A stretch of DNA of 51,620 nt from contig CALKIP010000027.1 in assembly GCA_937995995.1 (NCBI GenBank), forward strand, positions 1 through 51,620. The letters are read 5' to 3'. Made by a program: the position numbers and the translations under genes. Position 1 is the stretch's first letter, and each line of letters opens with the position of its first letter. The notes under the pieces were generated by a model. That model made no database searches and was not told where the DNA came from. It saw nothing but the letters and a program-made list of their open reading frames with translations. This DNA is from an uncultured bacterium. Its GTDB lineage: Bacteria > Gemmatimonadota > Gemmatimonadetes > Longimicrobiales > RSA9. Below are positions 1 through 51,620 of this stretch, piece by piece.

Positions 1-517
1 ACTGGAGCAGCCGCAACGTGTTGGCCACGGTCGACCGGTCCTTGCCGACTGCCTGGGCGATCTCCTGCTGGGAGAGGCCGAACTCGTCGGCGAGCTGCTG
101 ATAGCCGGCTGCCTCCTCCAGCGCCGAGAGCCGTGCGCGCTGGATGTTCTCGACGAGCGCGAGGACCAGCATGGCCCGGTCGTCCAGCTGCCTGACCAGT
201 GCAGGCACTTCGGACCACCCCAGGCGCATGACGGCACGCCACCGCCGCTCACCGGCCACGAGCTCCCACGCCGTCGTGCCTCCGGAAGGCGCGGGCCGGA
301 CCACGATCGGCTGCAGCAGACCGTTCTCGCGGATCGAGTTCGACAGATCCGCCAGCTCCTCCTCGGAGAACTCGCGCCGCGGCTGGAACGGGTTGGGCGC
401 GATCGAGGCCACAGGGATCGGCCCTGCCTCCGCCGCCTTCTCCTGTACTCCCTCCTCGCCCAGATACTCGCCGAGCAGGGCACCGAGCCCCTTCCCCAGC
501 CGATCCCGTTTGCTCAT
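1..517 (-). CDS. parB: Chromosome partitioning protein ParB/Spo0J (N-terminal ~172 aa; C-terminus lies beyond the left edge)
   Basis: Minus-strand ORF running off the window edge (absent from the ORF track). Hand translation from ATG at 517-515 gives MSKRDRLGKGLGALLGEYL...IAPNPFQPRREF...LLQPIVVRP...VAGERRWRA...SQQEIAQAVGKDRSTVANTLRLLQ, i.e. ParB box motifs, the GERRWRA arginine patch and the HTH. It starts 19 nt after the parA stop. Confidence 0.95.
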   Translation of the reverse strand, partial: MSKRDRLGKGLGALLGEYLGEEGVQEKAAEAGPIPVASIAPNPFQPRREFSEEELADLSNSIRENGLLQPIVVRPAPSGGTTAWELVAGERRWRAVMRLGWSEVPALVRQLDDRAMLVLALVENIQRARLSALEEAAGYQQLADEFGLSQQEIAQAVGKDRSTVANTLRLLQ

Positions 518-535
518 CGTCCAGACTACTCCTTA

Positions 536-1549
536 CTACGACTGCGCAGGCACGCCCGAGGTCACATCCGTCGACTCGGGCACCTCGGCTTCCCTGCGAT
601 GAACGGTGTCTCCCTCTTCGACGCCGGTCAGGGCGCTACCTTCGGCTGCGCCCCCACCCCGCTGATTCTTAGACTCGATCGTGGCGCCGTCCGCGAGGTC
701 GGAAATGGCTCCGCCCCCGACCCCTGACGCTCCACTCTCCTCATCCTCGCCCCTCTCCTCCGAGGTCGGATCGTCGTCCACGTGCTCGCCACGCGTGATC
801 AGCTCCTGGGCCAGAGACAGATAGCTCTGCGCTCCCACCGACAGCACGTCATAGACGACGATCGGCTTGCCGAAGCTGGGTGCCTCTGCCAGACGCACGT
901 TGCGCGGAATGTTCGTCCGGAAGACACGGCTGCCGAAGTACTCCTTCGCCTCCTCCGCCACCTGGCGCGACAGATTGAGGCGCTGATCGTACATGGTCAG
1001 CAGAACACCCTCTATCTGCAAGCGGGGGTTGAGGTTGCGCTGAACGAGGCGGACCGTGTTCAGGAGCTGGGACAGCCCCTCCAGTGCGTAGAACTCGCAC
1101 TGGATCGGGATCAGCACCGTATCCGCGGCCGTCAGCGTGTTCAGCGTGAGGAGCCCGAGGGAGGGCGGACAGTCGATGAGGACGAAGTCGTACTCGTCAC
1201 GCACCGCCTCGAGCGCACGGCGCAGCATGTATTCACGGCGCTCGCGGCCGACCAGTTCGACCTCCGCACCGACGAGGTCACGACTCGAGGGTACGACGTC
1301 CAGATACGAGAAATGCACTTCGCGCTTGCGAACGTCGTCGATCGACACACCGTCGATCAGAACGTCGTAGATCGAGGCGTCGACCTCCGCACGATTCAGC
1401 CCCAGACCGCTCGTGGCGTTCCCCTGGGGATCGATGTCGATGATCAGTGTTCGACGTTCGGCCACCGCCAGCGATGCACCGAGGTTGATCGCCGTGGTGG
1501 TCTTTCCGACTCCGCCCTTCTGATTGGCTATGGCTATGACGCGCGACAT
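536..1549 (-). CDS. parA: Chromosome partitioning ATPase ParA/Soj with an ~85-aa acidic/Gly-rich C-terminal tail
   Basis: ORF 536..1654. Deviant Walker A in MSRVIAIANQKGGVGKTTTAINL; start placed at that Met (1549), though the ORF stays open to 1654. The Soj-like core ends near ...SLAQELITRGE and is followed by HVDDDPTSEERGEDEESGASGVGGG... Confidence 0.92.
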   Translation of the reverse strand: MSRVIAIANQKGGVGKTTTAINLGASLAVAERRTLIIDIDPQGNATSGLGLNRAEVDASIYDVLIDGVSIDDVRKREVHFSYLDVVPSSRDLVGAEVELVGRERREYMLRRALEAVRDEYDFVLIDCPPSLGLLTLNTLTAADTVLIPIQCEFYALEGLSQLLNTVRLVQRNLNPRLQIEGVLLTMYDQRLNLSRQVAEEAKEYFGSRVFRTNIPRNVRLAEAPSFGKPIVVYDVLSVGAQSYLSLAQELITRGEHVDDDPTSEERGEDEESGASGVGGGAISDLADGATIESKNQRGGGAAEGSALTGVEEGDTVHRREAEVPESTDVTSGVPAQS

Positions 1550-2224
1550 AGGCCCGGGTAGTCTCCAGGATTCCAGGGGAGGGATCGCAATATACCCCTC
1601 CTCCTCTCCGAAGGAAAGCGACGACGCCGAATCGTCGCGCCGGGTCGGATACACACACCGTCAAACGCGGTTCCCGCCCGGGCACCGGCGAATACGATCG
1701 CCGGTGTCCGAAAATTCCAGGTTTTTGCCTTGCCTGGCCGTCACCGTGACCCACCTCAGCCGGTGGCTATCGATCCGTATCGATTGCGGCTTCGCCGGTT
1801 GCCGGCAATCCAGCTCACAGGCGAACGCAGAAGCGCATGAGACGTGCACCATGGACTTTCTTTGCGCTCTGGTCTGCCTGAACCGGTAGGATCTGGGCTC
1901 ATTGTCGCGCAGAGACGCGGAGGTGGGGAGGTGCGACCGCGTGCCCCGATCGGGTTTGGTTCCGGGTAGGGCCTCCTTGATCCGCATCGGAACGCCGCCA
2001 GCCGGCGCCAGAGCGGTGCATACGAGACCCCACTCACCGGCCCGCCGTGTCTCGGCGGCGCGGTGGATTCGGAGATACTTCTATGTGTATGCGCCCCTGT
2101 CCCGTCTCTCTGATGATGGAAACCAGGACCGCTGCAGACATTCGAATCTGACCTCCGGTTGCCCCGGCCTGGCACAGCCTCGACCTTGCATCCGTGCTGC
2201 GGCTTGCCGGGACCGGCACCCGCA

Positions 2225-2240
2225 TGTTTCACGTGAAACA
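2225..2240. promoter_or_regulatory. parS: parS centromere-like ParB binding site (perfect consensus palindrome)
   Basis: Exact 16-bp palindrome TGTTTCACGTGAAACA, matching the canonical Spo0J/ParB parS consensus TGTTNCACGTGAAACA. It lies ~0.6-0.7 kb from the parA start and 19 nt upstream of the ABC-ATPase start codon. Confidence 0.85.
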
Positions 2241-2258
2241 CGATGACGAGAGCACCGG

Positions 2259-3990
2259 ATGCCAGACCGAACGAGTGGAATCCCCAACGGGCTCGACGAC
2301 CTGCGTGCGCACCTCGTGCGACTCGACGGGCGGGGATACAAGGCGTACAAGGAGATCAAAGGGGCGTATGGTGCCGGGCGCTTCACGCTCCACGTCGACC
2401 ATGTTCAGGGCGACCCCTTCGCCGATCCGAGCCGACTGCGGGCGGAGATCCCCGCCATTTCGGCACGCCTCCCCACCTGGGCACTGGCTTCAGCCGTGCG
2501 ACGGACGGCGACAGCCGATTACCTGAACCGCATCTTCGCCCGCGCTCTGGCAGCGCGCAGTGCCGACCGCGGATCCGGAAAGAGTGGGATGCTCAGCGTG
2601 CTCACGCCGGGCCAGCAGGTCCTTGCACGAACGAGTGTCGTCGTGGACGAGTCGGGCGCCGTGGAGGCTCGCTTTCGCGCGGGACTGCCGGCACGCGGCC
2701 GGCGTATCCTCGGGCATCAAGCCGCAGAACTGCTCACCGAAGATGTACCTGCCGCTGTAGCCGAGGGGCTGTTCTTCGACGCGCTCGACGAGGACCAATT
2801 GCGCGAGCATGTCGAGACCGTGGAAGATGCGCGTGCGCTTCGCGACCAACTCGCACCGCGTGGACTCGTCGCCTTCATCGCCGATGGTGCCATCCTGCCT
2901 CGCGTTTCCGGAATCGACGAACGCCCCCTCCCCACAGACCGCGCCAAACCCTTCCGCTCGCCACCCGAGCGCCGCGTGACGCTCACGGCACCCAATGCGG
3001 GGCCGGTGACCGGGATGGGCATCCCCAGGGGCGTCACGCTGATCGTCGGCGGGGGATACCACGGGAAATCGACACTTCTCGATGCGATTCGACGAGGAGT
3101 GTACGACCACATTCCCGGCGACGGCCGCGAGCGGGTCGTCACCGTTCCCGGTGCCGTCGCCGTACAGGCGGAGAGTGGTCGTTCGGTCGCGGGCACCGAT
3201 ATTTCCAACTTCATCGATCGGCTTCCGGGCGGGGTGGACACCCGGCGGTTCTCGACCAACAACGCAAGTGGGTCGACGTCACAGGCAGCCGCGATCATCG
3301 AGGCGCTCGAAGTGGGCGCGACCTGCCTCCTCCTGGACGAGGACACCTCGGCCACGAACTTCCTCATTCGCGACGCGCGCATGCAACGCCTCGTAGCACG
3401 CGCCCAGGAACCAATCACACCCTTGATCGACCGGGTCCGACAGCTTGATGAACTCGGTGTCTCGACGATCATGGTGGTCGGCGGGTCCGGCGACTACTTC
3501 GACGTGGCCGACACGGTGATCGCAATTTTCGAATACGAGCCGGCCGACGTCACGGCCGAGGCGAAACGGATCGCGACCGAACTCCGGACGGACCGCCGGT
3601 TGGAGAGTGTCGCGTGGCACCCTCTCGCCGCTCGCGCCCCCCTCCCTCGACCCGAGTCGAGGCCGGCGCGCGGTGTCGATCAAGACCTGGACAGAGGATC
3701 GGCTACAGTACGGCGCCCAGGAGGTCGATCTGCGCGGCGTCGACCAGATCGTCGAGCGTGCACAAGTGCGGGCCATGGCCGAGGTAATCGCCGCGGCTCG
3801 GGGAGGGGCGATCGACGGCCGCCACACCGTCCCGGAGGCGCTCGGGATGATCATGGACCAAGTCGCGAGAGAAGGCCTTGCCGCCACCGCTCGGGACGAC
3901 ACCGGACAGCTCGCCGAGTTTCGCATCTTCGAGCTAGCCGCCTTCCTCAACAGGTTACGATCACTCCGGACTGTTTCACGTGAAACATGA
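2259..3990 (+). pseudogene. ABC-class ATPase family protein (PF09818-like), apparent +1 frameshift near 3637-3642 (pseudogene or sequencing error)
   Basis: ORF 2259..3983 carries the P-loop GGGYHGKSTLL and the LLLDEDTSATNF Walker-B-like motif. After ~3640 that frame turns into Arg-rich low-GC3 text. Frame +2 (ORF 3607..3990) continues with high GC3 and family-like sequence: ...SIKTWTEDRLQYGAQEVDLRGVDQIVERAQVRAMAEVI...FELAAFLNRLRSL. Confidence 0.75.
3972..3987. promoter_or_regulatory. parS: parS centromere-like ParB binding site (perfect consensus palindrome)
   Basis: Second exact copy of TGTTTCACGTGAAACA. It overlaps the last codons (..TVSRET) and both alternative stop codons of the ABC-ATPase gene. 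Confidence 0.85.
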
Positions 3991-4057
3991 AGACAGAGCC
4001 ACTCTGAACCGGTGACCGGTGAGCGAGCACCGCGTTACCTGTCTGGCTGGTGTCGGA

Positions 4058-4099
4058 AGCGTGGACAAGCGTCACACAAGCGTGGACAAGCCTCACACA
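4058..4099. repeat. 21-bp tandem duplication, each unit carrying a DnaA-box-like 9-mer
   Basis: AGCGTGGACAAGCGTCACACA (4058-4078) and AGCGTGGACAAGCCTCACACA (4079-4099), one mismatch. Each unit contains CGTGGACAA, an 8/9 match to TGTGGACAA, the reverse complement of the high-GC DnaA box TTGTCCACA. Confidence 0.6.
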
Positions 4100-5307
4100 G
4101 AGGGCACACGCAGGGGCGCGGAGATGCTGAGGTCGGGCGAGTCTGCCGGTGGCTTCGCTGGAGTCTGGGCTGGGCAGCGTGTGGGGGCTAGACTGAAGAG
4201 GTCGTCCCGCACTGCCTGCAGAGTGGCAAAACCTGCCGAGGCACCAGGCGAGGGCTTGTGGATGGTCCCCCATACGCCGGTTCGCGAACCACTGATCGGT
4301 GTTCCCGGGGTGCACCGGATCGCCACGTTATGGGGTGAGCGAACAATCGGCATCCCGGAGGCGCCCGGAATCCATACACCCATCCCAGACTCATCTGCCG
4401 TACCCGCGCCATCTGACAGCCTAGCCGATCACCACCCATCCTCACCGCATCACCTCATTGGGACCGTGTGGACGGAGCACGTTCGTGGCCGGAACACGCT
4501 CTCCGTCCTGCTTCGCGTGTGCGATCCAGCCGCCCATCAGTTCGCGTCCATCCCGCACCACCAATTCACGAACGACCTGAAGAGCGATCCCATTCGCGTG
4601 GGCGGACCAGTACGGGATGACCAGACACATCTGGGCACCCGCAACGCTGTACTCGCAAACGCACCATAGAGAGGCGTGGACAGGGGTTCTGGAGTAACGC
4701 GGCGATACCGCCGGAGCTCATGGTTACCCGCAGGACCGTACCCAACGAGACACCGCACGTGCCAATCCGTCGTAGTCTGATCGGAACCGGAACTCCCGTC
4801 GAGCGCGATGCCGCGAAAAGCAAGCTCCAGCCGATACACCCGGAAGGCAGTCCTACTCCGCAACGCACTGGCGCATCGAAAAACGTCCACCTCCAACTCG
4901 CCCGTGCCGGGCACGTCTCCAAGGGATAGCGCCCGGTGATGCAGCCGAACACGCGCGACCCAACCACGCGCGAGCACATTCCCAGGCGCGATCCGTAGCC
5001 TGACTTTCCCATCGCGAGCCCGAGCCCGACTCCGGGCATATTCGGCTCTGATGCCGAGCATTCCCAGCCTGCACCTCGAACTGAAAGGAACCACGTTCTC
5101 GAGGATCGCGCAATCATTCGAAGCCCGACCGGGCGTGAAGTCTGCAGAGCACCCGAGCGGTCCATTTCCCCGGCACGCTCGTGATGCTTGCCGATTCATG
5201 GGACGCGCACACGATACCAGCGCCGGGCCCCCACGTGTACATTTTCGTTTGGAGTTGACCCGACCGGCTCTGACCGCAAACGACGGTCGAGAGGCAGGAG
5301 CGAAACG

Positions 5308-5601
5308 ATGCCGAATGAGACCACCCGATGCTACCGGATTCGCGGCGAGGTACAGGGTGTGGGCTTTCGCTGGTGGGCCAAGCGGCAGGCCGATGCACTG
5401 GGACTACGCGGAACCGTTCGCAACCTTGCCGACGGCACGGTCGAGGTCGTCGCCAGAGGTGATACGGAAACGCTCGAGCATTTCCGTTCCCTCCTGCACG
5501 AGGGTCCGCCGGCGGCGCGGGTAGAGGCGGTGGTGGAAGCGGCGATTGAGGAGCCCGCAGCCAGCCCGAGCCCGTCCTCAGGGTTCGAGATCGTGCGCTA
5601 G
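5308..5601 (+). CDS. acyP: Acylphosphatase
   Basis: Within ORF 5188..5601. The Met at 5308 is preceded by GAGGCAGGAG. Motif YRIRGEVQGVGFRWWAKRQADALGLRGTVRNLADGTVEVVARG is typical of acylphosphatases; ~97 aa. Confidence 0.85.
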   Translation: MPNETTRCYRIRGEVQGVGFRWWAKRQADALGLRGTVRNLADGTVEVVARGDTETLEHFRSLLHEGPPAARVEAVVEAAIEEPAASPSPSSGFEIVR

Positions 5602-5656
5602 GGTTCGGGGGCTGGCAGGAGCCTGGAACATTACACGGGGCTTGAGGCAGGACCCT

Positions 5657-5685
5657 CTCCCGCCGCCCGTCAGGGCGGCCCTCCC
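5657..5685. repeat. GC-rich REP-like element (GCCGCCC-GTCA-GGGCGGC hairpin flanked by CTCCC/CCTCCC)
   Basis: CTCCCGCCGCCCGTCAGGGCGGCCCTCCC. Its reverse complement is near-identical to GGGAGGGCCGCCTCACGGCGGCGGGAG at 18585-18611. Confidence 0.5.
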
Positions 5686-5807
5686 ACTGCTAGCGCAGGC
5701 AACCCCGCGGGCACCACACGTCACCTCCTGCCGGCCCCAGTCCGGCCGCCTCCACCTACAGGGGTCGCCCTAGCCCACAGATGCTATCCCCGCGCCCCAC
5801 ACACAGA

Positions 5808-5839
5808 GGTCGGCTTTGCGCCGCAGCGCGAAGCCGACC
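5808..5839. terminator. Hairpin between convergent acyP and yidC (likely yidC terminator)
   Basis: GGTCGGCTTTGCGC-CGCA-GCGCGAAGCCGACC, a 14-bp stem with one mismatch, 20 nt beyond the yidC stop. There is no strong T-tract. Confidence 0.45.
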
Positions 5840-5858
5840 CCCTGCCGAAGGCGGCCCT

Positions 5859-7556
5859 CTATCTCCTGCCCTGTTGCCTCTGTTCCTGGTGCCGCTGGCG
5901 CTCCTTGGCAAGCTGGAGCTGTTGCGGGATCGCGGCGACGTTCTGCGCGGCGAAATAGAGGTTGAGCCCCGATGCCAGGTTGAAGAAGATCAGCACCATG
6001 AAGGCCGGCATGATGTACATCAGCATCTTCGCCTGCTGATTCGCGGGCGCCACCCTCATCGTGACACGCTGCATGCCGAACATGCTGAGGCCCAGCAGGA
6101 TCGGAAGGATGTAGTACGGATCCGGGCGTGAGAGGTCCGGCAGCCAGAAGAACTCGACGCCCCGGAACTCGATCGTGTTCTGGAAGACGAAGAAGAGCGT
6201 GATCAGCACCGGGAACGGGATCAGCATCGGCAGACAACCACCGAAGGGATTGAACCCCTCCTCCCTGTAGAGCCTCAGCATCTCCTGCTGGAGTTTCTCC
6301 GGGTTGTCCTTGTACTTCTGCTGGATCTCCTGCATACGGGGCTGGAGCGCCATGTTCTTCATCTGTGCCCGGCCGGCCCGTGCATTGAGCGGCCAGAGGA
6401 CAAGGCGAACCAGGACGCCGAAGAGGATCAGCACCCAGCCGTAGCCGATGTCGAGGGTGCGATGCAATCCGACCACCGCCCAGGTCACGAGGTGTGCGAG
6501 CGGTCGGATGATCGGTCGGAAGATCTTGTAGCCGATCGGGTTGACGTCGCCGAGATCGTAGCCGATCGCGGTGAGCCGCTCGTAAGCCTGGGGTCCGGCG
6601 TAGATCCTGAAATCGAAGGTCTGATCGCGGCCGATCGGGAGCGTGGCCGTCAGGTCCGCGGCGTACTCCTGCCCGGGAATGTCTCGTGCGATCAAGCCGC
6701 CGAAGTCGCTGGCCCGCTCATCTTCCGCCCGGATCGTCGCAAGGAGGAAGTACTTGTTGCGGAGCGCGACCCACTGCAGCGGCCCCTCCTCGATCCGCTC
6801 GCGATCGACATCGTCGAGCTTCACGCTACGCACTCCGTCGCGAGTACTGCGCACGACGAAGGCCAGCGAGCGTTCGTCTTCCTTGGCGTTCGCCTCGTTG
6901 ATGGCGAGCGTCGGCGCGAGGTCGAGGGCCAGGAGCGGTGTCGTGCCGGCAGGCAGACCTTCCACACGGCCACTGACGTCGATCAGATAGTTGTCCGGAT
7001 CGAAGGTGTAGGCGATGTGGATCGCGACGCCCTGGGGAGTCCGGTGGACGAACTCGATCGTACGCGCGGCGTCGCCTTCCTGCAGCGCCACAGTGTCCGG
7101 CGTCTCGACCTGGAAGTCGAGCGTCTCCAGGTCGACGACTCCGCCGTCCAGCCGCAGTTCGTAAGAGAGGAGCGCGGCGACGTCCGGCGGAAGGAGTTCG
7201 ACCGCACCATCTCGCGTGAACGACTCGTAGCGCAGCAGTTCCGCACCGATCAGCGCGGCGCCACGGGTCGTGAGTGCATAGCGGTAGAGCGGCGACGACA
7301 CGATGATCGTGTCAGCGGCGACGCTTTCCGGTGCGGCCGGCTCGGCCGTGATCCCCGCGAGCGCCTCCGTGCCGGCTGCCGCCTCACCGGCCACTGCCTC
7401 CTGCTGCGGTGTGGCGGGCGCCGTCGCCGGCGCTTCGACACCCGGCCCGACCTGCTCCGCCGGCTGCGGCGGCGCGGGCGGAAACAGCAGGTTGGTGACC
7501 ACGATCACGGCGACCATGAGGATGATCGCCAGGACGAACCGTCCGCTGCTCTCCAT
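5859..7556 (-). CDS. yidC: Membrane protein insertase YidC
   Basis: ORF 5859..7652; start placed at MESSGRFVLAIILMVAVIVVTNLLF (N-terminal TM). It has a large periplasmic domain and a C-terminal 60-kDa insertase core (...WGFNPFGGCLPMLIPFPVLITLFFVF...), and sits in conserved synteny after yidD-rnpA-rpmH. Confidence 0.93.
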   Translation of the reverse strand: MESSGRFVLAIILMVAVIVVTNLLFPPAPPQPAEQVGPGVEAPATAPATPQQEAVAGEAAAGTEALAGITAEPAAPESVAADTIIVSSPLYRYALTTRGAALIGAELLRYESFTRDGAVELLPPDVAALLSYELRLDGGVVDLETLDFQVETPDTVALQEGDAARTIEFVHRTPQGVAIHIAYTFDPDNYLIDVSGRVEGLPAGTTPLLALDLAPTLAINEANAKEDERSLAFVVRSTRDGVRSVKLDDVDRERIEEGPLQWVALRNKYFLLATIRAEDERASDFGGLIARDIPGQEYAADLTATLPIGRDQTFDFRIYAGPQAYERLTAIGYDLGDVNPIGYKIFRPIIRPLAHLVTWAVVGLHRTLDIGYGWVLILFGVLVRLVLWPLNARAGRAQMKNMALQPRMQEIQQKYKDNPEKLQQEMLRLYREEGFNPFGGCLPMLIPFPVLITLFFVFQNTIEFRGVEFFWLPDLSRPDPYYILPILLGLSMFGMQRVTMRVAPANQQAKMLMYIMPAFMVLIFFNLASGLNLYFAAQNVAAIPQQLQLAKERQRHQEQRQQGRR

Positions 7557-7876
7557 TACCGACTCTCTATCGTCTATCGGGATACCGCGCCGGCGGCGGG
7601 ACGAGTCGAGCTCGCTACCCGAGCGTCGTCCCAATCGCCTGCGGTCTTCCAAGCATCAACATCCGGCCCCGCCGCAGTCGTTGCCGGCGGCGGGGCGTTC
7701 ATCACTGCCCAACAGCGAAGGGACCCGACCGGCCCAACCGCGCTCCACCCCTGCCCCGCAATCTCTCGCGGGGCGCAGAGCGCGACCGCTCCGTGGCGCC
7801 GAACGCCGGCCCCGCCCTTGTGATGCGCCGTTCTCAAGAAGCGCTCCGACCCGCCTGAAGCGCCCGGACACATCGG

Positions 7877-8104
7877 CTACGGAACAGGGTCGTACCCATG
7901 CCCGCCGAACGGACGACAGCGCAGCAGACGCCGCGCCGCGAGCCGCCCCCCCTTCCAGGCACCGTAGCGTCGCACCGCCTCCTCAGCGTACGCCGAGCAA
8001 CTCGGCGTGAATCGACACGAGGGCGGAAGATACGGGGAGATCACCCGTCGGTACACGGCGATCAGGAAGAGGAGGACTCGCGCCGCCACCTTCGCTCCAG
8101 CCAC
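7877..8104 (-). CDS. yidD: Membrane protein insertion efficiency factor YidD
   Basis: 75 aa with the hallmark [27 protein letters not shown]. It overlaps the rnpA 3' end, as is common. Confidence 0.9.
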
Positions 8105-8460
8105 TGCTCCAGTTCCGTCCTCAGCTCGGCGAAGTCCGCGTGGTACGCCTCCCGCCGTGCCCTCACCATCACATCCACATGGCGACCGGACGAAGAGAGG
8201 CGAGGCAGCACGATCTGCCGCAGGATCTCACGGAGTCGACGCTTCAGTCGATTCCGTTCCACGACAGGGTGCTTGTAGCGAGGCACGACCACGCCGACCC
8301 GTGGATACGGCACGGGGGAAGCGGAGTCGAAGACGTCCAGGTGGGCCGTCCTGCTCCTCTTCCCCCGCTTGAACAGCCCGCGGATCTCCTGGCTCCGTGT
8401 GATCCGGCGCGCCCGCGGAAGGCGCTCCGCCCCCTTCCCCTCCCGTGGAGCCGGGCTCAC
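8062..8460 (-). CDS. rnpA: Ribonuclease P protein component
   Basis: ORF 8062..8688 contains [17 protein letters not shown] and the [10 protein letters not shown] motif. The annotated ORF start overlaps rpmH, so the start is placed at the in-frame GTG at 8460, 14 nt after the rpmH stop. Confidence 0.85.
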
Positions 8461-8474
8461 GGGCAGGCCAGGCT

Positions 8475-8627
8475 CTACTTGGAGCCCACCTTCACGGCGA
8501 GCTGCCTGCGCCCCTTGCGCCGGCGACGGTTCAGCACCGCGCGGCCGGCCCGCGTCTTCATCCGGGCCCGGAACCCGTGCTTGTTCAGCCGCTTGCGGTT
8601 CCTGGGCCGATACGTCGGCTTGCCCAT
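8475..8627 (-). CDS. rpmH: 50S ribosomal protein L34
   Basis: [50 protein letters not shown] (50 aa) inside ORF 8475..8723; divergent from dnaA. Confidence 0.95.
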
Positions 8628-8710
8628 GATACTCTCCAGAGATCCGAATTCTGCGTTCGTAGCAAAAGCTCGTAAGTATAGTCGCCATCCGGGGGCAAGG
8701 TCAAGCGCGG

Positions 8711-8739
8711 TTGACTTATCCACACCGCTTCTCTAGCTT
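8711..8739 (+). promoter_or_regulatory. Candidate dnaA promoter with embedded perfect DnaA box
   Basis: TTGACT (8711-8716), 17-nt spacer, TAGCTT (8734-8739). A perfect E. coli-type DnaA box TTATCCACA at 8716-8724 overlaps the -35/spacer, consistent with autoregulation. Confidence 0.55.
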
Positions 8740-8789
8740 GCGCGCTGCATTTCACTGCCTGTCACTTCCTGCCGTTTCAACGGGTCGCG

Positions 8790-10175
8790 ATGGAGCTGAC
8801 CGCCTCCGAGGCCTGGTCTCGAATCCTGGAGCGTGCGCGGACGCTGCTACCGGAGCAGACGTTCCGCATCTGGCTGGCGCATACCGAGGCGATCGCCCTC
8901 GCGGAGGGTCGACTCGTCGTGGCCGCGGGCAGCGAGTTCGCCGCGGAGTGGATCGAGGACAAATACGGCACGATGCTGGCCGACCTTGCCGAGCGTGTCT
9001 TCGGCCGGCGTCTGGAAGTGGCGATCGAGCACCGATCGGCATCGCCGACGGGAAGCAATCCTCTGGAACGGACGCTGGCCACGCCGCCGGCCGCACCGCC
9101 ACCCGACCCCATGGCCACTGCGCCGAAGCCCGCGGCGATCGCAACGATCGGCACGCCGCTCAACGAGCGCTACACTTTCGACCGCTACGTCGTCGGCGCG
9201 AACAACCAGCTCTCGGCCGCAGCGTGCCGCGCGGTGGCGGAGGCGCCCGCGCGCATCTACAACCCGCTTTTCATCTACGGCGGGGTGGGTCTGGGCAAGA
9301 CGCACCTCATGCACGCGATCGGGCACTCGGCGCTGGGGCGCGACCCCGGGCGGCGCGTGGCCTACATCTCGAGCGAGCGGTTCACGAACGATCTGATCGC
9401 CTCGATCCAGGAGGGGCGCATGGCGGATTTCCGTCGGCGCTACCGCGAGATCGACCTGCTCCTGATCGACGATGTTCAGTTCCTGGGCGAGAAGGAGCGC
9501 ACGCAGGAGGAGTTCTTCCACACCTTCAACGCGCTCTACGATGCGCAGCGCCAGATCGTGGTCACGAGCGACCGCCCGCCGAAGGAGATCCCCGGCCTCG
9601 AGGAGCGTCTGGTGTCGCGCTTCGAGTGGGGGCTCGTGACCGACATCAAGCCGCCGGATCTGGAAACGCGCGTCGCGATCCTGCGCAAGAAGGCGGATGA
9701 GGACAACCTGACGCTCGCCGACGAGGTCCTCGACTTCATCGCCCACAACTGCCGCTCGAGCGTGCGTGAGCTGGAAGGCGCGATCATCAAGCTGCTCGCG
9801 TACTCATCGCTCACGCGTCGCGAGATCACGATCGATCTGGCCCGCGAGGCGCTGGGCGGCGTGCTCAAGGCGCCCGACCCGATTCAGGAACTCAGTCCGC
9901 AGATCATCCGCGACCGCGTGGCCCAACAATGGGGCGTGACCGCGGATGCGCTCGCCTCCAAGCGTCGCACCAAGGAGGTCACCGTCCCGCGCCAGATCGC
10001 GATGTACCTGATCCGCGAGTTGCTCGATCTGCCACTCGTCGACATCGGCAAGGTCTTCGGCGGGCGCGACCACTCGACGGTGATCCACTCGATCCGGAAG
10101 GTCGAGGAGGTAATGGCCTCGGATCCGGCGCTTCGCCAGCGAATCGAGGGCATACGTGCGGAGCTCGCGGGGTAG
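8790..10175 (+). CDS. dnaA: Chromosomal replication initiator protein DnaA
   Basis: 461 aa. AAA+ Walker A GGVGLGKTHL, Walker B LLLIDDVQFL, and the C-terminal DNA-binding signature GGRDHSTVIHSIRKV. Confidence 0.98.
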   Translation: MELTASEAWSRILERARTLLPEQTFRIWLAHTEAIALAEGRLVVAAGSEFAAEWIEDKYGTMLADLAERVFGRRLEVAIEHRSASPTGSNPLERTLATPPAAPPPDPMATAPKPAAIATIGTPLNERYTFDRYVVGANNQLSAAACRAVAEAPARIYNPLFIYGGVGLGKTHLMHAIGHSALGRDPGRRVAYISSERFTNDLIASIQEGRMADFRRRYREIDLLLIDDVQFLGEKERTQEEFFHTFNALYDAQRQIVVTSDRPPKEIPGLEERLVSRFEWGLVTDIKPPDLETRVAILRKKADEDNLTLADEVLDFIAHNCRSSVRELEGAIIKLLAYSSLTRREITIDLAREALGGVLKAPDPIQELSPQIIRDRVAQQWGVTADALASKRRTKEVTVPRQIAMYLIRELLDLPLVDIGKVFGGRDHSTVIHSIRKVEEVMASDPALRQRIEGIRAELAG

Positions 10176-10449
10176 AGTGGAAAACCGCTGTGGAATCCGT
10201 GTGGATGATTCCGGCGCTTTCCACTATTGCGAGAATCCTGTGGGATGCGTAGAAGTTCGCACCTGCTGCCCACGATGAATCCACAGGGGAAGCAGGTGCT
10301 TCAACGTACTGAAGCGACGTCGTTTAGAAGGTTGGGGGCTGCGGTTCCCACAGATCCACAGCCCCTATTACTACGACGAGATATCTATTTAAAGAGTCAT
10401 CGTTTCTTCTTGGCTGGGCAAAACGTCGGGATCGCAACGTGAGGGGGCC
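10176..10449. other. oriC: Candidate oriC (DnaA-box cluster plus AT-rich unwinding element) in the dnaA-dnaN spacer
   Basis: DnaA-box-like 9-mers: AGTGGAAAA 10176, TGTGGAATC 10189, TGTGGATGA 10200 (8/9), GAATCCACA 10277, AGATCCACA 10352. A locally AT-rich stretch GATATCTATTTAAAGAGTCATCGTTTCTTCTT (about 10378-10410) stands out in an otherwise GC-rich genome. Confidence 0.6.
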
Positions 10450-11565
10450 ATGAAATTCACGATCACACGGGACAACCTGCAGCAGGGACTCGCCGCCGTG
10501 GCGGCGAGCGTCCCGACGCGCACCACGCTGCCGGTACTCTCCAACATTCTGCTCGAGGCCGACGAGGACGGCGTCCGGATGAGCGGGACGGATCTGGACA
10601 TCGCCGTCTCGGTCCAGGTTCCGGCGGACGTGGAGGAGGGCGGCTCGTTGACGGTGCCGGCCAAGAAGTTCCAGGAGCTGGCGCGGGAGCTGCCTGAGCA
10701 GCCCGCACGGATCACGACGAAGGGTGATCGCCTGGAGCTCACCTGCGGCCGTGCATCGTTCAAGCTGAACGGTCTGCCGCGGGACGAGTTCCCGACCTTC
10801 CCGTCGGTCAACTTCGCCGAGAGCTGGAGGATCCGGGGCGAACTGCTCCAGATGCTGATCCGCCAGACCTCGTTCGCGGTCTCGACCGAGGAGAGCCGTC
10901 CGATCCTAAACGGCGTGCTCTGGCAGCTCGGCGATGCCGACATGCGCATGGTCGCGACGAACGGCCACCGTCTGGCACGGATCCGTGTGCCGGTCGAAAC
11001 GCCGGGTGCGCCGCGGGTCGATCTGATCGTGCCGCCCAAGGCGCTCTCGCAGGTCGAGCGGCTCTACGGCCCGGAGGACGAGATCGAGGTGGCGCGCAGC
11101 GAGAATCATCTCGGCTTCCGCTGCGGCGGCACGCAGATCTACACTCGCCTGATCGAGGGGCCGTACCCGAACTACGAGCAGGTCATCCCGCGCGACAACG
11201 ACAAGTTCGCCGTGGTCGACAAGGCCGCCTTCGTCGCGGCGCTGCGCCGCATGGCGGTCGTGGCGAGCGAGCAGACGCACCGCGTGCGTCTCTCCTTCAT
11301 GGGCCCCATGCTGCGTCTGTCGGTGGAGACGCCGGATCTGGGCGAGGCGCAGGAAGAGATGGAAGCGGCATACGAGGGCGAGGCGATCGATATCGGCTTC
11401 AACGCGAGCTACCTCCTCGAGGTGCTGCGCTACATGCAGACCGATGAGGTGCGGCTCACCTTCCGCGCGCCGGAGCGTGCCGCGACCTTCGAGCCGGTCG
11501 GTGCCGGGTCCGACGAGGTGCCGGACTACCTCTGCCTGGTCATGCCGCTCCGCCTGCTCGACTAG
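10450..11565 (+). CDS. dnaN: DNA polymerase III beta sliding clamp
   Basis: 371 aa starting MKFTITRDNLQQGL, with ...NGHRLA...LIEGPYPNYEQVIP...LVMPLRL. Canonical position after dnaA. Confidence 0.97.
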   Translation: MKFTITRDNLQQGLAAVAASVPTRTTLPVLSNILLEADEDGVRMSGTDLDIAVSVQVPADVEEGGSLTVPAKKFQELARELPEQPARITTKGDRLELTCGRASFKLNGLPRDEFPTFPSVNFAESWRIRGELLQMLIRQTSFAVSTEESRPILNGVLWQLGDADMRMVATNGHRLARIRVPVETPGAPRVDLIVPPKALSQVERLYGPEDEIEVARSENHLGFRCGGTQIYTRLIEGPYPNYEQVIPRDNDKFAVVDKAAFVAALRRMAVVASEQTHRVRLSFMGPMLRLSVETPDLGEAQEEMEAAYEGEAIDIGFNASYLLEVLRYMQTDEVRLTFRAPERAATFEPVGAGSDEVPDYLCLVMPLRLLD

Positions 11566-11676
11566 TTCGTGACTGGGAGTCGAAGTCTTCCGATGGTCGT
11601 ACGTTTCACCCCGGAAACTCCTCGAGCGCGGACCAACGGCTCCGCGTTCCGCGCTCGGGACCGGGCCGCTGCATCC

Positions 11677-13017
11677 ATGTCTCGCCCGACACGTCCGGCT
11701 CGTCCGAGTACGTTGCCGGAGCCGAGAGCACTCCATTCCTTCCGGCGAGTCCTCCGCAACTCGGTTCGAGCGGCGCTTCTGGTCCCCACTATCGTACTCG
11801 GCCTCGCCGCGTGCGCGGCCGATGCGCCGCCACCGGTGCTCCGCGTAGGCGACATCGCCTTCAGCGAGCTCGATCTGGGCGGACTCTCCGTGGCACAGAC
11901 GGAGCGACTCGCGGATCTCGCGGCATTCGGCTCGATCGTGGCCGATGGGGAGCTCGCACACCTTGGCGAGCCGTGGATCGCGAGGGAGAGGCAGGCGCTC
12001 CTTCTCCAGCGTCTGGCCGCAGAGGTCTCGGTCCGCGAGGCGGGGCTGGATGAGGAACTCCTCCGCGCCCGCTACGCCGAAGCACCCGATTACGAGCTCG
12101 ACGTCCGGCACCTCGTCATTCTGGCAGAGCGCTGGCGCTCGGACGAGGAGCGGGCAGAGGCGCGGCGCAAGGCCCAGGCAGCACTCGAACGCATCCAGGC
12201 CGGAGAGGATTTCGCCGCGGTCGCCGGTGAAGTTTCCGAAGAGCCGGGAGCGGACCGCCGGGGCGGGCTCCTCCGGCCCGGCCGGGAGGGAACGTGGGTG
12301 CCGGAGTTCTGGGAGGCCGCGTCCGCCCTCGATGTGGGCCAAGTGAGCGATGTGGTCGAGACGGAGTACGGCTACCACGTCCTGAAGCTGGAGGACCGCC
12401 GGCCAGTCCCCTTCGAGGAGGTCCGCGAGCGCGTACTCGGTCGGCTCGTGGATCTGGCCGCGGCGGCCGGGCGAGCCGAGGCGTGGGCCGACCGGGAAGC
12501 GCGGCAGGTCCAAGTGGACGTGGAAGCCGTAGCGGCGTGGCGCCGTGGCGAGGCGGGAGACACGCTGCCTCTCGCAGCCTGGCCCGACGGTGCATACCGC
12601 ACAGCAGATCTACGCGACTACCTCCTCACGCTCGAGCCCGAGGCCTCGGCGCGGCTCGAGTCGACGACCGACGCCGCATATGCACAGGTCGTCGCGTCCG
12701 TGGCCCGCAACGCGTTCCTCGCCGAGCGGGCGGGCGCCATGGGTCTAGGCCTCTCGGCCGACGAACTCGCACTGGTCGAACGCAAGTGGGTCGAGAAGGC
12801 ACAGGGCTGGGCCGCAACACTCGGCTTCACCCCGGGGATGACGACGGGCGAGGTCAAGGCCGCGGCGCTCAAGGCACTCGCCGCGACCCAGCAGAGTGCG
12901 CGGATCGTGCGTGACGAGGTGGTGAAGCTCTCACCGGTGTTGCGGCGCCTGCGCCCGGTCTCCAGACCGGCCACCGAGCGCACGGAGTCACCGGCTTCGG
13001 GCACACGGGAAGGCTGA
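11677..13017 (+). CDS. PpiC/parvulin-type peptidyl-prolyl isomerase lipoprotein (SurA/PrsA-like)
   Basis: ORF 11569..13017. Lipobox VLGLAAC. The parvulin core reads ...VRHLVILAE...AQAALERIQAGEDFAAVAGEVSEEPG...GGLLRPGREGTWVPEFWEAASALDVGQVSDVVETEYGYHVLKLEDR. The start is uncertain (ATG 11677 or GTG 11569). Confidence 0.8.
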   Translation: MSRPTRPARPSTLPEPRALHSFRRVLRNSVRAALLVPTIVLGLAACAADAPPPVLRVGDIAFSELDLGGLSVAQTERLADLAAFGSIVADGELAHLGEPWIARERQALLLQRLAAEVSVREAGLDEELLRARYAEAPDYELDVRHLVILAERWRSDEERAEARRKAQAALERIQAGEDFAAVAGEVSEEPGADRRGGLLRPGREGTWVPEFWEAASALDVGQVSDVVETEYGYHVLKLEDRRPVPFEEVRERVLGRLVDLAAAAGRAEAWADREARQVQVDVEAVAAWRRGEAGDTLPLAAWPDGAYRTADLRDYLLTLEPEASARLESTTDAAYAQVVASVARNAFLAERAGAMGLGLSADELALVERKWVEKAQGWAATLGFTPGMTTGEVKAAALKALAATQQSARIVRDEVVKLSPVLRRLRPVSRPATERTESPASGTREG

Positions 13018-13066
13018 TACCGACCACGCCCGAGCCCTTTGCGCCGACTGGGTCCCCTACACCTAC

Positions 13067-13112
13067 ACATACGCGTGCCCCTGCCCGACGAGAGAAGAGA
13101 GCTCGGGCAGGG
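13067..13112 (+). terminator. Long hairpin downstream of the parvulin gene
   Basis: GCGTGCCCCTGCCCGA (13067-13082) pairs perfectly with TCGGGCAGGGGCACGC (13097-13112) around a 14-nt loop, followed by ATGCGTTT. It sits between convergent genes. Confidence 0.45.
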
Positions 13113-13252
13113 GCACGCATGCGTTTACGGATCCGCCGGATTCAGTAAGAACCCATCTCCGAACGCTGGCCCAGTGATTTGCGGTGGGTGTGGTCCCAGG
13201 CCAGACGCTCCTCTGGATGGACCCGCCGCTTCGACACAGGGACGATTTCCTG

Positions 13253-13804
13253 TTAGCCCTCCGCCAGTAGTTCCGACGCGGTGAAGAGGGCGGCGAGTGG
13301 GTAGCCGGCCCTCTCGATCCGCATCCGTCCCCCTTCCTCGCGGTCGACGACGGCGAGCACACCCATGACGTTGCCGCCCTCCTCCTCGACCGCGGCTATC
13401 GCGCGGAGCGCACTTTCACCGGTCGTCACCACATCCTCGACCACGACGACATCCATCCCCGTGTGGAACGACCCCTCGATCCGCCGTCCGGTGCCGTGCT
13501 CCTTGGCCTGCTTACGGACGGTGAACGCATCGAGCGTGCGTCCGGCGAGCGCAGCGGCGTGGGCGATCGCGTAGGCGACGGGGTCCGCGCCGAGGGTGAG
13601 CCCCCCGACGACTGCGGGGTCCCACTCCTCACGGTCGAGGACCGCCAGGCCCACGCGTCCGATCAGGAGCTGGCCTCGCCCGCTCATCGTGGTCGGGCGT
13701 GCATCGATGTAGTAGGTCGAACGCATCCCGCTCGCGAGCAGGAAATCGCCGCGACGAAGGGAGCGTTCGAGGAGGAGTTCGCGGAGCTGTTCGCGGTCCG
13801 TCAT
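13253..13804 (-). CDS. pyrE: Orotate phosphoribosyltransferase
   Basis: ORF 13253..13825. FLLASGMRSTYYIDAR and the PRPP-binding loop VVVVEDVVTTGES. The start at ATG 13804 overlaps the upstream stop (ATGA). Confidence 0.9.
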   Translation of the reverse strand: MTDREQLRELLLERSLRRGDFLLASGMRSTYYIDARPTTMSGRGQLLIGRVGLAVLDREEWDPAVVGGLTLGADPVAYAIAHAAALAGRTLDAFTVRKQAKEHGTGRRIEGSFHTGMDVVVVEDVVTTGESALRAIAAVEEEGGNVMGVLAVVDREEGGRMRIERAGYPLAALFTASELLAEG

Positions 13805-14082
13805 GGCGTCGTCGCCTCTTCCCATTCTTCCGTTGATGCTGATCCGAATGTCTCGTCGAGCAAGGACCGGGCGGCCTGCACCTCGGGAAGGGTGAGGATC
13901 CGGTCGAGTTCGCGCGACTCGATAAACTCCATATGAACGTCCTGCCGCTCGGCTGCGCGGAAGCGCCAGGCGTGGCCTTCCGCGTCCACGACGACCTCGC
14001 GCACCCGCGCCCAGAGCGCGTCGTACTCCTCCGTCCTGTCGAGCGGCACGCTGCGGCGGGTAGTGAGCAGTCGTCGTTTCAT
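13801..14082 (-). CDS. Hypothetical small protein (93 aa), translationally coupled to pyrE
   Basis: The ORF has protein-like composition and a 4-nt ATGA overlap with the pyrE start. No family recognised. Confidence 0.5.
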   Translation of the reverse strand: MKRRLLTTRRSVPLDRTEEYDALWARVREVVVDAEGHAWRFRAAERQDVHMEFIESRELDRILTLPEVQAARSLLDETFGSASTEEWEEATTP

Positions 14083-14405
14083 GTCACTGTTCCACAGTGG
14101 TGAAGGCTTCGGCCGACCGGGCCGATGTCGATGCGGGTGTCGCCACGCCGACGGCCAGACCCATCATCAGCCCAACCTAGTGGTTCGCTCTTCCTTTGTG
14201 CAGTGCCATCGGGCCTGCGCCGAGCAACCTGGTGCAAGTTCGCTCCAGAGGGGCATTTGGGCAAGATCCAGCACGGGTTCTGGCGGATCCCGTCGACTGA
14301 GGGGCGCGGGCCAGCCATCGCGCTCCAGGATCATGCTTCGTCCACGCACCGCCTCAGGGCGATCACTCGCATCCGGTACGACAGTGGAGCCGCGTCCGGT
14401 ACGGA

Positions 14406-15083
14406 TCAGGTATCACGAGCCGGGAGCGTGTGGAACGGCAGAAACGGAGCCCCGCCGAACAACGCCTCCGCATCCTCGATCCCGAGGGCAAGAAGCGGGC
14501 GGCCAAGACCGAGCGCGGCGAGTGGAGAATCAGGGGTGAGCACGACGTCGGCGCGTCCGAGGAGCAGACGGCCGGCGAGTTCGTTGCCGTGGATCGAGAC
14601 GATGGATCGGTTCGGCGCCTCGGAGTGGAGGTGTGCGGCAAAGAAGCGGATCCGTTGCCGCCACAGTCCAGCGGTCCGGCGGAACCGAAGCGTGCAGAGC
14701 GGATGGCCGTCACGCGTGACGACACTCATGCCCGTTTCGCCGGTCCGTGACTGGAAACGGGCCAGGACCTTGGGAACCCCCAGCCCTTCCCTGCCCCCGC
14801 GGCACGAGGCGGCGCTGTCCACATAGACATGGCTGACCCAGGCGCAAATGCGGCCGCCGTGCCACACGGTCGCCGCACACGCCACGAGTTCACGGTACTC
14901 GAGCACCGAGCCCGGGCCGTAGTGGACCAGGAAGAGGCCGCCGAGCGTCTTGCCCGGCCATACGCGTACGATCGGGAACTCCCTGGGGATGCGCTGCCTC
15001 GCAACACCTACATCCACGAGGTGCACGCTGGCCCAGGCCGAGTCCGATGGGCGGAGTCGCCAGGGGAAGGGAGGGTAGCTCAT
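14406..15083 (-). CDS. Acetoacetate decarboxylase-like (ADC family) protein
   Basis: 225 aa. Overall resemblance to ADC-family beta-cone proteins (...FPIVRVWPGKTLGGLFLVHYGPGSVLEYRELV...); call from memory of the family only. Confidence 0.5.
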   Translation of the reverse strand: MSYPPFPWRLRPSDSAWASVHLVDVGVARQRIPREFPIVRVWPGKTLGGLFLVHYGPGSVLEYRELVACAATVWHGGRICAWVSHVYVDSAASCRGGREGLGVPKVLARFQSRTGETGMSVVTRDGHPLCTLRFRRTAGLWRQRIRFFAAHLHSEAPNRSIVSIHGNELAGRLLLGRADVVLTPDSPLAALGLGRPLLALGIEDAEALFGGAPFLPFHTLPARDT

Positions 15084-15257
15084 TCCGGTCTACCGATCGT
15101 GTGGGGGACCGCTGCAGCGTGCACTTCAAGGCCCATGGTTTGCGGGCCGTGCTGGCGTGAGGTGCCATATGGGTGCATCATAGGCGATCACCACGGTCCC
15201 GAACCGCGGTCGACTTCGCCTGCGAGCCACACTCGCGACATCCAAGGGAGGCATAGA

Positions 15258-16166
15258 GTGCCTGAGATCGGTTTCCTCGCCCACAACTGGTGGGTGCCTG
15301 TCCTCTACGTCCTGCTCGTGGGCCACTTCACGAATATCTGTGTGACGCTCTACCTGCACCGCTCGATGACGCATCAGGGCGTGGTGTTCCACCCGGTCGT
15401 AGCTCACGCGATGCGGTTGTGGCTCTGGTTGACGACCGGGATGGTCACGCGGGAGTGGGTAGCGGTCCACCGCAAGCATCACGCGTTCTCCGACCGCGAA
15501 GGCGATCCACACTCGCCGGCCGTCGAAGGGTTCTGGGAGATCATGCTGGGAGGCGTGTTCTTCTATCGCAAGGCGACGAAGGACCAGGCGATGCTCGAGA
15601 AGTACGGCCGTGGCTGCCCCGACGACTGGATCGAGCGCAACGTATACTCCCGCTTCAGCTTCGCCGGCATCCTCATCGTGCTCGGCGTCGACATCCTGCT
15701 CTTCGGCATCGGCATCGGCCTCCTGGTGTGGAGCTTCATGGCGATCTGGATGCCGATCATGGGCAACATCATCAATGGCGCGGGCCACGCACTCGGCTAC
15801 CGCAACTTCTCCACCAAGGACGAGAGTCGGAACCTCTACCCCTGGGGCCTGTGGATCGTGGGCGAGGAGTTGCACAACAACCACCACGCGGACCCGAAGT
15901 CGGCCAAGTTCAAGGCCCACTGGTGGGAGTTCGACATCGGCTGGATCTACATCCGCGCGCTCTCCCTGGTCCGACTGGCAAACGTCATCTACGCCCGAGG
16001 CATGTCGGCCAAGGAGTTCGCGAGGAAGTACTACGCGGACAAGACGGAGGCCGCGGCCCGGAAGATGGAGGAGGTGTCGAAGAAGGCAGGCGAGGCCGCA
16101 CGGGGGATCGAGCAGGCGATGGACCGACTCGACGGGACCGGCGGGCTGGATCGCGCGGAGGCGTGA
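15258..16166 (+). CDS. Membrane acyl-CoA/acyl-lipid (delta-9 type) fatty acid desaturase
   Basis: Three His boxes: HRSMTH, HRKHH, HNNHH. The start is placed at GTG 15258, preceded by AAGGGAGG. The longer ORF 14829.. would overlap the divergent ADC-like gene. Confidence 0.85.
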   Translation: MPEIGFLAHNWWVPVLYVLLVGHFTNICVTLYLHRSMTHQGVVFHPVVAHAMRLWLWLTTGMVTREWVAVHRKHHAFSDREGDPHSPAVEGFWEIMLGGVFFYRKATKDQAMLEKYGRGCPDDWIERNVYSRFSFAGILIVLGVDILLFGIGIGLLVWSFMAIWMPIMGNIINGAGHALGYRNFSTKDESRNLYPWGLWIVGEELHNNHHADPKSAKFKAHWWEFDIGWIYIRALSLVRLANVIYARGMSAKEFARKYYADKTEAAARKMEEVSKKAGEAARGIEQAMDRLDGTGGLDRAEA

Positions 16167-16288
16167 GGTTCGACTGTACGCTCACGCGTCGAGTCACTAA
16201 GCCGCTGCGCTCCCTGCCGGACCTGGACGTCCCGCGCGCCTGACCGCGTCGGCGCCGCTCCTGCGGTTCGGGAGAACTCGGGCCGCAC

Positions 16289-17122
16289 TCAACGGAGCGG
16301 CCGCACCGCCGTCATGAACTCACGCACGCGCTCGGGGTCGACACCCTGCCCGGCCCTGCCGCCGTGCATGAGCGCGCTGCCCACGATGGCACCATCGGCC
16401 AAGGGGAGGAGCTCCGCGGCGTTCTCGGCGGAGAGCCCGCTGCCGATCCAGACGGGTGCCTCGGGGACGGCCGCCTTGATGGCACGGATGCGCGCGGCGT
16501 CCGTCGCCGCGCCGGTGGCTGTGCCGGAGACGATCAGACCATCGGCAAGGCCGCGGTGCCAGGCGTCGCCCGCCACGAGGGCCGGGTCCGCGCCGGCCGG
16601 CGGCGTGGCGTGCTTGACGAACACGTCGGCCACGATCGCGACCGCCGCGCCGAGCCTTGCCCTGAGCCGCACCGACTCGTGTGCCTCCCCCGTGAGCCAG
16701 CCCTGGTCCGCCAGCATGGCGCCGGTGTGGACGTTGACGCGCACCAGCCTCGCGTCCGTCGCCGTGGCGATGGCCAGCGCGGCAAGCGCGTCGTTGCGCA
16801 GGACGTTGACGCCGACGGGAACGTCCACGCTTTGTACGACCTCACGCACCACGACGGCGAGTGCGGCGATCGTCTCGGGCGGGACGCGGTTCGGGTAGAA
16901 CGGCGCATCGAGGAAGTTCTCGACGATGATCCCGTCGAGCTCGCCACCGGCCAGGGCGCGCGCATCGGCGAGTGCACGCTCGACGACGGCGTCCATCGAG
17001 CCGCCCCAGCGCGGCGCACCGGGGAGCGGGAGGAGGTGCACCATACCGACCAGCGGCCTCTCGGCGGTGAAGAGGCCCTGGAGCAGACGGCCGGGCGCGT
17101 CCGGGCGATCGCCCCCATTCAT
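16289..17122 (-). CDS. BtpA/SgcQ family TIM-barrel protein
   Basis: C-terminal 277 aa of ORF 16289..17407, starting at MNGGDRPD. ...PLVGMVHLLPLPGAPRW...DGIIVENFLDAPF...VNVLRND... is typical of the BtpA family. Confidence 0.7.
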   Translation of the reverse strand: MNGGDRPDAPGRLLQGLFTAERPLVGMVHLLPLPGAPRWGGSMDAVVERALADARALAGGELDGIIVENFLDAPFYPNRVPPETIAALAVVVREVVQSVDVPVGVNVLRNDALAALAIATATDARLVRVNVHTGAMLADQGWLTGEAHESVRLRARLGAAVAIVADVFVKHATPPAGADPALVAGDAWHRGLADGLIVSGTATGAATDAARIRAIKAAVPEAPVWIGSGLSAENAAELLPLADGAIVGSALMHGGRAGQGVDPERVREFMTAVRPLR

Positions 17123-17181
17123 GCGTGCGCCCTCGGTGCCGCCCGTGGCTGCACCCTCCACTTCGCCTTCGACGTGCGGCG

Positions 17182-18375
17182 TCACAGTCCGTCTCCGATC
17201 CGCACGCTTGCCGCACCCGTGGCGAACGTCTCGAGCACCTCGGCGAGCGCATCCACATCCGCCGCATCGTTGTAGACGTGGGGCGAGACACGGATCGAGC
17301 TTCCACGCAGCGATACGAAAACGCCGCGTTTCTTCAATGCGTCCGCAATCCGCCGCAGCTCGACGCCCTCGGGCGCACGCAGCCCGAAGAGGTGCGATGC
17401 GCGCCACGCCTCTTCCTCGACGGTGAAGCCCGCCGCCTCCGCGCGCTCGAGCAGATCCGGGGTGAGTTCACGGCAGTACGCCTGGATGGCCGGGACCGTC
17501 CAGGCGAGGAGTTGATCGAGGGCGGCGACCGCCATCGGCATCAGCGCGAAGTTGCTGCGCTCGCCGACGTCGAAGCGTGAGGCGTCGGCGCGGTACTCTT
17601 CGCGGTAGTTCACCAACCCCTGGAAGTCCTCGCTCCCTTCCCGACCGATCCACGTCTCCTCGAGCGGTACGCCGCCGTCGAAGCGCGGACCGAAGTAGGC
17701 GAAGCCGACCGAGTAGGGCCCCAGCAACCACTTGTAAGCTGCGCAGATGAGGGCGTCCGGCCTGATGCGTTCGGCATCGAACGGCAGCGCCCCGATCGAC
17801 TGCGTGCCGTCGACGATCAGTGCCGCCCCGACCTCGCGGGCTCGCTCACCGATCCGCTCGAGATCGAAGAGGGTGCCATCCGTCCAGTGCACGTGAGGGA
17901 GTGCGACGACGGCCGTATCCCTGTCGATCGCTTCCAGTATGCGCGCGTTCCACTCCCTGCCCCTCCCCTGGCGACGCTCGGGTGCGCCGATCGTGCGGAG
18001 CTCGAGGCCTCGCTCCCGGCACAGCGCCCGCCATGGATAGACGTTGCTCGGAAACTGCTCGCCCGAGACGACGACGTTCTGGCCCGGGCGCGCCGCCACG
18101 TTCTTCGCCGCGATCGCCAGACCGTAGGAGACTGCGGGGATGATCGCGATCCGGCCCGGATCGGGCGCGTGGATCAGCCGGGCGAAGCGCTCGCGCGCGC
18201 CGTCGCTTTCCGTGAAGAAGTCCTCGGGCGAAATCATGGCCGGGACCCGCTTGCGGCGCACGCCCTCGATCCCCGCCTCCTCGACCCGCTTCGAGAGCGG
18301 CGACATGTAGGCACAGTTCAGGTAGTGCATGCCCTCGGGCAGAGAGAAGCGCTCCTTCTGACAGGTCAGCAGCAT
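17182..18375 (-). CDS. Class V aminotransferase (PLP-dependent; cysteine desulfurase/kynureninase-like fold)
   Basis: 397 aa. The PLP-lysine context ICAAYKWLLGPYSVGF plus DGTQSIGALP. It lies upstream of, and is co-oriented with, the btpA-like gene. Confidence 0.85.
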   Translation of the reverse strand: MLLTCQKERFSLPEGMHYLNCAYMSPLSKRVEEAGIEGVRRKRVPAMISPEDFFTESDGARERFARLIHAPDPGRIAIIPAVSYGLAIAAKNVAARPGQNVVVSGEQFPSNVYPWRALCRERGLELRTIGAPERRQGRGREWNARILEAIDRDTAVVALPHVHWTDGTLFDLERIGERAREVGAALIVDGTQSIGALPFDAERIRPDALICAAYKWLLGPYSVGFAYFGPRFDGGVPLEETWIGREGSEDFQGLVNYREEYRADASRFDVGERSNFALMPMAVAALDQLLAWTVPAIQAYCRELTPDLLERAEAAGFTVEEEAWRASHLFGLRAPEGVELRRIADALKKRGVFVSLRGSSIRVSPHVYNDAADVDALAEVLETFATGAASVRIGDGL

Positions 18376-18483
18376 CGGCGATACGCCTCGTCGAGCGGTG
18401 AGTGGTACGGGTACGGCACCGGTCTCCCTTGCAGGGCAAGGTGAACGATCGGATCGGTCAATATAATAGCGAGGCCGGGGGAC

Positions 18484-18640
18484 GGCGGCCTGGGGCCGCC
18501 TAGCTGCCTAGGGCAGCGGGAGGGCGCCCTACTGGCGCGGGATGGCCGGCCTGGGGGCGGCGGGAGGTCGCCGCTGCGTGACGCGGGAGGGCCGCCTCAC
18601 GGCGGCGGGAGTGCCAGCGCGTCCGGCCGGGGTGTCGGTG
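18484..18640. repeat. Cluster of GC-rich REP-like units (GCGGGAGGNCGCC words and GCCGCC-N3-4-GGCGGC hairpins)
   Basis: GCGGGAGGGCGCC (~18517), GCGGGAGGTCGCC (~18559), GCGGGAGGGCCGCC (~18583), GCGGGAGTGCC (~18605). Hairpins: GGCGGCC-TGG-GGCCGCC and GCCGCC-TCAC-GGCGGC. Related to 5657-5685. Confidence 0.5.
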
Positions 18641-18778
18641 GACCCGGTGCGTGGCGCACGGAACAGAAGGAATCGATTCGGCGGCACGCCGGATGCGCAG
18701 GAGTCGTGGAGATCGTCAGGCCCGGCCCGGTTGCATCCGGGGTGGGAGCAGTGAGAAATAGAATCCCGGGGGGATGCA

Positions 18779-19180
18779 ATGACCACCGTCCAACGGGTTG
18801 TCCAGATCATCGGGTGGATCTTCATTATCGTCGGTGTGATCGGCTTTTTCGTGACCGGCTTCAACATGAATGCCGACATGGCGACCGCCGATCGCCTGTT
18901 CGGCCTCTTCCCCATCAACTTCCTCCACAACCTCGTGCACCTGGCGGCGGGCATCTGGGGCGTGTGGGCGGCGGGCCGGTTCTCGAGCGCGAAGTCGTAC
19001 GCACAGATCGTCGGGGTGATCTACCTGGTGCTCGCGATTTTGGCGTTCTTCACGCCGAGCTTCTTCGGGCTCATGCCGATCAGCGGCAACGACATCTGGC
19101 TGCACCTGCTCCTGGCCGCGCCGCTCCTGTACTTCGGCTTCACGGCACGGGAGACGCCGCGCGAGCGGGCGGCTACCTGA
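18779..19180 (+). CDS. DUF4383-like small membrane protein
   Basis: 133 aa with four predicted TM helices. ...NFLHNLVHLAAGIWG... and ...NDIWLHLLLA... resemble DUF4383. Confidence 0.65.
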   Translation: MTTVQRVVQIIGWIFIIVGVIGFFVTGFNMNADMATADRLFGLFPINFLHNLVHLAAGIWGVWAAGRFSSAKSYAQIVGVIYLVLAILAFFTPSFFGLMPISGNDIWLHLLLAAPLLYFGFTARETPRERAAT

Positions 19181-19567
19181 GGATCCTCAGGGATGGAACC
19201 GGCGCCTGATCATTCTCGGCCCGTGGCGAGCAACCGCGCCGCCCCCTCGGTCGGGAGCGGCTAGGCGCTCGGGTCCTTTACCGGCGACGCCGCATTCGCC
19301 GGGTGCGTCGTTCGAATTCCGACCCCGGTGACGACCGCCCCCGAGTGGCCGGATGACCGCCTGCGCGATCGTCCGGCCACTCGGTGATCCGACGCGATGT
19401 GATCCCGTGCAACCACTTGCGTCGCTTGACATATCCGGATCCGCAGGCGCAGAATACGGCCGTATCCCCTAAGACGACCTCGATGTCTCGGCACGCCGGA
19501 CGGTGAGCCGTGCGTCCGTACGCATCCCCATCGAGGTCATCGCGCATCCCACGTCAGAGGAGCAGTG

Positions 19568-20875
19568 ATGAAGCGATCCCTACGCCTCCTATCCCTTCTG
19601 CTCGCGCTCGCGGCGCCGCCGCTCGCCGCGCAGGAGCGGCCAACGGCGTTCGTCGGCGCGCGGATCATCCCGATCGTCGGCGAACCGATCGAGAACGGCG
19701 TGCTCGTGGTCCGCGGCGGCAAGATCTCGGCAGTCGGGCCCAGGGATGCCGTGAGCATCCCGAGCGAGGCCGAGGTCCGCGACGTCACCGGACGAGTGAT
19801 CATGCCGGGGCTCGTCGACACGCATTCGCACATCGGCGGCGGCGACGGCGGCGACCGCTCCTCGCCGATCCACGGCGACGTGCGGATCCTGGATGCGATC
19901 GATGCCCGCCATGACGGAATCCAGAAGGCCCAGGCCGGCGGTGTGACGACGGTCAACGTGATGCCGGGCTCGGGGCACCTGATGAGCGGGCAGACGGCCT
20001 ACCTCAAGCTCCGCGACGGCAACACGATCTACGACCTGCTCTACTGCGAGGACGTGCTGACCGAGATCTGCGGCGGGCTCAAGATGGCGAACGGCACGAA
20101 CCCGCGACGCGATCCGCCGTTCCCGGGGACGCGCGCCAAGGCGGCCGCTCTGGTTCGCGCGAAGTTCGTCAAGGCGCAGGAGTACCGTGACAAGGTCCGA
20201 GCGGCCAAGGGCGATCGATCGAAGATGCCGGCGCGCGACCTCGAGCTCGAGACGCTCGTCGAGGTGCTGGATGGCAAGCGCGTCGTCCACTTCCACACCC
20301 ACCGCCACGACGACATCCTGACCGCGCTGCGCCTGGCCGACGAATTCGGCTTCCGCATCGTGCTCCAGCACGCGAGTGAGGCGTGGCGCGTGGCCGACGA
20401 GATCGCGGCGTCCGGCGCTCCCTCGTCGATCATCATCCTCGACTCGCCGGGCGGCAAGCTCGAGCTCATCGATTTCGGCAACCAGAACGGCGCCGCGCTC
20501 GAGAAGGTCGGCGCGCCCGTCGGCTTCCATACCGACGACGGCATCACCGACTCACGCATCCTGCTCCGCTCCGCGGGGCTCGCCGTGCGCTACGGCATGT
20601 CCCGCGAGGCCGCGCTCTACGGCCTGACCATGGCCGGCGCCAAGATGCTCGACCTCGACCACCGGGTCGGCTCGCTCGAGCCCGGCAAGGACGCGGACTT
20701 CATCGTGCTCAGTGGAGATCCGCTCAGCGTCTACACCCGCGTCCTCGAAACCTGGGTCGAGGGCCAGAAGGTCTTCGATCTCTCGAACCCGCGCGACTAC
20801 ATCTACGCCGTCGGCGGCTACGGCGCCGGCGAAATCGTGACGGCGAATTATCACGCTGGCATGGAGGGGCACTGA
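19568..20875 (+). CDS. Secreted metal-dependent amidohydrolase (imidazolonepropionase-like superfamily)
   Basis: Signal peptide MKRSLRLLSLLLALAAPPLAAQE and metal motif PGLVDTHSHIG. GAGGA lies 6 nt upstream of ATG 19568 (an in-frame GTG sits at 19565). Confidence 0.85.
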   Translation: MKRSLRLLSLLLALAAPPLAAQERPTAFVGARIIPIVGEPIENGVLVVRGGKISAVGPRDAVSIPSEAEVRDVTGRVIMPGLVDTHSHIGGGDGGDRSSPIHGDVRILDAIDARHDGIQKAQAGGVTTVNVMPGSGHLMSGQTAYLKLRDGNTIYDLLYCEDVLTEICGGLKMANGTNPRRDPPFPGTRAKAAALVRAKFVKAQEYRDKVRAAKGDRSKMPARDLELETLVEVLDGKRVVHFHTHRHDDILTALRLADEFGFRIVLQHASEAWRVADEIAASGAPSSIIILDSPGGKLELIDFGNQNGAALEKVGAPVGFHTDDGITDSRILLRSAGLAVRYGMSREAALYGLTMAGAKMLDLDHRVGSLEPGKDADFIVLSGDPLSVYTRVLETWVEGQKVFDLSNPRDYIYAVGGYGAGEIVTANYHAGMEGH

Positions 20876-22209
20876 TGATGGGGCTTCACAGGGCTAGGGC
20901 TAGGTGGGCGGAGACTGACGCCCGTGCCTCGGCCGACCGTCTCGGCTCATCCGGGCTTCGTGGCGGGGCAGCGGTCGCAAGGAGGGTGAGTGGCGCCGGG
21001 ATCATGGCACTCGCTGCCGGACTGGTATTCGGTGCGCTGGCGCTGCCCTCGTCGCTCGTGGCGCAGGTCGCGGTGCGGGGGGAGACCGTCCATACCATGG
21101 CGGGGCCGGCCATCCGGGACGGCGTCGTGCTGGTGGGGGCGAACGGCAAGATCGAGCGGGTCGGGCCGGCCTCGGAGATCCGCATCCCGGAGGGGTACCG
21201 CACCCTGTCCGCCGCGGTCGTCACGCCCGGGCTCGTCGATGCGCACACGGTGGTCGGGCTCGCCGGCTACCTGAACCAGCCGCACGAGCAGGATCAGCTC
21301 GATCGCGCGAGTGCGATCCAGCCCGAGCTGCGCGCCTTCGATGCGTACAACGCACGGGAGCGGCTGGTCGAGTGGATGCGCGAACACGGCGTGACCACGC
21401 TGCACACCGGGCACGGCCCGGGCGCGCTCGTGAGCGGGCAGACGATGATCGTCAAGACGCGCGGCGACAACGTGGGCGAGGCACTCGTCGACTCGGTCAC
21501 CGCCGTGGCGATGACGCTCGGGCCCGAGGTGTCGCGAAACTTCAACGGGCGGCCGGGCACGCGCTCGAAGGGGATGGCGCTCCTTCGCGCGGAGCTGATC
21601 AAGGCGCAGGACTACCTGCACAAGGTCGAGAACGGCGGCGCGCCGGCGCGCGATCTCAAGCTCGAGACGCTGGCCCGCGTGCTCCGCCGCGAGGTGCCCG
21701 CGCTGATCACCGCACAGCGGGCCACGGAGATCCTGGCCGCGCTCCGCCTGCAGCGTGAGTTCGGCTTCGATCTCATCCTCGACGGCGCCGCGGAGGCGTA
21801 CACCGTCATCGACAAGATCCGCGAGGCCGGCGTACCGATCATCCTGCACCCGACCATGGCGCGCCACAGCGGCTCGCTGGAAAATGCCACGATGGAGAGC
21901 GCTCGGCGCCTACGCGATGCCGGCATCCCGGTCGCGCTCCAGAGCGGCTTCGAGGGCTATGCGCCCAAGACGCGCGTCGTCCTCTTCGAGGCCGCCATGG
22001 CCGCCGCCTACGGTCTGCCCTTCGAGCAGGCGCTGGCCACCGTCACGATCGACGCCGCCCGCATTCTCGGCATCGACGACCGCGTCGGCTCCCTCGAGCC
22101 CGGCAAGGACGGCGACCTCGCCCTCTTCGACGGCGACCCCTTCGAGTACACCTCGCACGTTTGCGGCGTCGTCATCGAAGGTCAGGTCGTGAGCGAAAGC
22201 TGCCGGTGA
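20875..22209 (+). CDS. Secreted metal-dependent amidohydrolase, paralogue of the upstream gene
   Basis: The start ATG overlaps the upstream stop (TGATG). Hydrophobic signal MALAAGLVFGALALPSSLVAQ (alternative start 21004) and PGLVDAHTVVG. The C-terminal ...GSLEPGKDGDLALFDGDP parallels ...GSLEPGKDADFIVLSGDP in the first gene. Confidence 0.85.
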   Translation: MMGLHRARARWAETDARASADRLGSSGLRGGAAVARRVSGAGIMALAAGLVFGALALPSSLVAQVAVRGETVHTMAGPAIRDGVVLVGANGKIERVGPASEIRIPEGYRTLSAAVVTPGLVDAHTVVGLAGYLNQPHEQDQLDRASAIQPELRAFDAYNARERLVEWMREHGVTTLHTGHGPGALVSGQTMIVKTRGDNVGEALVDSVTAVAMTLGPEVSRNFNGRPGTRSKGMALLRAELIKAQDYLHKVENGGAPARDLKLETLARVLRREVPALITAQRATEILAALRLQREFGFDLILDGAAEAYTVIDKIREAGVPIILHPTMARHSGSLENATMESARRLRDAGIPVALQSGFEGYAPKTRVVLFEAAMAAAYGLPFEQALATVTIDAARILGIDDRVGSLEPGKDGDLALFDGDPFEYTSHVCGVVIEGQVVSESCR

Positions 22210-22231
22210 ACGGCAGGGGATAAGAGATAGA

Positions 22232-22280
22232 GGAAAGAGGATAGGGGATAGCCGGCTTTGCTATCCCCTATCCTCTTTCC
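22232..22280. terminator. Perfect 21-bp-stem hairpin between convergent genes (bidirectional terminator candidate)
   Basis: GGAAAGAGGATAGGGGATAGC (22232-22252), loop CGGCTTT, GCTATCCCCTATCCTCTTTCC (22260-22280). Located between the amidohydrolase stop (22209) and the yceI stop (22294). Confidence 0.7.
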
Positions 22281-22293
22281 CCTTTCCTCTGCC

Positions 22294-22851
22294 TTACTGC
22301 AGAACCGCCTGAACCTCGAGGGAGATCCGCACCTCGTGGCTCACCAGGACGCCGCCCGTCTCGAGCGCCTGGTTCCAGACCAGACCGAAGTCCGTGCGGT
22401 CGATCGCCGTCGTCGCGCTGAACGCCACGCGATCACCGCCCCACGGGTCCTTGCCGCGGCCCTGTTCCTCGACCTCCAGCACGACTTCGCGTGTGACATC
22501 ACGGATCGTGAGGTCACCGACAACGCGGTACTTCCCTGCACCGGACGATTCCACCCGACGGCTCCGGTACGTCAGCGCCGGGAACTTCTCCACGTCCAGA
22601 AAGTCCGCGGAACGCAGGTGCGCATCACGATCCGAGTTGCGCGTGTCGATGCTCGACGCGTCGATCGTCACCTCGACCGAGGAGTTCTCCGGGGCGCCGT
22701 CGTCCAGTCGGATCTCCCCACTCACCTCGCCGAAACGACCCTTCACCGTCGCGATCATCATGTGCTTGACCGCGAACTCGACCAGCGTGTGCGCCGGATC
22801 GATGACCCACGTGCCTTGCCCGGTTCGCTTCGTTTCCACCGTCATCGCCAC
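22294..22851 (-). CDS. yceI: YceI family polyisoprenoid-binding protein
   Basis: 185 aa. WVIDPAHTLVEFAVKHMMIATVKGRFGEVSGEI...IDTRNSDRDAHLRSADFLDVEKFP is classic YceI. Confidence 0.9.
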   Translation of the reverse strand: MAMTVETKRTGQGTWVIDPAHTLVEFAVKHMMIATVKGRFGEVSGEIRLDDGAPENSSVEVTIDASSIDTRNSDRDAHLRSADFLDVEKFPALTYRSRRVESSGAGKYRVVGDLTIRDVTREVVLEVEEQGRGKDPWGGDRVAFSATTAIDRTDFGLVWNQALETGGVLVSHEVRISLEVQAVLQ

Positions 22852-22953
22852 TCCTCCTCGTTCTGCCGGCCCCGTGTCGCCGCTCGCGGACGGGCCGGCC
22901 GCACCCGCGAGTGGTTGGTCGTAGTATACTCACTGCTGAGATAATTCGCCGAG

Positions 22954-22974
22954 AAAAAACGGCCGAACGGCCGT
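22954..22974 (-). terminator. Rho-independent terminator after marR
   Basis: The minus strand reads ACGGCCGTTCGGCCGTTTTTT: a short GC hairpin plus a T6 tract, 16 nt after the marR stop. Confidence 0.6.
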
Positions 22975-22989
22975 CGCTGTCGCGGCGCG

Positions 22990-23481
22990 TCAGTCGCCGG
23001 CCGCTTCGCCGGGCTCCAGTTCGGCCGCGCGCAGCCCCAGACGACGCAGCAGGCGCATGGCCTCGGCCTTCTCTTCCGCATCGAGCCCCGAGAGCGCGCG
23101 CTCGAGGGCGCGCACGTGCTCCGGGAAGATGCGACGGATCAATGCCTCGCCCTCGGGCGTGAGTGCGGCGTACGTCGCGCGCCGATCCGTTGGGCACGGC
23201 TGCCGCTCCACGAGTCCGCGCTTGACGAGTCGGTCCATCAGGTACGTGATCCCGCCACTCGAGACCAGGATCTTGCGCTGCACCTCGCCCAGCAGGAGTG
23301 GACCCTTGTGGTAGAGCGCCTCCAGGACCCCGAACTCGGCAAGCGTCAGATCGTGGCGTGCGACGTCGGCGCGGGCGTGAGCCTGAACGGCATCGTAGGC
23401 GCGGGCCAGGATGATCCACAGCCTCAGCGTCGGGTCGCGGTCGTCGTCGACCGGCGCGAACAATTCCTTCTCCGTACTCAT
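22990..23481 (-). CDS. MarR family transcriptional regulator
   Basis: ORF 22990..23520, start at MSTEKEL. Winged-HTH region LTLAEFGVLEALYHKGPLLLGEVQRKILVSSGGITYLMDRLVKRGLVERQPCPTDRRATYAALTPEG. Confidence 0.88.
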   Translation of the reverse strand: MSTEKELFAPVDDDRDPTLRLWIILARAYDAVQAHARADVARHDLTLAEFGVLEALYHKGPLLLGEVQRKILVSSGGITYLMDRLVKRGLVERQPCPTDRRATYAALTPEGEALIRRIFPEHVRALERALSGLDAEEKAEAMRLLRRLGLRAAELEPGEAAGD

Positions 23482-23585
23482 CTCAGCTCTAAGATAAGTC
23501 GTGGGGTCGGTGCGCGTCAAGGGGGCTCATGCGGGAGCATGCCGCGACGGGTCGTGGACGGGGCCCGTCGGTGGCGAGGTGAGTG

Positions 23586-25661
23586 TCAGCCGCGGACATC
23601 GGCCCCCGCGCGCCGCACCAGGGCGATGAATTCCTCCTCATCGAGCGTTTGCACGCCCTTCTGGCGGGCGTCCTCGACCTTCTGACCGGGCTCCTCGCCC
23701 ACGACGACGTAGTCGGTGTTGCGACTGATGGAACCGGAGGCCTCCCCTCCGAGCGATTCGACCAGCTCCTCGGCCTCGTCGCGGGTGAAGCGGTCGAGTC
23801 TGCCGGTGAAGACGAAGTGCCGTCCGGCCAGGGGCCGTTCGCGGCGTGCACGCGGCGCCGTCACCTGAATGCCCGTCTCCAGGAGCGCATCGATGGCGTG
23901 TTGGTGGCGGTCGTCGGCGAAGAAGTCGTGGAGTCTGTCGGCGAGTGCGGGACCGATGCCGGGCGCCTGGCGCAGCTCGTCCCGGCTGGCGTGGCGGATC
24001 GCCTCGAGCGAGCGGAAGTGATCGGCCAGGTCCCGCGCCGCGCCCTCACCCACGCCGGGGATGCCGAGGGCGATGAGGAAGCGGTGCAGCTCGGCCCTTT
24101 TGCGGCTTCGAATCGAGTCGACGAGCTTGCTGGCGGAGTCCGCAGCGAAACCAGGCAGGCGAGCCACGTCCGCCACTTTCAGGTCGTAGAGATCGGCGAG
24201 CTCCTCGACCAGGCGGTAATCGACGAGTGCCTCGGCGGTGGCGCGACCGAGGCCGCGGATGTCCATGGCCTCGCGGGAGGCGAAGTGGCGGATCCGTTCG
24301 CGGAGCTGCGCCGGGCAACCGAACTGGTTCGGGCAGTGAGTGAGCGGTCCGTGGTGCTCGAGCCGCGTGCCGCACGATGGGCACCGATCGGGAAAGTGGA
24401 ACGGCTTACCGCGCTCGTGGCCGGGCTCTTCGATCCTCTCGACGACTTCGGGGATCACGTCGCCGGCGCGGTGGATGCGCACCCGGTCACCGGGCCGGAT
24501 GTCGTGGCGGCGGATCTCCTCGCGGTTGTGCAGCGTGGCGCGGGAGATGGTGACGCCACCGACCTCGACCGGCTCGAGGAGCGCGACGGGAGTGACGAGT
24601 CCCGTGCGGCCGACCTGGACGATGATCTCGCGGACGCGGGTGATCTCGCGTCGCGGCGCGAACTTGTAGGCAAGCGCCCAGCGCGGGTGTCTGCGTGTGG
24701 CGCCGATCCTCTCGCGCACGTCGAGGCGGTCGACCTTGATGACGATCCCATCGATCTCGTGGTCTCGCGAGGCGCGGCGGGTTTCCAGGTCGGCGTGATA
24801 GCGGAGCACGTCGTCGAGATCGGTCGCGGTCCTCACCGGCTCCGGCGTCCTGAACCCCCAACTGGCGAGGGCCTGGAGCACCTCCTCGTCACGCTCGAAG
24901 GTGAGGTCGCGGATCAGGAGGATCTCGTAGGCGACGAGATCGAGCGAGCGCTCGGCGGTGATGCGCGGATCCAGTTGCCGCACCGAGCCAGAAGCCGCGT
25001 TGCGCGGGTTGGCGAAGCCGCTCTCGCCGTTTTCGAGGAGCCGACGATTGAGCGCTTCGAAGGCGCGCGCGCTCATCATGATCTCGCCGCGGAGGGAGAG
25101 GAAGCGCGGCGTCGGCGTACCGTCGGAACGAAGCCGTAGCGGCACCGACGGGATCGTGCGCACGTTTTCTGTCACGTCCTCGCCTCGAACGCCGTCGCCG
25201 CGGGTGATGGCACGCATGAGCACGGCGTCCTCGTAGATCAGCTCGATCGAGGCGCCGTCCAGCTTCGGCTCGAGGAGGAGGGTCTCGACATCGGGCTCGC
25301 GCTGCATGCGGCGGACGAAGCGGGCGACGTCGTCTTCCTCACGGGTGGCTTCGAGGCTGGTCATCGGCACCGTGTGCCGCGCCGTCGGCAGTTCCTTTCT
25401 CGGCTCGCCGGCCACGCGCTGCGTGGGCGAATCCGGCGTGACCAGTTCGGGGAATCGCTCCTCCAGCCGAAGCAGCGCAGTGAAGAGCCGGTCGTACTCC
25501 TCGTCGGAGATCTCGGGTCGGTCGAGGACGTAGTAGAGGTAGTCGTGGTGGCGGATGTCGTCGCGCAGTGAGGCGATGCGACGGGCGGCGTCGTGCTTCG
25601 AGATCGACCGCAGCTCGGCCCGGCTCGGGACCTGATACTGTTTCGTGGCTCGACGGGCCAT
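23586..25661 (-). CDS. ligA: NAD-dependent DNA ligase
   Basis: 691 aa. Adenylation motif EPKLDGASIEL, Zn finger CPSCGTRLEHHGPLTHCPNQFGCPAQ, HhH repeats and a C-terminal BRCT (FVFTGRL...SISRNTDYVVVGEEPGQK). Confidence 0.97.
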   Translation of the reverse strand: MARRATKQYQVPSRAELRSISKHDAARRIASLRDDIRHHDYLYYVLDRPEISDEEYDRLFTALLRLEERFPELVTPDSPTQRVAGEPRKELPTARHTVPMTSLEATREEDDVARFVRRMQREPDVETLLLEPKLDGASIELIYEDAVLMRAITRGDGVRGEDVTENVRTIPSVPLRLRSDGTPTPRFLSLRGEIMMSARAFEALNRRLLENGESGFANPRNAASGSVRQLDPRITAERSLDLVAYEILLIRDLTFERDEEVLQALASWGFRTPEPVRTATDLDDVLRYHADLETRRASRDHEIDGIVIKVDRLDVRERIGATRRHPRWALAYKFAPRREITRVREIIVQVGRTGLVTPVALLEPVEVGGVTISRATLHNREEIRRHDIRPGDRVRIHRAGDVIPEVVERIEEPGHERGKPFHFPDRCPSCGTRLEHHGPLTHCPNQFGCPAQLRERIRHFASREAMDIRGLGRATAEALVDYRLVEELADLYDLKVADVARLPGFAADSASKLVDSIRSRKRAELHRFLIALGIPGVGEGAARDLADHFRSLEAIRHASRDELRQAPGIGPALADRLHDFFADDRHQHAIDALLETGIQVTAPRARRERPLAGRHFVFTGRLDRFTRDEAEELVESLGGEASGSISRNTDYVVVGEEPGQKVEDARQKGVQTLDEEEFIALVRRAGADVRG

Positions 25662-26057
25662 CCGTACCTCGGTTCGGAGGGCGTGATCTGGCGGACGAGC
25701 CCGGTGGTCGGACCACGGCTCGTCGGCGCGTCACGGTCACCGCGACCGTGCGATGGCGAGCGCACGATCGGTACCACGGCGTCGCTGCCCGGCAAGCGGT
25801 GGGCTCGTGGATCGTCGAGCGGATCTATCGCATCCGGAGGTACCGGGGACCGGTCCGGCTTTGCGCATCGTCCGCGAGGTCGCGGAACGCCGGATCGAGG
25901 GCGCGGATTCGGCAAAAGAGGGCACGCTTCGGACCGGCCCGAGACCTGTCGGCACCGATTCTTGCATCCGTTTTCCTTTTCCTGCTCGATCGGCGCTCCA
26001 GGCCGGAGCGATCGGTGCGTCGGATTCGAAGCGACTTCCCCGTTCGTGGAGGAATGG

Positions 26058-26987
26058 ATGGCTCTCGAACTGTTGCCGGTGCTGTCGGCCCTGATGCTGA
26101 GTGTGGCGCCAGGGACCGAGCCCCAGGTATTGCGACTTCCGGTCGCGCCCGCCGAGACGCTTGCCGTGACGCTGGAGGGGAGCGGCGATCCCGTCGTCAT
26201 GGTGCCCGGCCTGCTCGGTTCCTCCTACACCTTCCGCCACGTGCGCCCTGCAGTCGCCGCGACGGGCCGCGCCGTCCTGGTCATCGAGCCGCTCGGCACC
26301 GGTTCATCGTCGCGGCCCGAGGGGGCGGACTACTCGCTCGCGGCTCAGTCCTACCGCATCGAAGCCGTGCTCGACTCGCTCGGCGTCCGCTCGCCCATCC
26401 TTGTCTGCCACGCGGTCGTCGCCTCGATCTGCCTGCGTCTTGCGGTGCGGCGGCCGGATCTTGCCGCCGGGATCGTCTCGATCAACGGCGGCGCGGCGGA
26501 GGAGTCCGGCACGCCAGGGTTGCGTAGCGCCCTGCGGTTCGCGCCCGTGCTCAAGCTGTTCGGCGCAGAGGGCTACGTGCGCGGCAAGATCAGGGACGGC
26601 TTGATCGAGAGTTCGGCGGACGCGTCATGGGTCACGGACGAGGTCGTGCGGGGCTACACCGCCGCGTTCGACGGCGATCTGGGCGGCGCCCTCGACACAT
26701 TCCGTCGGATGGTCGGGGCCGAGGAGCCTGACTCGCTGCGGCCTCGGCTCTCGAGCATCCGTGCACCGGTCCACCTGCTCGTGGGCGGTGGGACCGAAAA
26801 GCCGCCCGTGCCATCGGCCGAGGTCGCCGTGCTCCTGAGGGAGCTGTCCGACTTCCGGATGGAACATGTGCCGGGCACCGGGCTGTATATCCAGGAGGAA
26901 CGGCCGGAAGCCGTCGTCGAGGCCGTGCTGGCCATGGCGGACCTGGCCCCGGAGGTCGGTCGGAGCGGCACGCCCACCCGACCTTGA
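26058..26987 (+). CDS. Alpha/beta hydrolase fold protein
   Basis: Part of ORF 25593..26987, starting at MALELLPVLS. ...GSGDPVVMVPGLLGSSYTF... The nucleophile-elbow-like region VCHAVVAS is atypical. Confidence 0.75.
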   Translation: MALELLPVLSALMLSVAPGTEPQVLRLPVAPAETLAVTLEGSGDPVVMVPGLLGSSYTFRHVRPAVAATGRAVLVIEPLGTGSSSRPEGADYSLAAQSYRIEAVLDSLGVRSPILVCHAVVASICLRLAVRRPDLAAGIVSINGGAAEESGTPGLRSALRFAPVLKLFGAEGYVRGKIRDGLIESSADASWVTDEVVRGYTAAFDGDLGGALDTFRRMVGAEEPDSLRPRLSSIRAPVHLLVGGGTEKPPVPSAEVAVLLRELSDFRMEHVPGTGLYIQEERPEAVVEAVLAMADLAPEVGRSGTPTRP

Positions 26988-27046
26988 CAACTCTGCCCGC
27001 TCCCGGGCAGGTTTGGCGCACTCGCACACAACCAGGGGGTCGATGG

Positions 27047-27448
27047 ATGGTGAGCCGATCCGTCGACCCCGCTCCCGATCCAGGTGGACACCGGCCCGTG
27101 CCCCACTCCCTTGCATCCGCGCGAAATCTGACCGCCACGGTCAGTCTCCTCCTCCACCTCCTGGTGGTGGGGGTCGTGCCGTTCGTGGAGGCCGGAGCCG
27201 ATGCGCACGAACTCGACCACAGTGTACACGTGGAGGCGCCGGACGAGGGTACCTGTCCGCCGCTCCACGACCATCTCACCTGCCAGTACTGTCGTGTGCT
27301 CGCGCGCGACCAGATGATCGCGCAGCGGATCGACGTCGCACGCGTTCAGCTGCCCACGCACCCTATCGCCATCGGTGACATCGCGCCGCCGGTCCCGGAC
27401 GACATCGTCCGGTCGGCCCTCCTCCCGCGGGCGCCACCGATCGTCTGA
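27047..27448 (+). CDS. DUF2946-like small protein (CxxC, C-terminal PRAPP)
   Basis: Within ORF 26984..27448. TM segment TVSLLLHLLVVGVVPFV, His-rich stretch, CQYC motif and a C-terminal ...LLPRAPPIV, as remembered for DUF2946 proteins encoded next to TonB-dependent copper receptors. Confidence 0.5.
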   Translation: MVSRSVDPAPDPGGHRPVPHSLASARNLTATVSLLLHLLVVGVVPFVEAGADAHELDHSVHVEAPDEGTCPPLHDHLTCQYCRVLARDQMIAQRIDVARVQLPTHPIAIGDIAPPVPDDIVRSALLPRAPPIV

Positions 27449-27614
27449 CTTCCCGAGGACAACTCAGCAACGGCGCGGTGGTGCCGCGTCCCAAGCCATC
27501 GTCCATCCGCACGCCTCGGACTCGCTCGGCGGTACGCGACGACGGCGAATCAACACGCGGGAGCGCGACGCCCACAGTCGAGTCGGCGCGCCCCCGGAAA
27601 CATGACGGAAGGCA

Positions 27615-29864
27615 ATGCAGCGAAGCACGATCTTTCTCACCTTTCTGGCACTCGGCGTATTGACTTCAGCGTGGCTCCCCCGCCCTGACGCCGCACTCGC
27701 CCGTACGGTGGACGGCTCGGCGGACGTGGCGGCGGACAGTGCCACGATCCAGGGCAGGATCACGAGTGCGGAAACGGGCCAGCCGCTCGCGGGCGCCCAG
27801 GTCCGTCTCGTCGAACTCGGCCGGAGTGAGCTCGCACATGGGAACGGTGAGTTCCATTTCAAAGGGCTGCCCGCAGGGCTCTACACGCTCGAGGTCGAAT
27901 ACATCGGACACCGCACGCTGACGCGCTCGGTCGAGGTTCCGAACGGCGGTGAGATCTGGGTCGACGTCGTCCTCGATTTCTCGCCGATCCAGCTCCCGGG
28001 CTTCGTCGTCACCGGCGCGGTCGGCGCGCGGGCGGGGGAGGAATCGTTGCGCCCGACGAACGTGGTCTCGGCACAGAAGCTCGCGCGTGAGCTCGGTGGC
28101 ACGGTCGCCGAGACGCTCGAGGACGAGCCCGGCGTGGCGCTCGCCTCGATGGGACCGGCCACGGCGCGGCCGGTGATCCGCGGCCTGAGCGGAGATCGCA
28201 TCCTCATGCTGGAGGACGGTCAACGCGTGGGCGATCTCTCGTCCACATCCTCCGACCACGCCGTCGCCATCGACCCGATCTCAGCGCGTCGCATCGAGGT
28301 CGTACGCGGCCCGTCCGCTCTGCTCTACGGCAGCAACGCACTCGGTGGCGTGGTCAATGTGGTGCGTGAGGAGGTGCCTACGTCACTCCCGGACCGGCCG
28401 ACCGGGACGGTGAGCGTGCAGGGCCAGTCGGTCGTGGGTGAGGGCAGCGCGATACTGCACGCGTTCGGCCCCGTCGCCTTGCGCGTCGAGGGGAGTGCCC
28501 GCAGCGCGGATGACCTTACCACTCCCGTCGGCACGCTCGAGAATACCTGGACGCGCACCTACAACGCCGGGATCGGTGCGGGGTGGATCAACGGCTGGGG
28601 TCACGCGGGGGTGGCGTACCGCTACTTCGATTCATCGTACGGGATCCCGGGCCATGACCATGGTCATGCGGACGGTGTCGAGGTTCGGATGAACCGCCAG
28701 GCGGTGAAGGGTCAGGCGCGGCTCCTCGATGGTGCCGGCCCGTTCAGCTCGCTCGAGCTGGATGGCGTCTACACCCGATACCACCATCAGGAACTCGAAC
28801 ACGGCGGACTGCTCGGCACCGAGTTCGGTCTGCTCACCGCGGCGGGAGAGGTGCTCGGCAGGCACGATGGATGGGGGGCGTTCGATCACGGCGCCGTCGG
28901 CATGCGCGTCGAGTGGCGCGACTTCGCGACCGCCGGCTCGCTCGGCACGCCGTCGGCACGCGAGTACGCGATCGCGGGCTACAGCGTCCAGGAGCTCGAC
29001 TTCGACCGCTTCCGCCTCGAGTTCGGCGCCCGCTACGACTGGCACCGGGTCGAGCCGCTCGACACCGTGACCGAGCTCGACATCGGCCGAGTTCGGTCGA
29101 GGTCGTTCGGCTCGGTCTCCTGCTCCATCGGGGCACTCTACGAGTTGGCCGACGGCGTCCGGCTCGGCGCGAGCGTTGCCCGCGCCTACCGCACGCCCGA
29201 CATCGGCGAGCTCTATTCGCAGGGTCCGCACCTGGCGTCGCACTCCTTCGAGGTCGGCGATCCGGACCTGAAGGCGGAAACCGGTCTCGGTGCGGACGTC
29301 TTCGTGCGCCTCACGCGAGATAACGTGGATTTCGAGGTCGCCGGCTTCCACAACCGGATCCAGAACTACATCTATCCGCGCAACACCGGCAAGGTCCGCC
29401 TCGGGGTGGGGCTTCCGATCTACCAGCACACCAACGCGGACGCGGAGCTGACCGGGCTGGAGGCCAGTGCGCAGTGGACGCTGACGCCGCGCCTCGTCGC
29501 CGACGGCACGATCTCCTACGTGCGCGGCACGCTCACGGATACCGATGAGCCGTTGCCGTTCATGCCGCCGCTGAACGGCGGGCTCAACCTGCGCTACGAG
29601 AAGGCGTCGTTCTTCGCCGGTGCGGGGTGGAAGGGGGCGCTCGAGCAGGACCGGGTGGGCGAGTTCGAGACGCCGACCGACGGCTACGGCGTCTTCCACG
29701 CCTCCGCGGGCTACCGCTGGAATCTCTGGAGCCGCGTCCACTCGCTGACGCTGCGCATCGACAACCTGACCGACGCGGAGTACCGCAACCATCTCTCGCG
29801 GATCAAGGATGTCATGCCCGAGGCCGGGCGCAACGTGAGCCTGCTCTACAGGGTTACTTTCTGA
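27615..29864 (+). CDS. TonB-dependent outer-membrane receptor with N-terminal carboxypeptidase-regulatory-like domain
   Basis: 749 aa. Signal peptide; CarboxypepD_reg-like IQGRITSAETGQPLAGAQVRLVELG; plug motif IEVVRGPSALLYGSNALGGVVNVV; C-terminal ...NVSLLYRVTF. Confidence 0.92.
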   Translation: MQRSTIFLTFLALGVLTSAWLPRPDAALARTVDGSADVAADSATIQGRITSAETGQPLAGAQVRLVELGRSELAHGNGEFHFKGLPAGLYTLEVEYIGHRTLTRSVEVPNGGEIWVDVVLDFSPIQLPGFVVTGAVGARAGEESLRPTNVVSAQKLARELGGTVAETLEDEPGVALASMGPATARPVIRGLSGDRILMLEDGQRVGDLSSTSSDHAVAIDPISARRIEVVRGPSALLYGSNALGGVVNVVREEVPTSLPDRPTGTVSVQGQSVVGEGSAILHAFGPVALRVEGSARSADDLTTPVGTLENTWTRTYNAGIGAGWINGWGHAGVAYRYFDSSYGIPGHDHGHADGVEVRMNRQAVKGQARLLDGAGPFSSLELDGVYTRYHHQELEHGGLLGTEFGLLTAAGEVLGRHDGWGAFDHGAVGMRVEWRDFATAGSLGTPSAREYAIAGYSVQELDFDRFRLEFGARYDWHRVEPLDTVTELDIGRVRSRSFGSVSCSIGALYELADGVRLGASVARAYRTPDIGELYSQGPHLASHSFEVGDPDLKAETGLGADVFVRLTRDNVDFEVAGFHNRIQNYIYPRNTGKVRLGVGLPIYQHTNADAELTGLEASAQWTLTPRLVADGTISYVRGTLTDTDEPLPFMPPLNGGLNLRYEKASFFAGAGWKGALEQDRVGEFETPTDGYGVFHASAGYRWNLWSRVHSLTLRIDNLTDAEYRNHLSRIKDVMPEAGRNVSLLYRVTF

Positions 29865-29987
29865 TTCTCGGTACTCTATTGGGCGAGCGCGGGCTCGAGG
29901 GCGGGGGTTGCCTCGCCCCGCCCGCGACTCGGGCCGGAACGCCAGCGTTCGGCCCGCGCCCGATTCGAGCGCATGAAGGAAGGGACG

Positions 29988-30473
29988 ATGAACATTCGAC
30001 GAATCTCCGGCTTCCGGGCCGGTGCTCTCTTCGCGGTCGCCCTCGGTCTCGTGGCCGGTGCGTGCGACAACCCGGTCGATCCGGGTGAGCACGGTCACCA
30101 CCCCCACGCCGAGGCGGTCGTGGTCCGCCTCGATGGCGAGATCCTCGCGACCGCCGAGGGCACTGACGGCAACCCGGAGACACGCAACTCGACCGGCTCG
30201 ATCGAAGTCCCCGCCGGTGGGATCGTGGGCCTCCTCGAAATCGAGTTCGTGGATCACGACGGCCACGCGCTCGATCTCGATGATGATGATGCGTCCCTCG
30301 GCGTCATCGTCGACGACGAAACGGTCGCCACCTTCGACCCGGACCCCAAGGGCGGGTTCGCGGGCCGCGTCCACGGCCACACAGCGGGATCGACCACGAT
30401 CTCGTTCATCCTCATGCACGGCGACCATGCGGAATTCACGACCGAGCCGATCGTGATCGACGTGCTGGAGTAG
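29988..30473 (+). CDS. His-rich lipoprotein, unknown function (candidate periplasmic metal-binding partner)
   Basis: Lipobox LVAGAC, then DNPVDPGEHGHHPHAE and further His residues (HDGH, HGHTAG, MHGDH). AAGGAAGGGA lies upstream of ATG 29988. Located immediately downstream of the TonB-dependent receptor. Confidence 0.6.
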   Translation: MNIRRISGFRAGALFAVALGLVAGACDNPVDPGEHGHHPHAEAVVVRLDGEILATAEGTDGNPETRNSTGSIEVPAGGIVGLLEIEFVDHDGHALDLDDDDASLGVIVDDETVATFDPDPKGGFAGRVHGHTAGSTTISFILMHGDHAEFTTEPIVIDVLE

Positions 30474-30525
30474 TCCCGGCCACACGCCGCATGGCGGCAA
30501 GAAAGTTGCACCGGCGGCGCGTGTC

Positions 30526-31338
30526 ATGGACACTGCCCGCCGGATCCCAACCGAAGTCCCGAGTCCCGCCCCTGCCGACGGCGAGGTGCGTCGGGCGCGC
30601 GCGGTGGTCGAGAGGCTCCGTGCGCGCTTCCACGGTCACTGCGCGGAGCGGGGGCGACCCTTCATCACGCTGAGCTACGCCCAGAGCCTGGACGGCTGCA
30701 TCGCGGCCTGCCGTGGCCGTCCCCTGGCGCTGAGCGGGCCCGACGCCCTCGTGCTGACGCACCGGCTCCGCGCGGTCCACGATGTGATCGTGATCGGCAT
30801 CGGCACACTCCTCTCCGACGATCCCCGGCTGACGGTCCGCCATGTGGAGGGAAGGAGCCCCCGCCCCGTCGTCCTGGACAGCCGCCTTCGCACGCCGACC
30901 TCGGCGCGTCTGCTCTCCCACCCGAACCATGGCCCCGTAATCGCCACGACGAATGCCTCCGATGCCCGTCGACAGGCAGAGTTGGAGGCCGCCGGTGCCC
31001 GCGTCGTGCGGCTGGCATCGGACAGGCGCGGCTGGGTTTCGCTCGTCGCACTCGGCGAGTGGTTGTACGCCGAGGGTGCCAGGAGCGTGATGGTCGAGGG
31101 CGGAGCCGAGGTCATCACGAGCTACCTGCGGGAGCGCCACGTCGATCATCTGCTGCTGACCGTCGCCTCGATGATCGTGGGCGGAGTGCGCGCGGTCGGA
31201 CCACTGGCCACGGCCGGGGACGGACACGGCATGACCCCCGGGCAAGAAGAGTGGGCGCCGCGCCTGGCCGAGATGGAGTCGTTCCGCCTGGGCGACGACG
31301 TGGTACTCAGCGGCGTGCCGGTCTGGGCGGCGCCGTGA
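30526..31338 (+). CDS. RibD C-terminal domain (pyrimidine/pterin reductase-like, DHFR-fold) protein
   Basis: 270 aa. FITLSYAQSLDGCIA...VLTHRLRAVHDVIVIGIGTLLSDDPRLTVR...SVMVEGGAEVITSYL is typical of RibD_C reductases. Confidence 0.75.
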   Translation: MDTARRIPTEVPSPAPADGEVRRARAVVERLRARFHGHCAERGRPFITLSYAQSLDGCIAACRGRPLALSGPDALVLTHRLRAVHDVIVIGIGTLLSDDPRLTVRHVEGRSPRPVVLDSRLRTPTSARLLSHPNHGPVIATTNASDARRQAELEAAGARVVRLASDRRGWVSLVALGEWLYAEGARSVMVEGGAEVITSYLRERHVDHLLLTVASMIVGGVRAVGPLATAGDGHGMTPGQEEWAPRLAEMESFRLGDDVVLSGVPVWAAP

Positions 31339-32504
31339 GCCCGCCGGCGCTCGTCGCACCTCGCACCGGACGGATCATCGAGCTCTCCGGTCCACGAGCG
31401 GTGCGGGTGGTCGAGGAGCCGGTGCCCGCTCCGGGTCCCGGCCAGGTGGGCGTGGTCACGCGTGTCTCGGCGATCTCGGCGGGAACCGAGCTCCTCGTCT
31501 ACCGCGGGGAGCTTCCGGAGGACGCACCGCTCGACGAGGCGATCCCTGCACTGGACGGCCGCTTCTCGTGGCCGGTCCGCTACGGCTACGCCACCGTCGG
31601 CACGGTCGTGGAGACGGGGCCAGGTGTGGAACGAGAGCTGATCGGCCGCAGCGTCTTCGCCTTCCAGCCGCACTGCGAGCGCTTCGTGGCACCCGTGGGC
31701 GCGGTGGTCCCGATCCCGGACGAACTCGATGCCGAAGCGGCCGTCCTGCTGCCGAGCGTCGAGACCGCGCTCGGCCTGGTCATGGACGGGCGCCCGCTGC
31801 CGGGAGAGCGGGTGCTGGTCATGGGCCAGGGCGTGATCGGCCTGCTCACCACGGCGATCCTGGCGACGATGCCGCTCTCCGCTCTCGTCGCCGTCGACCC
31901 GCTCGTGGAGCGCCGCCGCCGCGCACTGGAGTTCGGGGCGAGTGCGGCCGTGAGTCCCGAAAATGGCCCTGCACTCCGCCGCTGCCTCGGTGCACGCGGC
32001 GATGGGCCGGGCCACGAACGGAAGTCCGCGAGAGGCTCCGAGAGCGTGGCGCCAGGCGACGGTGCGCAGGGTACCCTCGACGCGAGTGACCTGGGTGACC
32101 TGGATGCGGTGGATGCGGTGGATGCGGTGGATCGCGCGGATCTGACCTTCGAGCTGACTGGCAACCCGGCCGCACTGGATGTCGCGATCCGCGAGACGGG
32201 TCGGGACGGACGGATCGTGGTCGGCTCGTGGTACGGCACGAGGCGGGCGACGGTCGACCTCGGCACGCATTTCCACCGCGGCCGCCTCACCGTGCGTAGC
32301 AGCCAGGTCAGCCGGATCGACCCGGCGCTGCGTGGGCGCTGGACCAAGGCCCGGCGCCTTGCATTCGCGCTGGATCTGATCCCGCGGCTGAGGCCGGAGC
32401 GGCTGGTGACGCACCGATTTCCCGTCGCGCGGGCGGCCGAAGCGTTCCGCCTCCTCGACGAGGCGCCGGAGCACACTCTTCAGGTCCTGATCACCTACTC
32501 CTGA
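31335..32504 (+). CDS. MDR-superfamily (Zn-dependent alcohol dehydrogenase-like) oxidoreductase with a low-complexity insertion
   Basis: The GTG start overlaps the upstream stop (GTGA). GroES-like N-terminus, Rossmann motif VLVMGQGVIGLL. A ~55-aa Gly/Asp-rich insert contains DLGDLDAVDAVDAVDRAD. Confidence 0.8.
   Translation: MSPPALVAPRTGRIIELSGPRAVRVVEEPVPAPGPGQVGVVTRVSAISAGTELLVYRGELPEDAPLDEAIPALDGRFSWPVRYGYATVGTVVETGPGVERELIGRSVFAFQPHCERFVAPVGAVVPIPDELDAEAAVLLPSVETALGLVMDGRPLPGERVLVMGQGVIGLLTTAILATMPLSALVAVDPLVERRRRALEFGASAAVSPENGPALRRCLGARGDGPGHERKSARGSESVAPGDGAQGTLDASDLGDLDAVDAVDAVDRADLTFELTGNPAALDVAIRETGRDGRIVVGSWYGTRRATVDLGTHFHRGRLTVRSSQVSRIDPALRGRWTKARRLAFALDLIPRLRPERLVTHRFPVARAAEAFRLLDEAPEHTLQVLITYS
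32086..32139 (+). repeat. In-frame 9-bp tandem repeats inside the dehydrogenase gene
   Basis: GTGACCTGG x2 (32086-32103), ATGCGGTGG x3 (32104-32130), and a degenerate ATCGCGCGG (32131-32139). Confidence 0.9.
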
Positions 32505-32604
32505 CCCGTCATGATGGAGCGGACTCATGACCACCTCGACGGAGCCGATGGCCCGCACCTCCACGGAGAGCCACCCACGCGGTGATCCTCGCCTCGAAGA
32601 GGGC

Positions 32605-32985
32605 ATGTACGGCATCGGGGTCAGGCGCGAATTCGTCGCCCAGCACTTCCTGACCGCGGGTGTGCCGGGGCCGGAGCACACCTGGCATTCGCACCGCTAC
32701 CGGCTCGAGCTCGTCGTACACGGCCGGCGGCTCGATGAAGCCGGCTACCTCGTGGACATCGAGCGGAACAAAGCCAACCTGGAACGGCTCGTCGGACGCT
32801 ACCGGGACAGGACGTTGAACGAGTTGGCCGAGTTCGAGGGGATGAACCCGAGCCTCGAGCACTTCGCGCGGATCCTCGGGGTGCAGCTCGCCGGCACCGC
32901 CGATCGGGAGCGGATCGAATGCATCCGGGTGGTGCTCTGGGAGGACGACGATGCCTGGGCGAGCTGGGAGGCGAGACCGCAATGA
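32605..32985 (+). CDS. 6-pyruvoyl-tetrahydropterin synthase / QueD family protein lacking the catalytic Cys
   Basis: Within ORF 32527..32985. FVAQHFL and WHSHRY supply the His triad positions. GYLVDIERNKANLERLVGRYRDRTLNEL parallels the QueD GWIIDFAELK...LDHHYLND. Glu occupies the position 4 residues before H-x-H, where QueD has Cys. Confidence 0.8.
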   Translation: MYGIGVRREFVAQHFLTAGVPGPEHTWHSHRYRLELVVHGRRLDEAGYLVDIERNKANLERLVGRYRDRTLNELAEFEGMNPSLEHFARILGVQLAGTADRERIECIRVVLWEDDDAWASWEARPQ

Positions 32986-34802
32986 CGAGCCCACGCGTCC
33001 ATTTCCTGATCCCCGGCTCACTCGAGCGACGGAGCGGCGGCACGATCTACGACGCGCGCATCGTCGCCGCGCTGAGAGAGCTCGGCCATGACGTCGTCGT
33101 GTATGAACTCGACGGGCGCTTCCCCGCTGCCGATGCGATCGCACGCACGGCCACGAGGCAGGTGCTCGCCCGGGTGCGGCCGGGCGAGGTCGTGGTCGTC
33201 GACGGTCTCGCACTCCCCGCACTCGACCTCTCCGCCTGGCCCATGGCCGCCACGTGCGTGCCGTTGCTGCATACGCCCGTCGGAGAGATGCGCGGCCCCT
33301 CCGAGGTGGATCGAGCTCCGCTAATCGCCAGGGAGACGGCGTGGCTGCACCGTGCGGACAGGATCGTCGTCACGAGCGTCTACAGCGCCGAGCGGCTGGT
33401 CGGGCGCGGGGTCGATGCTCGTCGGGTCGGTGTGGTGGAGCCGGGTATCGATCCAGTAACCTCCACACCCGATGGCGCCGGAGTAGCCGAGGTCCGTATC
33501 CTCGCGGTCGGCGCGGTCACGGCGGTCAAGGCGCACGACGTTCTCGTACGCGCACTGGGCCGGCTCCGCCACCTGCCGTGGCGGCTTCGAATCATCGGGA
33601 GCACGGACGAGGAGCCGGGAACGTCACGTGCGCTCATGGACGAGATCGAGCGGCTCGAGCTTGGCGACCGAGTCGAGCTTTCGGGTGAGTTGTCGCCGCA
33701 CGAGATGCCCGGTGCCTACCGCGCGGCCGATGTCTTCGTGCACTCTTCGCTCTACGAGAGCTACTGTTTGGCGCTCGCCGAGGCCGCAGCACACGGCTTG
33801 GCTCTCGTGGCGACGACCGCAGGCGCGATACCGACCACGCCCGCGGGGCGCGCGGCCGTATGCGTGCCCCCGGGCGATGCCGAGACGCTGGCACGCGCGC
33901 TCGAGCCGGTGCTGCGCGATGCTGATACGCGGCGTCGGCTCGCCATCGCGGCGCGTGAGGCGGCGGAGCGGCTGCCGACGTGGGAGGAGGCCGGCCGGCG
34001 TTTCGCCGATGAGCTGTCCGGATCGTCCGAAGCGACGTGGGCTCGCACGCGAGCCGCGGCTGGACCCGAGATCGGGGAGACGGCCAGGGTGGCGGTGTTC
34101 GAGCGGATGGCCGGCGAGTGGGATGCACTCGAGGATCCCCGCACCGAACTGGGAGCCGACGCCACCGCTCGCGTGGATTTCCTGCGCACCTTGTGCACCG
34201 CCGGGGCACGCGTCCTCGAGGTGGGGTGCGGGACCGGTGTGAACCTCGTCGGGCTCGCGGACCGGATCGACAGCGGAGTAGGCGTGGACTTCGCACCCGC
34301 AATGGTCGACCGGGCACGGGAGGCGGCGCGGCGATGCGGCGTGGACAACCTGCGTTTCGTCGTGGGCGATGCACGCTCTCTCGATTCGGTACCCGACGCC
34401 AGCGGTCCCTTCGACCTGGTCCTCCTGGCCGGCGTCCTCGAGCACATCCCCGAGCGCGGCCGGGTGCTCCGGGCGTGCAGAGAGCGGCTGGCCACCGGTG
34501 GAACGCTCGTCGTGATCATGCCTCACCCGGCCAATCCCACATTCATGTGGCGGCGCCTCGTCACCGGGCGCCCACCACGCATCTTCGTGTCGGACCTGCA
34601 CATGAGGCCGAACGAACTGGCTCGCCTGGCCCGGGCCCACGGCCTCGACCGCGTACGGGTCCACCCCCTGCCCTTCCGATCCACCTTCGACGACGACCCG
34701 CCGCGACCGGTCTGGCTCGGTCGCATCCTGCGCGGTCTCGACCGGATCCCGGCCTCGGCTACCCGGGGTGCTTTCGCGCTGGTACTGAAACGGGTGGATT
34801 GA
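32982..34802 (+). CDS. Fusion protein: GT-B family-1/4 glycosyltransferase (N-terminal) plus class I SAM-dependent methyltransferase (C-terminal)
   Basis: The ATG overlaps the upstream stop (ATGA). GT region VFVHSSLYESYCLALAEAAAHGLALVATTAGAIP (EX7E-like). MT motif I VLEVGCGTGVNL, with later LLAGVLEHIPE. It is a single uninterrupted 606-aa ORF. Confidence 0.85.
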   Translation: MTSPRVHFLIPGSLERRSGGTIYDARIVAALRELGHDVVVYELDGRFPAADAIARTATRQVLARVRPGEVVVVDGLALPALDLSAWPMAATCVPLLHTPVGEMRGPSEVDRAPLIARETAWLHRADRIVVTSVYSAERLVGRGVDARRVGVVEPGIDPVTSTPDGAGVAEVRILAVGAVTAVKAHDVLVRALGRLRHLPWRLRIIGSTDEEPGTSRALMDEIERLELGDRVELSGELSPHEMPGAYRAADVFVHSSLYESYCLALAEAAAHGLALVATTAGAIPTTPAGRAAVCVPPGDAETLARALEPVLRDADTRRRLAIAAREAAERLPTWEEAGRRFADELSGSSEATWARTRAAAGPEIGETARVAVFERMAGEWDALEDPRTELGADATARVDFLRTLCTAGARVLEVGCGTGVNLVGLADRIDSGVGVDFAPAMVDRAREAARRCGVDNLRFVVGDARSLDSVPDASGPFDLVLLAGVLEHIPERGRVLRACRERLATGGTLVVIMPHPANPTFMWRRLVTGRPPRIFVSDLHMRPNELARLARAHGLDRVRVHPLPFRSTFDDDPPRPVWLGRILRGLDRIPASATRGAFALVLKRVD

Positions 34803-35083
34803 GCGCGTAGCTGGGTGCACTGGTTTCGCTCGTGCGCGGAGCGTCGGCGGTGCAAGTGCTCTCCTGCACGGGGCGGCAACGCTCCGGCGGTGCACACCCC
34901 ACCTTGTATCCCGACCCCAGAACACCGAATCTTCCTGAATCCCGAACCATGTCGGTCTACATTCGCGACCTGGATGGGCATCGCATCGAGCCGCTCCAAC
35001 CGAGCGAATTGCTCGAACAGTCCTCGCCGTGACTCAACGCATGCGGCCGTGACCCGTCCGGCGCATACCACCAGGTAAGAAGC

Positions 35084-36634
35084 ATGAGAGACGAGAACCG
35101 CACGACTGCGGAGGAGCAACTCGAGCCCGGAAGCCCTTCGCGCCCGGAACTCGAGCCGCGTCCGGAGGAGACGCTCGACCCGGCGGACTGGGAGGAGCTA
35201 CGTGCTCTGGCGCACCGCATGGTCGACGACGTCATCGACTACCACCGCGGGGTGGGTGCGCGGCCGGCGTGGCAGCCGATGCCCGATGCGGTGCGTGGCG
35301 CGCTCGGCGATCCACTCCCGGATGTCGGCCAGGGTGCCGAGCGTGCCTACGTGGACTTCCGCGAGCAGGTCCTGCCCTACCCTTTCGGCAACATCCACCC
35401 GCGCTCGTGGGGGTGGGTGAACGGGACGGGGACCACGCTCGGCGCGCTGGCCGAGATGCTCGCCGCATCCATGAACCCGAACCTCTGGGGCGGAGAGCAC
35501 GCTGCGGCGTACGTCGAGGCCCAGGTCCTCGCCTGGGCGCGGCGAATCATCGGCTTCCCGGACGAGGCGAGTGGTGTGCTGACCAGCGGTGCCTCGATGG
35601 CCAACCTGATCGGTCTCGCGGCGGCGCGGGAGGCACGGGGCGGCGATGACGTGAGCGGGCGCGGGCTGCACGCACTGCCCGAGCCACTCGTCGTCTACGG
35701 CTCCGAGCAGACGCACAACTCCGTGGACAAGGCGGCGAGCCTCCTCGGGATCGGGTGGGCGGGGTTCCGCAAGATCCCGACGGATAGTGAGTTCCGCATC
35801 GACGTCGAGGCGCTGGAAGCTGCGATCGCCGCGGACAGGGCCGCGGGCCGGCGGCCGATCTGCGTGGTCGGCAATGCGGGGACGGTCAATACCGGCGCGA
35901 TCGATGACCTGGCGCGCCTGGCCGACCTCTGTGAGCGCGAGGGGCTCTGGTTCCACGTCGACGGCGCGATCGGCGCCCTGGCCGCACTCTCGCCCGCGCT
36001 GCGCACGCAGATGCGTGGGATCGAACGCGCGGACTCCGTCGCCTTCGACCTGCACAAGTGGCTCCACGTCCCGATCGAGGCCGGGTGCGTGCTGGTGCGC
36101 CACGCCGAGTGGCACCGCCGGCCCTTCTCCCCGCCCGCGAGCTACCTCTCCTGGTTCGAGCGGGGACTCGCCTCGGGGCCGCACAACTACATGAACCTGG
36201 GACCTCAGCTCACGCGTGGGTTCCGGGCACTCAAGGTCTGGATGGTGCTGAAGGCGCACGGGACGGAGACGTACACGCGCCTCATCGAGCAGAACGTGCG
36301 TCAGGCGCGCCACCTCGAAGCACGGATCCGCGAGCACCCACGCCTCGAGCTCCTCGCGCCGGTGTCGCTCAACATCGTCGCTTTTCGCTATCGAGTGGAG
36401 GGGAGCGCAGGGGGAGCGTCGGAACTCGACGCACTCAATCGCGAACTCCTCATGCGGCTCCAGGAATCGGGCGAGGCCGTGCCGTCGGGGACTGTCGTCC
36501 GCGGCGTGTTCGCGTTGCGCGTGGCGCTCACCAACCACCGGACGCGGACCGAAGACCTCGACCGGCTAATCGATGCGGTGGTACGGACCGGCGATGCACT
36601 GGTCGAGGAGGCGCGGGTGGAGGCGGGCGCTTAG
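35084..36634 (+). CDS. Group II PLP-dependent decarboxylase (aromatic-L-amino-acid/glutamate decarboxylase-like)
   Basis: 516 aa. ...GVLTSGASMANLIGLAAAR..., the HVDGAIGA region, and the PLP-lysine motif SVAFDLHKWLHVP. Confidence 0.9.
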   Translation: MRDENRTTAEEQLEPGSPSRPELEPRPEETLDPADWEELRALAHRMVDDVIDYHRGVGARPAWQPMPDAVRGALGDPLPDVGQGAERAYVDFREQVLPYPFGNIHPRSWGWVNGTGTTLGALAEMLAASMNPNLWGGEHAAAYVEAQVLAWARRIIGFPDEASGVLTSGASMANLIGLAAAREARGGDDVSGRGLHALPEPLVVYGSEQTHNSVDKAASLLGIGWAGFRKIPTDSEFRIDVEALEAAIAADRAAGRRPICVVGNAGTVNTGAIDDLARLADLCEREGLWFHVDGAIGALAALSPALRTQMRGIERADSVAFDLHKWLHVPIEAGCVLVRHAEWHRRPFSPPASYLSWFERGLASGPHNYMNLGPQLTRGFRALKVWMVLKAHGTETYTRLIEQNVRQARHLEARIREHPRLELLAPVSLNIVAFRYRVEGSAGGASELDALNRELLMRLQESGEAVPSGTVVRGVFALRVALTNHRTRTEDLDRLIDAVVRTGDALVEEARVEAGA

Positions 36635-36646
36635 GCGCCCGCCGCC

Positions 36647-37018
36647 TCAGTCCTTCTTCCGCCCTTCCTGCCCCACGAAGACGTTCAGGACCGTACTCAC
36701 CAGTCCGATCACGATCCCGCCCAGGAGCGCCGCCCAGAAACCGCTCACGGTGAAATCAATCCCGAGCGCGCCGGCCAGTGCGCCCGTCAGCCACAACATG
36801 AGCGCGTTCAGGACGAAGAGGAAGAGGCCGAGAGTCAACAGGACCAGCGGACAGGTCAGCACCACCAGGATCGGACGCACGACGGCGTTCACGATGCCGA
36901 AGACGAGTGCCACGCCAAGTAGCCCGCCGATGCCGCCCTGGTATTCGATCCCCGGCACCAGCGCCACGGCCACCCAGAGCGCCACGGCCGTGACCAGCAG
37001 TCGGATGATGAAGCCCAT
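36647..37018 (-). CDS. DUF360 / phage-holin-4-2 family small membrane protein
   Basis: Only the last 123 aa (MGFIIRLLVTAVALWVAVALVPGIEY...) of the 591-aa ORF 36647..38422 look real. Four TM helices; the rest is antisense to hmuY. Confidence 0.8.
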   Translation of the reverse strand: MGFIIRLLVTAVALWVAVALVPGIEYQGGIGGLLGVALVFGIVNAVVRPILVVLTCPLVLLTLGLFLFVLNALMLWLTGALAGALGIDFTVSGFWAALLGGIVIGLVSTVLNVFVGQEGRKKD

Positions 37019-37229
37019 GCCCCTCCTCACATTCTCGGTTAGGCGGATGATCGGATGCACATAGCCGGGTGAGCGTGGGCTCTCCCGTGCCGCAGATGCG
37101 AAGCCCCCGCGCCACGGTAGGCTCCAGCTTCCGCCAGCCAGATTGACGCCGCAACCCCCGATGCGCAAGCGTCTCCATCTACCCTCTTGACAACCCGGAC
37201 CCGCATGGCGTACCGTGACGCCATCGTGA

Positions 37230-37249
37230 TGAGAATGAGTTTCAATTTC
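37230..37249. promoter_or_regulatory. Candidate Fur box upstream of the hmuY-like operon
   Basis: GAGAATGAGTTTCAATTTC matches 13/19 of GATAATGATAATCATTATC, and TGAGAATGAGTTTCA fits the 7-1-7 core at 11/14. It is a local AT-rich island ~90 nt upstream of the hmuY-like start. Confidence 0.4.
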
Positions 37250-37336
37250 ATGTCGCTGTCGGCGTGGAATGCGAGAGGGGCGTGCCGGGCGGTGAGGAGC
37301 GAACCCTTGGGGTGTGTGGAGATCCGGAGGAGTCAG

Positions 37337-38383
37337 ATGCGAGTCGGGATATCGTTTCGATGTGCATGCGTCGTGACCGCGCTGATCGTGCTTACGGCGT
37401 GTGGGTCGGATGGCGACCCGGTGGGTCCAGATGTGCCGGACGTCGCCACGCTGACGGTCGATGCGTCGGAAGGCTGGGCATACGTGCGGTTGGGCGAGGA
37501 GGCGCAGCGGGTGACGGTGGGCGATCCGTCGCAGTCGGCGGACTGGGACCTCGCCTTCCACTCCACGTCGGTGATGCTGAACGGCGGCAACGCCGGGCCA
37601 GGCGGCGTGGTCGGTCACTGTCTGTGCCAGAACGCCGAGGCGAGTGATGCGGAGGTCGTGGCGATGACGGCGGCGTCGGAGCTGGACGCGTTCCTGGATG
37701 TGGGTGCCGCGGATGTCCCGACGTCGGAGGACGCGTGGATGTCGGATGCGCTGGTCCCGGTGATCGACGGCTGGTACGCGTACGATTTCGCGACGCACAC
37801 GGTCTCGGCAGCGCCCGAGGCGGTGTGGGTGGTGCGCACGGCGGAGGGCGACACGTACGCGAAGTTCCACGTGATCGGCATCGACGGCGCGACGCAAGCG
37901 AACGCTGGACGGATCACGATCGAGTATGCACTCCAGCCCGAGGCGGCCGCGTCGATGGGCGAGCCGGACACCGCGGTCGTGGATGTGAGTGGCGGCCCGG
38001 TCCATTTCGATCTGGTCATGGGCGACGAGAGCGATGGCACGGACTGGGACCTCCGCTTCGAGGGTTACACGATCCGAGTGAACGGCGGTGTCAGCGGAGG
38101 GGGTGAAGCGGGTGCGGTTGCGGCCGGTGATTCGTTCGAGGCGTTCGAGGACGCGAGCGAGATCCCGTCGACGCTCTATCGTGGCGACACGTACGGCGGC
38201 GTCTTCGATGCGCATCGGTGGTATCGCTACGACCTCGAGGGCAATCACCAGATCTGGCCCACCTACGACGTCTACCTGATCCGTCGCGGTGCCGCGGTCT
38301 ACAAGCTCCAGCTGGTGGGCTATTACGGCGAGACCGGCGACTCTCGCCAGATCACGTTCCGCTACGCCCGGGTCGAGGAGTAG
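37337..38383 (+). CDS. HmuY-like lipoprotein (putative haem/tetrapyrrole-binding)
   Basis: GGAGGAG RBS and lipobox LTACGSD. Two internal repeats carry the HmuY-like signature (ADWDLAFHSTSVMLNGGNAGPGG and TDWDLRFEGYTIRVNGGVSGGGE). Confidence 0.7.
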   Translation: MRVGISFRCACVVTALIVLTACGSDGDPVGPDVPDVATLTVDASEGWAYVRLGEEAQRVTVGDPSQSADWDLAFHSTSVMLNGGNAGPGGVVGHCLCQNAEASDAEVVAMTAASELDAFLDVGAADVPTSEDAWMSDALVPVIDGWYAYDFATHTVSAAPEAVWVVRTAEGDTYAKFHVIGIDGATQANAGRITIEYALQPEAAASMGEPDTAVVDVSGGPVHFDLVMGDESDGTDWDLRFEGYTIRVNGGVSGGGEAGAVAAGDSFEAFEDASEIPSTLYRGDTYGGVFDAHRWYRYDLEGNHQIWPTYDVYLIRRGAAVYKLQLVGYYGETGDSRQITFRYARVEE

Positions 38384-38430
38384 CGGTGAGCGCCGTGCGG
38401 CGCACTCCGACCAGAGCGCCACGGCGGGCC

Positions 38431-40833
38431 ATGGCGCGGTGGGGGGATCGGGCAGTTTCGGTGTCGCGGGTGCTCCTCGCCTGCTCCGTAACGGTCCCTC
38501 TCACGCTCGTCTCTCCGGTCGCCCCGGTCGGTGCGGCGCATACCGTGTCCGCGGAAGCACGGGCGGTGTCTTTGGCGGCGCAAGAGGTGTCGCAGGAAGT
38601 GCCGGCGTCACCCGATGCGCGGGCCGCCGCGCGGTATTTGTCGGTCGTCCGTGGGCTCGTCGTCGAGGCGGGGAGTGGCCTACCGGTCGAAGGTGCCGAG
38701 ATCGTGCTGATCCCGCTCGACGTTCGGGGCGCCTCCGGTGATGCAGGTGATGAAGGACCTGCGGCGCGCGTAACGGACCGGCGGAGGTCCGGCGCGACAC
38801 CCGGATCGAACGGCGCGGCAGCGACTTCGAAATCGGCCACGACGGACGGTGTCCTCCCCGTGCCCGGCAGCCTCGCGGCGCTGAGCGGCGGCGATGGCGG
38901 CTGGCGCGTGGACCGAGTCGCGGCGGGCCGCTACCGCCTCGTGGTGCGGCACATCGGCTACGCGGAGCATGCGCGTGTGGTCGACGTCGCAGCGGGCGAG
39001 GAAGCCGTGCTGCGCGTCGTGCTCACGCCGCGGCCGCTCTCGCTCGACGCCGTGGTGGTCACGGCGTCGCGTCGCCTCGAGCGGCTCAAGGACGTCCCGG
39101 TGGCGACGGAGCTGGTGAGCCGGAGAGAGATCCAGGAGAGCGGCGCGTCGGATCTCTCCGCAGTGCTGGTCGAGCGGACGGGGATCACGCTCCAGGGCGG
39201 ACACCCCGTCGGCGCCGGCGTGATGATCCAGGGCTTCGGCTCGGAGCGCGTGCTGGTGCTGGTGGATGGGCAGCCGTTCATCGGACGTCTCTCCGGGCAG
39301 CTCGACCTCTCGCGCATTCCCACCTCGATGATCGAGCGGATCGAGGTGGTGAAAGGGCCGCAGTCGACGCTCTACGGCTCGGAGGCGATGGGAGGCGTGG
39401 TGAACGTGATCACGCGCTCGCCGGAACGCGGCGTGTGGACCGGCGGCATCGAGCTGACCGGCGGCACGAACGGCCGTCTCGACCTGGGCGCGAACCTGCT
39501 CGGCGGTGTCGGGCCGGTGGCGTACACCGTGGATGCGGGGCGTCGCACGGTCGAGCTGGTTCCGGGCAATGCGACCGAGAGCGGAGCGCTGGCCGAGCGC
39601 TGGGACGGGATGGCGAAGGCGCAGTGGCAGGCGTCGTCGTCGCTGTCGCTCTCCGCGTCCGCGCTGGTGCTGGACGAGCGGCAGCGCTGGCGGAGCGGGC
39701 AGCTCTACTACTTCGCGGACAACCGGCAGTGGGGCGCGCGGCTGGGCGCGGCGTGGACGCGTGGCGCCCACCGGCTGGTGCCGATGCTCTACGCCACGGA
39801 GTTCGAGCACCTCTCCCGGCAGGCCACAGCGCCGGAGCCGGTGGTGGGCACGGGCGAGGAGGAGTACCAGCGCCTCCTCCAGGCGGAGCTCCTCTACGGC
39901 TTCGACGGCGAGCGCTGGACCGTGGACGCGGGGGTCGAGGCACGCCGTGAGGCGATCACCTCCGAGCGGGTAGTGGGTGGCGACCGCGTGCTGCGCACCG
40001 TCGAGCCGTTCGTGCAGGCGACGCTAACGGGCGAGCGCTGGAGCGTGGTGCCGGGTGTGCGGCTCTCGTGGAGCGAGCAGTGGGGCACGCATTGGACGCC
40101 GCGGCTCGCCGCTCTCTTCCGCCCCCTGCCGAGACTCGCGCTGCGCGCCTCCGTGGGGCTCGGCTACCGCGCGCCCGGCTTCAAGGAGCTCTACATGGAG
40201 TTCCTGAACACCGGCCCCGGCTTCGGCTACCGGGTGCGGGGCAACCCGGAACTCGGCCCCGAGACATCGCGCAACGCGATGGTCGGGGTGGAGTGGACCG
40301 GTGACCGGCTCTATCTCAAGGGCCAGCTCTTCCACAACCGCTTCGACGACTTCATCGAGACCCACATCGTGGGCGACTCGAGCGGGTTCGATCTCTACAG
40401 CTACGGCAACATCGACGACGGCACGAGCCGCGGCGTGGAGCTGGAGGCCGGCGTGGCGCACGGCGGTCTTCGCCTGGAGGGCGGCTACGCCTACCTGCGC
40501 GCCGAGCGTGCCGGAACCGGCGAGGCGCTGCTCGGTCGGCCCACGCACTCGCTGCGCGGCACGGCGTCGTACGCGCTGCTGGTGGGCTTTCGCGTTTCGC
40601 TGACCGGCGTGCATACCGGCACGACGCCGGTGCGGCGGACGGAGGACGCCGTGGTCGAGCGAAACGGCTTCGCACGCTTCGACGTGCGCGCCGCACAGGC
40701 GTTGCCGTTCGGCTTCGAATTGTCGGCGGGCGCGGACAACGTGCTCGACGTCCGACCCGAGGAGTGGCCCGGCTACATGGGCCGCCAGTTCTATGTGACG
40801 CTCCAATGGCGCGGTGAGCGCGACGCCCGCTGA
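38431..40833 (+). CDS. TonB-dependent outer-membrane receptor with carboxypeptidase-regulatory-like domain
   Basis: ORF 38218..40833; start at ATG 38431 (or GTG 38386, directly after the hmuY stop). Plug motif IEVVKGPQSTLYGSEAMGGVVNVITR, followed by a beta-barrel. Confidence 0.9.
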   Translation: MARWGDRAVSVSRVLLACSVTVPLTLVSPVAPVGAAHTVSAEARAVSLAAQEVSQEVPASPDARAAARYLSVVRGLVVEAGSGLPVEGAEIVLIPLDVRGASGDAGDEGPAARVTDRRRSGATPGSNGAAATSKSATTDGVLPVPGSLAALSGGDGGWRVDRVAAGRYRLVVRHIGYAEHARVVDVAAGEEAVLRVVLTPRPLSLDAVVVTASRRLERLKDVPVATELVSRREIQESGASDLSAVLVERTGITLQGGHPVGAGVMIQGFGSERVLVLVDGQPFIGRLSGQLDLSRIPTSMIERIEVVKGPQSTLYGSEAMGGVVNVITRSPERGVWTGGIELTGGTNGRLDLGANLLGGVGPVAYTVDAGRRTVELVPGNATESGALAERWDGMAKAQWQASSSLSLSASALVLDERQRWRSGQLYYFADNRQWGARLGAAWTRGAHRLVPMLYATEFEHLSRQATAPEPVVGTGEEEYQRLLQAELLYGFDGERWTVDAGVEARREAITSERVVGGDRVLRTVEPFVQATLTGERWSVVPGVRLSWSEQWGTHWTPRLAALFRPLPRLALRASVGLGYRAPGFKELYMEFLNTGPGFGYRVRGNPELGPETSRNAMVGVEWTGDRLYLKGQLFHNRFDDFIETHIVGDSSGFDLYSYGNIDDGTSRGVELEAGVAHGGLRLEGGYAYLRAERAGTGEALLGRPTHSLRGTASYALLVGFRVSLTGVHTGTTPVRRTEDAVVERNGFARFDVRAAQALPFGFELSAGADNVLDVRPEEWPGYMGRQFYVTLQWRGERDAR

Positions 40834-40886
40834 GCGGCGCGCGTGACGACGCCTTCGACGAACCACGAACAGGAGAAAAGAGCACG

Positions 40887-41918
40887 ATGGAGAACAGCCC
40901 CTGCCCCGCCGCCGGTTCCGGCTGCCGGACCGCATTCGCGACGCCGCCGCGCCGCGCGATCCGAGCTGTTCGCCGCCTCGGAAGCCGGCTGGCGCTCGCC
41001 CTGACGCTCGCAGCCGTTCCCGTGGCGACGGGATACGCCCAGGAGACGAAGGCGGCCGGCGTGGTCGGCACCGTCGTGATCGCGCACGGCGGCGGACCGG
41101 AGTGGAACGCCGGCGTCGAGGAGGTCGTCTCGCAGGTGCGGACGGGCGGCCCGGTCGAGGTCAGCTTCCTGATGGGCCCCGGAGCCGCGACGCACCGCTT
41201 CCAGGATGCGGTGCAGCGGCTCGTCGACGCGGGCGCGACGGAGATCGTCGTCGTGCCGGTGCTGGTCTCGAGCCACAGCGGCCACTACGACCAGCTCTAC
41301 TATCTGACCGGCGAGAGAGACGAGATCTCGGAGGTCATGCTGCACCACCTGCACATGTCGGGGATCGAGCGTTCGGACGTGGAGGTGCCGATCCGGCTCG
41401 CGAAGGCGATGGACGACTCGCCCGAGGTGGCCCGCGTCCTGGCCGAGCGTGCGCTCGCCCTGGCCGATGCTCCTGAGGAGCAGGCGCTCTTCCTGATCGG
41501 ACACGGGCCGAACTCCGCCGAGGACTACGCCGAGTGGATGGCCAACCTCCGGCCGCTGGCCGACAGCGTGCGGGCGTGGACCGGATTCCGCGATGTCCGC
41601 GTCGGGCTGGTCCGCGACGATGCGCCCGATGCGGTGCGCGCGGAGGCGGTGCGGCGCGTGCGCGAACTGATCACGCTGCAGCACGAGGTGACCGGCCGCG
41701 ACGTCGTCGTGGTCCCGATCCTCGTCTCACGCGGTAGCGTCAGCAACGAGAAGTTTCCGCGCGACCTCGCCGGGCTGCCGATCGTCTACACCGGCGACGC
41801 CCTGCTACCGCACCCGGGGTTGGCGCGCTGGATCGAGGCACGGGTGGAGCAGATGGTGCCGAGAGTGGCAAGGACGGCGTCCGGGGCCGGCGGGATGGGG
41901 CCGGCACACTCGCATTGA
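40887..41918 (+). CDS. Secreted two-domain CbiX/SirB-like (class II chelatase fold) protein
   Basis: Signal peptide ...LALALTLAAVPVATGYAQE. Two CbiX-like halves (VVIAHGGGPEWN...IVVVPVLVSSHSGHY and LFLIGHGPNSAEDY...VVVVPILVSRGS). AGGAG RBS. Confidence 0.65.
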   Translation: MENSPCPAAGSGCRTAFATPPRRAIRAVRRLGSRLALALTLAAVPVATGYAQETKAAGVVGTVVIAHGGGPEWNAGVEEVVSQVRTGGPVEVSFLMGPGAATHRFQDAVQRLVDAGATEIVVVPVLVSSHSGHYDQLYYLTGERDEISEVMLHHLHMSGIERSDVEVPIRLAKAMDDSPEVARVLAERALALADAPEEQALFLIGHGPNSAEDYAEWMANLRPLADSVRAWTGFRDVRVGLVRDDAPDAVRAEAVRRVRELITLQHEVTGRDVVVVPILVSRGSVSNEKFPRDLAGLPIVYTGDALLPHPGLARWIEARVEQMVPRVARTASGAGGMGPAHSH

Positions 41919-41963
41919 GGCCGTTATCGCGGCCCGGCGCACTGGCGCCGGGCCCCGAATGCA

Positions 41964-42876
41964 TCACCCCTGGTGCTCGACCAGCGGCCCGCGCTCGACC
42001 CGCACGCGCTCCTTGCGCTCGCGCGCCTCGGCCAGCGCCTGCAGCTCGACCTCGAGCCGGGGCGCTACCTGCTGCTGTGCCGCGCTGACGGGCCCAGCGG
42101 AAGAAGAGCACGGTGAGGATGCCCATCAGGATGAACCCGCCCACCACCTTCATGATCAGCCCGGCCACCCGCTGGTCGTCGAGTGCGGCGAAGCCGTGCA
42201 CCGGCGGTGCCAGCTCGTAGCGGCTGTAGACCGGATGGCTGCTGTAGGTGAGATAGAGGAAGAGGGGCGTCATGCAGATCGCCTGCCCGGTCATGTAGAC
42301 GATCTTGAGCAGCTCGTGGAACATCGGCCGCTCCGGCACCGTCCCGATCACGGGCCACCAGAAGATGAGCCCGCCCGTGAGCCAGGCGGTGTCGATGACG
42401 AACGAACCCAGCTGCGTCGCCATCAGGGTATCGGACACGGCCGGGACGTGGGTGGTGCCGACAATGATGTTGAAGACGACGATCGCCGCGAGCGGGTGCG
42501 TCACGAAACGCACCGTCTTCGCGACGACCGAGTCACCGCGCAGCGCGCCGAGCGCCTCCGGCGGCGTTCCCCACAGCAGGAGTGGCGGCGCGATGAGCGC
42601 GATCAGGAGGAACTGGATCGAATGTGCGCTGGCCAGGTATCCGGCACCGAGCACGCCGATCGGCCAGTCGAGGGCGAGCCAGAGGCTGACGAGCCCCGCC
42701 ATGAAGGTGGCGACACGGCCGCCACTCACGGGCGCACCACCGGCAGCCGCGGCCCTGCGCAGCAGGCGCCGGTAGCCGAAGGCGAGCAGCAGGATGAAGA
42801 GCCACACACCCGGGAAGGGCTGCCAGCTCCATTCCCACGGCACGTCCTGCGCCGCGCACCACCACTGCATCTCCAT
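41964..42876 (-). pseudogene. ctaG: Cytochrome c oxidase assembly factor CtaG (caa3-type), apparent 1-nt frameshift near 42069-42090 (or sequencing error)
   Basis: ORF 41740..42876 is CtaG-like with multiple TM helices up to ...LFFRWARQRG. Its tail then has ~45% GC3 and overlaps the cbiX-like gene. The adjacent frame reads AAQQQVAPRLEVELQALAEARERKERVRVERGPLVEHQG-stop with ~97% GC3 and ends at 41964. Confidence 0.7.
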
Positions 42877-42879
42877 GGC

Positions 42880-43917
42880 TCAGCCCCCTTCCCCGGCCTG
42901 TGCCGGGTCCTGCCCGACGAGCGACTCCAGCTCCGCGTACGGCCGCACCTCCGCCTCGATCCTCATCCGTCCGGCCCGGAGGAACTCGAGCTCGGCCTCC
43001 ACGATCTCGCCGACTTCGGGAGAGCGCTCCAGGTCGAGGAGCATGATGTGCAGCCCACCGGGGGCGAGGCGAACACGTCCATTCGCGCGAACCTCGACGC
43101 GGGAGATCTGCTGCATCCTCGCTATGCCGCCGCTGTGCGTCGTGCGGTGGATCTCGACGCGGCGGGCGACGGGTGACTTGACCGATATCAGCGCGTCGTC
43201 GACGGAGCCCTGATTCTCGATCGTGAAGTAGAGCGCGGTGCGGTCTCCGGTGATGGGCTCGGCGACGTAGGCCGTAGACACCTGGATCGCTCCGGCATCG
43301 GCGACCAGCCGCGGCAGGTCGTACGCCCAGTCCGCCTGGCGCGTGCCGAACGGGTAGATCACGCGTGCCACGTTGTCCGGCTGGAAGGCGATGATCTGCG
43401 AGGGGTGCCCGACCTCGTACTTGCCGCCGGTCGTGTCGATGACCGCAGTCGGCAGCTGCAGTGCGGTCATGATCGCGTCGACCTCCTCACGCGTGCCGCG
43501 CAGGCCGATGTAGCCGCGATTGAAGGCGTCGAGCCACTCGCGGATCCGCTGCGGCGTGTCCCGTTCCGGGTCGACGGTCACGAAGACGACCTTGATCCGG
43601 TTGCGCGTCTGGACGGGCAGACCGTCCAGCACCGCGGCCAGATTCGCCAGATGCACCGGACAGACATCCGGGCAGTTGGTGAATCCGAAGAAGAGGAGCG
43701 TCAGGTAGCCGTCCGTCTCGGCGCGGAAATGGAACGGCTCGCCCTCGGTGTCGTTTAGCGTGAAGTCGACCTTCTGCAGCGGTCGCGGGAGGACCATGCC
43801 GCGGTAGTCGTCGCTCGAAGTCGAGGCGGCGCCCCACTCCGGTTCGCCCGCACCGCATGCCGAAAGGAGCAGGGCGGCGAGCACGACCAGGAGTGGCCGG
43901 CGTTCGTATCGCATCAT
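42880..43917 (-). CDS. Sco1/SenC - PCuAC fusion lipoprotein (copper chaperones for cytochrome oxidase)
   Basis: Lipobox LLSAC. Thioredoxin-fold Sco motif FGFTNCPDVCP. The C-terminal PCuAC-like part has HRTTHSGGIARM...GGLHIMLLDL. Its stop is 4 nt from the ctaG start. Confidence 0.88.
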   Translation of the reverse strand: MMRYERRPLLVVLAALLLSACGAGEPEWGAASTSSDDYRGMVLPRPLQKVDFTLNDTEGEPFHFRAETDGYLTLLFFGFTNCPDVCPVHLANLAAVLDGLPVQTRNRIKVVFVTVDPERDTPQRIREWLDAFNRGYIGLRGTREEVDAIMTALQLPTAVIDTTGGKYEVGHPSQIIAFQPDNVARVIYPFGTRQADWAYDLPRLVADAGAIQVSTAYVAEPITGDRTALYFTIENQGSVDDALISVKSPVARRVEIHRTTHSGGIARMQQISRVEVRANGRVRLAPGGLHIMLLDLERSPEVGEIVEAELEFLRAGRMRIEAEVRPYAELESLVGQDPAQAGEGG

Positions 43918-44315
43918 CGGGTGATCTATGCTCGGGCCACCCGGCGCCGCGACGGCGGCACGAGGGTGGCAAATCGTCCAAATGTACGTTCGTGCCGCAA
44001 GATAGCCGGCGTGTGGCGGGATTACAACTCGGCGCCCGCCGGATCGATCTACACCGACGAGCGGTGGAAGGAGCCCGCGGTCCGCGGCACGGACCTCGAT
44101 CGGTAAGTGGGATCGATCCGAGGCCCGATGGCACGCGTCGTCCGGGCATCAGAGCGCGCACCGCCGGGAAATGACTGCGCTTGCCGTCGTGGTTCGAATG
44201 CGAGCGCTGCCAGGGTTCGGCAGCGCGCGTCGCCTCGTGGCGTGCTACGTGCGACTCCACCGTCATCTGAATCGCCGTACTCGACGACCGTGCAAACGGG
44301 TGGCTGGAAGGAACC

Positions 44316-46715
44316 TTGACCACCGTTGCGGCCGTGGCCGTCCTGCTGTTGATCCTCGCCGTTGCCCTCGCGGTGCTCCCTGCACGGCGTGCTCGTGCAC
44401 GGCTTGCCTCGCGCGTCGAGGAGGCCGAGCGGCGTGCCTGGGAGGAGATCGCCCCCGAGGAGGCCGCGCACGCGCCGGGCGATGCGGCTTCCGCGGCATC
44501 GCGCCACACCTCGCTCCTCGAGGAGATCCAGCGTGAGCACGAGCGAGCCGATTTCGAGAGACATCGCTTGCAAGCGGTCCTCGACGCCCTCCCCGTTGGC
44601 GTTTTCATCGTCGATGCACGTGGCCACGTCACCCTGGAGAACCCGGCGGTGCGGGACATCTGGGGCGAGGTCATCCGACTGGCCGACAGTCGGGACCGCC
44701 TTCGGGGTTTCAAGGGGTGGTGGCCCGACACGGGCCGACGCATCGAGGCGCACGAGTGGCCGCTGGTCCGGGCCCTCGAGAGGGGCGAAGTCACGACGGC
44801 GGAAGAGATCGAGATCGAGACCCCGAATGGTCGGCGCAAGTCGGTCCTGAACTACGCCAACCCCTTTCGTGATCAGGAGGGCAGGATCACCGGCGCGATA
44901 TCGGTGAGCGTGGACATCACCGAGCAGCGGAACGCGGAGGAGCGGCAGCGTTTCCTGGCCGAGGTCGGGCGGATCCTGACCTCCAGCCTGGAGATCGATG
45001 CGACGCTTCGTGCCGTGGCCCGGCTCGCGGTCCCACGCATCGCGGACGGCTGCGCCATCTTCCTTCTCAGCGCGGGGCGCATCGAGATGATCGAGTTGGC
45101 GCATGTGGATCCAGAGGTCGCCGGCCGCGTGCGGGAACAGGCTCAGCCGCTGGACCCCGCGTCGCGGTCGGTGGTCGCCCGTGTGATCCGGACGGGCGAA
45201 TCGGTGCTGGTGACCGAGGTCTCGGCACCGGCCCTGCGGGAGGAGGGCTGGGATGAGGCCAGCATACGGACCCTCGAGACGCTCGAGGCGCGCTCGGCGC
45301 TGATCGTGCCGATGCGTGCCCACGAGGAGACCGTGGGCGCGATCACCCTCATCGCGTCGGAATCGGGCCGGACGTACGGGCCCCACGACCTGGCGCTGGC
45401 CGAGGACATGGCGCGCCGCGCCGCCTTTGCGCTGGAGAACGCGCGCCTCTTCGACCAGGCCCGGCAGGCCCGCGGCGAGGCGGAGCGCCGTGCGCGGGAG
45501 GAGGAGGCGCTCCGGAGAGCGGCCGCCGCGGTCGGCGCCACCTTCACGATCGAGGAGGTGGTCCGCCAGATCGCTGAAAGCGCCCTCACCGCGACGAATG
45601 CGGACGGCGCGGTGGTGGAGCGTATCACGCTGGAGGACGATGTCGTCGTCGTGGCGGTGGCCGGCGAGCGGAACGTGCCGCTCGGGTCGCGGATGCCGTA
45701 TCGGGGATCGCTGGCGCAGTGGGTGGTCGAGCGTGGGGAATCGGAGTCGATCGCCGTGCTGGGCGAGGAGCGTGAGCGCGTCTCCCCCGAACTCCGTCGG
45801 GCCTGCCCCGAGTGCTCCGCACTCGCGCTCCCGCTCCTGGATGCCGGGACCGCGATCGGCGCGCTCATCCTCCTGCGTGAGCCGGAGCGGTGGACCTTCC
45901 GTCCGGATGAGGCCGCGCGTGCACGTGCCTTTGCGCATCTGGCCGCGCTCGCCTTCCGGAAGGTGCACCTGCTGGACGATTCCGAGCGCAGACGCGAAGA
46001 GCTGGTCGAGGTGATGGAGAGCCGGTCGCGACTCATGCGAGGCTTCTCACATGATGTGAAGAATCCACTCGGCGCGGCCGATGGCCTCCTCCAGCTCCTG
46101 GAAGACGGCATCATGGGCCCGCTCGACGCAAAGCAGAAGGAGGGCGTGGGACGTGCGCGGCGCACCATCGGTGATGCGCTTCGGTTGATCGACGACCTGC
46201 TGGAGATGGCCAGGACGGAGACGGGCGAGCTCACGCTCGAGTGGAAGCCGGCGGATGTCCGGGAGGTGGCTCGGGAAATGGGCGAGGAGTACCGATCGGG
46301 CGCGGCGGCGAAGGGGCTCTCGATGGAGATCCGGCTGCCGGACACGCTCCCGGTGATCGAAAGCGACCCGGACCGGATTCGTCAGATCCTCGGCAACCTC
46401 CTGTCGAACGCGGTCAAATACACGCACGAGGGCGGCGTCACGGTCGGTGTCGAGCTACGCGAGGATGGAGGCGCACCCGCTTCCGGCCGGTGGATCGCCA
46501 CGTGGGTGTCGGACACGGGGCCGGGGATCCCGGCCGAGCAGCAGTCACTGCTTTTCAAGGAGTTCAGCCGGCTCGACGAGAGCGGCGAAAAACACGGCGC
46601 GGGCATCGGGCTGGCGATCAGTCAGCGGATCGCCCATGCACTCGGCGGTGAGATCACGCTGGAGAGCGAGGTCGGTCGGGGGTCCACCTTCACGCTGTGG
46701 CTGCCGTATGCCTGA
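44316..46715 (+). CDS. Sensor histidine kinase (TM-PAS-GAF-GAF-HisKA-HATPase)
   Basis: 799 aa, TTG start. N-terminal TM helix; PAS (LDALPVGVFIVDARGHVTLENPA); two GAF-like blocks; H-box FSHDVKNPL; N-box LGNLLSNAVKYT; G-boxes DTGPGI and GAGIGLAI. Confidence 0.9.
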   Translation: MTTVAAVAVLLLILAVALAVLPARRARARLASRVEEAERRAWEEIAPEEAAHAPGDAASAASRHTSLLEEIQREHERADFERHRLQAVLDALPVGVFIVDARGHVTLENPAVRDIWGEVIRLADSRDRLRGFKGWWPDTGRRIEAHEWPLVRALERGEVTTAEEIEIETPNGRRKSVLNYANPFRDQEGRITGAISVSVDITEQRNAEERQRFLAEVGRILTSSLEIDATLRAVARLAVPRIADGCAIFLLSAGRIEMIELAHVDPEVAGRVREQAQPLDPASRSVVARVIRTGESVLVTEVSAPALREEGWDEASIRTLETLEARSALIVPMRAHEETVGAITLIASESGRTYGPHDLALAEDMARRAAFALENARLFDQARQARGEAERRAREEEALRRAAAAVGATFTIEEVVRQIAESALTATNADGAVVERITLEDDVVVVAVAGERNVPLGSRMPYRGSLAQWVVERGESESIAVLGEERERVSPELRRACPECSALALPLLDAGTAIGALILLREPERWTFRPDEAARARAFAHLAALAFRKVHLLDDSERRREELVEVMESRSRLMRGFSHDVKNPLGAADGLLQLLEDGIMGPLDAKQKEGVGRARRTIGDALRLIDDLLEMARTETGELTLEWKPADVREVAREMGEEYRSGAAAKGLSMEIRLPDTLPVIESDPDRIRQILGNLLSNAVKYTHEGGVTVGVELREDGGAPASGRWIATWVSDTGPGIPAEQQSLLFKEFSRLDESGEKHGAGIGLAISQRIAHALGGEITLESEVGRGSTFTLWLPYA

Positions 46716-49431
46716 GCGCGGCCGGAGAGGTGACGACGCGCGCCGACCGGAACGTGCGGCGTGGCCGAGCGGCGATCGGCGACGGGTGCGCGGGGATTGG
46801 GGCGTCACGATCGTCGTCATTCTCGTCGCCATCCTCGTTCTCGAACTCTTTCGTCGCTCGGCGATCTTTACGCCAGCGTACGGCGCATCCGTAGTGGCGA
46901 TCGTCCTCTTCGCGGCCGTCACCTTCGCCGCATTCCGGGGCGGGCTGCGTGCCGGCCTCGTGGGCGCCGCCCTCGCCGTCGTCTATGCGATGGCCGTCTT
47001 GTCGACACCGGGCCAGCCCTTCAGCTACCGGATGGAGGGAGAGGTCGCCCGCATCCTCGTCATCGCCTCCGCGCTGATCATCGTCGCACTGGTCGTCGGG
47101 ATCCTGCGTGAGCGGGTCGACCGGCTCGTGGCCGACGAGCGCGCCGCGCGTGAGTTCGTCACGGACATCCTCGACAGCATCTCCGACGGGTTCTACGCGG
47201 TGGACCGGGATTGGCGCTTCACCTACCTGAACCCGAGGGCGGAGGAGATCCTGCAGCGATCACGGGAGGAACTCCTGGGCCGAAACATCTGGGAGGAGTT
47301 TCCGAAGGCGGCCGACCTGAGGTTCTACAGCGAGTACCATCGAGCGCTCGACGAGGGTGTCGTTGTGGACTTCGAGGCGTACGACCCGTCGTTCGGGCGC
47401 TGGTTCGAGGTCCGCGCCTACCCGTCCGGGACGGGGCTCGCCGTCTATTTCCAGGACATCACCGAGCGAAAGCGACAGCAGGAGGAGCTGGAGGATACGG
47501 CCGCGGAGCTCGAGGCTGCTGTCGACGAGCTCCAGGCCCGGACCGCGGAGGCGGAGACGGCCCGTGCCGAGGTCGAGGAGGCCGGCAGGTGGTCGGCCTT
47601 TCTCGCGGAGGCCGGGCGCTTGCTCTCCTCCAGCCTCGACTACGACAAGACCCTTCGAACGCTGACCGACCTCGCCACGCCGGCCCTGGCCGACCTGTGC
47701 AACGTCGGCATCCTGGGCGAAGACGGGCAGATCCACCGCATGGCGGTGGACAGCGCCGACCCGGTCACATCCGGACTCGCCAGGGAAATCGTGAGCCGCT
47801 ACCCGCCCGGCCCCCATGCATCGGTAGGCGTGGCCAAGGTGCTGCGCACCGGTGAGCCCGAGCTGCTCCCGGAAGTTACGGACGAGGTGCTGCGAGGCAT
47901 CGCCCAGGACGACGAGCACCTTCGGCTACTGAGGCGGCTCGGGATGCGGAGTGCGATGATCGTACCCCTCGTCGCTCGTGGGCGCATACTCGGCTCGATC
48001 TCGCTGATCTCGACCGTGTCCGGCCGCCGCTACGATCGGAACGACCTCTCCCGCGCCCTGGATCTGGCCACTCGTGCGGCGCTCGCCATGGACAACGCCC
48101 GGTTGTACCAGGAGATGGAGCGCGAGGAAGAGCGTTCGGCGTTCCTCTCCGAGGCGAGCCGCATCCTGGCCGCATCACTCGACTACCGGCAGACGCTCGG
48201 CGCCGTGGTGCGGTTGGCGGTGCCGACGCTCGCCGACTTCTGCACCCTCGACCTCGTCGAGGAGGGCCAGGGACTCCAGCGACTCGCGGCAGCGCACCGC
48301 GATCCCGACCGACTCCCACGGCTGTCAGAGGTCCAGCTCTTCCCGCCCGGCCCGGAAAATCCGCTGGACAGGGCACTGCGCACAGGCACGCCGGAGTTGA
48401 TCGCGGAGCTTTCCGAGGCGTGCCGGGAGCACGCGGCGACCGACGCCGCACACCTCGACCCGACGCACGGACTCGGCGCCCGGTCGGCCATGATCGTTCC
48501 CCTCGTCGCGCGAGGGCAGGTGCTCGGCGTCATGATGTTCGCCACGGCGGAGTCCGGCCGCAGGTTCGACGAGAACGATCTCGCACTGGCCGAGGAGGTC
48601 GCGCGCCGCGCGGCGATCGCCGTGGACAACGCGCGCCTCTACGAAGAGGCGCTCGTAGCCAACCAGGCCAAGAGCGATTTCCTGGCCGTCATGAGTCACG
48701 AACTGCGCACGCCGCTCAACGCGATCATGGGCTACACGGACCTGCTCAAGGCCGGCGTACCCGATGCGCTGACCGGTCCCCAGGCCGAGCAGATCGACCG
48801 CATCGACGCGAGTGCACGCCACCTCCTCGAGCTGATCGAGGAGATCCTGACCTTCTCACGCACCGAGGCGGGAAGAGAGGAGGTCCGGACGCGTCCCGTG
48901 GAGATCTCCGACCTCATACGCGATGTGGCCGTACGGACCCAGCGGCTCGCTCGGGAGAAAGGACTCGACTTCCGCGTCAGCGCGCCCGAGCCGCCGGCGG
49001 AGGTCGAGACCGATCCGGCCAAGTTGCGGCAGATCCTCGTCAACGTGATCTCGAACGCCGTGAAATTCACCGAAAAGGGCGAAATCGAGCTTGTGGCGAG
49101 GCTCGAGGACGACCGCTTGATCCTCCAGGTCCGTGACACCGGGATCGGGATCGCACCGGAGGATCAGGAGCGGATTTTCTCGCCCTTCGTCCAGGTCGAG
49201 CGCGCACTCACACGAGAGCAGGGCGGCACCGGCCTCGGCCTCAGCGTGGCCCGTCGCCTGGCCCGCCTCCTGGGAGGCGACATCTCCGTGGAGAGCGAGC
49301 CCGGCGTGGGAAGCACCTTCACGGTCGACCTGCCGGCGCGGGTGGGGCCGGATGGCGGTGAGCCGATGGCGGAGGGTCCGGAGTCGGAGTCGGGGTCGGG
49401 GTCGGGGTCGGGAAAACCGCTTAGGGATTGA
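46708..49431 (+). CDS. Sensor histidine kinase (multi-TM-PAS-GAF-GAF-HisKA-HATPase)
   Basis: ATG 46708 overlaps the upstream gene by 8 nt. TM helices; PAS ([29 protein letters not shown]); two GAF blocks; H-box [12 protein letters not shown]; N-box [12 protein letters not shown]; DTGIGI and GTGLGLSV. It ends in a Gly-Ser repeat. Confidence 0.88.
49375..49410 (+). repeat. Hexanucleotide microsatellite (GRGTCG)x6 at the 3' end of the kinase gene
   Basis: GGTCCG GAGTCG GAGTCG GGGTCG GGGTCG GGGTCG, encoding [12 protein letters not shown]. Confidence 0.9.
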
Positions 49432-49548
49432 GGCCCGAAGCGTCTGGACGGCTCGAGCCGATGCGTGAGGGTTCCGGCCCCATTGCTGTCGCGGATGCGC
49501 GTCGTCGGACATCGGGGACGCACTCACACCTCTTACAGAGGCGCGAGA

Positions 49549-50103
49549 ATGGCGACCGAATGGGAGAAGATGGTCAGTGGACGGCTCTACGACCCGCATG
49601 ACCCCGCGCTGGTGGCGGCGCGCAAGCGCGCACGCGAGCTGACCAAGGCGCTCAACGACTCCGGCCCCGGCGAGACGGAGGAACGCGCACGCATTCTCCG
49701 CGAACTGTTCGGCACGGCGGGCGAGCGGCTGTGGGTCGAGCCGCCGTTCTACTGTGACTACGGCAGCAACATCACAACCGGCCTCGACGTCTTCTTCAAC
49801 TTCGACTGCGTCGTGCTGGACGTGGCGCCCGTGCGCATCGGCGACCGTGTCCTCTTCGGCCCCGCGGTCCAGATCTATACGGCCACCCACCCGGTCGACG
49901 CCGAGGAGCGGAGAATGGGGCTCGAGGCGGGCCGCCCGATCGAGATCGGCTCCGACGTCTGGGTGGGCGGCGGTTGCATCCTGCTCCCGGGCGTCCGCGT
50001 CGGTTCTGGGTCGGTGATCGGCGCGGGGAGCGTGGTGACCAGGGACGTGCCCGAAGGGGTGTTCGCGGCCGGGAACCCGTGCCGTGTGATCCGCGAGTTG
50101 TAG
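49549..50103 (+). CDS. maa: Maltose/galactoside O-acetyltransferase family (left-handed beta-helix)
   Basis: Within ORF 49465..50103. The N-terminal MATEWEKMVSGRLYDPHDPALVAARKRA is typical of Maa/LacA. Hexapeptide repeats IGSDVWVGGGCILLPGVRVGSGSVIGAGSVV. Confidence 0.88.
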   Translation: MATEWEKMVSGRLYDPHDPALVAARKRARELTKALNDSGPGETEERARILRELFGTAGERLWVEPPFYCDYGSNITTGLDVFFNFDCVVLDVAPVRIGDRVLFGPAVQIYTATHPVDAEERRMGLEAGRPIEIGSDVWVGGGCILLPGVRVGSGSVIGAGSVVTRDVPEGVFAAGNPCRVIREL

Positions 50104-50231
50104 ATCTAGCCCGGCGATACGGCTCGCCGGACCCCGACCCGAGGGGCGAAGGCGGCCTTGCACCTTCCCGTCGGCCCTTCTATCGTCCCGACCCGGTTCT
50201 CGCCCTAACCTACCCGCACCACCGGTTCGCC

Positions 50232-51620
50232 ATGCCACGCAAGCTGACGAGCGCCGTCGCGCTCGGGATCTCCTGGGCTCTGCTCGTTCTGCCGAATTCG
50301 GCGTCATCGCAGACCCCGATCGAGTTCGAGCACTCGGCCGAGTTCCGCTGGCTGAACAAACCGGTCCTCGACCGGCGGATCCTGGACGATCTCACGGATC
50401 CCGACACCTGGCACCTGCGGGGGACGGCCGAGCTGTCGTTTCCTGACGACCGCGCCGGCCCGGGCGGGGAGCATGTGCTGCGCGTCGACATGGAGATGTT
50501 CCATGACGAGCCCGCACCCACGCGAACGCGCCTATCCTCGGCCACACTCCGGCGGTCCTTTCCGGGCGAGGACTGGAGCGGCTACAACCGCATCTCGCTC
50601 TGGATACGGCCGGACGTCGCCGGCTTCCCGATGTTGCCGCTCCAGATCGTGCTGCACAACGAGGGACGCGACACTCTGCCGGATGGCTACAACCGCGAGG
50701 GCACGCACTACGTCACGCTGAAGAACGGCGTCTGGCAGCAGGTGGTCTGGGAGATCGAGTCGCTGCCGCGCGACCGCGTGACGGGGGTCTCGATCGGCTA
50801 CTGGGTCAACAAGATGCTCGCCGCCCCGGGCGACCGCGTCGCCTACGAGGTCGCGGGGCTCGAGCTCCAGCGCGTCGAGCCCGACCACTACCTGGGATGG
50901 AACGTGGCACCGGGGCGCATCGCCTACAGCCACAGCGGCTACCTGCCGGAGGCGTCCAAGACCGCGCTCGCGAGCGACCTCGATGCGACGTCGTTCGAGG
51001 TGATCCGTGTCGACGACACCGCACTGGGCGCGATCGTCTTCACGGGGCCGGTGCACACGATGAACACGCGGCTCGGCCGCTACCAGGTCCTCGACTTCTC
51101 CGCCGTGCGTGAGCCGGGGCGCTACATCCTCCGCGCGGGTGATCGCCACACGCGCCCGTTCTCGATCGGCAGCGACGCCTGGCGCAGCTCGATCCTCAAG
51201 GCGCTCAACTTCTTCCACGGCGAACGCTGCGGCTTCCACGAGTTCGACTCGCACGGCGTCGACCACCGCGACTGGCTCGCCACGCACGAGGGTCGCTCGA
51301 TCGTCATGAACGGCGGCTGGCACGACGCCGGCGACCTCTCGCAGGGGATGATCAACACCGGCGAGGCGACGTACGCGATGTTCGCACTCGCCCAGCGGCT
51401 CGAGGAGCGCGGGCAGGACCCGGAGCTCGTCGAGCGGCTGATCGACGAGGCCAGGTGGGGGCTCGACTGGGTGCTCAAGGTCCGCTTCGACGGCGGGTAC
51501 CGCATCGGCTTCGCGAGCAACAACCTGTGGACCAACGGCGTCATCGGCGACGCCGACGACCGCACCCGCGAGGCGCTGAACAACCCGAACGTGAACTACA
51601 TCGCGGCGGCAGCCGGCGCG
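50232..51620 (+). CDS. Glycoside hydrolase family 9-like protein, N-terminal part (runs off the right edge)
   Basis: Hand translation from ATG 50232: signal peptide MPRKLTSAVALGISWALLVLPNSASSQ, then a long N-terminal module, then FFHGERCG...NGGWHDAGDLSQG (GH9 GGW[YH]DAGD signature). Not in the ORF track because it is open-ended. Confidence 0.75.
   Translation, partial: MPRKLTSAVALGISWALLVLPNSASSQTPIEFEHSAEFRWLNKPVLDRRILDDLTDPDTWHLRGTAELSFPDDRAGPGGEHVLRVDMEMFHDEPAPTRTRLSSATLRRSFPGEDWSGYNRISLWIRPDVAGFPMLPLQIVLHNEGRDTLPDGYNREGTHYVTLKNGVWQQVVWEIESLPRDRVTGVSIGYWVNKMLAAPGDRVAYEVAGLELQRVEPDHYLGWNVAPGRIAYSHSGYLPEASKTALASDLDATSFEVIRVDDTALGAIVFTGPVHTMNTRLGRYQVLDFSAVREPGRYILRAGDRHTRPFSIGSDAWRSSILKALNFFHGERCGFHEFDSHGVDHRDWLATHEGRSIVMNGGWHDAGDLSQGMINTGEATYAMFALAQRLEERGQDPELVERLIDEARWGLDWVLKVRFDGGYRIGFASNNLWTNGVIGDADDRTREALNNPNVNYIAAAAGA

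Follow-up and report, generated by a model that had tools for sequence, protein, structure and literature searches.

Four co-oriented genes in the DNA analysed here (the window, 51,620 nucleotides) form one conserved functional unit, an operon and not a chance neighbourhood, encoding a RibD_C pyrimidine reductase, an MDR dehydrogenase, a PTPS-like T-fold enzyme and a glycosyltransferase (GT) fused to a methyltransferase (MT). In our estimate there is an even chance that this operon is part of a widely conserved pathway branching from the first steps of riboflavin synthesis and not from the folate/biopterin route. Its end compound appears to be a sugar-bearing, methylated, pterin-like molecule derived from an early riboflavin-pathway intermediate made from GTP. 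The cluster is a variant of an orphan cluster already noticed bioinformatically, and a 2017 neighbourhood study tied PTPS-IV to PF00925 and PF01872 (PMC5445326).

All four open reading frames lie on the + strand. The RibD_C-only reductase (positions 30526 to 31338, 270 aa; Pfam RibD_C PF01872, 8e-38) lacks a deaminase domain and is followed by the gene of a BchC-like MDR (31335 to 32504, 389 aa, NAD(P) site VMGQGVIGLL), with a GTGA stop/start overlap at 31335 to 31338. The PTPS/QueD-fold (T-fold) gene (32527 to 32985; Pfam PF01242, 3e-24) shares an ATGA stop/start overlap (32982 to 32985) with the fusion gene, in which a GT-B family-4 domain (32982 to 34016, residues ~1-345) precedes a class-I SAM methyltransferase domain (34095 to 34802, motif I VLEVGCGTG). 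The tight packing and both overlaps, read directly from the sequence, are as an earlier sequence-only reading of this DNA had described them; the short gap that it placed before the PTPS-like gene is 22 nt if translation begins at ATG 32527, but may be 100 nt, with the Met encoded at 32605. Nearly all PTPS-like homologues begin at this Met in the alignment, and the 26 extra N-terminal residues are disordered in the structural model (pLDDT ~50); the true start is likely ATG 32605, giving a protein of 126 aa. The same 4-nt RibD_C/MDR overlap is possible via an in-frame start in 35 of 62 loci, and the PTPS/GT overlap recurs in two haloarchaeal clusters (L006 and L059) and one from Streptomyces (L082).

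A search with the PTPS-like protein returned at least 572 genome loci, the best 80 of which were fetched and examined. Clustering of their open reading frames recovered the PTPS-like gene in 79, the GT in 73, the MDR in 72, RibD_C in 62 and the cluster-specific MT in 58, the 80 loci being mostly related Chloroflexota and not independent samples. When only same-strand genes and loci with enough flank were counted, the MDR was found in 70 of 75 loci, upstream of the PTPS gene, together with RibD_C (61/72), GTP cyclohydrolase II (GCH II, 56/69, often fused to RibD_C), GT (61/75) and MT (59/73). The order RibD_C-MDR-PTPS-GT-MT is repeated among the 80 loci in Chloroflexota, Gemmatimonadota, Bacteroidota and Deltaproteobacteria, and the MDR-PTPS-GT core was also found in haloarchaea, Streptomyces and the alphaproteobacterium Thalassobaculum. 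The co-occurrence check proposed in the sequence-only reading thus returned the same genes, order and strand around the PTPS-like gene in most loci. No gene scored above threshold for a specific known pathway and, in line with that reading, no characterised pathway with this four-gene set was found in the searchable literature.

The T-fold protein retains the zinc histidines H40, H54 and H56, and Asp77 and a pterin-binding-type Glu139 are conserved in the alignment. The catalytic Cys of PTPS and QueD is replaced by Glu50, within the motif GPEHTWHSH (ExxxHSH), and the residue pattern HEHHDE is present in 201 of ~240 close relatives. The best PDB match by sequence was 3d7j, the Streptomyces protein SCO6650 (2e-19), with QueD and PTPS at ~1e-4. 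The AlphaFold model (pLDDT 87) has a beta-beta-alpha-alpha-beta-beta topology, and Foldseek again placed 3d7j first (rmsd 1.9 A, target TM-score 0.85). PDB entries of Plasmodium PTPS are named as mutants of an 'E37 catalytic residue', indicating that Glu can act as the base in a T-fold. The T-fold proteins of the Streptomyces and alphaproteobacterial clusters lack Glu50 and His56, so either this step does without zinc chemistry in some clusters or the clusters do not share one pathway.

The cyclohydrolase that accompanies these genes bears on the entry point of the pathway. Chloroflexota encode a GCH II::RibD_C fusion (PF00925, 4e-66; PF01872, 2e-45), a Tyr matching E. coli Tyr105 is present in 56 of 56 cluster GCH II proteins, and the Streptomyces cluster GCH II has Met at this position. 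In Haladaptatus the operon order is MT, a gene of unknown function, GTP cyclohydrolase III (PF05165, 8e-87), MDR, PTPS and GT. No FolE-type GTP cyclohydrolase I was found in 86 loci or in the window, where tblastn with E. coli FolE returned nothing, in agreement with the sequence-only reading. Since the partner is of type II or III and never I, the scaffold would enter as the ring-opened 2,5-diaminopyrimidine of riboflavin synthesis, not as dihydroneopterin triphosphate. The pterin or pyrimidine scaffold suggested earlier is therefore retained in part, a pterin-like end product being possible only via a route other than that from GTP cyclohydrolase I. GCH II was likewise not detected within the window by tblastn, and the entry step proposed for this organism is thus drawn from its relatives.

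The RibD_C protein just passed the cut-off of TIGR00227 (151.1 bits against 150.15) and fell below that of the archaeal reductase model TIGR01508 (120 against 186 bits). Its best PDB relatives by sequence include 2azn, 6p8c and 4ha7, which are archaeal/fungal-type 2,5-diamino-6-ribosylamino-pyrimidinone 5'-phosphate reductases; the top match is 7lrh, a RibD of the bacterial type whose specificity position holds Lys, which makes any assignment of substrate preference tentative. The enzyme is predicted to catalyse the NADPH reduction of 2,5-diamino-6-ribosylamino-4(3H)-pyrimidinone 5'-phosphate to the ribitylamino form. The clusters of Streptomyces and haloarchaea have no RibD_C gene, and the reductase may therefore be an accessory enzyme or act in trans.

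Matches of the MDR to Pfam ADH_zinc_N (2.9e-07) and ADH_N (0.0023) were both under the cut-offs, and that to NCBIfam BchC (4e-18) was far under. In PDB and NCBIfam it is related to dehydrogenases of polyols and secondary alcohols, the PDB matches (polyol and threonine dehydrogenases) covering the Rossmann domain only. Alignment to E. coli Tdh showed Cys38 replaced by Ser, His63 by Tyr and Glu64 by Ala, and the structural-zinc loop is deleted in all cluster MDRs. The MDR has thus lost both zinc sites, so a polyol-dehydrogenase mechanism is not assured, and the MDR could instead reduce a carbonyl produced by the T-fold enzyme. Alignment with other cluster MDRs also revealed a lineage-specific, low-complexity insertion of ~50 aa (32028 to 32180), in which Tandem Repeats Finder located a 9-bp tandem repeat (32101 to 32132) encoding DAVDAVDAV.

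The last gene encodes a single 606-aa protein with Glycos_transf_1 (1e-24, residues 172-326) and Methyltransf_25 (2.8e-19, residues 411-507) domains, confirming the fusion of a GT-B glycosyltransferase to a SAM methyltransferase that had been read from the sequence. The GT domain matches Glyco_trans_1_4 (2.6e-25), carries the E-x7-E motif ESYCLALAE and is 33.5% identical to the Streptomyces cluster GT; its NCBIfam matches, MshA (4e-19) and EpsE (4e-25), are far under their cut-offs. By sequence it is related in the PDB to MshA, PimB' and a protein that was deposited as Tll1590, with no pteridine glycosyltransferase among the matches. The MT domain, which also matches Methyltransf_11 (3.9e-18), is 63% identical to a separate, adjacent MT gene of the Longimicrobiales locus L001, 33-35% to the haloarchaeal cluster MT and 31% to MT276 of locus L084, and does not belong to the 'type A' MTs found in clusters of Chloroflexota, Streptomyces and the alphaproteobacterium. 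An assembly artefact can be dismissed as the source of the fusion, because an identical 606-aa protein is encoded on contigs of two other sequencing runs (L085 and L086) and a 606-aa GT::MT with the same Pfam domains is found in L081, whose PTPS-like protein is 94% identical. Other lineages mostly have stand-alone GT orthologues of ~350 aa, and GT and MT are neighbouring genes in most clusters. A second fusion, in L084, involves another MT family than the Methyltransf_11-type domain of the window lineage, and the two arose independently. Adjacency in most clusters together with this repeated fusion indicates that GT and MT are functionally coupled.

A group II PLP-dependent decarboxylase (35084 to 36634, + strand, 516 aa; Pyridoxal_deC, 1.7e-63), whose cluster membership is uncertain, lies further downstream. 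Among NCBIfam models, diaminobutyrate decarboxylase comes nearest, with 220 bits where the cut-off is 900. It follows the GT solely in Gemmatimonadota loci (L001, L002, L026, L081, L085 and L086), two of which, L001 and L002, share wider synteny with the window. The gene, which the sequence-only reading had left as a possible member, is thus carried by Gemmatimonadota loci but lies outside the conserved core.

In the proposed pathway, GCH II, encoded in the cluster in most other lineages, often fused to the reductase, and here necessarily acting in trans, would open GTP. The RibD_C enzyme, Rib7/ArfC-like in lacking a deaminase, would then reduce the ribosylamino group to give 2,5-diamino-6-ribitylamino-4(3H)-pyrimidinone 5'-phosphate, which would retain the 2-amino-4-oxo face that T-fold pterin enzymes recognise. 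As to the later chemistry and the product itself, we infer that the polyol-phosphate side chain is remodelled by the BchC-like, zinc-less MDR together with the zinc/Glu T-fold enzyme; in the version that we prefer, C2' oxidation would permit ring closure onto the 5-amino group to yield a dihydroneopterin-phosphate-like pterin, followed by PTPS-type acid/base chemistry on the side chain. The GT4 domain would add a sugar and the fused MT would methylate the product. The route is roundabout in that the ribosyl group is reduced only for C2' to be oxidised again, which counts against it. Speaking for its chemical plausibility, condensation of 2,5-diamino-6-ribosylaminopyrimidinone with a dicarbonyl yields a pterin, a reaction that underlies an assay (PMC9478397).

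A classical pterin glycoside pathway, in which dihydroneopterin triphosphate from a GTP cyclohydrolase I encoded elsewhere would pass through the PTPS-like enzyme, a reductase, glycosylation and methylation as in biopterin glucoside, cyanopterin or tepidopterin, would fit the PTPS fold with its intact zinc site and pterin-binding-type Glu, and cyanopterin bears a methylated sugar, which would suit the GT-MT pair. Known pteridine glycosyltransferases are likewise group-1 GT-B enzymes (PMC5683033). We consider this pathway rather improbable: the comparison with pterin glycosides of cyanobacteria and Chlorobium in the sequence-only reading assumed a route from GTP cyclohydrolase I to PTPS, whereas the 86 loci and the window offer no FolE-type enzyme and the loci carry GCH II or III instead. 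The T-fold motif, without the catalytic Cys, fits none of the PTPS-I, -II and -III signatures, a riboflavin-type RibD_C fused to GCH II would have no role, and the reductase is a zinc-less MDR and not an SDR sepiapterin reductase. It is highly unlikely that the genes serve ordinary cofactor supply, with RibD_C and GCH II elsewhere feeding riboflavin or F420 (FO), the PTPS-like protein being PTPS-IV and the fusion glycosylating the cell envelope. RibD_C barely exceeds the TIGR00227 cut-off and many host groups (Actinobacteria, Chloroflexota, haloarchaea) make F420. A review citing unpublished work places PTPS-IV in F420 synthesis (PMC5041015). Against such a role, GT and MT stay beside the T-fold gene in different phyla and in both bacteria and archaea, their genes showing stop/start overlaps and two fusions, and the motif of the window T-fold protein is not that of PTPS-IV. 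In the subset of neighbours that was annotated, we noticed no gene for a deaminase, lumazine synthase or riboflavin synthase and no recognised F420 gene. Upstream of the cluster, neither the window nor any of 7 loci has an FMN riboswitch.

The membrane genes that adjoin the cluster elsewhere would suit a glycophospholipid head group, modelled on phosphatidylinositol and its mannosides: a CDP-alcohol phosphatidyltransferase would use a GTP-derived polyol phosphate as its alcohol acceptor, glycosylation by a PimA/MshA-like GT4 would follow and the product would be flipped outward, the window encoding only the soluble half. In 16-20 loci of the Anaerolineae type, genes for CDP-OH_P_transf, LPG_synthase_TM (flippase-like) and a small membrane protein adjoin the cluster, in two arrangements; the Streptomyces cluster has the first two families, and L084 has an LPG_synthase_TM fragment. 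The nearest characterised relatives of the GT use polyol phosphates or phosphatidylinositol, and these two membrane families also occur together in an inositol-lipid cluster of Bacteroides (PMC9246714). These genes are, however, absent from the window and from the Caldilineaceae, haloarchaeal and Thalassobaculum clusters, and in some lineages the association may reflect an unrelated neighbouring lipid operon. Nor are we aware of any lipid whose head group is a pyrimidine or a pterin, and we judge this reading unlikely. An anti-phage or conflict system, modifying nucleic acid or making a nucleotide-derived signal, is extremely improbable: the matches of the GT to Pfam GT4-conflict (3.8e-09) and of the MT domain to the PADLOC model mad2 (1.8e-23) are generic and domain-level, PADLOC found no further defence component among five proteins, and the cluster has metabolic-enzyme neighbours and lies in conserved chromosomal synteny near housekeeping genes.

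Among known systems, the solved protein closest to the window T-fold, by both sequence and fold, is Streptomyces coelicolor SCO6650 (PTPS-IV, COG0720, PDB 3d7j), to which it is much nearer than to any PTPS or QueD. The SCO6650 cluster has the same flanks, with an MDR upstream (46% identical over 166 aa) and a GT4 and then an MT downstream, and includes GCH II. SCO6650 has an FGPAQ motif without Glu50 or His56, whereas in the window family the His triad is intact and Glu occupies the catalytic position; the crystallised protein reportedly contained no zinc and had no PTPS activity. RibD_C is absent from the Streptomyces cluster, which encodes a Met-type GCH II, another MT family and CDP-alcohol transferase and flippase-like proteins, while the window has RibD_C and the GT::MT fusion and no cyclohydrolase. 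PTPS-III (the folate bypass of Plasmodium and bacteria, with a Glu base) shares the T-fold zinc enzyme with Glu for the catalytic Cys, but its signature is ExxHGH and not ExxxHSH, and the window protein has its Glu at the QueD Cys register and no folate genes in its context. The cyanobacterial and Chlorobium pterin glycoside route follows the same logic, in which a GTP-derived 2-amino-4-oxopyrimidine is acted on by a T-fold enzyme at its side chain, by a reductase and by a glycosyltransferase of the group-1 GT-B type. The enzymes of the two systems are different or divergent at every step, that route having GTP cyclohydrolase I, a Cys T-fold and an SDR in place of type II/III, a Glu T-fold and a zinc-less MDR, the cluster adding RibD_C and a methyltransferase. 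To our knowledge, genes for T-fold enzymes, MDRs and glycosyltransferases are all absent from toxoflavin clusters, and we know of nothing similar to ToxC or ToxD in the window cluster; toxoflavin-type pathways (GCH II, RibD-like enzyme and methyltransferases) do make a specialised metabolite from the first riboflavin intermediates with SAM methylation, as in the cluster. The first steps of archaeal and fungal riboflavin synthesis, GCH II or III and then ArfC/Rib7 before deamination, are matched by the cluster GCH II::RibD_C fusions and haloarchaeal GCH III, and like ArfC/Rib7 the cluster reductase has no deaminase partner. Later riboflavin genes were not seen in the cluster, which continues instead with MDR, T-fold, GT and MT genes that riboflavin synthesis does not use.

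The four co-oriented forward-strand genes at 30526-34802 that were described in the sequence-only reading constitute a single operon, and their gene set is conserved. The first gene (30526-31338) encodes a 270 aa protein containing only a RibD_C domain (PF01872, 8e-38), and the second (GTG at 31335 to 32504) encodes a divergent 389 aa medium-chain dehydrogenase/reductase (MDR) with ADH_zinc_N and ADH_N matches below the cut-offs and BchC as its best NCBIfam match (4e-18). These are followed by a gene ending at 32985 for a PTPS/QueD-fold protein (PF01242, 3e-24), referred to here as the T-fold protein, and by a 606 aa glycosyltransferase-methyltransferase fusion (GT::MT; 32982-34802) with a GT4 GT-B domain at residues ~1-345 and a class I SAM methyltransferase (MT) domain at ~372-560. 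A group II PLP decarboxylase gene is located 281 nt after the fusion on the same strand (35084-36634). Both stop/start overlaps described previously, GTGA at 31335-31338 and ATGA at 32982-32985, were read in the sequence. The gap preceding the PTPS-like gene, which had been called short, is 22 nt with the upstream start codon; it is probably 100 nt, with a gene product of 126 aa starting at the Met encoded at 32605, because ~120 homologues begin at this Met and the 26 residues upstream of it are predicted to be disordered in the AlphaFold model. The substitution pattern relative to a 94% identical relative contained three differences in the 78 nt extension, too few to decide the start codon. 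The GT::MT protein is a genuine single polypeptide, as an identical 606 aa protein is encoded on contigs of two other sequencing runs (L085 and L086), and a relative (L081) whose PTPS-like protein is 94% identical also encodes a 606 aa GT::MT with matching Pfam domains. The window is from a Gemmatimonadota genome that probably belongs to Longimicrobiales, the group of the nearest named homologues, and its synteny with L001 and L002 is extended. The entire window and seven related loci, among them Chloroflexota, haloarchaeal and Streptomyces examples, were scanned with Rfam for FMN, THF, preQ1 and SAM riboswitches; nothing was matched near the cluster, giving no clue to its regulation. No promoter-like sites were found in a scan of 29800-37200, and the three weak terminator-like sites in this region were not above shuffled expectation and none was at an operon boundary.

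In a collection with one genome per species, the PTPS-like family alignment matched at least 572 places, of which the best 80 loci were analysed. The majority of these are from Chloroflexota (Caldilineaceae, Anaerolineae and Dehalococcoidia), and other hosts include Gemmatimonadota (L001, L002, L026), Bacteroidota MAGs (L008, L024), a deltaproteobacterial MAG (L031) and two cultured haloarchaea, Haladaptatus halobius (L006) and Natrinema sp. 74 (L059). All-against-all clustering of mechanically called ORFs from these best 80, phylogenetically clumped loci gave five dominant co-oriented families, namely PTPS (79 loci), GT (73), MDR (72), RibD_C (62) and a 296 aa methyltransferase (58), in the fixed gene order RibD_C-MDR-PTPS-GT-MT. 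When a contig reaching far enough and the same strand were required, MDR was present at 70/75, RibD_C at 61/72, GT at 61/75 and MT at 59/73 loci. A start codon allowing the same 4 nt RibD_C/MDR overlap is present at 35 of 62 loci, and haloarchaeal and Streptomyces clusters also have the 4 nt PTPS/GT overlap. The earlier reading was to be abandoned if the genes did not co-occur in other genomes; because the gene set, order and overlaps recur across loci, co-occurrence is clear.

The RibD_C ORF of most Chloroflexota and Bacteroidota loci is ~480 aa long due to an N-terminal fusion to GTP cyclohydrolase II (GCH II; PF00925 4e-66, PF01872 2e-45), and in other loci GCH II is a separate gene directly upstream (ORF cluster c67). 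GCH II was detected by tblastn in 59 of the best 80 loci, and in 56 of the 69 with enough flank; all 56 cluster GCH II proteins of Chloroflexota-type clusters have a Tyr corresponding to Tyr105 of E. coli RibA. The Haladaptatus operon (L006) consists of a methyltransferase, a 290 aa protein of unknown function, GCH III (PF05165, 8e-87), MDR, PTPS and GT. In Streptomyces, the cluster that contains the SCO6650 orthologue (L082) consists of a divergent CDP-alcohol phosphatidyltransferase, MDR, PTPS, GT4, MT, LPG_synthase_TM, orf187 and a GCH II (L082:14919-15608) with Met (KLRAMALQ) in place of the Tyr. Spoonamore et al. reportedly found in 2006 that Met at this residue makes SCO6655 stop at the N5-formyl intermediate, which is also the product of archaeal cyclohydrolase III. 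RibD_C is missing from exactly those examined clusters with the Met-type GCH II (L082) or GCH III (L006). The two-step cyclohydrolase chemistry itself has been described (PMC9478397). A search for E. coli FolE-like GCH I at E <= 1e-3 gave no match in the window or the 86 loci, in agreement with the earlier statement that the window has no GCH I gene and against the analogy with pterin glycosides in which GCH I is the pterin source. There was also no tblastn match to GCH II in the window, so the GCH II step for the window cluster must come from elsewhere in the genome. Since the partner enzyme is GCH II or III and FolE-like GCH I is absent from the loci, the scaffold is predicted to enter as the ring-opened 2,5-diamino- (or 5-formylamino-) 6-ribosylaminopyrimidinone 5'-phosphate of the riboflavin route, and not as dihydroneopterin triphosphate.

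The window reductase scored marginally above the cut-off of the RibD_C domain model TIGR00227 (151.1 vs 150.15 bits), and below those of the archaeal reductase equivalog TIGR01508 (120 vs 186) and the eubacterial RibD model (95.6 vs 156). RibD_C alone is present, at residues 45-260 of 270, and the N-terminal cytidine-deaminase-like domain of bifunctional RibD is absent; relatives of the window protein carry GCH II at the N-terminus, where bifunctional bacterial RibD has the deaminase domain. Among its sequence relatives in the PDB are the M. jannaschii reductase 2azn (6e-27) and 6p8c, 4ha7 and 9l1f, deposited as 2,5-diamino-6-ribosylamino-pyrimidinone 5'-P reductase, and the top match is 7lrh, a bacterial-type RibD. 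The position of the 7lrh Lys (ILKLA) is occupied by Asn in the archaeal enzymes and by Ser in the window (TLSYAQSLDG), and the equivalent Lys of B. subtilis RibG, Lys151, selects the deaminated substrate. The presence of Ser instead of Lys and the direct GCH II fusion favour a predicted order in which reduction precedes deamination and the 2-amino group is retained.

Membership of the T-fold protein in the PTPS superfamily, indicated by the PF01242 match, was also seen in the AlphaFold model (pLDDT 87), which has the beta-beta-alpha-alpha-beta-beta order, and in the top 35 Foldseek matches, nearly all of which are PTPS/QueD-family entries. The predicted zinc triad (H40, H54 and H56) is invariant in the family alignment, as are D77 and E139, the latter being the Glu that binds pterin in PTPS and QueD. 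Glu50 aligns exactly with the QueD catalytic Cys, resulting in an ExxxHSH motif, and the HEHHDE pattern is present in 201 of ~240 close relatives. The published signatures are CxxxHGH for PTPS-I, CxxxxxHGH for PTPS-II, ExxHGH for PTPS-III and FGPAQ for PTPS-IV (PMC5041015), and the window motif fits none of them. PTPS-I (QueD) was rejected due to Glu in place of Cys (E-HTW-HSH) and a TIGR03367 score of 40.6 bits, the cut-off being 89; the recurrent neighbours of the cluster loci included neither queC nor queE. PTPS-II (biopterin PTPS) was rejected due to the lack of a Cys upstream of the HxH pair (TIGR00039, 23 vs 125 bits), and PTPS-III (folate bypass) due to a Glu that precedes the first His by four residues instead of three and to a Ser in place of Gly. 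The PTPS-IV signature is replaced by PGPEH in the window and WGPEN in relatives. By sequence profile, the closest solved structure is nonetheless the Streptomyces coelicolor PTPS-IV protein SCO6650 (3d7j, 2e-19), with QueD and PTPS only at ~1e-4, and 3d7j is also the best match of the AlphaFold model (target TM-score 0.85, rmsd 1.9 Å). SCO6650 and the Thalassobaculum protein share the MDR-PTPS-GT-MT context with the window protein; they have FGPAQ and lack Glu50 and His56, whereas the window protein retains both residues. Because it is nearest to 3d7j, keeps the His triad and Glu50 and shares this gene context, the window protein appears to belong to a zinc-retaining sister clade of PTPS-IV, with a predicted zinc/Glu active site that is apparently catalytically competent. 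At E <= 1e-3 the family numbers 4,677 representatives, and at E <= 1e-10 there are 1,062 representative clusters. No informative domain fusions were present in a set of 150 family representatives, whose long members are tandem PTPS repeats alone; in P0175 (855 aa), P0217 (488 aa), P0223, P0230 and P0259, the PTPS domain occurs two or three times in tandem and no further domain was recognised.

Alignment of seven cluster MDRs with E. coli Tdh showed that Cys38, His63 and Glu64 are replaced by Ser, Tyr and Ala, respectively, and that the structural-zinc Cys4 loop is deleted, in all seven. With these catalytic zinc ligands and the Cys4 loop missing, and ADH_N and ADH_zinc_N below the Pfam cut-offs, a zinc-dependent MDR alcohol or polyol dehydrogenase was rejected. 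The dinucleotide-binding GxGxxG is retained, and the detectable relatives are polyol and secondary-alcohol dehydrogenases. The similarity to BchC (3-hydroxyethyl bacteriochlorophyllide dehydrogenase) is a resemblance alone (TIGR01202, 65.6 bits vs a cut-off of 291). The window MDR has a lineage-specific, low-complexity insertion of ~50 aa containing a perfect 9 bp tandem repeat (TGGATGCGG, x3.6) at 32101-32132 that encodes DAVDAVDAV, and a comparable VDAVDAA stretch occupies this position in a Bacteroidota homologue (L008).

The GT domain is a CAZy GT4, retaining GT-B enzyme (Glycos_transf_1, 87 vs 26 bits; E-x7-E motif ESYCLALAE). Among characterised proteins it is closest to MshA, PimB'-type enzymes and a protein deposited as Tll1590, in each case with a score well short of the family cut-off, and identity with mycothiol MshA (68.7 vs 462) or bacillithiol BshA (37 vs 274) was rejected on the equivalog cut-offs. 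The class I SAM MT domain (Methyltransf_25, 70 vs 27 bits; motif I VLEVGCGTG) represents one of two unrelated MT families that serve these clusters. Type A comprises the 296 aa Chloroflexota gene, the 256 aa Thalassobaculum gene, and the C-terminal halves of the 479 aa Streptomyces gene and the L084 fusion; type B (Methyltransf_11) comprises the window domain, a separate adjacent gene in L001 (63% identical), the haloarchaeal enzymes (33-35%) and MT276 of L084 (31%). GT::MT fusion is rare: in a set of 64 strong GT homologues, clear fusions were confined to the cluster of the window itself and P0447 of L084, and the two fusions use different MT families. These two independent fusions are good evidence that the GT and MT would act on the same molecule.

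The PLP decarboxylase, which had been left as a possible cluster member, lies downstream of the GT at all Gemmatimonadota loci examined (L001, L002, L026, L081, L085 and L086) and in no other phylum; it is outside the conserved core, and since the synteny of L001 and L002 with the window extends well beyond the cluster, the linkage is inseparable from shared ancestry. The TonB-dependent receptor and lipoprotein directly upstream (27615-30473) were rejected as cluster members as they are absent from L001, and a siderophore reading (flanking TonB receptors, HmuY and a diaminobutyrate-decarboxylase-like enzyme) was rejected as none of these travels with the cluster outside the phylum. Past the decarboxylase, 36650-41918 encodes a holin-family small membrane protein (- strand), an HmuY-like protein, a TonB-dependent receptor and a CbiX-like chelatase, which are probably a haem or tetrapyrrole uptake unit. 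A YceI-like protein and a MarR regulator are encoded ~7 kb upstream of the cluster (22294-23520), and a YceI gene and a PadR regulator lie immediately upstream of the Thalassobaculum MDR-PTPS-GT-MT genes (L083:5097-6516), which may be coincidence. The haloarchaeal loci encode a conserved ~290 aa protein with no Pfam match (L006:7207-8079 and L059:7722-8588), 70% identical between genera; its VVVTADHGE motif recalls alkaline-phosphatase/sulfatase-superfamily enzymes, making it a possible phosphatase for the pathway. Elsewhere in the window, yidC (- strand), dnaA (8790-10175) and dnaN (10450-11565) are within 5859-11565 and coincide with the cumulative GC skew minimum at ~8-11 kb, so the region of the chromosomal replication origin lies within the window. 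Two large PAS-GAF histidine kinases, listed as 799 and 994 aa, are encoded side by side at 44316-49431; their longest ORFs overlap by ~270 nt, so the second start is probably further downstream.

A CDP-alcohol phosphatidyltransferase, LPG_synthase_TM (MprF flippase-like) and a ~113 aa small membrane protein (weak DUF7475 match) adjoin the cluster in Anaerolineae-type genomes in two arrangements (L009, L012, L014, L017, L027, L029, L030, L032, L041, L047, L050, L053, L055, L057, L067 and L075; e.g. L067:4055-5236), in Streptomyces (L082:7980-8765 and 13052-14269) and partly in L084 (2-295). These neighbours hint that the product may be lipid-linked; none of the three genes is in the window.

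Taken together, the scheme given about an even chance is a riboflavin-branch pathway to a GTP-derived, 2-aminopyrimidine or pterin-like glycoside, and any particular order of steps is held with much less confidence. Entry would be via GCH II/III and the reductase, whose product, 2,5-diamino-6-ribitylamino-pyrimidinone 5'-phosphate, would in effect be a ring-open, reduced dihydroneopterin phosphate. Oxidation of the C2' hydroxyl would give a keto-amine, as GCH I makes by Amadori rearrangement; the polyol pathway has an aldose-to-alditol-to-ketose sequence in which the second enzyme is likewise an MDR. The 5-amino group could then close the pyrazine ring. What is left of the phosphorylated side chain would next undergo acid/base chemistry of the PTPS kind at the T-fold enzyme, with the GT attaching a sugar and the MT methylating the product. 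Diaminopyrimidines of this type condense readily with carbonyls to pterins, which is the basis of the standard assay (PMC9478397). About equally plausible for the middle steps is that the T-fold enzyme would act first and the MDR would reduce the resulting carbonyl.

A more specific form of the riboflavin-branch scheme, in which a GCH-I-independent pterin route runs from GCH II/III, a Rib7-type reductase and a polyol-type dehydrogenase through a 2'-keto (Amadori-type) intermediate, which would cyclise, and a dihydroneopterin-phosphate-like compound to the zinc/Glu T-fold enzyme, and yields a glycosylated, methylated lipid head group where the membrane genes are present, is rather unlikely as a whole; if true, PTPS-IV and its relatives would gain a long-missing function and the membrane lipid class would be new. 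That the product is a lipid head group is itself considered unlikely: the membrane genes beside the Anaerolineae-type (two arrangements), Streptomyces and, partly, L084 clusters, and the same pairing in a Bacteroides inositol-lipid cluster (PMC9246714), point to it, but these genes are missing from the window and several other lineages. A classical pterin-glycoside route from GCH I conflicts with the GCH II/III partner, the missing Cys and the RibD_C fusion, and is decidedly improbable. Housekeeping supply of riboflavin or F420 beside an unrelated glycosylation is consistent with the marginal TIGR00227 score and with a review remark, citing unpublished work, that PTPS-IV is involved in F420 synthesis (PMC5041015), but it leaves the conserved GT and MT unexplained and is thought very unlikely. 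An anti-phage defence system has next to no credibility, as the matches behind it are generic: PADLOC returned a generic MT-domain match (mad2) and none for the other four proteins.

A functional study of the cluster was not found in the searchable literature (PTPS-IV, COG0720, SCO6648-6655, and combinations of GCH II, PTPS, GT and CDP-alcohol transferase), in keeping with the earlier statement that no characterised pathway of this composition is known. The same operon surrounds the T-fold family from Streptomyces to haloarchaea, and with GCH II or III plus a deaminase-less reductase as the conserved partner, the loose "pterin-like" idea narrows to a defined substrate, available by purchase or enzymatic synthesis. 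Cultured, genetically tractable hosts carry the cluster (Streptomyces, Thalassobaculum sp. OXR-137, Haladaptatus halobius and Natrinema sp. 74). A pterin product would mean that biology has a second way of making the pterin ring, and a lipid head group would represent a new class of lipid; if the product is neither, the cluster would still be a widespread branch off riboflavin metabolism not previously characterised in the searchable literature.

This kind of cluster has already been noticed bioinformatically and is a biochemical orphan. SCO6650, the sole solved relative of the family, has been of "function unknown" since 2008 (the 3d7j release year), and the PTPS-IV role in a 2016 review was attributed through unpublished work alone (PMC5041015). 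A 2017 network analysis placed PF00925 (mislabelled FolE2) and PF01872 next to PTPS-IV (PMC5445326), and the RibD_C (PF01872) of the window and the GCH II (PF00925) of 56/69 related loci match this neighbourhood. To this known arrangement the window adds a zinc-retaining T-fold enzyme, as predicted from its conserved residues, a RibD_C reductase translationally coupled to the MDR, an operon with no in-cluster cyclohydrolase, and the GT::MT fusion.
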